Of a stretch of DNA of 31,797 nt, positions 1-31,797 are shown piece after piece. The translations under genes were made by a program, and so were the position numbers. This DNA is from Paraspadella gotoi. Taxonomy: Eukaryota > Animalia > Chaetognatha. The stretch spans positions 17,641 through 49,437 of the forward strand of contig JBJCIZ010001226.1 in assembly GCA_051294375.1 (NCBI GenBank), in the 5' to 3' direction. How positions within the stretch are numbered: position 1 is the first letter of the stretch; every line of letters starts with the position of its first letter. Below the pieces are notes generated by a model. It ran no database searches. It had not been told where the DNA came from and was given only the letters and a program-made list of their open reading frames with translations.

Positions 1-118
1 AAGAGAAAGAGAGATAAACAAGAGAGAGAGGGCAAAGTTTCCAACACAGAGTTTAGAAAGGACAGTGGTCAATTGGTGAGGACAGGCTGAAGTTGAGAAA
101 AGACAGAGTAAGTTGTTA
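1..118 (-). repeat. Fragment of the pyrimidine-rich repeat that elsewhere precedes the minimal hammerheads
   Basis: Reverse complement (cttcagcctgtcctcaccaattgaccactgtcctttct...tgttggaaacttt) resembles 2535-2600 (cttcacctgtcctcaatctgaccactgtccttttc...tgttggaagcttt). Confidence 0.65.
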
Positions 119-135
119 GGCAGATCCGACATTGT

Positions 136-764
136 TTGCTCAAACTTGTTTCATATGTAAATAACCGTCATCTTTCCATTGAATTTATTCAACAGCCCGA
201 GAAAATTCAAGTTAATGATACTCCATCTGTTCAAACAACCATCTCGTTAGCTCCAACCAAGGGGGCAACGCCTACGCGGGGCAGCTCTCAAAAGGGTGGC
301 GTTGTATCCGCCAAAGTACAGGCAAGGCCTGTCGCGGTCAGCAAAAAGGTTAGGTTATTTGCGCCTTTTTATACTTATGTTTTAAAGTAAAACTGTAAAA
401 ATATTATTTCTTTAGCCTGCCAACTCGGGCTCTAGACAAATAATTAACATTCAGTCTGTGAAGGGCGCCTCCACATCGACGTCTCAGCAAACAGCAGTGT
501 CGACTGAAACATTAGGTCGGTTAAAACTACATATAGATTAAAAGAATAACATTAGTAAACCAATTAAATTATTCTTTCTTCTCCAGGGGGACCCACGACT
601 TCTTGCCATTACAACCAAGAATGGCCCAAGGTTAATAAATTATTTAAACTGACTTGAATTAAGATGGATGATAAATAATAAAAAAATTTGATTCAAATTA
701 TTTCAGTGCCCAGTTAAGCGAAGTTTGTCACCAATCGATTTCCTTGGAAGAAGAAGCCGAAGAC
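136..764 (+). other. Possible spliced gene or gene fragment, product unknown (exon-like blocks about 136-348, 416-515, 587-630, 707 onward)
   Basis: GC-richer blocks separated by 65-76 nt AT-rich GT..AG introns (tttctttag, ttctccag, tttcag acceptors). Translation is S/T-rich low complexity with no recognisable family; reading frame across junctions is ambiguous. Confidence 0.35.
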
Positions 765-1391
765 TCCTTCTGGTCCCCTCCCTCTGGTCCCCTCCTCTTG
801 GTCCCCTCCCTCTGGTCCCCCTCCTCTCTGGTCCCCTCCTTCTGGTCCCCGTCCTCTCTGTTTTCCCCGTCCCTCTTTTCCCCGTCCCTCTTTTCCCCGT
901 CCCTCTTTTCCCCGTCCCTCTTTTCCCGTCCTCTTTCCCGTCCCTTTTCCCCGTCCGCCTCTTTTCCGTCCCTCTTTTCCCCGTCCCTCTTTTCCCCGTC
1001 CCTCTTTTCCCCGTCCCTCTTTTCCCCGTCCCTCTTTTCCCCGTCCCTCTTTTCCCCGCTCCCTCTTTTCCCCGGTCCCTCTTTTCCCCGTCCCTCTTTT
1101 CCCCTCTCTCTTTTCCCCCCTCTCTCTATCCCCCTCTCTCTAGTCCCCCTCTCTCTAGTCCCCCTCTCTCTAGTCCCCCTCTCTTTTGTCCCCCTCTCTC
1201 TTTTCCCCCTCTCTCTTTCCCCCTTCTCTTTTCCCCCCTCTCTTTTCCCTCTCTCTTCTCCCCTCTCTCTTCTCCCCCTCTCTCTTCTCCCCTCTCTCTC
1301 CCCTCTCTCTTCCCCTCTCTCTCTCTTTTCCCCCTCTCTCTTTCCCCTCTCTCTCCCTTCTTCTCCCCTCTCTCTTCCCCCCTCTCCCCCT
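765..1391. repeat. Polypyrimidine minisatellite (units such as ctctggtcccctc, 15-bp ccccgtccctctttt, then CT-rich variants)
   Basis: Directly visible tandem units that drift in sequence along the array; the minus strand has regularly spaced G3-G5 runs. Confidence 0.95.
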
Positions 1392-1418
1392 GGTGTCGCT
1401 CGTGTCGCAGGTGAATAT

Positions 1419-2270
1419 TTTTAGTCGGATCTGCATATTAGCACATTTCCGACTCTATAATCCACTTTGTCTGTCCGTCGGGTCTGTCAGTCCCCCCCAA
1501 AAGTTAGTAACTTATATCATTTCAGAACTTCATATTATGATAAATTAAGCAAAAAAAAACGATGTCCGTCTGTCTGAAGGTCCGTCCGACCTTTTCATTA
1601 AACTCCAACTCCTCCTAAGGTCCATCTTTTAATATTTATTTAGGTTTTGAACGTTTGCAGCAACTAGGAATGCAAGTAAGAATGTTTTGACAATATTTTA
1701 TTATTATTAATTTCTTTTGTGATGCTTACCCAATTGAGCGTAGTGAAAGTTGCGTACGAAATTTCTAAAAGTCAATTATGAATAACATAGCATCAGTGAA
1801 CATTAATTTATAAAAAAAAAATTAATTTTTGTTTTAATTTTCACAGTAGGCTATATTTATATATAGTATTATCCTTTTAAAATCGCAAAATTTCAAAATA
1901 GGCTTTTCTTAATTTTGATTGCAGATTTGAATTCCTAGTCAAAAGTTGAGAAATATAGCTTTTTATTTTATCAACTTTTTATGACGAATCCAAATCTGCA
2001 AAAAAATCTTAGAAAAAAACTGTTTTGAAATTTTAACATTTATTTGCTTAGTACTAGTATTAAATATAGACTACTGCGTAAATTGTAAAATTTATTTTAA
2101 ATTTTTATTATACATAAATGTTCATTAGTATAATATTGTTCGTTCCTCACTTTTAGAATTTTAATTAAAGTTTAAAGTTAGAAATTTTGACTTACGCCCT
2201 TATACCTTATTGCCTGGCAAAAGCAGGACGTTGACAATGGGGGGGGGCCAGCTCATTTTGAGCTTTTTCT
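1419..2270 (+). mobile_element. HINE/DINE-1-like (Helentron-associated) non-autonomous element, interrupted by a MITE
   Basis: T-run, then the 5' inverted repeat agtcgga..tccgact, GTCY microsatellite (gtctgtccgtc), and a 3' hairpin agctc-atttt-gagct followed by a T-run. A second partial copy lies at 17553-17692. Confidence 0.55.
1736..2200. mobile_element. Palindromic MITE with long imperfect arms (GAGCGTAGTG...CTTACGCCC)
   Basis: Arms 1736-1956 and 1961-2200 are imperfect reverse complements around agct at about 1957-1960; a second copy lies at 5927-6160. Confidence 0.75.
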
Positions 2271-2469
2271 TTCTTTATTTTCTCTAATTCTTCAACTTAG
2301 CTATCCCTAACCACATATTCTTCTTCTTTCTTTCTCTCATTTCAATCTTAATTAATAAACTAGTTAAAAAATATTCTCAGTTAAATCTACTAGTTTAAGC
2401 ATTAAGTTTACTTATTGTTATTGAATTATTTATTTCTTTATCTTTGTTGTACATTACATGAATGTAAAT

Positions 2470-2820
2470 ATTTTCTCTCTCTCTTCAAATTTTCACCATT
2501 CACATTTCAACCACTTTCTTCTTCTTCTCTCTCCTTACCTTCACCTGTCCTCAATCTGACCACTGTCCTTTTCTCAACCTTTGTTGGAAGCTTTCTCTCT
2601 CTCTTTTTCTCTCTCTCTCTCAATCTCTCTCTCTCCCTCTAATTCAATGTTAAGAGAAAAATTTGTCTGATTATTCAAACGCTGATGAAGGCTTATACAT
2701 AAAGCCGAAACATGTCCCTATGTAAAAATAAAAATCGTTGTAAATAAACAAACTTTGTTTTTCTCTAAATTAAATGATTATAAATTCTGAATTCATGGAA
2801 AAAGATTATTCATGTAATAT
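2470..2820 (+). mobile_element. Penelope-like pLTR-type repeat carrying a minimal hammerhead
   Basis: Similar to 5460-5770, and in part to 1-118, 15125-15250 and 21632-21790; contains the hammerhead core and downstream AATAAA. Confidence 0.6.
2682..2716 (+). ncRNA. Minimal type I hammerhead ribozyme (PLE-type)
   Basis: CUGAUGA-A-GGCUU(AUACAUA)AAGCC-GAAA-C-AU-G-UC: intact core, stem II and palindromic ACAUGU stem III; stem I is weak. Confidence 0.8.
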
Positions 2821-3310
2821 TTATTGATAACGTAATTTTTTTTAGGTTTATAAAATTGATGCCCCCTCCATTTATATGGTCGTCGGCGAGGGGGCCACAA
2901 AGACCCCATCTTTTTAATTTTTTTTTCTCTTTTCGATTTTTTCTTTTTTTTAAATTTTTTTATTCAATTTTATTAAAGATTTTTGTACAGGTGTGGAAAA
3001 AATATTATACATTATGCATCGCAGTTTATTATTTCAACCTTTAATTAATTTTTTTCCTAATAGTTAAGCATAATTTATATTAAAAATTATAAACTTAGAT
3101 GCCGATCTTTTGTATATTTTTTGTTTTACAAAATTTTGTATTTGTTTAATTTTGTAAAATTTTGTAATTCTTACCCTGTTTACTACTCTGGTTCTGGACT
3201 AATTACGCATTTATCTTCCAATTTTATCCAGAATCTTGACGCCGAAGCACCTTTTGTCGTAATTGGCCATCCTTATTCAATTCCTTCTTCAATTGTAAAG
3301 CAAAATGGTG

Positions 3311-4515
3311 ATGATCTTCCTGCAGATGAAAGAGAGAAAAGCCACGTGGGTCTGTCCCGTCTGCGACAAATCCGCCCACTTCGTCGTTCTCGCCATAGAC
3401 GGGTCGGTTCTTTGAAGGGGGGGTGCCCATTTTCCCCCCTCTTCTCCAAAAGTATTTTACCATATTTGTTTATCCAAAGACGGGAGTTGGGATAATCTGT
3501 TTTAATGTCGTCTCACGTCGAGCGCCGCGACGACTAACGGCGGGTCCCATTTTACAAACGGAGCCGAACCGGGTAAAGAGAACTCAAAGGGACCTAATTG
3601 AGTTGCCTCGTCTGGATTTAATTTCTCTTTTTTCTCTCTAATTAGCGGCCGGAACCAAGCGAAAAGTCGTTGCTGTTGATTTGACTCTGACGACGACAAT
3701 TCCGCTTCGAGACCGCCTCCCGCCAAATGGCCCGCCCACTCCAGCAGCCAGTCATCCGTGGGTCATACCGCCACCCACTCTATCAGCCACCCTATCTCTC
3801 ACTCAATCAGCCATGCCGCCTCCCACAGCTCATCGACGCGGCTTGCAACAGGAACTTCCTCGCAAGATCAGCTCGTCAGCACCTCGACAACATCGCCGAT
3901 GCTCGCCACACCAGCAGATGCACGGGGTACCTTATCCGGTTTCCAGTCCTTGCCAGTCACCCTCACGGCCAACCAAACCGTGCAGCATTACATCCCAGGT
4001 TAATGGCCTCAATAGCCCGATATGATAACTTTTTTAATTTTATCTTTAGAAGACGTTTGATTATTATCTTAAATTTCTTTTTCTCTCTACAAAAGTTATG
4101 TCCATCGGGTACCCTTATGGATCTCCCTCGTGACTGTCCGTCGCGATATTGACCAGCGCCTTCAACATGCAAGGCGGGTTTTCCCATAAATTATGGGATT
4201 TCATCTCAAAATCCCAACTATCGAGTCTTATCGTCACACTGTGGACGTCACACTGCGTCCACAACACCCTGCAAACGTGTTTGATTATTTGAGCAGTCAA
4301 CCGTGAGTTTAGGGGGGGAAATCGTTGGTCGTGGTACCTGATTAACATTATAGTTTTACTTTATAGCAAACCAATTCATTTATGATCGTCGTTCTCACTC
4401 CAATCCATTCGGTTTCAGTCGCAGCGGAAAAGCGGTGGTGGATTTGGTGTCACAGCAAAGTCGCGGCTTTGGTGCGCCGAATTCGGCGCCGCCGGACGTC
4501 GTCACCCTGTATTGA
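3311..4515 (+). pseudogene. PIAS: PIAS/Su(var)2-10 SUMO E3 ligase, 3' half, intron-retaining and disrupted
   Basis: 3311-3402 encodes FLQMKERKATWVCPVCDKSAHFVVLAIDG (SP-RING end). DGSW at 3479-3490. In-frame intron 3573-3645. SIM-acidic motif KRKVVAVDLT/DSDDD..PPAK. C-terminus PDVVTLY* (cf. PDIISLD*) ends at 4515. Contains stops and frameshifts; N-terminal half absent. Confidence 0.88.
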
Positions 4516-4610
4516 CTATACAGACGCGGCTGCGCGACTGGTTCTCGGGAGCAGACGCCGGCTTCACCCGGCGGCGTTTATGACGGAAAGGCGACCTCGA
4601 CGATGGCCAA

Positions 4611-4658
4611 CACTTTAACGACGACACCCACTTTAACGACGACACCCACTTTGATGAC
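4611..4658. repeat. 18-bp tandem repeat (cactttaacgacgacacc, about 2.6 copies)
   Basis: Directly visible; lies in an unidentified GC-rich exon-like block. Confidence 0.9.
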
Positions 4659-4834
4659 CACGAAATAAACTACCTCGGTGCCCCAAACTACCTCATCGAC
4701 TCAAATGAAAAGAGCAACGGTGGGCGACAACGGAAATCCTCCAACAAATCCTACTCTGGCGCGCCGCTGACGACTGTCGCTTCACCGGCGAGTCCTCAAC
4801 GTCGTGCGCAACCCTGATATTGACGCCGGCCGAC

Positions 4835-4960
4835 CTGGGGCGCCGGATCTGTTGGCACAACTTTGCCTTCTTCGATCCTGTCTCCTACGAGTTCATGCGG
4901 ACCCTCGTTGTCGACATCAAGACTCCACTCTTGGGCCGCGACACTGCGGCGCTCTTCGCC
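4835..4960 (+). pseudogene. UBR5: UBR5/hyd HECT-domain fragment
   Basis: Encodes LGRRICWHNFAFFDPVSYEFMRTLV..AALFA, matching the recalled UBR5 HECT motif LGRKVNWHDFAFFDPVMYESLRQL; flanks do not continue the protein. Confidence 0.8.
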
Positions 4961-5074
4961 TTTTCATTGTTCGGAATTTCATTATGCTTTTTTTTGTTTT
5001 CTCCATCTTATCAATTATAATTCACTATTGCGACCTGGAGCTTCAAGCAATGACTTTTAATTTTGTTGTTTCAG

Positions 5075-5313
5075 TTAATGAAAAATGTTTGTGTGCAAAA
5101 AAATCACTCCTCTGAAAATGCTGCCGCAGGAAAATCCGATAGAGCAAATAATTGTGCCATCACTGGCAGAGGCGCTGAGATAAGACAAGGAGACGATGGA
5201 GCAATTGAAGAAGTCATTGGTGGATTCGTATTTGCTGGAGCTGGGCGGCGAAAATCGTTGGAGAGGGACAGATCTTCACCCGTCGAAGTCACTCGGTAGC
5301 GAGGGCATAGAAG
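5075..5313 (+). pseudogene. Unidentified exon-like fragment
   Basis: Bounded by tttcag and ag/gttggt; one frame reads KMLPQENPIEQIIVPSLAEALR*DKETMEQLKKSLVDSYLLELGG with one internal stop. Confidence 0.4.
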
Positions 5314-5459
5314 GTTGGTCGTAACTCATTTTTATGTTAATTTTGTTCATGTTTATTGATCTTTTTGATTAATGTTTGTTCATTTAAAAGTGATTTTCAA
5401 GTTTGACACAAAAATTTTATAGATGTACATTATTAAATGTATTATGTCAAAACTTTTAC

Positions 5460-5770
5460 ACCTTTAAATTTCAATTTCACATTCTTACTCCATCCCTATC
5501 TGAATCCTCAACTTGGACCACTATTCCTTTCACTCAATTTCTTTGTTGGCAACTTTGAACTTGGTTTCTCTCTCTCTCTTTCTCACCCTTTCTAAGTTTC
5601 TTACAAACCAAAATTCAATGTTTCACAAATATCAAAACTTTTTGCGCTGTTGAAGGTTCGTATTAAGAGCCGAAACATGTCCGATTTTAACTAATAATTG
5701 TTGAATCTCAATAAAAACTTTTTACTTTGCAAACAAAAAATTGTACTGAATATAAGGGATGCCAAAAAAT
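5460..5770 (+). mobile_element. Second PLE-type hammerhead repeat copy; core mutated
   Basis: 5647-5681 reads CUGUUGA-A-GGUUC(GUAUUAA)GAGCC-GAAACAUGUC; the core A6 is changed to U, so it is probably inactive. Confidence 0.65.
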
Positions 5771-5926
5771 TGGTTAAATAATATAAAAATTATACATTCA
5801 ATCATTAAATATGCACTGATTTAATATAAAGTTATCAATTAAAATGGATTTGTTGAAATGAAAACTTTAAAATAATGGATACAATCAAATAAAAATTCAA
5901 TAATAATGTACTAATCAATCCTCAGT

Positions 5927-6160
5927 AAGGCGTAGTAAAATTTCTAAATTTCACTTTAATTAATGCAAATTTTCAATCAAAATTTAAAAAAGCCTATTTT
6001 GAAATTTTTCGATTTTATAAGGATAGTACTATGTATAAATAAAGCCTACTGCAAAAATTAAAAAACATAAAATTAATTTTTTTTACAAATTAATGTTCAC
6101 TGATGGTATGTTGTTCATAATTGACTTTTAGAATTTCCGTACGTAATTTTCACTACGCTC
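5927..6160 (-). mobile_element. Internally deleted copy of the 1736-2200 MITE
   Basis: Reverse complement of about 5965-6160 aligns with 1736-1929; 5927-5963 matches the opposite terminus. Confidence 0.8.
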
Positions 6161-6881
6161 TAGTACATAGTGCACAACAATACAATTTGAATTTGAGGAC
6201 AAAAATAGTCTGTTGGATGTTCGATCAGTTTAAATTTATAACATTTAACTGTTACATCGTCATCATGATTAATTTTGGACAGCAACTATGAAAATATTTT
6301 TTATGGTTTTTATTTTTATTCATGTCCTGATTTTTTCTCGACAATTTTTTTCTTATCAAATTAAAATAATATTCTTAAATTAGCTTATTCAAATGTCATT
6401 AGTTTCCGTCTAATTATATGATTTAATTAAAAAATTTATAGGAGTGGATAATTGCCTCATTTAAGATCATATCTTTGCCGTTCACACTGCTTTCGCTGAT
6501 GCTTAAATAATCACGATGGAAATAGACAACGAGCAAAATGTTTATTTTGTGGACGCATTCTTACTCTGAAACTTGTTGCGTCCACAATTTACTTATTTAC
6601 AATCGATAACGCAATGAGAGTAAAATAATTGAGTCAGAAAATCTATTGCAACCATTCGGGCCGAGGGCAGCTTCACTTCTGAAAACTAAAGTCCTTCGTC
6701 CTACTCCCTCGGCTCATGAAACAATCTCCTTTGACCTAGTCCCACTCTCCGCCCTCTGATTCGCTATGAAGCTAAAACCACGATCGAATAAACGGAGAGT
6801 GGGAGGGAGAGAGAGAGAGAGAGTTCACGTTGATCGAGTGGAGTGGAGGCGGATCCCATATCCGCTGACGATATAAAGGGA

Positions 6882-7120
6882 GTGGTCTTTTCATACAATT
6901 GAAACATTCTTTGAAATATTTTCCACTTCATTGATAGGGAAGCCAGGTACTCTGGGAGTGAATAAACGGGACTGTGAAAGTCTTGATTGAAAGCTTGCAG
7001 GGACCTGCTATGTCATTATCTTGTAAGAGTGATGGAGGCCTTAAACCACCAAAGTCAGGGGCAAGATAGCTTATTTATTAAATGAATGGATAATTTTTAT
7101 ATTGGTTGTACCAATTTCAT
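6882..7120 (+). repeat. Dispersed repeat 'X', longest copy (fixed 3' end, variable 5' truncation)
   Basis: caaagtcaggggcaagatagcttatttattaaatgaatggataatttttatattggttgtaccaatttcat recurs at 16766-16811, 21926-22017, 29130-29220 and 31392-31528; a diverged 5' part lies at 17738-17870. Confidence 0.9.
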
Positions 7121-7194
7121 TAAATAATAATCCCTTACAAATTAACTTATTGATTTACTCTTCTCTTTCCCCAACCCTCTTCCCCCACCCAAAG

Positions 7195-7710
7195 GTTAAT
7201 CAATTCTCTATCCCTCATCGCGACCCTGTCCGCTACGGCATCCTCGCGGCGCTCAAAGAGATCCTCTCCTTTTCCGTCGTCCCTTCACTCTCGCCTTTTC
7301 AAATCCAAATGTCGACGTCAAACTTCGTCAAATGATGCGGGAGAATTTCCCGAGTCCGCGATTTGACCGAAGTCTTCCTTCGTCGTCGTCGTCGTCATCT
7401 TCGCGTCGCCGAAGAGTAAGAAAAGACCAAACTGGCGCTCAAGCTACTCGTTAAGCAAACTGCTTTTTACAACCATTGTCGTTATAGGGTTTGGCGGCGG
7501 CCTCACCGCAACTACCGCCGTCGCATCCAACGGCGCCATCAACGTCTCCGCGATCCAGTGCAGCTCTGCAACGTCCAATATCGTTTGCCACTTCTCGGCT
7601 GGGGTCCATGGTCTCTAGCAATGCTGCCCCTGGCGGTTTTACTCCCGTCATTTCCATCGCGATGAGCACCGTCGTCAGGTGTTCCAACATCTCAAGGAGT
7701 TCCTTCTTTG
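7195..7710 (+). pseudogene. Two unidentified exon-like fragments separated by a 37-nt GT..AG intron
   Basis: VNQFSIPHRDPVRYGILAALKEILSFS...*CGRISRVRDLTEVF with internal stops; intron gttaag..ttatag at 7451-7487. Confidence 0.4.
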
Positions 7711-7935
7711 GTTAGGTTAATCAATTCTCCAATTACGATGAGGGACCGGGCACCATCGCTGATGTCAGAAATTACAATTCAACGCAATTCATTGCAAAAC
7801 TCCGCGGTCCTGCATTCGGAGCATTGCAAATATTACCTTGACGGAGATGCTCCGTTTTGGCATTCTTTAAAACATTTTTTTGTTGCATTTTAACCTTCAA
7901 GTAGTTAATCTTTGGAATTAGCTATAAATATTTAA

Positions 7936-10900
7936 ATGGTTTTAATTTCAGAAGCATCCATGAATGATACAGAAGTAACGAAAGATTGTTGTATTTGTCA
8001 AAAAGCCAACAATGAATCCATTTCCTGTGAATTTTGCAATTATAACTTTTTTCATCCTGTAAATGAATACCAAAGTAATGGATCTGATGAAGAATTCCAA
8101 ATTACTGACTTTAATATTGAATCTTTACTTGATAATCATATTCTTAGTTATATCTTGATAGAGCATAATTATTCCAAAAATATTCCCTCATTGATTGGTA
8201 AAAGAATTCATAAAATTTCCAATTATCATAAAGACAAACATTCCATTGAGAAAACGAATGTTACTTCTTGTTCTTTTGAAGATATTGTTGACACTATAAT
8301 AAATGATACCGAATTATCTTCTTCTAAAAAAATAGAGCGGTTCCCGCAGAAAAGTCTTTGTATTGATCCAAGTATATTTAATGAAATTAAATTGAATGCT
8401 ATTCCAAATAAAAATTTTCAATTTGTAGTCTGCCAATCTGTTTATCAACATCATTTTCGCAAATTATTAGAAGAAGTAAATAATCGTTGTATTTTTCATT
8501 CAAAAAGTTGTGTTTTCTTGAAAAAAAGTAACACGCTTAAGGCAATTTTTTATTGTGCCGCTCGAGGATGTGAATTGAAATCAGAGGTGATTGTAAACAA
8601 CCAAGGGAAAGCTAGTTTAGAATTTTATTTGAATAAAAAATATGATATTAGAAATTCGAATTCGCACATACTTGTTTCTCATAAACCTGATGTTCCAAAA
8701 TGTAATTATGTAAGACAAAATGAAAGAAAAACCTTATTTAAAGAATTAGAAAACAAAACGCCGAATCAGGTTTATGTATCAATGAAATCCAAATTAACAA
8801 GTGAACATGTTGTAGCAGGAAAGACTTCTTATAGTAAAAGGGTATGCAAAGAACTTGTTTTTGAATCGCGAAAACATATGTATCCAGACGAAAATTGTTT
8901 ATCCTCTCTTATCAAGTTAGCGAATAAAATGGATTATATTCAGAGTATTAATATTCTTCCAAATATAGAAGTAGTTTGTTTTTTGAAATCCTTTTTAAAG
9001 TTAGGAGCGCAGATGTCGTATCATTACACCATTGGAGTGGATGGGACAACTGATTTTGTTTTTGATTTTTTAGGTAAAAGGTTAGAATTATATTCATTTA
9101 CAATAAAAAATCCTATTGTAGGAAATGCTCCGATTTGCATTGCCGCAGGATTTTTATCATGTCAAAATCGTGAAGAAATTACTAGTCTTTTTCAAAAGAT
9201 TAAAAATGCTATCATTGATCATATTCCAAATTTTTGCCCACCACAGGTAGTTTGTGATAAGTCATTCGCTATTATCCGATCTCTTTTAGTTGTGTTTAAT
9301 AATGAGGATCTAACTGCTTATATCTCTAGATTATATCGAGTTGCCTATGGTTTGGAATGCAATTCGTGTAATAAAACCTTAGTTCTTTTATGTGCTCGGC
9401 ATCATTTTCAATCTATTAAAAGAGAACTTTTTAAAATAAAAGCAAATGAAGAATGTAAAAGATTTTACACAATAGTTGCTTCGTTACTTGTATCTTGTTT
9501 AAATTATTCTCATTTTAAATTTGTTTTACATCAAATGATTATTATTGGAACTAGTAAAAAGGATAATATTTATGTAAAAAGAGCTAAGTTAGAAATTAAG
9601 AATTCTTTGAAATCTATTAAGGATAAAAATTTTGAATTAGATAATGATAATCATTTTGAAAAAGAAAACCTTCAGGCCGAGTCAGATTTTGTTAGTTTTG
9701 TTCACAATAATAAAAATCCTTTAAAAGAGTCTGAATTTTATAAAGATTTTCTTGAATTAAAATGTAAAATTCAAGATTCTGACCATGAGGACTCATTTAA
9801 TAATTTGTATTGCCCAAAGTTTATTGAATATTATGGATTATTTTGGGCATCTTTTCCTGTCTATGGAAATATTTTTCGGGGTAAGTTTCGAAAACCGGAA
9901 CAAGTAGACCAACTTGACCGGTTAAGACATACGTCTGTTTTAGACAGGACTAACAATGTTTCTGAACTGCGAAATAAACTGTATAAAGATTTATTACAAA
10001 AAAAAGTTAGATTGGATGTTGCTATTATAAAGTTGGAGGAATATGATCGTTCTCTTTTTATTGAACTATCCGAAAATCTTTTATTTGAAAATATTTCATG
10101 TAGTAAAAAACGAAAACATTTTACTGGCATAAATGCACCCGAAATTTGCAGAAAAAGAAAAATGAATAAGGATTCTTCTTTGATGCTTGAAGATGTTGAC
10201 GTTGCCAATGTAGTTGATGTTTATACTTCTCATAATGATTCTGAATTAATACAGCCAGGAATGATTTGGCCTGCTTTCATGTTTACTTATCAAAATAAAG
10301 TAAATGCTTGTAGCACTATGGCCACAATTAATTTTTTTAGTAACTCTTATTCCATCAATGATATGCTTTTTCAATTTAGAATTTTAAAAAAACCGTATCC
10401 CAGTGATTTTTTTAAAAATCTTGATGAAATGTTATTGTCGGTTTATTTCAATTATTCTCAAAACAATTTATCTGTCAGAACCAATGAAGAAGTTTCAAAA
10501 CTTCACCAATCTTTTATTTCTCATCATGCTTTAGATCACATTTCTGAAAGACAGTTTACTATTGACTCATTATTTCAACTTTTGAATTCGTCTTCTTTAT
10601 CAATAAAAGATATTTATAAATGTGGGCATTGTGATTTCGAATCTGAATTCGTTACCAATCCGCCTTTTTTAACTATTGCTGCAAATCCCATCCTTTCAAT
10701 GTCAGAATGTATAAACATACAATCAAAATCAGAGCCCGTTTCAGATTTTACATGTTCCCAATGTGATTATTTAGGGATTGCTCAATTAGATCAACTTTTT
10801 ATTGATTCGCCAGTGAATTTAATTATACGTGTAGGAAGGGATCGGGATCAACGTGTAGAACAAAGTATTACTTTTTTAGGTCCAGTTGAAATTGAAATTC

Positions 10901-12576
10901 AACTTTCTTTTGGAATAAAAATTGTTGTTGATGGAAAAGAAGTAAATTATAATTTAATGAGCGGTCTTTGTTTTGCTGGTAATGACAACATGGGACATTT
11001 TTATACATTTTCTCCTATTTTAAATAAAAATCAAATTATAGTTTTTGATAATGACAATTATTTTATTCTTAAAACTGGATCTGCTGGTTTTAAAAAGGTT
11101 TCTCGTGAAATTATGTATTTAAATTATGCCAGAGCAAATGATTTGAATCAGTCGTTAATTAATAAACTAAAGTTTAAGCTGCCTCTTTTCGATATTGTGA
11201 AACGCTCCCTTTCAGAGACAGTAAGTTCAGAAAATGAATTTTTAAATAAACATTTTGGCATGTATGTCTGCAATCAGTCAATCTTGTCCAAGCAATACAA
11301 AAGTTTCATGGTTCAATTAGATGCAATTGATCGTTTATATCATCAGTCTCTTCAAGTGTGGTTTGAAGTTAAGTTTTTTTGTGTTTTTTGTTTAAAAACT
11401 TTTATTATCGGTGAAACTATTTCTCCACTTGAAATTATTCAACAATCTTTACAAAGTTGGAAAAACCAATTAAAACAAATTGGTCTTTACGGAATAACAC
11501 AACAAGGCTGCAAACATGCTATTGAAGAAGAAGATTTACAACTTCAAATTACACATTTACCCGAATATATAGTAGTGTTCAATAATTTTTTTGAAGTAAA
11601 TCGTGTTGTAACTCTTTTGAATCAATACTTGTCCAGTCTTAAAGAAATAAACCCAAACTTCAAGGACTCGAGTTATTTCATAGAAAATATTTTTATTAGT
11701 TCAAAAAATGATTTTTTCACACCTAAAAGTAATGAATTTGTAAGCGAGAACACTAGAGAAAAACTTTCAAAATCGGCCATTAGTAGTCTTAGCTCTGTAG
11801 ACAATATTTATTTTATTAAGTTAAGTCTTCCAAAGATGACTGAAATAACTGGTCTTAAACTTGCAGACAGTGAAGCATTGTTGAGCTTCAAAGCATTTGA
11901 TTTTTGGGATTCTTATAAAAGTATTGAAGAGCTGCCTTTAAATAAACTATGTATTAGCCAAACAGTTTTTATTGGGAATCTTATTCTGAGCGAAAATGAA
12001 CAAAAAGAAATTTTAGACTTGAACATTCCTCTGACAACAAAGGTGATTGATTGTTTCTTTCACAGCGTTTCAAAAGTTTTTTTTTTAGAGTTTTCGTATA
12101 TTGGGGCTTCTTCCCATAGTTTCTTGGAAAAATATTCTATACCGTCAATTGTTAATACTTTACTTAACGACTGTCATGACTTTGAACGCGTACTTTTACA
12201 TGAATCAACACAAGATATACTTATTGGAGTTGTAGAGGAAGAAAATACCAAAAGTTTGTTTTCTTACCTTTTTCACTGGGAAAAAAATGTTTTGCTTACA
12301 TATGATCCAATTTCTCCTATTCAACAATCGAAACTTAGTAAGATAGTTGATCAGATTAGGGTTTTATCTTGGCGTAAATCTAAAACCAATGAATATATTG
12401 AACATTTTGATTTAGCTTCGGCTAATCTTGTTCAAAACAAACCGAATCAAATTTTCTCAAGTACTTATATTTGTTTAGTTCCTTTCTTTTTGTTTTTAAA
12501 CAAAAATTTTAGTATGTCTGAAGAAGTAAATCGACAGTTTATTTTGCAGACAATTTTAAATGCAAATAAAAATTAA
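7936..12576 (+). CDS. Mutator (NOF/Rehavkus-like) DDE transposase fused to a USP (C19) protease, a degenerate USP-like segment and an inactive Ulp1-like domain
   Basis: Uninterrupted 1546 codons. MULE motifs: VDGT (D369), VVCDKSFA (D441), CARH (486-489), RTNNVSE (E677). Partial PHD-like CxxC..CxxC..FH and a CxxxxC Zn motif at the N-terminus. USP boxes NKVNAC (C792), GHFYT (H1021), FDND (D1038). Ulp1-like LTTKVIDCFF..YDPI..Q at the C-terminus. The true start may lie in an upstream exon (acceptor tttcag ending at 7951). Confidence 0.88.
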   Translation: MVLISEASMNDTEVTKDCCICQKANNESISCEFCNYNFFHPVNEYQSNGSDEEFQITDFNIESLLDNHILSYILIEHNYSKNIPSLIGKRIHKISNYHKDKHSIEKTNVTSCSFEDIVDTIINDTELSSSKKIERFPQKSLCIDPSIFNEIKLNAIPNKNFQFVVCQSVYQHHFRKLLEEVNNRCIFHSKSCVFLKKSNTLKAIFYCAARGCELKSEVIVNNQGKASLEFYLNKKYDIRNSNSHILVSHKPDVPKCNYVRQNERKTLFKELENKTPNQVYVSMKSKLTSEHVVAGKTSYSKRVCKELVFESRKHMYPDENCLSSLIKLANKMDYIQSINILPNIEVVCFLKSFLKLGAQMSYHYTIGVDGTTDFVFDFLGKRLELYSFTIKNPIVGNAPICIAAGFLSCQNREEITSLFQKIKNAIIDHIPNFCPPQVVCDKSFAIIRSLLVVFNNEDLTAYISRLYRVAYGLECNSCNKTLVLLCARHHFQSIKRELFKIKANEECKRFYTIVASLLVSCLNYSHFKFVLHQMIIIGTSKKDNIYVKRAKLEIKNSLKSIKDKNFELDNDNHFEKENLQAESDFVSFVHNNKNPLKESEFYKDFLELKCKIQDSDHEDSFNNLYCPKFIEYYGLFWASFPVYGNIFRGKFRKPEQVDQLDRLRHTSVLDRTNNVSELRNKLYKDLLQKKVRLDVAIIKLEEYDRSLFIELSENLLFENISCSKKRKHFTGINAPEICRKRKMNKDSSLMLEDVDVANVVDVYTSHNDSELIQPGMIWPAFMFTYQNKVNACSTMATINFFSNSYSINDMLFQFRILKKPYPSDFFKNLDEMLLSVYFNYSQNNLSVRTNEEVSKLHQSFISHHALDHISERQFTIDSLFQLLNSSSLSIKDIYKCGHCDFESEFVTNPPFLTIAANPILSMSECINIQSKSEPVSDFTCSQCDYLGIAQLDQLFIDSPVNLIIRVGRDRDQRVEQSITFLGPVEIEIQLSFGIKIVVDGKEVNYNLMSGLCFAGNDNMGHFYTFSPILNKNQIIVFDNDNYFILKTGSAGFKKVSREIMYLNYARANDLNQSLINKLKFKLPLFDIVKRSLSETVSSENEFLNKHFGMYVCNQSILSKQYKSFMVQLDAIDRLYHQSLQVWFEVKFFCVFCLKTFIIGETISPLEIIQQSLQSWKNQLKQIGLYGITQQGCKHAIEEEDLQLQITHLPEYIVVFNNFFEVNRVVTLLNQYLSSLKEINPNFKDSSYFIENIFISSKNDFFTPKSNEFVSENTREKLSKSAISSLSSVDNIYFIKLSLPKMTEITGLKLADSEALLSFKAFDFWDSYKSIEELPLNKLCISQTVFIGNLILSENEQKEILDLNIPLTTKVIDCFFHSVSKVFFLEFSYIGASSHSFLEKYSIPSIVNTLLNDCHDFERVLLHESTQDILIGVVEEENTKSLFSYLFHWEKNVLLTYDPISPIQQSKLSKIVDQIRVLSWRKSKTNEYIEHFDLASANLVQNKPNQIFSSTYICLVPFFLFLNKNFSMSEEVNRQFILQTILNANKN

Positions 12577-13206
12577 TTTTTTTTGGTTATTTTGTGTAAT
12601 TATCGTGCGTTTATTTTTTAAACATAATAATTGGTCATAAGTTAAAAAACTGCAATATACTTGTGAAGGATATAAAATATCCAAAGAATTTTGTTTTCTC
12701 TTTGTCCCTTTGACGGTCTGGACAAAATGTGTATCTTTGTTGCGTGATGTAGGGCAGTGGGACTCTTGAGTTATCTTTCATATCAAAATATACTCAATAG
12801 ACCTGCTTGCGATGTCGCTCACGCTTTTTTTTTTTCAAATGCGACAACGGGCCTTGAAAGGAACCCCTCGGGTGGCCCGGAATACCTTTCATGCTCATTT
12901 GATTTGCAACTTTAAATTAGCGTTTGGATCAATTGCGTCTCCAGAATGCTGGGGCGGTGGATGAAAAAGGCGGCAAGGACACCTTAGACTTTTGCCTGAA
13001 GAATTCAAAGAATTCATGCAGACTTTTACATCAATTTAGTAAATTTTTCAGTATTTGTCACCTGTTGGTTTTTTTTTTCCTCTTTTTATGCTCTTCAGAT
13101 ATAAAAATGCCCATAATAGATACTCAAGACCTGTGCAAAAACAGACTTTCGTCTGTTCACATATTGTAAGTCTTATGACTATACTGGGCCATACTTGTTA
13201 ACTCAA

Positions 13207-14439
13207 GCAAGACGTGGTCCTTTAAGCAAGAATAGACGCGGCCAAGTCGGCGGCAGCTCCCCTTCCGAGGACTCTAGACTGCGCCACCTCTTCCGGCGCT
13301 GGGGCGAGAGATCCAGCCGCCAGTGGGGAAGGCGACGTCGGGGATGGAATCGTCTGGAATAAAGTATTGTCTCCCTCAATGAAATCAATTACTGCAACAA
13401 TCAATATGTGTTCAAGTGAGACCTTTTTTCTTTCTGCGTCTTTCGACACCAAATATTCATGACCATTTTCCATCAAAGGATGCAAGTGGACAACCTGTTG
13501 CCCAACACCCGTTACAACTACCGATTCATCACCTTCGTCCAAAGGCCGCGGCGACTTCTCTGTGACCTACAGCCTGATAACCAAGCCGCGGCCGCCTTCA
13601 AAGTCACTCAATGCCGCCGTTAAGAAAATTCTCATCAACGAAAAACCTGCCATCATCGTGAGCGTCTTATTGCAGTTTAATCAAAAAATTCATGGATCTC
13701 ATCATCTTTTCCCCTCATCCTCATAGAATAACAGTGGCGACGTGATGGACTACTTTGTTGACACTCCATATGTTGTAGACGGCGTCGGGGCGCGACCGTG
13801 AAAGTTACGTCTCTCGCGACGCCATCAAAAAAAGAGCCAAACCCGAAACTACAATTACAACGCATCCTCGGGACATCCTCTTTCTCAATTGGACCGTGCC
13901 GGCCAAATTCATGGTTAGTTTTTTCTTCAATAACCTGACCTTTTCCGAAACGAAATAATCATCTCTCGCGTTTAAAATTAAATTAGTACATATTTACGAT
14001 TCTTCGATCTTCCATCTTTCAGACATTGGTCGCTGTGGCGGTGGAGAGCAACAATCATCAGGGTCCGAGCTGCGGAAGGACGAACCCGACGTCAGCAAGA
14101 TCGTCGCCGTCATCGTCTTCACCGTCATCCTTACCATCGCCATCATCTCCGTCGCCTTTACCAGGATGCCGACTTGCTTCGGATTGTTAAACAGGTTAAG
14201 TTAGAGAAAATTGAATTAATAAAAATTATGAGAATCAAAATTGATGTTAATTTAATTAATAATTCTAGGAAATACCACGGCACGGAATACTTCGACGCTT
14301 CCGTCGTCCAAACCCCTTCCATCGAGATCATGTCAACGATCGATTCCAACATCTAACAAGAGACCCCGTCGCCGACTTTGCCGCCTACGTGCACCGCGGC
14401 AGTGTCAACGACAATCTGGGATTCGCCGAAGATTTTTAG
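13207..14439 (+). pseudogene. Receptor-type protein tyrosine phosphatase fragment (FN3 repeats, TM helix, wedge), intron-retaining and heavily deleted
   Basis: FN3 motifs VDNLLPNTRYNYRF (from about 13486), LFLNWTVP and VAVESNNHQGPS; TM IVAVIVFTVILTIAIISVAF (14100-14159); wedge-like PVADFAAYVHRGSVNDNLGFAEDF* ending at 14439. Short GT..AG introns, frameshifts and stops. Confidence 0.8.
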
Positions 14440-14499
14440 GTGTTCAATTTAATGAATTCAGTTCATAATTTTAAATTTATTTACTCGATGCAATTTATC

Positions 14500-14700
14500 T
14501 AAATTTTTTCATTTATTTCAATTAAATAAATTTAAATTAGATTCATTCATTTAATTAATTTCATTTATTCAATTAATTTCATTTAATTGATTTATTCAAT
14601 TAATTTCATTTAATTGATTTTATTCAATTAATTTCATTTAATTCATGTCATTAAATTCATTTCATTTAATTCATTTTATTCAATTCATTTCATTTTGTTT
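14500..14700. repeat. AT-rich minisatellite of about 27 bp (taatttcatttaattgatttattcaat)
   Basis: Directly visible tandem units. Confidence 0.85.
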
Positions 14701-15349
14701 ATTGACTAATTGCATTTTTTAAACGATTCCCTATCATCACACATCATTACATTACATAATATCCGAGATCACTATACTTTTAAGATTTTTTTATTTTGAA
14801 GTTTTATGAAAGTTAACATTTTATTAAAATTAGTCTTTAGTTTTATATTTTTTTGTAGACATAGTGAAAAGACTTTTGTTTCATTACGTTTTAAAAATGA
14901 GAGAGAAAAAGTTTATTTCTGTTTACAAACAACGAGTTTTATTTTGAAACGGATATATTTCGACTCTTTTTCGAGTCTTCAGCGCAATGTGAATTTATAA
15001 AATTTAATTTTTATTTGATTTGTCTTCGTTATTTTAGTTTTTTATTTACTATTGTTATAAATTGCCTAAACGTATTGCTTTCTCCAAACATTGTTCACTA
15101 TTTATTCTCAAATGACCTTAGTTCGTTTCTCTTTACTCTCAGACTCTCCTGTCCTTACCTTCAGCTGTCCTCACCCTCAACACTATCTTTCTCAATTTGT
15201 TTCAAAATAAAACTTGTTTCTAAGGAAAAATAAACTTTGTTTTCTCTCTCAATTATATTTTTTTTATATTTTACCATTTTTATGCAGAATTTATGCAGAA
15301 TAATTAAGGATAAGCAGCTCGACCCTCATTACCAAAAATTTATTCTTAG

Positions 15350-15777
15350 GAAAAACTAAATTGCCCTACGGCCACGTGCGTGAATGAAGTCAATACACTG
15401 CCTGTCTCATCTTTGGGCCAATTAATCGACTCAAACGAAGGGGGCTCCTCCCCACCGCTGAAGTTAGTGGTTAGTGTTTTATGGTAATTGTGATAACTAT
15501 CACAACTTAATGTTGGTTCAAGATAGATGAATCGTTTAAAATATTTTTTTATCAAGTGTTTTTTCTTCTTTCAGGTTTTCAAAGAGTGGAGATCACACTT
15601 TGAGATTGCGTCAACCTCAAGTTAAAAGATACGCAAGCTGCCTGACAAGTATTACAATATTACAAAGATGAAGGATTCATTTTCCCTGGACCCCCCCCTA
15701 ATTATTTGACTGTTAATGCTAACAAATTCGTTTGCAGCACAAGCGCTGATAACCAGTGATATTCAAAGAGAATTCGG
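15350..15777 (+). pseudogene. Unidentified small exon-like fragments
   Basis: GC-richer blocks bounded by ttag/gttagt, tttcag and gcag/gtaa; no recognisable motif. Confidence 0.25.
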
Positions 15778-16853
15778 TAAAATTTTACAATTTAATCATT
15801 AAAAAAGTCAGTTTAGCATTTTTTTCTTTTTGGTTATGAAGTTCAAATTAGTTTGCTACAATCAGTAATTTTTTTAATGTTAGTTCAAATTCTTTTTTTC
15901 TTCTTTGCAATCATTATCTTGTTTCCTACCAATGTAATGTACTATTGTGTTTCTATTTGATTTGAAAGATAATTATAATTGTATATTTCCTTGGTGTTTT
16001 TGTGAGCTTCAAGGCCGAGTTTAAAATCGTAAAACATGATACTTAAAGCTCGACATAAATGTATAGTTAATTATTACTTATTGATTAGACCAGTAATACA
16101 CACATTTGATTTGGAACACTCGAGTTTAAAAAATCATCTCTGAAACCACTCGCCCAATTATGATTAAATTTATACACATTGATTCATTATTTTTTAATTT
16201 AAATTAAAATTATTCTTATGGAGTGTCTGGAGTTTCAAGTTATATTTAAAGTTATATTTTTTTCACATGTGTACCTTATTACATGTAGATTATACACGCA
16301 CTTGCTTAAATCAGCAGGGCGTCAACCCAAGTCCATTAAATTGCGAGAGGCGTGCGTTAGTGCGTAACGATAGGACGATGGTTTTTTTATCAGATGAAAA
16401 ATTTGTCTAAGTTTAAGTAGACCCTCTTAAAGAGAAGAAACGGACAAATAATTTTACGAGTGTGAATGATTATAAGCTAAATTCTGTTTTACCGTTTCTG
16501 ACAGTCAATAACTCATTTTTATGTCACCAATGTTCTCCTAAACTGTTTACCAAACTGAAACTCATTGTTTGTTACAATATCTGTACTGCTTATTAAACAA
16601 TCTTCGATGTGTTGTTTACTGGTTAGTGAAGGAAAAAACAGACCAAGACTGGCTAGATTTTTAGTTTTTCAAGTTCTCATAGTATAGAAAGTTCAAAGCG
16701 AGGGGTACGATATTGGATTAATTTTACTTTCGCCGACGGGGTTAATGGTTAAATTTTACCATTTTATTTATTAAATGAATGGATAATTTTTATATTGGTT
16801 ATGCCCAATTCAGAATAGTCGGTTTGTATTTCAATGCGAGTGCAGAGAATGAA

Positions 16854-17030
16854 GAGACAGTAATTATTGTTATGAGTTAGTGATAGAACCGTTCAATATA
16901 AGCAGTCCCTGAGCTTCGGATCAGGCTGTAACACCATGTTACAGGCGGGTTAAGCGCCCCGTCCCTCTAAACTGCCAGACGACCACCGGGCAAGAACCCC
17001 GGACCTTTGGGTTGGGAGGCGAATGACTTG
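16854..17030 (-). mobile_element. tRNA-derived SINE, 5'-degraded copy
   Basis: Reverse complement aligns with 28992-29129 plus 29221-29240. Confidence 0.8.
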
Positions 17031-17552
17031 ATGAACGCTGATGAACGGTTGGTGGGTTTTAGACCACCATAATATTATAGACATTACCCAATTCTATACA
17101 GGGTAGTGAATCAAAACTTGGAATAGTATTTACCATAAGATTTTATAGGCAAAAAGCATCAGATGAAAGAAAAATACCTATATTTTTGCTACTGGGCAAA
17201 AATTCATTGCTGTAGTTTATATTGTTCTGAGATTCCATTTCTTGACATGTATAAAGAGCCAATACTCTTGGGGTTATTATGCATGGCTGTAACAAAGGGC
17301 ATTGTATACAGTGCAGCAACATTTTAATTCTTGACTGAATGATTTTCTAAAACTGTGCTAAGTAAGGCGTTTTAAAGGGGGAGACCCATATGACTTTCAA
17401 TGGCGTAGGGTAAACCGTAAGCTGTGGCTCAATCTTTCAAAAGAGTTTAGGGAAAGCTGCTGTGATTCTTTTGGGTGCTGTGGCAGGAGTGGTTTTTGTA
17501 GCAGTGCTTGTCGCATTGCATTAATAGTTAAAACAAGTATCTTAAATGAAAT

Positions 17553-17692
17553 TTTTTGTCGGATCTGCTTATCACAGATAAGCCCCCTCAATCTTGTCGG
17601 GCATTCACTTATATCACGTCAGAACATAGAATTATGATAAATTATGCAAAAAAAAAAAATATGACTGTCCGTCCTACCTTAACAAAAAACTC
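17553..17692 (+). mobile_element. Partial HINE-like copy
   Basis: tttttgtcggatctgc...cttatatca...attatgataaatta.gcaaaaaaaaa..gtccgtcc is shared with 1419-1615. Confidence 0.65.
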
Positions 17693-17915
17693 GTGATTGG
17701 ATGGATGTCATTCGCATAAGAATAATTAGTCTCTTCAGTGGTAATTTTATACAATTGAAACATTCTTTATAATATTTGATTAATAAATTATTTGGGAAGC
17801 CAGATAGTTTCAAAGTGATTAAACTTGTGTGTTTTGTTTGAACGCTTGCTGGGTCTTATCTTGTAAGGATGTAGAGTTGGAGACCATTACAGAAGGCTTC
17901 GTATTATAAAATGTG

Positions 17916-18591
17916 GAACCCCTTTTTTGTGACCAGAATCTGTTCCCACCAAACTACCCGATCGAATTTAATGAAATTTTACATTTAGAGTGCTCATGAC
18001 TATATAAATGGAACTATCGAGGCGAATTTTGATGTTCAATCCCCTGACTAGAGATACAGGGCCCTGGGGGTGGACCCCTGGGGGGGCCAAAAAGTGCTAA
18101 AATTTTTTTTCATTTTTCAAATTTTTTTAGTAGCATCAAGTGCATTGATGTTTTAAACATAAGAAAAAAACATTTTAGAACTAAAATTGATAAATCTGCA
18201 ATAATTAAGCATGGTTAAAGATGCATGGTTCATCGTTTTACTTCCAATTTTCCCAAATTATTCCAAATCTGACTAACTGCTGATGTTCATGAAGCTAAAA
18301 ATTAAGGTAAATCAATATTTTTTAGGTAATAAATACGTTTTTGTGGAAGAGTAAACGTCTGTGCAACTGTTCAAAACAAAGATAATTAAAAAATTTGGAA
18401 AAAAATTTTTGACAATTTTTTGCCCCCATGGGTGACCCCCCGGGGGACCCATATCTCGGCTCAGCGGTCAAATATTAAAATTCGCCTCGATAGTTTTATT
18501 AGTATTCACATAGGGATCGTTCATTCCAAATTTCAATAAATTTGGTCCAGTAGTTTTCTCGGAACGAGTTCTGGTCACAAAAAAGGGGTAC
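17916..18591. mobile_element. MITE with long imperfect terminal inverted repeats
   Basis: ACCCCTTTTTTGTGACCAGAA at the left and TTCTGGTCACAAAAAAGGGGT at the right; inner inverted pairs aactatcgaggcgaatttt / aaaattcgcctcgatagtt and G-rich/C-rich blocks. Confidence 0.85.
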
Positions 18592-18641
18592 TATGGCAAC
18601 AGCCGGGTTGCCTGTGATGCCCATTGGGATGGGGCATCTCA

Positions 18642-18728
18642 CTGTTGGCTTTGGGGGCTTCCGACCCTCAGTGACGCCTCCAGTCACTGGCGCGGTTACC
18701 CTAGGACGGTCTCGCTTTGCCAATACAG
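18642..18728 (-). ncRNA. Type-P5 twister ribozyme candidate (copy 1); predicted cleavage U/A between 18698 and 18697
   Basis: CUGUAUUGGC(P5) AAA GCGA(P2') GA CCG(T1') UCCUAGGG(P1) UAA CCGC(P2) GC(T2) CAGUGAC..GUCACUG(P3) A GGG UCGGAAGC CCC(P4/L4) C AAA GCCAACAG(P5'). All twister elements are in permuted order; P2 has one C-A mismatch. Confidence 0.75.
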
Positions 18729-19088
18729 AGGGAAGTCGTTAGGACTGTGGATGGAACACTACGCCTGGGATGGTGTGTTCCCCCTCTGAGCCAATGTATT
18801 TGGCTGAAGGATGGTGGACGTGAGGCGGTGTGAATATACCGCCACAGGATCCCCGGGTCAAGACATCACTCAGGTTCCTCAAGCCTGAGAGGTGTCTGAC
18901 AAGACTGTTACCATAGTGGGAGAGAGAGAGCGCGAGTTGTGGGAGCAGAGGCGTTTGTCGTAGCGTACCCCAGGGGCATAGGCGTTTGTCGTAGCATACC
19001 CTGAGAAGGTTGCATGTTCGATAGTAGGGCTCACCACTTATGGCAACAGCCGGGTTGCCTGTGATGCCCATTGGGATGGGGCATCTCA

Positions 19089-19175
19089 CTGTTGGCTTTG
19101 GGGGCTTCCAACCCTCAGTGACGCCTCCAGTCACTGGCGCGGTTACCCTCGGACGGTCTCGCTTTGCCAATGCAG
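19089..19175 (-). ncRNA. Type-P5 twister ribozyme candidate (copy 2); predicted cleavage between 19145 and 19144
   Basis: Same fold; L4 reads UUGGAAGC, which keeps T1 pairing with CCG through a U-G wobble; P1 region is UCCGAGGG. Confidence 0.72.
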
Positions 19176-19389
19176 AGGGAAGTCGTTAGGACTGTGGATG
19201 GAACACTACGCCTGGGATGGTGTGTTCCCCCTCTGAGCCAATGTATTTGGCTGAAGGATTATAATATGAAGCCTTCCATATAGCCTGTCTAATGTGTAGA
19301 CCCTCTTAAACCCATAATCATGGATGTTCAATAAAACTACATGGCAACTGTAGCTTACAGTGTAGGCAGATTTATGTAATTGATAATTG

Positions 19390-21150
19390 AGCACTAAACT
19401 ATTCAACCTTTACGCTAAACTACTCAACCCAAACCCTAAACTACTCAAACCTAACCAAAACCCTAAACTACTCAACCTTAACCAAAACCCTAAACTACTC
19501 AACCAAACCCTAAACTATACCTGTCAACCAAAACCCTAAACTACTCAACCTCTAACCAAACCCTAAACTACCTTCCAAACCCTAAACATAAAACCTTAAA
19601 CTACCCCAACCCTACTAACCACCAAAACCCCTAAACTACTCAACCTAACCTACTCAACCAACCCGACAAACTATTTAACCCAAAACCCTAAACTACTCAA
19701 TCCTAATCCTACTCAACCCTAACCTAAACTACTCAACCCTTACCCTAAACTACTCAACCCTAACCCTCACCTAAACTACTCAACCCTAACCAAAACCCTA
19801 AACTACTCAACCCTAACCAAAACCCTAAACTACTCAACCCCCCACCGTAAACTACTCAACCCTAACTCGAACCCTAAACTACTCAACCCTAACCAAAATC
19901 CTAAGCTACTCAACCCAAACCAAAACTATTCAACCAAAACCTAAACTACTACCCAAAACCTAAACTACTCAATCCTAATCCTACTCAACCCTAACCCTAA
20001 ACCACTCAACCCTTACCCTAAACTACTCAACCCTAACCAAAACCCTAAACGACCCAACCCTAACCCTAAACTACTCAACCCAAACCCAAAACTATTCAAC
20101 CCAAAACCTAAACTACTCAATCCTAATCCTACTCAACCCTAACCCAAAACTACTCAACCCTAACCAAAACCCTAACCAAAACCCTAAACTACTCAACCCT
20201 AACCCAAAACTATTTAACCCAAAACCTAAAACTACTCAATCCTAATCCTACTCAACCCTAACCCTAAACTACTCAACCCTTACCCTAAACTACTCAACCC
20301 TAACCAAAACCCAAAACGACCCAACCCTACCCTAAACTACTCAACCCAAACCCTAACTACTCAACCCAAACCCTAAACTACTCAACCCCCCACCGTAAAC
20401 TACTCAACCCTAACTCGAACCCTAAACTACTCAACCCTAACCAAAATCCTAAACTACTCAACCCAAACCAAAAACTATTCAACCCAAAACCTAAACTACT
20501 CAACCCAAACCCTAAACTACTCAACTCTAACCCTAATCTACTCAACCCTAACCAAAACCCTAAACTACCCAACCCTAACCCTAAACTTCTCAACCCTAAC
20601 TGTAAACTACTCGACCCTAACCCAAACCCTAAACTACTCAACCCTAACCAAAATCCTAAACTACTCAACCCAAACATAAGACTATTCAACCCAAAACCTA
20701 AACTACTCAATCCTAATCCTACTCAACCCTAACCCTAAACTACTCAACTCTAATCCTAAACTATTCAACCCTAACCCTAAACATTAACAACACCCACTAC
20801 TCCTAACCCTAAATTGACAATAACATTAACTCTAAACTGAACTTAACCCTAAACTACTCATCCCTAACCCTAAACTACTCAACCCTAACCCTAAACTACT
20901 CAACCCTAACCGTAAACTACTCAACCCTAACCCTTACCCTAAACTCCTCAACCCAAAACTACTCAATCCTAATCTTAGTCAACCCTAACCCTAATCTCCT
21001 CAACCCTAACCCTAAACTACTCAACCCTAACCCTAAACATTAACAACACCAACCTACCCCTAACCCTAAAATTGACAATAACGTTAACTCTAAACTGAAC
21101 TTAACCCTTACTCAACCCTAAGCCACCTTAACCCTAACCCTACTCCTACT
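19390..21150. repeat. Telomere-like satellite built from CCCTAA plus an ACTACTCAA spacer
   Basis: Dozens of units of ccctaaactactcaaccctaa, with variants and longer recurring blocks. Confidence 0.95.
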
Positions 21151-21160
21151 TGTCAATTTT

Positions 21161-21305
21161 AGTTTAGTTTCGGCGAAATCGTCATAACTGGAATGCTCAA
21201 TGTAGTTAACTGCTAAATCGCCAAATGGTGAGGTCGTCTTTTGGTGATTTGGCACTCAACTCTATTAAGCATCCATGTTATGGTTATTTTGCCAAAACTA
21301 AACTT
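21161..21305. repeat. Imperfect palindrome with about 65-bp arms at the satellite polarity switch
   Basis: 21161-21225 is an imperfect reverse complement of 21239-21305; C-rich repeats lie on the left and G-rich (ttaggg) repeats on the right. Confidence 0.75.
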
Positions 21306-21477
21306 GGATTAGGGTTAAGGTTGAGGTGGTTTAGGGTTGAGTTGGTTTGGTTTGGTCGGTTTGGTTGGTCTGGTTTGGTCCCATGCAACGGGAGGAATGC
21401 CTGTGATACCCGGGGCGCGGGTTATCTCACGAGACAGACAGCGGTGAGGCAGCCTTAAGTCTTGCCACAAATTACTA

Positions 21478-21770
21478 TTTTTATGTTTGAGATAGAAAAT
21501 GTATTTTTTTAAGAGTTTTATTAAGAAACAAATTTCAGATATGATTCGTCTTTAATGTAAGCCTTCGTCAGCGCAAAAACGAATTGATTTGTGAAACAAA
21601 TATTTTCACAGACTTCGAAGTTTAAATAGAGAGTCTGTGAAAATATTTGTTTCACACATCAATTCGTTTTTGCGCTGACGAAGGCTTACATTGAAGCCGA
21701 AACATGTCCAAAATTTATGTATCTTAATAAAACTTGTAAACAAAATACATTTTCTACCTCAAACAAATAA
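21478..21770. mobile_element. Inverted pair of PLE-type hammerhead repeats (arms about 137 bp, 17-nt spacer)
   Basis: 21478-21614 is the reverse complement of 21632-21770; the left arm has a degenerate minus-strand hammerhead (GAAU in place of GAAA). Confidence 0.85.
21675..21708 (+). ncRNA. Minimal type I hammerhead ribozyme (PLE-type)
   Basis: CUGACGA-A-GGCUU(ACAUUG)AAGCC-GAAA-C-AU-G-UC; intact core and palindromic stem III. Confidence 0.82.
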
Positions 21771-21925
21771 ATGAATGGAAAAACAATATTTTTATGTTAT
21801 ATTTTTTAACGGTTAGCAATTGGATTAAGGGTGATCACTGATGTTCTCATGATCAGGGATTATGAGTAGTTAGGGATTAGGGGTAGTTAGGGTTAGGGGA
21901 TGTTTCGAAATAAAATTTGTAATAT

Positions 21926-22017
21926 AAAGCCTGTCCAAAGCCTGTCCAAAGTCAGGGGCAAGATAGCTTATTTATTAAATGAATGGATAATTTTTATATT
22001 CGTTGTACCAATTTCAT
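21926..22017 (+). repeat. Repeat X copy with an 11-bp tandem duplication at its 5' junction
   Basis: aaagcctgtcc occurs twice, followed by the shared X 3' end. Confidence 0.9.
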
Positions 22018-25000
22018 AAAGTTTTTCTACCCTTTATTAAGGGTATAAAAAAAAAGACACTCGTAAGGCCCTTACCAGTGTCTTTTTTTTTGCATAGCAG
22101 AAACGAAAAACAATTAACCGAGCGCAAAATCCCAGACTTCGAATATAAAATTAAGCCATTAATTTATCTCATTTTTATTTATGGACCTGCTGAGAATAAT
22201 ATCATTTTATGATTATTATTTTCATGTCATAACAATTTTACTTGAAGAAACCCATTGGAGAGAAAGAAGACGTCAGGATCTTGGGTTTGGGGGCGCCTTT
22301 AATGTTTATAATTGTTTCTCTGGCCAATTAGTACCATTATAAATTATATTAAATACACATATATATATGTAGCAAATTAATTTGTGGCTTATTTCAGATG
22401 AGATCGAGTTCTTCAATCTCATGCATATTCTCGTATTTTGATTAGGCTTCAATCTCATTTGCATATTGTCGTATTCTGTGATTAAGCTTTGATAAAATTT
22501 ATTCTATTGCCCTGAAGGTTTAAAATTAAGATTTTACATTGAATAATGATCATGTTTATCTTGTTATGACTAATTGACTAATGATCATGTTTATCAGTTT
22601 ATTTGCCATGTTTATTATTAAATATTCTTAGCATTTAGATATTGAAACAGAAAATAATTTGATTTGTTATTGAATGACTTTTGTTTTCCCTTTAAGGTCG
22701 AGCTTGTCTGGTTTGGTTTTGCACAGGAGGTGCTGCGGCTTCCAGCAGCAGCAGCAGCACCACATGCCCAAACCCACATGCCTAGCGTGTCTGGAGCTGC
22801 TACGCAGTGTCGTTTGTTTTACATACTCATATCTGTTGAATTGAGACTTTGAGTTGCCGACTGCCGAGTCGGTCCAACAATGGAGAAACAAAAAAGAAAC
22901 GATTCTACAGTTCTAGCATTCTAATAAGACTACACAAAAGAAATTGAATTAAAATTTATTAAATAAGTAATTACGTTGAAAATAAATTAATAATAAAATA
23001 TTAAAATTGTAATGGACCGAGACCGAATAGGTTACATGCATATTACAAAATCGTTTTGATTCCCTATGCATTTATTTTAACAGGCAAAGTCCTTTAAGTT
23101 AATCTTTTTAAATATGCAGAACTAGCAGTAGAAATTCATGGTTATTGGATTTATTAGCTTTTCAATAAACTATCATATTCATTGCTATACTTAAACTAGC
23201 TTACTATAAGTAAATTCATTGTCAATCCCGTTTCTTTTATTAAAATTATTAAAAAAATTGATAACTTTTCAGATTTAGTAGACTGAATGAGTTTGATGGT
23301 TATAAGAACACTTATGTGTTTGGTGACGATATCGAACTTAGAAGGGAACTTGTATATATTGAGTCCTGAAGCCAGCAACGTTCTAGCGTCTCTTTTTCAA
23401 CCATTTCTGTATTTCTTTCGTAGATATATCAAAGAAAAGGTCTTCATTAGGCGGGTCTGGAATAATTAAAGAAAAAGTTTGGATTACTTGCATAATATGA
23501 CTTCTTAACAAGTAATGATGTTCTAATATCTATTGTAAAATTAGGGCGAAGTAACTTTTTTTTTTTTTTTTTTTTTTATAGTTTTAACTTTGTGTTGTAT
23601 AGATGCTCCCTCTATTTCCAGAAGTAACAACACTAACATTCCCTCTCGCCATTACATTATATAAAGAATACTTTTATAAACGAATATATTAAATCATTTT
23701 TAAATTTTAATATGAAATTTTTAAATGTCTAATATAGAAACAATAATCTGTTTATTTTTCATAGTCTGGCATCTATTTTAGTTGGTATAGGTTCCTTAAA
23801 AAAATTCTGATAATCATAATGCCAAATTTTTTTTCCAATAGTAACATAATACTTCGTTAATTAATTTTACAACATTTTAGTGCTTTTTTTGACAGTTGTA
23901 ATACATCTGTACTACAGAGTGTCTCGAGCGTAGTGTCCATTTACAATGAATCAGTGAATCAGTACAATTAGAAAATAATATATTTATTTTACCGTTGGAT
24001 CCAAGAAGTTCTTCAGTTTTATATGATGAATTTTATTTTTAAATCAACTTTCATTTACATTTTATCAGCTCACGCAAATGCTGGATTTTTTTTAATCAAT
24101 ATTTAAATTTTCAAATCTTCCGACAACCAAAAAAAATTTTTTCAGGCTACTTGGTTAATATTAAGATTTAATAATATGTTATTTGGCATATGATGATCAT
24201 ATGTTTTCCTTACATATTTTTCCATATCCTTTCGGATTTGAGGAGTATTAATTGGGTACATGAGAGAATATACCGGAATGCAGTGGTTTGATTACAGCAT
24301 TGCAAATTGCATATAAGATACACTCAGTGGAAAAATAGTTTTTTAGCAGTAAAAAATATTTTATGAATTCAGATTACATGCTGATCTAGCACACTTTAAA
24401 TTTACAGCATTTATCTGTTCCTGAAACTAAATTTAACGAGCGTCATTAAACAAATTTCCTTAAAATCAATTCTTTGCATCTTCACCTATGAAATCATTAT
24501 ATTATCGTCATCTTCCCAATTTAATAAATTCTTAAGAAGGAATAAGGCAACAACAACTAATGTATGGCCTACTGTGCTTAATTAACATGCAAATCATTTT
24601 TTTAAATAAAGCAGGAAATCTTAAAATTATAACATTGGATTGTCGAAGACAAAAATCTCCTGATTTGAACGCCGCTGATGTGCAATAAAATACAAATAAA
24701 ACCATAAGATTACATATAAGCTACCGAAAAGACTGTAATGAACTTCTCTTTTCGTGACTAGTTCTTTCAAATTAATAATTCACCTGTACCAATTTGACAC
24801 AGCGTTATTTGCAAAGTTGACGTATGCTTGAAGACAATCTGTAACTTGGAAAATTTACAAGTAGTTGGAGGTCAGTTTAATTCAGACTTGGAATAATTCA
24901 ATATTCCGCATAATATTTTTCGATCGACACCGCTTGCTATCAAAAGACTTGCTATTTCTTGCCGTACTGAATACATTCATGGACATCACGATCAGTAATT

Positions 25001-25026
25001 TGCAGCGAAAAAAATTGAAGTACGTA

Positions 25027-25807
25027 GTGGCGGTATATTCACACGCCTCAGTCCACATCGTTCAGCCTCCCCAAATCATTGTCAGAGGGGATCACACAAT
25101 CCAGGCGTAGTGTTCTATCCACAGATCGTAATGACTTGCGTTGTGGCAACAGAGCCGACAGTCCTACCCGGTACGCGCCAGGACTGGATGCGTCAACTGA
25201 GGGTCGGAACGCCCCAACAGCCCAACAGTGTGTATCGATGCGCCGCTATTCCCAATGGGCATTCACAGGCACCCGGCTGTTTCCATAAGTGGTGAGCCCT
25301 ACTATCAACACGCCAACCTTCTCAGGTACGCTACGAGACAAACGCCTATGCCCTGCCTGACTTCGGTCAGCACTATGGAAAACGCTATGCACTGGGGTAC
25401 GCTTACGACAAACGCTATGCCCCACCGGGCTCCTCTCTTTCTCCCTATGGTGCAGTCTGTAACCTCTCAGCCTGTGAGGAACATGAGTCGATGTAATTTT
25501 TGGTGCGAGGGGATCTGTGCCGTATACAGTTCACACGCCAGCTCACGTCCACATCGTTCAGCTAACATCCATTATGGCTCAAGAGGGGAAAGACCAAAAC
25601 CCGAACCACCACCCACCTAATCCCTCCCCCAACGGCGTAGTGTTCCATCCACAGTCCTAATGACTTCCCTCCTGCGTTGGGCAAGCGGAACGTCTCTAGG
25701 GTTAACTCGCCTCAGTGATGGATCGTCACTGAGGGTACGGAAGCCCCAAAGCACACAGTGAGCATGCCCCAATCCCAATGGGCATCAAGGAACCGGTCTG
25801 TTGCCAT
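25027..25807 (+). mobile_element. Second array of repeat Z (about 1.6 units, indel-rich), inverted relative to 18593-19258
   Basis: Colinear with the reverse complement of Z; degenerate twister motifs at about 25136-25228 and 25672-25758; ends at the same gttgccat. Confidence 0.85.
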
Positions 25808-27399
25808 TATGTAGTCCCATTTGTAATAGAATATTATCGTATGAAATTATTTAATAGTTACTAAGTCGCGTACCAATAAACCCATAAATCATTATCTGTA
25901 AAAGTCTTCGAAGTTTTCCGATCCCGCGTTTCCCATCTCGCGTTGATCGAAAGATTTTCTCCTTAAAGTTTAGAAACGCATCCTGCTAATTTATACTGGC
26001 ATTGAATTTAACTGTCATGGAATTTCTTTTTATATTTGACCTTCGCTTGTTTTCTCTTCCATCGATAACCTCTGTTTTTCGATCGTTTCTCTGCGACGTT
26101 TCGCGATCTCCCGTGAATTTATTCTGGTTGATTGGTTCTGGATATGACTCAACGCGTTCGCTCGATCTTGGAGGACCTCGTTTGGCGTTTCCGCAAAGAA
26201 AAATATTCTCGGTTCCTTCGTATTTTCATTTTCGTTCTTTCTTTCCTTTCATTTAATCTCACTGGACCGTCTTGTCACCCGCTTTTCTCTGGGGGTTCAC
26301 TCAACCAGCTCGACAATGACCGTTTATGAGCATGAAACCGTCTATGTCAGCTATCTGATGTGTGTTCATTTCTGCTTTTGCGTCCGGACTTGTTTCGTGT
26401 TCTTGAGAACTAAGAATTTGATCTGGTCCGTTTGACCCTAGAAAATTGTTTTTACCTGGCGTTCTGCATGAAAGTCCTCTGGTGATTTTCCTTGTTTCTT
26501 CTATAGGTCTGAAATGGTATCAGTTTCATCAGTGTTCTTCTGAGTCGAATTTCACTTCTCCACGTTTTCCAATGGAATGACTTTTAGTTTTGCTTCGGAC
26601 TCAAAAATTTGGAGGAATTTTCGTCACTGGCTTGCCTCTCTCTGAATTATCCCTCTGAAAAGATATGGAACTGACATTCTCTCCAGCTTTCTCTCAGGAC
26701 GATGACAAAAGCTCTGCGCATCACTCTTCCCCGGTGGAATTATTGGACATTCCGCGTTGCGTTTCTCGATCAAAACGTGAACGAACGTTAAATCGTCGCT
26801 TCCCCGTCTTCTTATATCACTCTGGCTGGCAAATGATTTGAAATTGACGCTGATTGTTCGTTAATTAAGGGGAAGTTTGAAATTTTCGACTTGGATAAAA
26901 TTTTAAGATGAGATCGAGTGTCTCTTCTCAAAGATGTAGTTTGAGCTATACTGTCGCTCGCTTTAGAAATGTTTGATCTAGCTTGTTTTATTGATGTCTT
27001 CATGGTACTTATGCTCTGTTCGTCAATGTGTCTATCTTCCACGCTCCCACTGAATAATCGCTTGGTGATTTTCCGATCTACGATATCTAAGTTGGCTAAA
27101 GAAGTTTTCAGGTCGTTGGTTCGACCGGACCCTTTCCTGACTGAGTAGCGAGAAGTTTGCAAAGATATTCTCGGTTTTATCATAATTCGCCGCATCATCA
27201 AAAGTTAAAAGGCACTGACTATAGTTCAAGCTACTTGATACAAAACTATCATTTCTCTGAAAATTCTTCTATGATCTTTTCAGACGCAGACACAATATTT
27301 TGAATCAGGCATTGTAAAAACATGCATAGCGTAAGATACATTAAAATTTTATACTCAATCAAACATGCTTGTACGAGAATATTTAGTAAGAAGAATTTC

Positions 27400-28720
27400 C
27401 ATAGTTAAATCTGGATTTCAATACGTTTCTATATTCTAATTAACACAAGAAACGATAGGAAATTACACGACTCGACTAAGTGATAATAGTGAAATTGATA
27501 CTTAATCAAGACCATCGAGTACGGAAATACGATGCGTTTTTTCAATCAGTGTTAACGAGCTCATCAATATTAATTTTCATATACTGTAGCTTTTATATTA
27601 GTTTTGAGGATTGCCGTACCGGAGTTACATGTTGTATGATAAAATTCGCGTTTCTCTCATATTAATTGTTCTTGTGGAACACTTAAGCATCTCTTTTTTA
27701 CACGACACAATGATACAACTCTATTAATTTTTAAGCTTCTTATTTTAATACGTAAATCTTTCGGATATTTTGTACGAATGACTTTTTCAAATTTATGTTT
27801 GTTGAATCCTTCTTGTGGTATGCTTCTTCCTGTTAGGGGTATACACTCCTATTTCTTCAATTATTCTTAACAATAATCTTTTCAGAGTACTAATTTTTAT
27901 ATTTTTCTATCTTGTCTTCTCCACGAATTTGAGACACCTCAGTATTATAATCATTCAACTAATGCGATTTTCAGTACTATTACTTCTTTCTTTAGGACTA
28001 AATACAGTTTTTTATACACAAGTTTCTATAAGTGTATTATTATATGTTATCTTTTAGATAATCTTTAAGTTAAAGTTTTTTTGCTTCTCCGCGTTTGGTG
28101 GAATTTCTCCTTCCTTGTGTCTAGCTCTGTTCGTTCTTTGGGTGAAGTCTCCTGTGCGCTGGCAAAGTGTTCGCTTTTCTCGCAGAGATGTGCATAATCT
28201 GGTCGTTGCGGTGCGCTCAGTAAATGTTTTATATGTTTGACACTCTGAAGCTGCGACTTGCGTTGTACTGTACTTCTCGTCACATTTTGGCTATTGTGTG
28301 TGAAGTGAGGACAACAATTTAATCTAGAAAGCTTTTCCTCTCTATGCGATTTAGTTGCTTGAAGAAATGACAAGCAGAATGTTTGATATACAGCATATCA
28401 ATTTATTATATTAATTGATAGCTACGCAGCATATACATTAGATTTGTGTATTATCAAATACTATTTTGTTAGTTCTTTCTGTTCTCTAGGTCTATTATTT
28501 GGTAATATCTCACCTACTGGAGTCGTCCGTTCTGCTTTTTGTATATTCTCGCCACGTGATTGCCTGTTTCGATATCTGCTCAACCGTGCCGAATATTATA
28601 GTTCTCAGTCGGACTGTAAAATAGAACGCTATTCCTTGTCAATCTACACGAATCTCTTCTTATTGCGCTCCCTCGTTATCTACGTCTACTCGGATGGTGC
28701 CGGATGTGGTATGCCTCATT
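27400..28720 (-). mobile_element. Degenerate non-LTR retrotransposon remnant (ORF1 zinc-knuckle-like plus APE endonuclease-like)
   Basis: ORF 28065-28373 has Cys/His spacing reminiscent of gag knuckles; downstream frameshifted pieces LKDYLKDNI..LIET and IGVYTPN resemble APE motifs; no RT seen. Confidence 0.4.
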
Positions 28721-28971
28721 GGTTGAGAAATAGCCATGGGGGCCTGTCTTTAAATAGTGACGGCTGTTAAACCATCGTTAGCAGCCTACCTCCGGAAACA
28801 AAGTATAGGACTGATGGACGTCTCCCATACCCACTGTCAGGGTCACGATTAAGTGTATTGACTAACCACTATGGCGGGGCAGATTTATTTTTTTTTTACA
28901 ATATGAAAAAGTCTCAATAAAAGTCTTTTGTCCTTTACCACCAAATTGGACTTATGATGTTAGATTAAACA

Positions 28972-29240
28972 GCGGCCATTGGTGCCGGAGGCAAGTCATT
29001 TGCCTCCCAACCAAAGGTCCCCGGGTTCTAGCCCGGTGGTCGCCTAGCAGTTAGGAGGGACGGCGGCTTAACCCTCCTGTACATGGTTGATAAAAATTGA
29101 TCCGCTTATATGAACGGTTCTGTCACTAAGCTTAAACCACCCAAAGCCTGTCCAAAGTCAGGACAAGATAGCTTATTTATTAAATGAATGGCTAATTTTA
29201 TATTGGTTGTACCAATTCATATAACAATATTATTGGTCTC
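28972..29240 (+). mobile_element. tRNA-Gly(CCC)-derived SINE, with repeat X inserted at 29130-29220
   Basis: Acceptor stem GCGGCCA/TGGTCGC (28972-29043), A box TGGTGCCGGAGG, anticodon loop CT-CCC-AA, B box GGTTCTAGCCC; body shared with 16854-17030. Confidence 0.8.
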
Positions 29241-29295
29241 TCAGATTTTGATTAAATTATTTTCCTCATGCATGGTAGCATTTTAATAATTAACA

Positions 29296-29760
29296 ATATA
29301 TACCTGTCCCTCCCCCCACCAGGGTATCACTGAATCCTTGTGCGGGTGCTGGCAGAACAGGGGATCTCCAGTTCAGTGACGACCGCGGCTCTTTACGTAA
29401 GCATTGGTGAAACCGAAAGACAAAATCCCAGACCGAAAACATCAGAGCGGCTATTGGGGGCTTGTGCAGGAGCGGGCAACCACCTTGCACAGCAGCATAC
29501 GAAACAGGCCAAAGTCTCTATCAGATAGGTCAAGCCTATTGCGACTCTAGAGGGCACTATCTGTCGGAGTTGCTGAACACGCACCAACTATGGGCCATCT
29601 GTTTAAGAGAGAGTACTGTCTCGTGCTGTCCCATGAACAGAACTGTTCCAAGAGGTATTAGAAAGGCAATCTACATCAAAGCCCTCTTGAACCGTATGGA
29701 GGACCATTCGAACTCCCTCCAAGCTATGATTCGCTTATCAAAACTGTGGTGGGAGCACCC
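29296..29760 (+). mobile_element. Penelope-like element 3' remnant (RT thumb-linker and GIY-YIG endonuclease), frameshifted
   Basis: Across frames: QGITESL.RVLAEQGI, LVKPKDKIP, C..PCTAAY.ETGQSL, VAEHAPTMGHLF..VLSHE, IRKAIYIKALLNR, the typical PLE GIY-YIG motif order. Confidence 0.82.
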
Positions 29761-31391
29761 AACGCCACCTCAGCCGCATCGGTATGATTCCCCTGTCTCA
29801 CTCAATGGGTCAGGAGGAGGCCTCTCAGCAGGCAATGACATCCGGATGACTCAACCGAGCCTGCAAGCACCTTGGGGCGACCCTTCTCGGTCGAGCGCCG
29901 CCAATAACGACGGGCTGCAGGAGGAAGTAGAGTAGTCTGTATCACCTTTCCCGAAACAGGCTAGAAAGGCAACCGCCTGCTTCACCGTCAGTGAGAGGGG
30001 GCCTTCGGCAGGCCTATCAGGTCAGAGAGATATTCGAGTGGCGTTGGCATTTTCCCAGCCGATCCAACCTGTCCACTCCCCACAATATCCTCCTCAGCCC
30101 ATGACATTTCAGCTCCTATGGTTACACACTTGAGCTATTTCAATGTTAAAAAGCATGACGACGACGACACCGACGACACAACGACGACAATGGTCAAAAG
30201 GAAGCAGAAACGAATTTAATATCTCCCCGGCTGACGAGATAAAAAACGCTGACTTCTTTCCGAATAATTCTCGAGGAGTAGCCACAATCGCACCATACTT
30301 TTAACTAAAGAATTTTTATGATAATCATAGATGTATTCCATTATAGATTGTCGTCTCAGAAATTATTGATGTGTGCTACTGTAGGAACAATTATTTTAAA
30401 CTACTTACTTAAAAGTCAGAAAATTGTTAACTTGTATGAATATGAAAAAAAAAAACAGGCCGATTGCCTGACTTTGGCAGGCTCCATCCCCTTACAATAA
30501 ATCAGCTTATTGTAAACTTCCGTAGGTAGTTTATGACGAGAAAATTTCGTATGATATTCGTTTCCCTGGAAATCTCAAATCGCCAAACCGCACTTTTCGT
30601 CGCCACTTTCGTTCCCATTGCTAAAAAAACATTGATATGGGGAATGGGGATTGGACAATGACAATGGACATATGAAACCTAGCCCAATAAATTCGCGTTA
30701 ATAAAATACATTATTAGTTCATAGTTTATTCAGAGGACGATATTATTCATAGGAACAATCGCTCAATGGTGGTGATTAAAGAGGGACGGGACATCGACCA
30801 ACCTAGTATAGTGAGACTAACATTCTACACCGCAGTTTTTTGTCGAATTCTACCTCGTTGGTAGGTGTCCTGAGAATTGTTACGCCTGCGAGAGAAGTCT
30901 TAGTGTTCGGACAGATTAATCATTATGACAGCTAAATCTTCATGGTACCCTAATGGATTCTAAAGCTCTAATAAGATTTCCTTAGACCATTTTTACGATT
31001 TTAATTTAAAAATTAAAAAACGGTTACAACAGAAACCAAGAAATTCAAATGTTATGTTTGCGCCGCAGTGAATTTGTTACCTGTGTATTCTCGTGTATTT
31101 CGACACTCCTGACAGATAAAAGATTATTCCAATGCAGTACAGAGTCCTGGTACTGCATTGGAATAAAATCTTTTATTTTATATAGTTTTAAATGAGATTT
31201 CTTTTAAGAAAACATAAGGGGGCGCTAGTTAGTCCGGCTTAGATTTGAGGTTTATTCCTGTCTAACAAATGAGCACCAGCTAAAGCTATAGGGTAGTTAT
31301 GACAAACTTTCTGTGGGTTAACTTGTGGCCCATGGTCCTCGGACTCGCTGAATGAATAATACAAATACAAATATGAGCATCTTTAACACCA

Positions 31392-31528
31392 AAAGCTTGC
31401 AGGGACCTGCTATGTCATTATCTTTAAGAGTGATGGAGGCTTAAACCACAAAGCCTGTCCAAAGTCAGGGCAAGATAGCTTATTTATTAAATGAATGGAT
31501 AATTTTTGTATTGGTTGTACAATTTCAT
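31392..31528 (+). repeat. Repeat X copy
   Basis: Aligns with 6990-7120. Confidence 0.9.
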
Positions 31529-31534
31529 AAGTAT

Positions 31535-31615
31535 GACAGACCGACAAACTGACCGACAGACCGACCTAAAGTGACTTTCACAGTTGCTCCGCGATTACTT
31601 TCGCACAAATAAAGA
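31535..31615 (-). mobile_element. HINE-like 5' end fragment with (GACA/GACC) microsatellite
   Basis: gacagaccgacaaactgaccgacagaccgac followed by agtgact..agttgc, a typical HINE/DINE layout. Confidence 0.4.
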
Positions 31616-31797
31616 GTTCGAAAACAATAAATATCAAACGATTCGTTAATTTTCACAAGCTTGCCATGTTAATAAGTTCTTGGGAGTTGTTGATATATAG
31701 AAAGTAACTCCTTCTCTTTGAATTCAAAATACTATTCAGTAATATTGAATCTGCTAGATCTGTATCATAAATCCAAGGATTGACATTGTGGAAATAG

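What the first reader, a model, noticed from the sequence alone, without database searches (positions are those of the whole stretch)
3175..5313. Mosaic of intron-retaining host gene fragments (PIAS + UBR5 + unknown exons): Pack-MULE/Helitron-like capture
Within about 2 kb the 3' half of PIAS starts abruptly mid SP-RING, ends at its natural stop, and runs into an unidentified block, a 42-codon UBR5 HECT piece and another orphan exon. Introns are kept, which points to DNA-level capture rather than processed pseudogenes. Such chimeras are typical of plant Pack-MULEs and of Helitrons but are less documented for animal MULEs. No element boundaries were identified, so the vehicle is unknown.
Basis: partly seen in the sequence, partly recalled or inferred. 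Interest (0 to 1): 0.7.

Follow-up and report, generated by a model that had tools for sequence, protein, structure and literature searches.

The report
Transcribed patchwork of three host genes
A 2-kb stretch of an animal genome is a real patchwork of broken pieces of the PIAS and UBR5 genes plus a likely third gene, and it is spliced in RNA-like data; it was likely stitched together by DNA repair rather than carried by a transposon, which is a known kind of event.

Summary
The mosaic is real. The PIAS SP-RING half (E 3.8e-8) and a 42-codon UBR5 piece (E 1.8e-5) are confirmed. Contigs matching the window bridge the three junctions in 2, 4 and 3 of 4 runs, so it is not an assembly artefact.

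Corrections: PIAS starts near 3310, not 3175. The "unidentified block" is PIAS 3'UTR (to ~4688) plus the upstream part of the donor that carries the UBR5 piece.

New: diverged second copies of all three pieces exist, and an RNA-like run holds the mosaic itself, spliced at a GT-AG intron. Depth suggests one copy.

No vehicle was found: no TIR with a 9-11-bp TSD, no Helitron end. A 200-bp inverted repeat does flank it, but each arm is its own high-copy MITE with both ends. An open MULE-like transposase ORF lies 2.6 kb downstream, with no shown link.

Best reading (0.45): serial template-switch repair made a transcribed chimeric pseudogene. Transposon carriage (0.3 together) and a deleted segmental duplication (0.12) stay open, because no genome is held. 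The scan held no note on this DNA. New member of a known kind.

The parts
1736..2200 (.). Left MITE, about 465 bp, internally palindromic, both ends present; high-copy
   Evidence: Self-alignment of 1759-1957 with 1964-2162; summed contig depth about 17,000 times the unique level
2437..2799 (+). Repeat with a minimal hammerhead-like core at 2682-2711, likely a Penelope-type terminal-repeat remnant
   Evidence: Motif scan; depth about 500 times unique; motif class from PMC4209133 passages; fold z-score -0.99, no Rfam hammerhead hit
2800..3309 (.). Unassigned AT-rich sequence directly upstream of the PIAS piece
   Evidence: GC 0.27; no Pfam match for 3175-3330; covered by identical contigs in 4 of 4 runs
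3310..4515 (+). 3' half of PIAS, broken: last 20 of 50 SP-RING positions, four introns, stops and a frameshift, ends at TGA 4513-4515
   Evidence: second, diverged copy and splice joints
4516..4688 (+). PIAS 3'UTR piece (inferred), with a 21-bp tandem duplication near 4615-4636 that the second copy lacks
   Evidence: the joint 4615>4636 has side 53 in 4 of 4 runs, at the same depth (371.9) as the 1701-nt X5 contig that carries the PIAS exon
4689..4718 (+). Junction between PIAS and the second donor; a 10-bp motif is duplicated at 4667-4676 and 4685-4694
4719..4963 (+). Second donor piece; 4832-4957 matches the UBR5 HECT region; 4810-4833 differs from the second copy
   Evidence: joint 4809>4834 with side 91 in X4 (239x) and X5 (549x). 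That 4719-4809 is UBR5 coding sequence is not shown (0 hits)
5075..5313 (+). Orphan exon-like piece with one in-frame TAA at 5181; donor gene unidentified
   Evidence: AG acceptor at 5073-5074 and GT at 5314; variant copy at 5214/5216 in X1, X4, X5; no usable hit
5416..5759 (+). Second hammerhead-like repeat, 66% identical to 2437-2799
5928..6160 (.). Right MITE, same family, inverted, internally deleted, flanked by TA on both sides
   Evidence: 87.6% identity to 1736-1933 over 201 nt; inner end aligns to 2152-2202 and stops there; other copies diverge before 5926 and after 6162 (table 7)
7192..7950 (+). Spliced leader running into the MULE-like ORF (intron 7416-7487); link to the mosaic not shown
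   Evidence: X5 contig 21, 0 differences; GT..AG
7936..12576 (+). Open 1546-codon ORF, MULE-like transposase with a weak C-terminal UCH match; neighbour of the mosaic, link not shown
   Evidence: Atlas scores 0.95/0.93/0.90, 10 of the 10 best family hits share the MULE family or clan; PF00443 E 5.9e-4, below cut-off

Best explanation
This is a chimeric pseudogene made of intron-keeping pieces of PIAS, UBR5 and a likely third host gene, apparently single-copy and spliced in RNA-like data, and it was likely assembled by serial template switching during repair of a DNA break in a transposon-rich region rather than carried in by a transposon. Shown: the pieces, the junctions, diverged second copies, the kept introns and splicing of the mosaic. 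Inferred: a stalled fork or broken end copied about 1.4 kb of PIAS, switched to the UBR5 locus for about 250 nt, then to a third locus, and rejoined. The product is likely non-coding, since the longest ATG-started frame inside 4419-5313 is 73 codons. Its splice sites came with the PIAS piece. Its promoter is unknown.
For: Junctions are bridged by contigs with 0-1 differences: ~3310 in 2 of 4 runs, 4689-4718 in 4 of 4, UBR5-to-orphan in 3 of 4. Depth over the mosaic in X1 is 0.8-4.5 times the median unique depth, and 7 of 10 bins lie at 1.4-2.2 or lower, as expected for mosaic plus parent. No TIR with a 9-11-bp TSD and no credible Helitron end. Short duplications lie at or near the first internal junction, as template switching tends to leave (own knowledge). 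In animals most single-copy captures arise by transposition-independent gap filling (PMC8277862, abstract and passages).
Against: The support for the mechanism is mostly the absence of a vehicle. Parent sequences at the junctions were not seen, so microhomology is untested. An inverted MITE pair does flank the mosaic; my rough chance for this family alone is 0.07-1% (assumed densities, chosen after the fact, several repeat families present). An open, transcribed MULE-like gene lies 2.6 kb away. Depth of 3.3-4.5 times unique over 3620-4053 hints at further copies of one PIAS exon. The tool warns that summed depth is no copy number. Old element ends may simply have decayed. In the gap-filling cases of PMC8277862 the filler sits inside one broken TIR element, which is not seen here.
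Confidence: 0.45

Rival explanations
1. TIR-transposon cargo: the mosaic is part of a Pack-MULE/Pack-TIR-like unit, either a large MULE that includes the downstream transposase gene or a composite bounded by the two inverted MITEs (1736-6160).
For: Inverted repeat of 201 nt at 87.6% with both outer ends alike; low rough chance of such flanking; MULE-like ORF open and transcribed nearby; captured pieces are GC-rich (0.47-0.61 in exon-like parts against 0.27 upstream), and PMC8277862 says Pack-MULEs and multicopy Pack-TIRs favour GC-rich DNA (passage). Divergence of the arms from each other (12%) is compatible with that of mosaic and parent (15 differences in about 200 nt).
Against: Each MITE has both of its own ends, and similarity stops at the inner TA. 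At 4 of 4 sites where an arm departs from the family majority the other arm has the majority base. Outer flanks are TT and TA, with no 9-11-bp TSD. No inverted repeat joins the region upstream of the MULE ORF to the region downstream, apart from low-complexity or known repeats. A MITE pair could move the mosaic but would not explain how three donors were joined.
Confidence: 0.2
2. Decayed segmental duplication: PIAS, UBR5 and the third gene are neighbours, were duplicated as one block and then lost large internal parts.
For: All pieces lie on one strand and keep introns; single copy; no element ends. Read data cannot place the parents.
Against: It needs at least two large deletions: the UBR5 match starts at residue 2558 of 2799, and about 1.2 kb of PIAS tail is missing. 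The three genes would also have to be adjacent and co-oriented.
Confidence: 0.12
3. Helitron or Helentron capture with ends since eroded.
For: Serial capture of several gene fragments with introns is documented for bat Helitrons (PMC4224331 passages).
Against: One hairpin-plus-CTRR site in 2200-6200 against a shuffle mean of 0.41; it lies upstream of the mosaic and has an atypical 19-nt gap. No Helitron ORF was recognised among the 133 ORFs listed (18 plus 16 were scanned against Pfam). No multiplication.
Confidence: 0.1
4. RNA-level copying of unspliced transcripts by a Penelope-like reverse transcriptase, with template jumps, between two terminal repeats.
For: Hammerhead-like repeats sit directly on both sides, in direct orientation about 3 kb apart, the spacing described for Penelope terminal repeats, and these elements keep introns (PMC4209133 passages). 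All pieces are sense.
Against: The two repeats are only 66% identical, less than either is to other copies in the window (71-82%), so they are not a sister pair. Six such units occur in the window. There is no poly(A), and all four PIAS introns are kept.
Confidence: 0.08
5. Assembly artefact.
For: No listed contig spans the whole stretch; 3582-3914 has no listed identical contig in the DNA runs (32 of about 56,700 pieces shown).
Against: All three junctions are bridged, in samples from up to three studies; X7 has a 97% contig over 3698-3996.
Confidence: 0.02

Closest known systems
Single-copy animal Pack-TIRs formed by gap filling (Tan et al. 2021, PMC8277862; seen: abstract, outline, passages, sections 9 and 10)
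   Same: DNA-level copy of host sequence, apparently single copy, transcribed as chimeric RNA, in an animal.
   Different: Here there are three donors and about 2 kb of cargo (their median is 224 bp), and the cargo is not inside one broken TIR element.
Plant Pack-MULEs and the fly Pack-MULE Ssk-FB4 (as described in PMC8277862)
   Same: GC-rich gene fragments with introns, transcribed; a MULE-like transposase gene is close by.
   Different: No long TIR with a 9-10-bp TSD, and no further copies seen.
Gene-capturing Helitrons of vespertilionid bats (PMC4224331; seen: passages)
   Same: Several gene fragments joined in series, introns and UTRs included.
   Different: No Helitron termini and no amplification; bat captures favour 5' gene ends, whereas here 3' and internal parts were taken.
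FoSTeS/MMBIR-type templated multi-donor insertions (named in PMC8277862; details recalled)
   Same: Short pieces of distant loci joined in series, with small duplications at junctions.
   Different: Microhomology with the parents was not tested; classical cases come from human and cancer genomes.

Membership tests
Pack-MULE | Cargo enclosed by the two TIRs of one MULE | tested here: not met
   The only long inverted repeat is two separate MITE copies, each with both ends
Pack-MULE | 9-11-bp target site duplication | tested here: not met
   Scan for TIR plus 7-11-bp TSD gave 5 and 3 hits, all 7 bp with a mismatch, internal to repeats or AT-rich
Pack-MULE | Host gene fragments copied at DNA level with introns | tested here: met
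   Introns 3573-3645 and 4303-4418 are kept in the window and spliced in X5
Pack-MULE | Parent copies exist elsewhere in the genome | tested here: met
   Diverged second copies of all three pieces in DNA runs X1/X4; their positions are unknown
Pack-TIR (gap-filling type) | Filler replaces part of a single TIR element, flanked by its 5' and 3' parts | tested here: not met
   Arrangement is end A...end B, cargo, end B...end A
Pack-TIR (gap-filling type) | Microhomology at breakpoints | not testable with these tools
   Parent flanks were not obtained; no genome held
Composite transposon of two MITEs | Whole unit found at another site or missing as a block | tested here: inconclusive
   No joint skipping 1736-6160 among 15 rows shown of 352; interior depth is near single copy
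Helitron/Helentron | 3' hairpin followed by CTRR, inserted between A and T | tested here: not met
   No such site downstream of the mosaic on either strand in 2200-6200; one weak upstream hit at chance level
Helitron/Helentron | Helentron sub-terminal inverted repeats with TT target | not tested
   No dedicated scan was run
Penelope-like element | Near-identical direct terminal repeats with hammerhead core | tested here: not met
   Cores present, but the two flanking units are 66% identical
Processed pseudogene | Introns removed, poly(A) tail | tested here: not met
   Introns kept; no poly(A) in 4516-5420
Segmental duplication | Parents adjacent in the same order | not testable with these tools
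   No genome held

The most novel reading that the evidence does not exclude
The mosaic is cargo of a giant autonomous animal MULE of more than 11 kb (about 2800-14450) with no recognisable TIRs. It would encode an intact transposase with a ubiquitin-hydrolase-like domain, carry fragments of several host genes on both sides, and transcribe them as spliced chimeric RNA that could regulate the SUMO and ubiquitin ligase parents in trans.
Probability: 0.1. Interest if true: 0.65.

Novelty: new member of a known kind. Interest (0 to 1): 0.3.

Why it matters
It is a worked example of exon shuffling in an animal: three loci joined at DNA level into a unit that is spliced and reaches high contig depth in two RNA-like runs (138x and 486x, against 4-8x and 0-3x in neighbouring non-repeat sequence; contig depth does not measure RNA level). 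Such chimeras are already reported in animals (370 Pack-TIRs, bat Helitrons), so alone it is ordinary. It would matter more if the genome holds many such multi-donor mosaics beside this MULE family, because that would make animal multi-gene capture by MULEs directly testable.

Tried and rejected
No genome is held, so parents could not be placed. Read evidence rests on one laying, whose tables were cut (15 of 352 joints, 24 of 2809 loose ends, 32 of about 56,700 pieces shown); junction sequences of the parents and the 195-nt continuation of X7 contig 28 stay unseen. No RNA holder was listed as such; X5 (tool label RNA?) and X7 (label DNA?) are treated as RNA-like from GT-AG joints and uneven depth.

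Identifying the orphan exon failed: PDB best E 0.78, Pfam 0, 0 of 1.84 billion representatives. Searches for the organism's own parent proteins failed (0 of 455 and 0 of 11 candidates), as did relatives of the MULE core (0 of 4263) and exact look-ups (0 of 3). 4693-4830 read in the other frame gave 0 PDB hits, so a recalled likeness to upstream UBR5 is unproven. 4331-4512 gave 0 hits. 13228-13566(-) gave nothing usable. The MITE end pattern had 0 matches in metagenome contigs. Rfam: 5 matches, all below gathering score, none in the mosaic. Hammerhead-like units do not fold better than shuffles (z -0.43 to -1.22).

Rejected: the inverted repeat as the TIRs of one element; the hammerhead repeats as a sister pair; artefact.

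Literature: 6 searches; the PIAS+UBR5+chimeric+transposon search returned 1 unrelated review (listing only). Supplements were not read; those of PMC8277862 might list multi-donor cases. Earlier scan notes: nothing on this genome or sequence; one note on an algal gene piece in a repeat was not used.

Full report
OBSERVATION. Six-frame translation and searches confirm two named pieces. 3314-3406 matches PIAS2 and PIAS3 (E 3.8e-8, 6.7e-8) and covers positions 30-49 of the 50-position Pfam SP-RING model. Extending the query to 3176 does not extend the match beyond about 3295-3310, so the PIAS piece starts near 3310. 4832-4957 matches human UBR5 residues 2558-2595 over 42 codons (E 1.8e-5). A SIM-like and a C-terminal PIAS-like motif downstream are recalled, not from a call. 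The PIAS copy is broken: it lacks the N-terminal half and has stops and a frameshift. The organism is an unnamed animal (inferred from the two genes); no genome is held.

IS IT REAL? Nine public runs from three studies hold the stretch; four were laid on 1450-7950 at 80% likeness. Contigs with 0-1 differences bridge the 5' junction (~3310) in 2 of 4 runs (X1 2743-3373, X7 2710-3378), the PIAS/second-donor junction in 4 of 4 (X1 4402-5246, X4 4535-5246, X5 4419-5215, X7 4439-5005), and the UBR5/orphan junction in 3 of 4. X1 and X4 come from one study and may be the source of the assembly; X5 and X7 are from two other studies. No listed contig spans the whole stretch, and 3582-3914 has no listed identical DNA contig, but the table was cut and the tool filters records. 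An artefact is very unlikely.

PARENTS. Diverged second copies appear in the DNA runs at single-copy depth: variants at 3343, 3589-3601, 4565 and 5214/5216, and joints 3492>3518, 4615>4636 and 4809>4834. In X5 a 1701-nt contig at depth 371.9 carries the PIAS exon 4097-4299 with 15 differences and is joined to 4419. Rows of the same depth show a variant at 4565 and a joint 4615>4636 with 53 letters on its right. I infer that this is the parent PIAS mRNA, that it runs through the stop at 4513-4515 to 4688, and that it then continues for about 1.2 kb in other sequence. So 4516-4688 is PIAS 3'UTR. A different contig (X4 239x, X5 549x) has at least 91 letters on each side of 4809>4834, so the donor of the UBR5 piece begins at or before 4719. 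Whether 4719-4809 is UBR5 coding sequence is not shown. The orphan exon has a second copy but no protein match.

TRANSCRIPTION. X5 behaves like RNA: it has GT-AG joints that are not listed for X1 or X4. Its contig 18 (1088 nt, 138x) is identical to the window at 4094-4302 and 4419-5215 and skips the GT-AG intron 4303-4418. The mosaic itself is thus present in spliced form across two junctions, with 4964-5074 kept. X7 has a 567-nt contig over 4439-5005 at 486x with one difference. Contigs cannot give start, end or level. The longest ATG-started frame in 4419-5313 is 73 codons, so a non-coding product is likely.

COPY NUMBER. Against a median unique depth of 23.7 in X1, ten bins over the mosaic give 2.0, 2.0, 4.5, 3.3, 0.8, 1.7, 1.9, 2.7, 1.4 and 2.2. 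This fits one mosaic plus one parent, with a hint of extra copies of 3620-4053. The tool warns that summed depth is no copy number.

VEHICLE.

(1) An inverted repeat, 1736-1933 and 5962-6160, 87.6%. Both arms belong to one family at about 17,000 times unique depth. The left copy is a full palindrome, 1736-2200. The right copy is internally deleted but keeps its inner end; similarity stops at the TA beyond that end, and other genomic copies diverge before 5926 and after 6162. It is a TA-flanked MITE in its own right. The arms share none of 4 private variants. Against my reading: such close inverted flanking has a rough chance of 0.07-1% for this family alone, so a composite unit is not excluded.

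(2) Hammerhead-like repeats at 2437-2799 and 5416-5759, in direct orientation. They are 66% identical, less than either is to other copies in the window, so they are not a sister pair.

(3) An open 1546-codon ORF at 7936-12576, MULE-like by the Atlas and with a weak UCH match, with a spliced leader from 7192. No TIR or 9-11-bp TSD ties it to the mosaic. Helitron 3' ends occur at chance level.

MECHANISM. Shown: DNA-level copies with introns, second copies, real junctions, splicing. Inferred: serial template switching at a break in a repeat-dense region (0.45). Rivals: TIR-element cargo (0.2), deleted segmental duplication (0.12), Helitron (0.1), Penelope-type RNA route (0.08), artefact (0.02). 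The support for the best reading is largely negative, and the decisive tests need the assembly.

COMPARISON. Tan et al. (PMC8277862; abstract, passages, sections 9 and 10) report 370 Pack-TIRs in 100 animal genomes, mostly single-copy and formed by gap filling, 30% or more transcribed as chimeras, and one fly Pack-MULE. Bat Helitrons capture fragments serially (PMC4224331, passages). A review lists Pack-MULEs, Helitrons and Terminons as capturing elements (PMC6431247, passages). The mosaic works like these products but fails the membership tests for Pack-MULE, gap-filled Pack-TIR, Helitron and Penelope element. Three donors and 2 kb are larger than the reported animal median of 224 bp. None of six literature searches listed this locus or a PIAS-UBR5 chimera.

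VERDICT. Observation confirmed with corrected coordinates; interpretation partly supported. New member of a known kind; interest 0.3.

Noticed in passing
window 7936-12576 (+): Open 1546-codon MULE-like transposase ORF with a weak ubiquitin C-terminal hydrolase match in its second half; no relative at E<=0.001 among 4263 candidates; transcribed with a spliced leader in X5. Young element or domesticated gene.
   Followed up: partly
window 7486-7688: Part of the MULE leader matches a 5801-nt X5 contig (119x) with 21 differences and 19 gap letters: either another captured host fragment or a related element's transcript.
   Followed up: partly
window 13200-14450: GC-rich exon-like blocks on both strands downstream of the MULE ORF, one with a membrane-like stretch; unidentified; possibly a second mosaic.
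   Followed up: partly
window 112-760: Four short exon-like blocks with AT-rich introns, cut off by a 15-bp pyrimidine-rich tandem array at about 760-1390.
   Followed up: no
window 5045-5310: X7 contig 28 is identical here and then runs on for 195 letters not listed on 1450-7950, close to the GT at 5314: a possible splice to an unseen exon.
   Followed up: no
window 4922-5138: Depth 1496 in X7, three times the neighbouring bins; some short piece here matches an abundant sequence.
   Followed up: no
window 7049-7123, 16764-16816, 21946-22020, 29151-29225, 31458-31532: Very abundant 75-nt repeat; the copy at 31429-31469 has a weak twister-P5 ribozyme match (25.9 bits, E 0.15, below gathering).
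   Followed up: no
window 1-110, 2682-2711, 5647-5676, 15041-15260, 21477-21772: Dispersed repeats of one type, three with a clear hammerhead-like core on the + strand; the pair at 21477-21772 forms a near-perfect palindrome.
   Followed up: partly
window 19400-21150: Satellite of 21- and 27-nt units containing telomere-like hexamers, with an inverted remnant at 21301-21342.
   Followed up: no
window 17918-18589, 18592-19259, 25027-25807: A second palindromic MITE-like element and a GC-rich repeat family with tandem 221-nt units, in opposite orientation at the two sites.
   Followed up: no

Follow-up and report, generated by a model that had tools for sequence, protein, structure and literature searches.

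A predicted Mutator-like transposase fused to a likely active USP domain and to degenerate protease modules in Paraspadella gotoi

The 31,797-nucleotide stretch of Paraspadella gotoi DNA analysed here (the window) contains only one stop-free frame of more than 250 aa, the ORF at 7936-12576 of the forward strand, which encodes 1546 aa in a single intact frame. The best explanation for this protein, to which we assign a probability of about 0.6, is that it represents an intact Mutator-like transposase, likely of the Rehavkus/NOF type, carrying a likely active USP that would guard it. A cut-and-paste transposase would thus be followed in one polypeptide by a USP, by what is probably a dead second USP, and by a dead Ulp1 domain (Table 1). 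The ORF is intronless and AT-rich (GC3 0.20) and is adjoined by GC-rich, exon-like flanks. A second ATG (M9) is present at 7960, with TTTCAG at 7946-7951 shortly before it.

Table 1. Features of the ORF at 7936-12576 and of its flanks (window coordinates).
Feature	Position	Strand	Basis or remark
Transposase-USP-pseudoUSP-dead Ulp1 fusion, one ORF	7936..12576	+	1546 aa
Degenerate Cys-rich finger, aa 18-40, CxxC...CxxC...H	7987..8055	+	alignments
WRKY/GCM1-like zinc finger, predicted DNA-binding, aa ~160-255; C207, C212, H249	8413..8700	+	fold search and conservation
RNase H-like DDE core with helical insertion	8953..10095	+	model and conservation
Core residues	D369 (9040), D441 (9256), CxxH (9391-9402), E677 (9964)	+	
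Basic linker, aa 724-742	10105..10161	+	sequence and alignment
USP (peptidase C19), aa 778-1068	10267..11139	+	predicted fold and clade profile
USP residues	N787, C792 (10309), two CxxC, H1021 (10996), D1038 (11047), N1039	+	
Probable second USP module, catalytically dead, aa 1072-1300	11149..11835	+	hhalign and model
Ulp1/SENP (C48) fold, dead, aa 1328-1546	11917..12573	+	predicted fold and profile
Unique upstream flank, GC-rich exon-like blocks, 38-nt GT..AG gap at 7450-7487; no TIR	7121..7935	+	
Unique downstream flank, GC-rich blocks resembling exons; neither a matching inverted repeat nor a TSD	12577..14570	.	

As a single sequence, the whole 1546-aa protein matched no Pfam family below E=5 and no PDB sequence. 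The USP and Ulp1 folds were retrieved by clade profiles and by predicted structure, while language-model features retrieved the USP only. Two structure models were used, one of the transposase part (aa 137-745) and one of the protease part (aa 773-1546). The residues listed in the initial annotation (D369, D441, C486-x2-H489, E677, N787, C792, CGHC at 896-899, CSQC at 940-943, H1021, D1038 and MYLNYAR at 1060) were all in place.

The MULE-related DDE transposase proposed in that annotation was borne out by an RNase H fold and a full triad with CxxH, in conserved columns. The model of this part was of high quality (pLDDT 90.1, pTM 0.84), and in an alignment of 78 rows, the D369 column holds Asp in 74 rows and gaps in four, D441 is Asp in all 78, C486 is kept in 76 (two gaps) and H489 in 74 (three gaps, one N), and E677 is Glu in 53 (23 gaps, one D and one K). 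Such conservation exceeds what chance would give. Fold comparison, however, does not separate IS256/MULE from hAT and P, with ISCth4 at Z 11.5, Hermes at 10.8 and the P element at 10.6; the DDE core, its helical insertion and the CxxH after the second Asp are common to hAT and P and are not diagnostic alone. The spacing between the first two Asp residues is 72 aa, inside the published MULE range of 60-76 aa (PMC13359780). The Pfam MULE family (PF10551) did not match the ORF protein, and gave below-cut-off matches (E 0.001-0.006) in three of 130 representatives and in one cluster member. A search of PDB sequences with the transposase profile retrieved no transposase.

An N-terminal zinc finger of the WRKY/GCM1 type is a feature of the MULE/Mutator superfamily, and such a finger is predicted upstream of the core. 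Its Foldseek match to AtWRKY2 had a probability of 1.00 (TMt 0.67, E 0.04), and fold scores to AtWRKY1 (Z 5.9) and AFT2 (Z 6.0) were middling. C207 and C212 are found in 51 of the 78 rows, the other 27 being gaps, and H249 is kept in 62. The finger at aa 18-40, which the initial annotation did not list, may be PHD/RING-like; relatives P0139 and P0145 retain further Cys pairs, and the copy described here has half a finger. The linker that follows the core is basic in all clade members, as judged from the alignment, and is likely to serve as a bipartite nuclear localisation signal.

The initial annotation had assigned a USP fold to aa 780-1065, and the model indeed showed a fingers-palm-thumb fold that superposed on USP12 with Z 24.1 (rmsd 3.0, 275 residues aligned) and with Cys, His and Asp in register. 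The Foldseek match had an E of 5.5e-14, the clade profile retrieved USP8 at E 7.6e-11, and the atlas of language-model features assigned PF00443 at 0.96. N787, C792, H1021 and D1038 are in register with the boxes of USP8 and USP15. Although the six clade members average just 24% pairwise identity in this domain, none of them departs from C792, G1020-H1021, the second CxxC or Y1064; all six also retain an oxyanion Asn/Gln alongside Cys and His, and at the third catalytic position each has D, N or S, the same choices as in human USPs (PMC10867860). The fourth critical position, on the other hand, is N1039, and the six clade members carry N, G, D, M, D and N there (Asp in two of six). In human USPs this Asp is conserved to more than 96%, and four of the five enzymes tested depend on it, while CYLD likewise lacks it (PMC10867860). 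The Cys box is non-canonical in the clade and canonical in distant relatives. The QQDAxEF-type motif, a USP feature, is eroded in the ORF protein and recognisable in P0145. Taken together, the aligned triad and oxyanion residues uphold one part of the earlier description of an apparently active USP, while the Asn at the fourth position, which varies in the clade, weakens it. Because this near-invariant Asp is replaced, we consider enzymatic activity, as predicted from sequence and model, likely and no firmer than that.

The region downstream of the USP is probably a second, dead USP module, which the initial annotation did not recognise. It contains a finger hairpin, an LPxxxxxF strand and palm strands, with neither a Cys box nor a His box, and the order of helices and strands in the model is that of the first module. 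Hhalign aligned aa 1072-1300 with the first module at E 2.2e-4 (probability 45%, score 35.3, against 15.9 for the best of 30 column-shuffled controls). An atlas search with aa 1072-1310 gave no usable match; the region was modelled within the longer protease piece, for which the structure search list was filled by USP and Ulp1 entries. The C-terminal domain was correctly described as a dead Ulp1. Its model matched yeast Ulp1 with Z 17.2 (rmsd 2.8, 197 residues aligned) and its clade profile retrieved SENP5 at E 5.9e-8, but the catalytic His is replaced by S1440 and the Cys by about S1508, with D1457 retained. The His-Asp-Cys triad is complete in P0139 and P0145, and the Cys is intact in two of six clade members and lost in four. 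Since the USP Cys and His are invariant in the same six, the USP site has persisted alongside a protease that degenerated.

The fusion was regarded as much less familiar than other transposon-protease pairs, but it proved common in this family. The six clade members are 21-30% identical to the ORF protein, and relatives come from sea cucumber, fish and psyllid, several of them with PHD fingers. A USP Cys box was present in 15 of the 42 relatives with a long enough tail; the other 27 lack one by pattern, although two of these have one by eye. The USP may therefore be dispensable for transposition, given these 27 sequences, and many of the long relatives lacking the box are probably proteins cut short. 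Among the 130 representatives, Pfam matched UCH (E<=0.01) in nine, C48 in four and PHD in five, and one relative has an OTU in place of the USP. Judged from these proteins, the transposase-USP fusion is recurrent in the family and not a one-off, and the protease cassette came down with the element family instead of being a fresh capture at this locus. A quick tree was built from 77 cores among 157 proteins with a core match, leaving out near-duplicates and cores with <75% coverage. Seven near-clade rows grouped together (support 99), and P0011 and P0098, which carry USP Cys boxes, fell outside a 32-row group (94) holding the other Cys-box rows. The tree is compatible with single as well as repeated capture of the USP. 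A word-based homologue search with the whole protein confirmed none of 7300 candidates, core-profile searches confirmed one of 4456 and two of 7994, and pattern matches in metagenome contigs (210) and viral contigs (45) yielded no confirmed related locus.

The surroundings of the ORF had been called almost entirely decayed. We find instead GC-rich exon-like blocks with short intron-like gaps, and the scarcity of long ORFs there may be due to introns rather than decay. Rfam, tRNA and Pfam scans of the remaining window returned nothing. The search for TIRs and a 9-bp TSD suggested earlier gave none in the unique flanks: the best local inverted match scored 25, equalled by 16% of 200 shuffles, and none of 16 9-bp direct-repeat pairs had matching termini (best 6 of 15). 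An AT-rich array at 14507-14695 is not followed by a TIR. The inverted repeats I1/I4 (1736-1933 with 5962-6160) and the D12/I18-I21 repeats were rejected as ends, being high-copy families that do not bracket the ORF. The ends may lie farther out, among the repeats, and non-TIR MULEs exist (PMC6446971). One unbranched contig of 4341 bp covers 8776-13116 with 0 differences; its depth is 78, and adjacent pieces have depths of 71-101. The ORF looks single-copy, and no further whole copy was seen. Near-identical sequence occurred in other samples (one difference in 1300 letters, one in about 1000). The depth of runs X5 and X9 varies along the ORF, but these values are contig depths and not evidence of expression; X5 has no cover beyond about 12400, and X9 covers presumed non-coding DNA at a depth similar to that of the ORF.

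Of the recent activity or domestication suggested earlier, the former is unsupported, given the missing TIR and TSD and the single-copy look, while the latter survives as a reading. With no recognisable ends, the copy can probably no longer move itself, and it may be either stranded or domesticated. A domesticated host gene would encode a sequence-specific, DNA-tethered deubiquitinase whose DDE core is kept for structure or host rearrangement. The lack of a TIR or TSD in the unique flanks, the single unbranched contig at the depth of its neighbours, the near-identity across samples and, as a weak hint, a spliced-looking contig joining the upstream flank to the ORF agree with this reading, which we nonetheless find rather doubtful: the full DDE and CxxH are retained, the intronless AT-rich ORF sits beside GC-rich exon-like flanks, the homologue searches gave no orthologue above about 38% identity, and low polymorphism with an intact frame equally fits a fairly young insertion.

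For the preferred reading of a transposase guarded by its USP, we propose that the USP would strip ubiquitin from the DNA-bound transposase complex, which the host would then be unable to degrade or extract. Action in cis, with the transposase itself or the chromatin and repair partners immediately around it as substrate, is a tentative suggestion with slightly less than an even chance. The dead modules could have a scaffold or ubiquitin-binding role, and the protein of this copy could still act on related ends elsewhere. That USP, OTU and Ulp1 modules can replace one another suggests that removing ubiquitin/SUMO tags is a general requirement, a role also proposed for Helitron deubiquitinases (PMC9741609). 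The target might instead be host chromatin or repair factors at donor or target sites, such as H2A-ubiquitin or PCNA-ubiquitin, whose deubiquitination would lift silencing or steer repair. The tethering of the USP to a predicted DNA-binding domain, the PHD fingers added in relatives (5/130) and a DNA repair role suggested for transposon proteases (PMC2836005) fit such a target, but half of the finger is lost in this copy, and we hold it to be somewhat unlikely. Improbable, in our view, is a clade USP that is weak or no longer a deubiquitinase, acting as a ubiquitin-binding pseudo-enzyme or as a protease that cuts its own chain and so frees the transposase from the tail, much as viral USP-fold proteases process polyproteins. 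A Cys box that is not canonical, a fourth residue that varies and motifs that are eroded would suit it, as would the two neighbouring modules already dead and the shared fold of viral papain-like proteases (Z about 11); yet Cys, His and the oxyanion Asn/Gln persist in all six deep branches, cellular USPs match far better (Z 19-24), and distant relatives have canonical boxes.

The question of why DNA transposons repeatedly capture ubiquitin/SUMO proteases dates back to 2010 or earlier (PMC2836005), and in the literature surveyed, as far as the accounts covered go, a protease role in transposition is a proposal only. In the present family, a single transposase backbone comes with naturally exchanged modules (USP, OTU, Ulp1 or none) and with natural Ulp1 knock-outs, which makes the question directly testable, and it adds the USP to the list of Mutator passengers. 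A bolder and unlikely extension is a widespread, undescribed animal Mutator-like lineage in which a two-enzyme arm of USP and SUMO protease, with the pseudo-USP as spacer, cancels both steps of SUMO-targeted ubiquitination at the transposition complex, this copy having since been tamed by the host. If true, elements of the lineage would bring along their own means of countering silencing and protein removal by the host, and the tamed copy would be a DNA-tethered deubiquitinase.

NOF is linked to the Rehavkus group. Rehavkus elements, placed in or beside MULE, encode long single-ORF animal transposases with a MULE-like DDE and PHD fingers (PMC6446971). The ORF protein resembles them in its length, its single ORF and its DDE, and several of its relatives have PHD fingers. 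The published descriptions of Rehavkus, in the portions considered, give a PHD finger and a minisatellite and no protease (PMC6446971 and three supplements), and Rehavkus has TIRs of 26-400 bp, a 9-bp TSD and a minisatellite before the 3' TIR, whereas this copy has half a finger at aa 18-40 and, in its unique flanks, neither TIR nor TSD. In plants, Hydra and lancelet, Mutator elements with Ulp1 also join a MULE transposase to a C-terminal C48 domain (PMC2836005), but in the ORF protein the two are separated by a USP and a probable pseudo-USP, and the Ulp1 is dead. A DDE transposase and a USP-type protease share one polypeptide in Trichomonas vaginalis XP_001314237.1 (transposase_11 and peptidase C19), a single protein of the IS5-like superfamily mentioned in passing (PMC2836005). 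The C19-transposase fusion was thus noted in 2010 for another superfamily, and none was found for Mutator/Rehavkus in the parts of the printed record covered. Helitron VTD/OTU and Ginger1 OTU/Ulp1 proteins likewise carry ubiquitin-like deconjugases, the Helitron VTD domains having been studied as deubiquitinases (PMC9741609, PMC2836005), but belong to other transposon classes and use other protease families. Cellular USPs (USP12/46, USP2, USP30, USP8) have the same fold over ~275 residues with catalytic residues aligned; compared with them, the USP of the ORF protein is very divergent (11-17% identical), has Asn for the usual fourth Asp and is fused to a transposase.

The window holds a single long frame, 7936-12576 on the + strand, encoding 1546 aa; the remaining stop-free frames were all shorter than 250 aa, and the longest of these lay within simple repeats. 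Each residue named in the initial annotation was found at its position. As a single query, the protein gave no Pfam match below E = 5 and no match among PDB sequences, and its domain assignments therefore depend on relatives and on predicted models. These established the transposase-USP fusion as real and well supported for fold and residues.

We searched for relatives with aa 251-1095 in a full HMMER scan (E ≤ 0.001), a query that contained the USP and may favour USP-bearing matches, and obtained 130 representatives, most of them fragments; full-length members were added through cluster look-ups. Six full-length proteins, 21-30% identical to the ORF protein in end-to-end alignment, formed a near clade (group support 99 in a quick tree). 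Named distant relatives came from a sea cucumber, a fish and a psyllid, and the family is therefore at least largely animal. Some near-identical relatives (P0005 and P0140 versus P0139; P0006 and P0141 versus P0143) occurred both as whole proteins and divided within the USP region, perhaps because copies are broken or were misassembled. P0007/P0145 carried a long additional N-terminal region.

The transposase was modelled over aa 137-745 (78 alignment rows, pLDDT 90.1, pTM 0.84). Its match to ISCth4 (Z 11.5, rmsd 5.5, 238 aligned), presumably an IS256 member, was tied with those to Hermes (Z 10.8) and the P element transposase (Z 10.6), and Foldseek agreed with this result. IS256 elements are prokaryotic relatives of MULEs, according to the accessible text of PMC6446971. 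The DDE triad and CxxH had been called complete, and indeed D369, D441, E677 and the CxxH were in place and nearly invariant across the alignment rows reaching those positions. A WRKY-like finger at aa 176-250, seen on structure comparison of the model, a D-D spacing of 72 (60-76 in MULEs, in the available part of PMC13359780) and weak Pfam MULE matches in 3/130 representatives favour the Mutator side of the tie. PHD fingers, found by Pfam in 5/130 representatives, are compatible with those of Rehavkus as described in the accessible text of PMC6446971; the protein is compared with Rehavkus through this description, and we do not claim NOF/Rehavkus membership.

A profile of the six near-clade proteins matched USP8 in the PDB at E 7.6e-11, and its 37 PDB matches at E ≤ 1 were USPs except for four rows, SENP1 and SENP5. 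The atlas assigned PF00443 to the ORF protein at 0.96 (184/256 features). In the C-terminal model (aa 773-1546, 13 alignment rows, pLDDT 77.2), which matched USP46 at E 5.5e-14, aa 778-1068 superposed on USP12 (Z 24.1, rmsd 3.0, 275 aligned). C792, G1020-H1021, C940/C943 and Y1064 were invariant in 6/6 near-clade proteins at a mean identity of 24%; the oxyanion position was occupied by N in five proteins and by Q in the sixth, and the third catalytic residue varied (D, N, S, S, N, S). The fold and the invariant C792/H1021 thus bear out part of the initial description of an apparently active USP, but the position after the third residue is N1039, and Asp occupies it in only 2/6. This Asp is present in >96% of human USPs and was essential in four of five tested, in the accessible text of PMC10867860, and its replacement speaks against full activity. 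The domain is nevertheless likely to be active as a deubiquitinase (probability roughly 0.7).

The Ulp1-like domain, thought to be dead, is so: aa 1328-1546 adopt an Ulp1 fold (Z 17.2, rmsd 2.8, 197 aligned), and the catalytic His and Cys are both Ser. The Ulp1 triad was complete in the relatives P0139 and P0145, and P0002, P0003 and P0143 retained His and Asp and had lost Cys. Between both proteases, aa 1072-1300 lacked catalytic boxes, although in the predicted model the helices, the finger hairpin and the strands of the palm followed one another as in the USP. This stretch aligned to the first USP module at E 2.2e-4 (prob 45%, score 35.3; maximum 15.9 in 30 shuffles), and with fewer rows at E 0.002 (negative controls 0.21 and 0.49); an atlas search with it found nothing. 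It is a probable dead duplicate of the USP module.

A Pfam scan of all 130 representatives detected UCH at E ≤ 0.01 in nine, six of which reached the curated cut-off or exceeded it, C48 in four and YqaJ in one. In P0010 the transposase was followed by UCH (E 2.7e-19) and then by C48 (E 1.3e-11), as in the ORF protein, and P0161 combined PHD, UCH and C48; on the same transposase family, P0146 bore an N-terminal OTU and P0081 a YqaJ nuclease. Among the 42 proteins reaching the core end with at least 140 aa behind it, the USP Cys box was found in 15 by a pattern widened after the near clade had been seen (shuffle rate 0.9%), and in two further by eye. The UCH and C48 matches and Cys boxes across relatives therefore mark the protease cassette as an inherited feature of the family.

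The recent activity first proposed for this copy found no support: neither an inverted repeat nor a target duplication bracketed the ORF within the unique flanks (7121-7935 and 12577-14570). In run X1, the possible source of the window, a single unbranched contig spanned 8776-13116 at depth 78, with other unique pieces at 71-101 and repeats outside 7121-14570 reaching hundreds of thousands. Although contig depth does not measure copy number, these values are consistent with a single copy. Within the ORF, a variant and raised depth occurred only in the DNA-binding segment, and may reflect allelic divergence, gene conversion or a paralogous copy. The view that the surroundings are decayed was undercut by GC-rich blocks separated by short intron-like gaps, and by two contigs from run X9 (putatively RNA) that stop at 4419 and 7488, each directly behind an AG acceptor, their remainders not matching the window; the second of these contigs enters the ORF, which weakly suggests that the region is spliced and transcribed. 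The copy may be a stranded element or domesticated, and the evidence leans to a stranded element because the frame is AT-rich and intronless with a full DDE.

Features within and around the transposase-USP frame
Position	Feature	Observation
1736-1933; 5962-6160	High-copy MITE-like repeat	Inverted copies, 84-92% alike, 4 kb apart
3300-5250; 13200-14400	Exon-like GC-rich blocks	Short intron-like gaps; TTTCAG-type acceptors, presumably nematode-like; no Pfam match in frames tried
3658-3999	Related copies	~90% alike
6857-7120; 16775-17030; 18428-19260; 21946-22020; 29151-29225; 31458-31532	Very high-copy repeats	Depth exceeds unique level several thousand-fold or more; sharp stop of one family at 7120, with loose A-rich ends; tRNA and Rfam scans without match
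7200-7935	GC-rich blocks	38-nt GT..AG gap at 7450-7487; its excision leaves ~80-codon frame open upstream of transposase
7946-7951	TTTCAG	Before second ATG at 7960; contig of run X5 begins at 7952 with 5 loose letters
8427-8775	Variant in predicted DNA-binding finger tract	29 differences over 409 letters; two breakpoints shared by the contigs of three runs
19394-21038	1.6-kb array	Degenerate telomere-like units (AACCCTA with ACTACTC spacers)
21161-21772	Nested hairpins	After telomere-like array; short reversed array copy

The fusion would bring the USP to every site bound by the transposase. We prefer the reading that it would there keep the complex on the DNA from being degraded or extracted, by analogy with the protection proposed for Helitron deubiquitinases in the available part of PMC9741609; rival targets would be chromatin or repair factors, or the fusion protein itself through self-cleavage. 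That USP, OTU and Ulp1 are swapped on one backbone, with USP often paired with Ulp1, suggests a general pressure to reverse ubiquitin and SUMO tags.

Proteases are known passengers of transposons: the accessible text of PMC2836005 records Ulp1 for Mutator, OTU or Ulp1 for Ginger1 and OTU for Helitrons. It also includes one Trichomonas protein joining peptidase C19 to an IS5-like transposase, whereas here the USP sits on a Mutator-like one. In the accessible literature on transposons and these proteases, neither a Mutator nor a Rehavkus transposase was found with a USP; sources beyond it (Repbase reports, subscription journals, and supplementary files, including those on bioRxiv) may describe one. 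The USP fusion is family-wide and apparently undescribed for the Mutator superfamily, but a variation on a known theme.

Follow-up and report, generated by a model that had tools for sequence, protein, structure and literature searches.

Can a retrozyme carry a twister ribozyme in place of the hammerhead? The question is raised by a short repeat of Paraspadella gotoi. It lies in the window, that is, the whole stretch of 31,797 nt that was analysed. A sequence-only reading had described the repeat as a 447-nt tandem unit, GC-rich, hairpin-dense and with no credible open reading frame. It also placed every element of a P5-permuted twister on the minus strand and proposed that the unit cuts itself out and is retrotransposed. 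In the available parts of PMC6765202, PMC5680766, PMC4918200 and PMC10085705, retrozymes are described with hammerheads only.

The repeat and its two insertions

Self-comparison of the window delimits two insertions of the repeat, A and B (Table 1). Insertion A contains a direct repeat (18592-18812 and 19039-19259) of 221 nt each. The spacing is 447 nt, and three substitutions separate the copies. The other 226 of the 447 nt are single-copy within the insertion. The proposed period of 447 nt is right, with an array of only 1.5 units in insertion A. The unit is indeed rich in GC (56%, compared with 37% in the window). It is also dense in hairpins, and none of 100 shuffles folds as well as the linear monomer (z -3.5). 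The circular monomer beats 60 of 60 (z -3.4). Likewise, the antisense strand folds better than its shuffles (z -3.0). A long predicted stem of the monomer (19034-19049 with 18905-18919, minus strand) spans the point where both insertions stop. It is a possible priming or recognition site.

The unit appears to be non-coding, as had been claimed. Its length is divisible by three, and on the minus strand one reading frame runs over 148 codons without a stop. We rejected a coding role for this frame because it has no Pfam match and 12.6% of shuffles give an equally long one. Searches of the unit for tRNA genes, clear Pol III boxes and a poly(A) signal found none. A hammerhead core is absent from both strands (no CUGANGA, no GAAA and no Rfam hammerhead match).

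Table 1. Positions of the features in the window.
Feature	Position	Strand	Basis
Insertion A, 668 nt (1.5 units), non-coding repeat	18592..19259	minus (RNA sense)	self-comparison and junctions
3' end of insertion A	18592..18593	minus	coincides in unit position (within 1 nt) with the 3' end of insertion B
Twister-like motif, copy 1, P5 order with P3; one G·U in T1, central G·A in the P1 segment	19092..19170	minus	descriptor and pair table
Twister-like motif, copy 2; T1 of three G-C pairs, P1 segment fully self-complementary	18645..18723	minus	descriptor, pair table, partial Rfam twister-P1 match, model R2
Predicted cut 1, U/A of UAA	19144..19145	minus	analogy with twister L1 (PMC8501958, in part)
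Predicted cut 2, 106 nt before the 3' end of the element	18697..18698	minus	predicted from the motif
Predicted monomer between the cuts, 447 nt	18698..19144	minus	positions of the two predicted cuts
P1 segment, copy 1	19146..19153	minus	self-duplex -6.2, with copy 2 -6.4 kcal/mol (predicted)
P1 segment, copy 2, 8 nt, self-complementary	18699..18706	minus	self-duplex -11.0 versus hairpin +2.7 kcal/mol (predicted)
Rival helix: P5 5' strand (19166-19174) with T2 and P3 5' strand (19130-19138)	19130..19174	minus	predicted fold
Internal sub-repeat, two copies 31 nt apart in insertion A, three in insertion B	18950..19015	minus	sequence comparison
Insertion B, about 780 nt, same family as A, two damaged motif copies, indel-rich	25027..25807	plus	self-comparison
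Family C motif, P5-order twister-like	31428-31468	plus	Rfam Twister-P5 25.9 bits, E 0.15
Family C, related copies	6990-7120, 21926-22020, 29130-29225		sequence comparison
Family D, about 150 nt, P5-order twister-like motif at 16910-16968	16877-17030	minus	top window match of model R1 (13 bits, E 0.055)
Family D, second copy, adjoining a family C fragment	28992-29129	plus	sequence comparison

Insertion B is 73% identical to insertion A. Its unit is longer, about 521-532 nt, and contains one internal sub-repeat more. The differences from A comprise 67 gap events (46 of 1 nt) and 49 substitutions, of which 15 are transitions and 34 transversions; CpG loss is absent. We infer that they look like long-read error, which makes the motif copies of insertion B illegible. 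Insertion B was rejected as a source of covariation because of the 1-nt gaps that make up most of its differences, the excess of transversions and the lack of CpG loss. The material for covariation consists of two clean and two noisy copies, with three substitutions within insertion A.

The ends of the insertions are more informative about how the repeat moved. Both share an RNA 3' stop within 1 nt, located 106 nt beyond the second predicted cut, while their 5' ends differ. Target-primed reverse transcription leaves this footprint, in which the 3' end is constant and the 5' end varies. The two sides of insertion B carry an 8-nt repeat that has one mismatch, and the chance of such a repeat is 0.018. 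Insertion A shows no target-site duplication, and the flanks of the two insertions are otherwise unrelated. Penelope-like elements leave partial tandems like those seen here (PMC8557442, in part). Judging from these junctions, the repeat was probably inserted via RNA. The second locus supports the earlier claim of retrotransposition, that is, a mobile and RNA-templated element.

Each of the two insertions crosses the predicted cut site twice. This points to a circle or an uncut multimer as the template. From n=2 insertions, it would seem that priming 106 nt from the 5' end of a cut linear monomer can account for the double crossing only with jumps.

Other features occur in the window. The inverted ends of one element (17918-18589, about 670 nt) are long and imperfect, and this element stops 2 nt from the 3' end of insertion A. 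The sequence to its left (17892-17908) and that to the right of insertion A (19260-19276) form an inverted repeat with 16 of 17 nt matching. The match may mean that the target was palindromic or that insertion produced an inverted copy. Further on, a degenerate telomere-like unit of 21 nt is repeated over 1.6 kb (19394-21038), and downstream of this array a short stretch is inverted (21300-21360). A near-perfect inverted repeat of 85 bp with outer arms, MITE-like, occupies 21477-21772. Finally, an intact ORF of 1546 codons (7936-12576, plus strand) has Atlas features that strongly indicate a eukaryotic MULE-type transposase. It showed no Pfam match and no scored relatives among 6014 candidates. 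By its sequence, it would be a divergent and apparently intact DNA transposon.

Twister-like motifs in the repeat and in its neighbours

The helix names and the consensus follow PMC5408937 and PMC8501958 (both in part) and the Rfam model lines. On the minus strand, each motif copy of insertion A presents the blocks in the order P5, P2, G-A, T1 partner, P1 segment, U-A-A, T2, P3, P4, L4 and T1. The pair table gives P5 5/5, P2 3/4, T1 3/3, T2 2/2, P3 7/7 and P4 3/3 in each copy. The catalytic G and the following A are at 19158/19157 in copy 1 and 18711/18710 in copy 2. The U-A-A cleavage loop is at 19145-19143 and 18698-18696, respectively. Both copies conserve P4 with an inner G-C pair and the loop U-NNN-A-A-G-C. 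Likewise, both have the T1 (three pairs) and T2 (two pairs) pseudoknots, with one G·U in copy 1. So, the block order, the catalytic bases, the pseudoknots and helices P3 to P5 are as the sequence-only reading stated. However, not every element is complete. P2 has three of its four pairs, P1 can close only two as a hairpin, and the P2 pair adjoining the active site is a C·A mismatch in both copies. At the level of sequence and pairing, both proposed cuts hold (19145/19144 and 18698/18697), with 447 nt between them.

A strict descriptor, composed after the motif had been seen, matches the window in exactly two places, the two copies of insertion A. It matches none of 60 local window shuffles and none of 3000 unit shuffles. 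A wider descriptor, extended once family C had been seen, finds the same two copies and one copy of family C. It gives five matches in 300 shuffled windows.

The change in L4 between the copies (UCGG to UUGG) had been read as keeping the T1 pairing. The pairing is kept, with a G·U in place of G-C. Nevertheless, this is not covariation, since it is a single C-to-T at a CpG. On the sequence it is tolerance, with no evidence of selection. In both copies of insertion B, L4 reads CGG and the P1 palindrome has the same centre as that of copy 2. Because of this match with copy 2, copy 1 would carry the derived bases. It presents two changes absent from copy 2 and insertion B.

We used covariance models on the motif. 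The Rfam check that the sequence-only reading had proposed gave no match on the motif over the whole window. The Twister-P5 model (RF02684, threshold 37.6 bits) gave none at E up to 5 or 10. With 201 nt around copy 2, Rfam gave a partial twister-P1 alignment (model positions 11-56, 15.2 bits, E 1.1). A first control set of 64 loci provided 30 distinct P5-order cores from phages and prokaryotes, with P2 and P1 paired. When Rfam was run on 18 genome loci among these control twisters, 5 were above the P5 cut-off. Model R1 was built from the 30 phage and prokaryote twisters, with P3 left out and T1 fixed by the search pattern. It misses both insertion A copies in the window. Model R2 was built from 17 cores with a junction of P3 size, in which only one P3 pair was aligned. 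It ranks the insertion A copies first and second in the window (11.6 bits and E 0.23 for copy 2, 11.3 bits and E 0.27 for copy 1). However, P2 and P1 are mis-registered in these alignments, and chance pattern matches score up to 19.6 bits. The covariance models neither confirm nor exclude the twister motif.

A second control set, obtained by a pattern with free T1, comprises at least 124 loci and at least 116 distinct phage P5 cores. T1 was paired in 115 of the 116 cores among the matches listed and occurred in 20 types; the type of insertion A is absent from these 20. The sequence of T1 varies freely among natural P5 twisters. P3 was present in 19 of 116 phage cores among the matches listed, and the Rfam P5 model does not include it. 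A prokaryotic P5 twister (L048:149-209, minus strand) presents P3, a P1 of three pairs and a C·A in P2. Its Rfam score is 30.6 bits, below the cut-off of 37.6. The C·A in P2 seen in insertion A occurs in one of the 30 control twisters. The weak model scores of insertion A may be due to these features: the Rfam P5 model lacks P3, a core with P3 and C·A like this prokaryotic one falls under the cut-off, and T1 varies. Four of the phage contigs (L108, L136, L155 and L098) have 2-5 P5 twisters each among the matches listed, on the same strand and 400-600 nt apart.

The bare sequence pattern was also searched in phage and metagenome contigs. It gave 31 chance loci; 30 could be parsed (one was at a contig edge), and none of the 30 has three or more P2 pairs. 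As possible relatives of the repeat, 28 metagenome loci matching the motif pattern were rejected, all being chance. Family-specific patterns gave no matches for the repeat families in phage contigs. No relatives appeared by blastn against 50,697 phage records or in one metagenome scan. Taken as sequence, the motif of the repeat very probably has a twister-derived fold.

Two other families in the window present twister-like motifs in P5 order. The family C motif has a compensated T2 (AC/GU), a bulged P2 of three pairs, a palindromic P1 of 5-6 nt and a P5 of seven pairs. Its four copies have a common 3' end and different 5' ends. The sequence resembles a Naiad-type tail. The family D motif shows P3, a bulged P2, a palindromic P1 of 6 nt and an inner P4 pair A-U instead of G-C. 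By eye, its 5' part is tRNA-like; ARAGORN found no tRNA there. Family D is a candidate twister-bearing SINE.

The resemblance of family C to Naiads can be followed in published consensus sequences. We inspected by eye 5 of the 54 Naiad tails in supplement S5 of PMC8557442 (Naiad_Bpla, Naiad_Mphi, Naiad_Scon, Naiad_Mmer and the record preceding Naiad_Bpla). These five bivalve tails appear to have unannotated P5-order twister motifs with P3, P5 and palindromes at the P1 position. The motifs lie 110-250 nt from the 3' end, with one or two palindromes each. Between species, P2, T1, T2, P3 and P5 show compensatory changes by eye. The mussel-type tails and family C have in common, again by eye, T2 AC/GU, the bulged three-pair P2 and the P4 sequence. 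The available text of PMC8557442 reports Naiads without a canonical hammerhead, and the word "twister" occurs zero times in it. The exact L4 motifs of insertion A and family C gave, in the part of its supplement consulted, first matches outside the Naiad file or none. These exact motifs give no direct sequence link to Naiads. Within the window, the MULE-like ORF points to a eukaryote, and the likeness of family C to bivalve tails is the hint of an animal.

Folding of the motif and the proposed route of copying

The P1 segment of insertion A lies between T1 and the U-A-A loop and has 8 nt. In 116 of 116 phage P5 cores among the matches listed, the segment has 12-30 nt, with a pattern that allowed 4-30. 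As a hairpin, only two pairs can close (+2.5 to +2.7 kcal/mol, predicted); between two copies, up to eight pairs can form. Being self-complementary and shorter than in the listed phage cores, the segment suggests cutting as a dimer. Families C and D likewise have self-complementary P1 segments of 5-6 nt. Once the outer pairs are given, the centre would be self-complementary by chance with a probability of 0.06-0.14, and the palindrome of insertion A taken alone is weak evidence of a dimer. Metazoan hammerheads with a helix of 1-2 pairs and a palindromic loop act as dimers (PMC4209133, in part). Axolotl retrozymes also have the short palindromic helix of the dimer type (PMC7229834, in part). 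On the other hand, the palindrome need not mean a dimer, because twister P1 is dispensable in vitro (PMC5408937, in part). Natural type-P1 twisters also tolerate defects in P1 and P2 (PMC11662667, in part). For these two reasons, the motif may also cut as a monomer. We find it possible but somewhat doubtful that cutting would need a dimer.

The predicted folds present an obstacle. In copy 1, the 5' strand of P5 is predicted to pair with T2 and the 5' strand of P3, and an equivalent rival helix is predicted in copy 2. This helix would block the active fold. In the lowest-energy fold of the whole element, P3 and P5 are absent. Forcing the nested twister core costs 8-15 kcal/mol, compared with medians of 3.1-3.7 in the 30 controls (90th percentiles 7.5-9.1), in energies that ignore pseudoknots. 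P3 and P5 are predicted to reach a brief peak at the moment when the 3' strand of P5 is transcribed. The peak values are 0.32 and 0.28 in copy 1 and, in an uncut transcript, 0.82 and 0.72 in copy 2 (pseudoknots ignored). We consider it somewhat likely that the motif is able to cut itself. In its twister reading and its cut positions, the earlier interpretation agrees with the sequence and the pairings, and insertion B supports its mobile element. However, it missed the fixed 3' end, the self-complementary P1 and the rival helix, which makes the monomer fold costly.

We slightly favor a retrozyme-type, non-autonomous retroelement, with a twister in place of the hammerhead and dependent on a Penelope or Naiad element, that is cut, circularised and copied back. 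The route would begin with read-through transcription over a tandem locus. The two twisters would fold transiently or assisted by a dimer, with their short palindromic P1 segments probably paired to each other. The two predicted cuts would then release the 447-nt product. Twister cleavage leaves a 5'-OH and a cyclic phosphate. A host RtcB-type ligase may join the monomer, by analogy with hammerhead retrozymes (PMC7229834, in part). Refolding into the rival helix would protect the circle. Reverse transcription would be primed at a fixed point about 106 nt inside the monomer and go more than one round. Whether the circle served as template is close to an even question, leaning slightly against.

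The reverse transcriptase would be supplied in trans by a Penelope-like element, probably a Naiad. In the window, no reverse transcriptase or partner ORF was found among 121 frames (three marginal Pfam matches, E 0.02-0.05, none convincing). A Naiad-type partner enzyme is suggested by analogy, with family C as a local hint, and we regard it as an even possibility. Hammerhead retrozymes themselves have been argued to be non-autonomous Penelope derivatives (bioRxiv 10.64898/2026.07.22.740005, in part).

A broader proposal can be made, and we hold it as speculative and rather unlikely. P5 twisters with a palindromic P1 would be the Naiad clade's substitute for the dimer-type hammerhead. In tandem transcripts they would need to form domain-swapped dimers to cut, and they would be silent in the monomer circle. 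Several non-coding parasites would have captured them (the 447-nt unit, the Naiad-like tail and the tRNA-headed SINE-like repeat) and be copied round the circle by the Naiad enzyme. The 447-nt unit would then be the first twister-built retrozyme.

The same insertions could come from a twister-bearing, non-autonomous Penelope-like element copied from a linear and partly uncut multimeric RNA. There the ribozyme would trim the ends or be a passenger, and a circle would be unneeded. An uncut read-through multimer also yields insertions of more than one unit and explains the three differences between the insertion A copies. The costly monomer fold fits the weak cutting of this route, and minimal Penelope hammerheads cut poorly in vitro (PMC4209133, in part). 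However, it requires a donor array, and none lies within the window. The strong folding of the circular monomer fits a stable product instead, although the linear form folds as well. We consider the linear route unlikely, but with a real share of the probability. A fossil is quite improbable: a once-active twister family whose present copies no longer cut. It would account for the C·A in P2, the rival helix, the costly core fold, the broken copies of insertion B and the two changes peculiar to copy 1. Nevertheless, neither insertion A copy has lost the catalytic G or A, a pseudoknot, P3, P4 or P5. Moreover, the CHiTA study found cleavage for about 94% of the natural type-P1 candidates (PMC11662667, in part).

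An integrated viroid-like circular RNA, replicating at the RNA level with occasional reverse transcription, is very unlikely. Its size, GC content and the folding of both strands would fit. Metatranscriptomes have yielded twister-bearing circles of 494 nt (10.1101/2022.07.19.500677, in part), and the unit is divisible by three with one nearly open frame. However, that frame is within chance and the opposite strand has no ribozyme. The identical 3' end of both insertions and the two further genomic families of twister-like repeats in the window also argue against it. Finally, a chance look-alike in a GC-rich repeat duplicated at the DNA level would agree with the lack of a significant covariance-model match. 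It is extremely unlikely, in view of the empty shuffles of the strict descriptor (60 of the window, 3000 of the unit) and of the 30 pattern-matching controls that fail to pair in P2. In addition, the layout is common to three unrelated repeats within 32 kb.

If the twister retrozyme is true, the strategy of tandem unit, self-cutting, circle and borrowed reverse transcriptase would be independent of the ribozyme class. A short palindromic helix that limits cutting to dimers would have evolved in two unrelated ribozymes. It would also explain the seeming lack of a ribozyme in Naiads, which belong to the most abundant Penelope-like elements, and would provide a natural dimer-gated twister.

Comparison with known systems

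Twisters have been tied to the 5' ends of LINEs (PMC8501958, in part) and mentioned as in preparation for RTE elements (PMC7761336). They are also reported in viroid-like circles (10.1101/2022.07.19.500677, in part) and as tandem pairs in fungal viruses (PMC13725137, in part). The term "twister" does not occur in the available part of bioRxiv 10.64898/2026.07.22.740005. Our literature search found no genomic twister retrozyme or Naiad twister, in a coverage that is thin for subscription papers; the 2014 discovery alignments may hold eukaryotic P5 copies.

Viroid-like circular RNAs are recognised by ribozymes in both polarities or by the lack of a DNA form. The repeat has the motif on one strand only and is integrated twice. 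The twister variants of the Schistosoma Perere-3 LINE (PMC8501958, in part) resemble it as retroelement-linked twisters of an animal with a weak or absent P1. However, they are of type P1 and lie at the 5' end of a coding LINE, whereas the motif here has P5 order, is repeated and lies near the 3' end of a non-coding unit. Naiad Penelope-like elements (PMC8557442, in part) share the partial tandem insertions and, by eye, the tails with P5-order twister-like motifs. Conversely, Naiads encode an endonuclease and a reverse transcriptase, and the repeat is non-coding.

The type-P5 twister (RF02684; PMC5408937, in part) shares with the motif the block order, the UAA loop, the G-A, two pseudoknots, the inner G-C of P4, L4 and an open P5. 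The motif differs by its P3, by the C·A in P2 and by an 8-nt self-complementary P1 instead of the 12-30-nt hairpin of the listed phage cores. Type-P5 twisters belong to phage and prokaryote DNA, whereas this motif is in a eukaryotic repeat and below every model threshold.

By its anatomy, the repeat resembles a retrozyme, but one without the defining hammerhead of the type and under the Rfam P5 threshold. Animal retrozymes carry a type I hammerhead per unit, whereas the repeat carries a twister pattern and no hammerhead core. Its GC content of 56% is above the values typical of them (under 50%; PMC7229834, in part). Its arrays reach only 1.5-1.7 units, and each of the two insertions in the 32 kb has two consecutive motif copies, damaged in B. 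The length of the unit falls within the 51-972 bp reported for animal retrozymes. With the animal non-LTR retrozymes (PMC7229834 and bioRxiv 10.64898/2026.07.22.740005, both in part) it shares a short, non-coding, head-to-tail unit with one ribozyme per unit. It also shares with them a layout free of LTR and PBS, a well-folded monomer and a short palindromic helix of the dimer type.

Follow-up and report, generated by a model that had tools for sequence, protein, structure and literature searches.

The window analysed here is a 31,797-nt stretch of a contig of the chaetognath Paraspadella gotoi (assembly GCA_051294375.1, contig JBJCIZ010001226.1, positions 17,641 to 49,437 of the forward strand). 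Its minus strand carries two copies of a predicted twister ribozyme, spaced by 447 nt (the unit length) within direct repeats. The copies sit one per terminal repeat in a small, high-copy, non-coding LTR-like element, which is present in the window at two loci:

18592..18846, minus strand: downstream terminal repeat, 255 nt; minus-strand ends TGTGGC...GCCATA, placed by a depth step and loose contig ends
18847..19038, minus strand: non-coding interior of 192 nt; starts with AG-TGG where the upstream repeat ends, primer-binding-site-like
19039..19259, minus strand: upstream terminal repeat, its 5' end short by 34 nt; 99% identity to the downstream repeat
25027..25808, plus strand: second locus, indel-ridden, with both repeats; P1 regions ...CTCTAGGG and ...TCCTACCC

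Read data were available as contigs from several runs, two of which (X9 and X10) are guessed to be RNA. In run X1, 9169 contigs aligned to one element unit, with summed depth falling from 1.2-2.9 million to 0.6-1.0 million past 18846, and 109 + 37 contigs had loose ends at 18846/18847. The depth step and loose ends indicate a family composed of a repeat (255 nt), an interior (192 nt) and a repeat, with fixed ends, and rule out a long tandem array as its layout. An earlier note on this DNA had spoken of tandem units; there are two twister copies per element, but these are the terminal repeats of a single LTR-like element. The joint from 19038 to 18592, considered as a sign of circles, is simply the repeat-interior junction. 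TGG starts 2 nt past the end of the upstream repeat, as in a primer binding site, and about 35 nt within 18996-19038 seem to resemble the 3' half of tRNA-Trp from eukaryotes; in searches by Rfam, phage BLAST and viral patterns, this primer-binding-site-like stretch gave no tRNA match. The purine run ahead of the downstream repeat is short, no target-site duplication is clear in the flanks of the second locus (the first is truncated), and no hammerhead match was found within the element.

Plant LTR retrozymes, as described in the available part of PMC4918200, are similarly non-coding, with one ribozyme per terminal repeat, a unit RNA between two cuts, a primer-binding-site-like start of the interior and, probably, solo repeats. 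The present element differs from them in having a twister instead of a type III hammerhead, in its smaller size (255 + 192 + 255 nt) and in residing in a genome that carries Penelope-type hammerheads. Elsewhere in the window, a degenerate 1.6-kb array of AACCCT-containing 21- and 27-nt units lies 130 nt from the element (19394-21038), with an opposite-strand remnant near 21855-21900; a C/T-rich tandem array (15-nt unit, about 41 copies) spans 775-1384; and 7936-12576 (plus strand) is a 1546-aa open frame lacking a Pfam match, residues 150-750 of which a feature search grouped with MULE transposases at very high confidence.

The type-P5 twister ribozyme was reportedly described by Roth et al. 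in 2014. Between 18696 and 18712 the minus strand reads A-GA-CCG-UCCUAGGG-UAA, and the fold around this segment can be laid out as follows:

18654..18715, minus strand: putative type-P5 twister core, copy 1 (strict descriptor plus a compensatory P3 pair)
18645..18723, minus strand: P5 helix closing the copy 1 fold, 18723-18719 with 18645-18649, 5 bp, open P5
18715-18713 with 18694-18692, minus strand: P2 of copy 1, 3 bp plus an A.C mismatch at 18712/18695
18711-18710, minus strand: conserved G-A of copy 1 before T1, at the twister consensus position
18709-18707 with 18663-18661 in L4, minus strand: T1 of copy 1, CCG/CGG, 3 bp by complementarity
18699..18706, minus strand: P1 segment UCCUAGGG of copy 1, an 8-nt palindrome; as a monomer 2 bp plus CUAG, or 3 bp plus a UA two-base loop
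18698-18696, minus strand: UAA of copy 1, the cleavage strand of the twister consensus
18697..18698, minus strand: predicted cleavage site U^A of copy 1, by homology to the twister consensus
18691-18690 with 18658-18657, minus strand: T2 of copy 1, GC/GC, 2 bp by complementarity
18689-18669, minus strand: P3 of copy 1, 7 bp
18667-18665 with 18656-18654, minus strand: P4 of copy 1, 3 bp, with an 8-nt L4
19101..19162, minus strand: putative twister core, copy 2; P1 UCCGAGGG, a single G.U wobble in T1, cleavage predicted between 19145 and 19144

Copy 2 differs from copy 1 in its P1, UCCGAGGG, and by a C-to-U change in a T1 strand. At 18724-18725, most family copies carry bases other than those of the window, and these lengthen P5; the change is near-fixed in the contigs. 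A strict type-P5 descriptor, drawn from the Rfam consensus after the motif had been seen, matched the window twice (18715-18654 and 19162-19101), compared with 0 matches when the window was shuffled 100 times (block-wise, by dinucleotide). An Rfam search gave no RF02684 match for the fold, the gathering score not being reached, and the best score was a partial RF03160 (twister-P1) match of 15.2 bits (E 4.2). Compared with the type-P5 twister as presented in the available parts of its sources (RF02684; PMC5408937, PMC10085705), the fold has the same strand order, G-A before T1, U^AA, T1, T2, P2, P4/L4, optional P3 and open P5, but differs in its 8-nt palindromic P1 in place of a stable hairpin of 12-26 nt, its CCG/CGG T1, the A.C mismatch in P2 and a score below the Rfam thresholds. 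We regard the fold at 18715-18654 as probably a type-P5 twister ribozyme, for which cleavage is predicted.

The earlier note had proposed that P1 is minimal and self-complementary over 8 nt with terminal wobbles, and this is borne out at 18699-18706 in plus-strand numbering. As a monomer (2 bp and a 4-nt loop) UCCUAGGG folds at +2.1 kcal/mol, and as a duplex of two copies it pairs along its whole length of 8 nt, the outermost pairs being U.G wobbles, at -11.2 kcal/mol. The note's caveat that copy 2 has a weaker palindrome also holds, as UCCGAGGG forms a self-duplex at -6.4 kcal/mol and a duplex with the P1 of copy 1 at -6.6 kcal/mol. In folds without pseudoknots, a competing hairpin (-2.5 kcal/mol) masks a T1 strand and the cleavage-site U. 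A nested, strand-swapped fold of two copy 1 chains is modelled at -53.2 kcal/mol against 2 x -19.9, about 13 below two monomers, and that of copy 2 at -48.4 kcal/mol, about 9 below, with T1 and T2 omitted and P4 one base off register on both sides alike. In cis, the net gain is roughly -4.7 to -6.9 kcal/mol when both copies are intact; for the mismatched pair at this locus it shrinks to -0.1 to -2.3 kcal/mol. Such a strand swap is structurally possible in these models; energies alone are no proof that it occurs. The palindrome by itself is weak evidence, as 16 of 256 four-base loops are self-complementary by enumeration, and its chance becomes 1 in 4 if a C-G inside the loop is required for a two-base loop anyway.

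The reading to which we give about even weight is that cleavage would be best in the dimer, two copies of one transcript being predicted to cut through an 8-bp P1 duplex between them. Read-through transcription would yield an RNA with both repeats, whose copies would exchange P5, P2 and T1 partners, each 5' half completing the 3' half of the other, and whose palindromes would form P1 as an 8-bp duplex. Two cuts would then free a 447-nt unit whose ends would be kept side by side for ligation. A circle or a solo repeat would have only the weak monomer P1, such that cutting would be slower, not absent. This reading is supported by the unstable monomer P1 and the competing hairpin, and by a swapped fold that is nested and lower in energy. 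It is weakened by the mismatch between the copies at this locus and by the local monomer fold, which would be transcribed first and must open.

A tentative alternative, to which we give about a third of the weight, is an ordinary monomer ribozyme that cuts during transcription with a minimal P1 hairpin (U.G, C-G, C-G and a UA two-base loop), the palindrome being incidental, with a chance of 1 in 4 once the C-G is required. Several published observations, each taken from the available part of its source, favour this alternative and weaken dimer-preferred cleavage. Twisters without P1 cleave at a near wild-type rate, and the env22 twister has a P1 of just two Watson-Crick pairs (PMC5408937, where the dimer in the rice twister crystal is regarded as an artefact); in natural type-P1 twisters, the length, stability and defects of P1 were without effect on the extent of cleavage (PMC11662667, the CHiTA study, covering type-P1 twisters only); and CUAG belongs to the known two-base loops with a closing C-G pair, as does CUUG (PMC4666379). 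Against it, excerpts of PMC8501958 describe P1-less cleavage as inefficient and P1 composition as influencing activity, and the P1-less tests, as far as these sources describe them, used type-P1 RNAs rather than P5 permutations.

To follow P1 across copies of the element, we considered alleles with a share of at least 1% in one or more of four runs over positions 18671-18704, with P1 conservation assessed at 18701-18704 (18705-18706 lay outside the 40 best-supported rows). Run X13 was left out of the counts (it covers 18694-18775 only, with two differences hidden). Shares are summed contig depth rather than copy counts and carry no haplotypes. The CUAG palindrome was retained in at most 91% (X1), 99.4% (X5) and 99.5% (X9) of summed depth. 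The earlier note had suggested a tabulation of P1 across all genomic copies; by contig depth, most copies keep the palindrome and a majority of non-palindromic loops was not seen. The X1 loop alleles were CUUG (2.6%), CUCG (2.5%), CGAG (2.1%) and UUAG (1.6%), and P1-loop alleles summed to 0.56% in X5 and 0.47% in X9. All four minor alleles retain the C3.G6 pair, and three of the four break the centre of the duplex. P1 variants at the assessed positions were confined to loop bases, with none at G6 or in the P1 stem. Variability per base in the P1 loop exceeded that of the core and was 3 to 14 times below that of the P3 loop. In X1, variation affected 3 of 4 positions in the P1 loop, 3 of 7 in the P3 loop and 2 of 23 among those that are paired or catalytic (Fisher p 0.013 for the P1 loop against this last group). 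One contig of run X11 (n=1) keeps the P1 loop of the window and has lost 4 nt from its P3 region. U4G and A5C, if linked, would yield the palindrome CGCG. The ratio of their shares differs between runs (1.2, 2.0 and 2.8, against 0.74-1.03 for the P3 pair), meaning that the two do not track each other, and copy 2 in the window has U4G without A5C.

This allele pattern appears to fit the monomer hairpin, with variation at loop bases and none at G6 or the stem. It weakens dimer-preferred cleavage in that the X1 alleles keep C3.G6 while mostly breaking the duplex centre, and in that U4G and A5C do not rise and fall together. It is nevertheless compatible with a dimer, because each minor P1 variant pairs with itself (-5.8 to -7.5 kcal/mol) and ribozyme activity may be unnecessary for the spread of an LTR element. 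Conservation of the palindrome in the family and the lower variability of the P1 loop relative to the P3 loop lend support to dimer-preferred cleavage.

The same alleles bear on whether the fold is active at all. An A.C mismatch near the active site, a weak P1 and a competing hairpin could leave it inactive in both forms and carried along in a young repeat; the missing Rfam call and the preference of pseudoknot-free folds for the off-pathway hairpin speak for this. Over the assessed positions of the four runs, however, UAA and T2 had no allele of 1% or more, and P3 shows a compensatory replacement of A-U by G-C (18674/18684) in three runs, with share ratios of 0.74, 0.84 and 1.03. Natural twisters also tolerate P2 defects, according to the available part of PMC11662667, and we consider inactivity very improbable. 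No T1 or T2 covariation was seen within the element family.

For comparison, we collected phage and prokaryote P5 twisters by pattern scans with a fixed T1. A type-P5 filter retained 41 of the 215 loci fetched; these yielded 26 rows and, with two duplicate parses removed, 24 distinct P1 sequences, about nine of which are close relatives. These P1 sequences are folded hairpins of 12-26 nt, often with UUCG or GNRA-like loops, and none of the 24 has a palindromic centre. That all 24 are 12 nt or longer and fold counts against the monomer alternative for the element. A metagenome scan for P5 twisters with the element's T1 gave 28 matches, all of which fail in P2 and none of which is like the element, and a loose viral scan gave 1 passing match among the at least 120 matches listed. 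Three candidates for comparison were set aside: L103/L205, proposed as a phage twister with an 8-nt P1, is better parsed with a 20-nt hairpin; L215, proposed as another, fails the stricter filter; and L202 (from a genome scan with 9 matches) is a plausible P5 twister with a 12-nt P1 that did not pass the stricter P5 filter. At 486-540 of L205 (the same contig as L103), a phage type-P5 twister has P2-GA-T1 duplicated inside its P1 hairpin, making two registers possible.

A different picture emerged in Naiad elements. We viewed by eye 12 of the 54 consensus tails in File S5 of PMC8557442, and 5 of these 12 have a P5-like core with P5, P2, T1, T2 (AC/GU or CC/GG), P3 and P4. A palindrome follows T1 in all five cores (UAGCUAGCUA, U-GGCGCC-G, UGAUGCAUCA, UGGAGCGCUCCA and GGUGCGCACC; the core names, inferred from file order, are Mgal, Bpla, Mphi, Scon and Mmer), and a second palindrome of 7-10 nt comes after the first. 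One core shares the U-6mer-G-UAA layout of the window twister. The centres of the palindromes differ (CUAG, GCGC and UGCA), which argues, at the level of sequence, for selection on self-pairing. Palindromic P1 sequences thus occur in 5 of 5 Naiad cores against 0 of 24 in phages and prokaryotes, or 3 of 3 against 0 of 14 (p 0.0015) when roughly collapsed, the five cores being related bivalve elements. Searches of the Naiad consensus file with L4 patterns returned no cores beyond four of those five. Six other Naiad tails share a different conserved motif, which is not a twister; they belong to oyster, ark-clam, pearl-oyster and acorn-worm elements (names inferred), and the motif contains a variable 10-nt palindrome. 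The word 'twister' has 0 occurrences in the main text of PMC8557442 and of bioRxiv 10.64898/2026.07.22.740005.

A further type-P5 twister family, unrelated to the first, is also present in the window (T2 AC/GU, T1 UGG/CCA). Its copies are scattered, many of them truncated, and it has hallmarks in common with the Naiad-tail twisters:

31429-31468, plus strand: second putative twister family; Rfam 25.9 bits, below threshold
7027-7060, 21936-21955, 29130-29162 and 16764-16800: further copies of the second family

Its P1 reads AGGCCU at 7036-7041 and AGGCU at 31437-31441, a palindrome in one of the two complete readings. The Naiad tails resemble the twister of the LTR-like element in the P5 permutation and the palindrome after T1, but have two palindromes and a longer P1 region and are Penelope-like, coding elements rather than LTR elements. 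The contrast between Naiads and phages or prokaryotes raised our estimate for an effect of having two copies from about a third to about a half. Together with AGGCCU in the second family it supports dimer-preferred cleavage, which is weakened by the relatedness of the five Naiads and by their having two palindromes against one here. The recurrence of a palindrome at this place in 5 of 5 Naiad cores counts against an incidental palindrome in a monomer ribozyme.

LTR elements and retroviruses have palindromic dimerisation sites. The palindrome here might likewise pair RNAs for another purpose, as a kissing site for genome dimerisation or packaging by a helper LTR element or by holding the repeats together, with the monomer doing the cutting. 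The LTR-like architecture and the precedent of such sites agree with this, as does the circular fold of the unit RNA (-154.4 kcal/mol; 61% of bases paired; z -3.6 relative to 40 shuffles), in which 5 of the 8 P1 bases are mostly unpaired. The position of the palindrome exactly in P1, beside the scissile bond, both here and in the non-LTR Naiads, makes another purpose improbable in our view.

Minimal hammerheads are another precedent for dimer-preferred cleavage, and Lunse et al. reportedly described some that cleave as dimers in 2017. The earlier note had drawn the parallel to such hammerheads of Penelope-like elements with ACAUGU, and three are present in the window:

2682-2717, 5647-5682 and 21675-21709, plus strand: minimal type I hammerheads with a palindromic ACAUGU in stem III

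A long hairpin (21581-21665) precedes the hammerhead at 21675. According to the available parts of PMC6765202 and PMC7229834, the minimal hammerheads of Penelope-like elements and amphibian retrozymes share with the element a short, palindrome-capped helix and at least two copies per transcript; they differ in ribozyme class and in that stem III is needed for catalysis, whereas the twister P1 is reported to be dispensable. In the same portion of PMC7229834, axolotl hammerhead monomers with 1 bp and a palindromic loop were 6% cleaved and those with 2 bp and a tetraloop 22%, both motifs cleaving much better as dimers. The 22% cleavage of the latter as monomers weakens dimer-preferred cleavage, and a graded effect of copy number would be expected here, as in the axolotl hammerheads.

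A strictly obligate dimer is the extreme of the dimer-preferred reading and accounts for the smaller part of its weight. What stands of the strand-swapped dimer in the earlier note is its structural possibility (-53.2 against 2 x -19.9 kcal/mol) and the recurrence of palindromes in Naiads; a strict need for it finds no support. The note's claim that the twister would cleave only multimeric transcripts is likewise unsupported, given the dispensability of P1 elsewhere, within the available parts of the sources given above, and minor variants that fit the monomer two-base-loop hairpin. We hold it unlikely that animal retroelements have repeatedly converted the P5 twister to obligate, strand-swapped dimerisation, in parallel to the hammerhead of Penelope elements, such that in the LTR-type retrozyme described here only the two-repeat precursor would be cut and the unit circle spared.

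The impression that a dimer-cleaving twister is undescribed agrees with our search: neither a natural one nor a twister LTR retrozyme was found in the full-text literature searched, which lies largely outside subscription journals, and the available parts of PMC7761336, PMC6765202, PMC10085705, PMC4918200, PMC7229834 and PMC13725137 mention no natural dimer-cleaving twister. The element resembles an LTR retrozyme in which a twister replaces the hammerhead, an arrangement not found in that literature. If true, a natural twister with a need or a preference for a second copy would be the first of its class in the literature searched. Two unrelated ribozyme folds would then have reached the same copy-counting trick in retroelements, and this would explain the conservation of P1 despite its dispensability in vitro.
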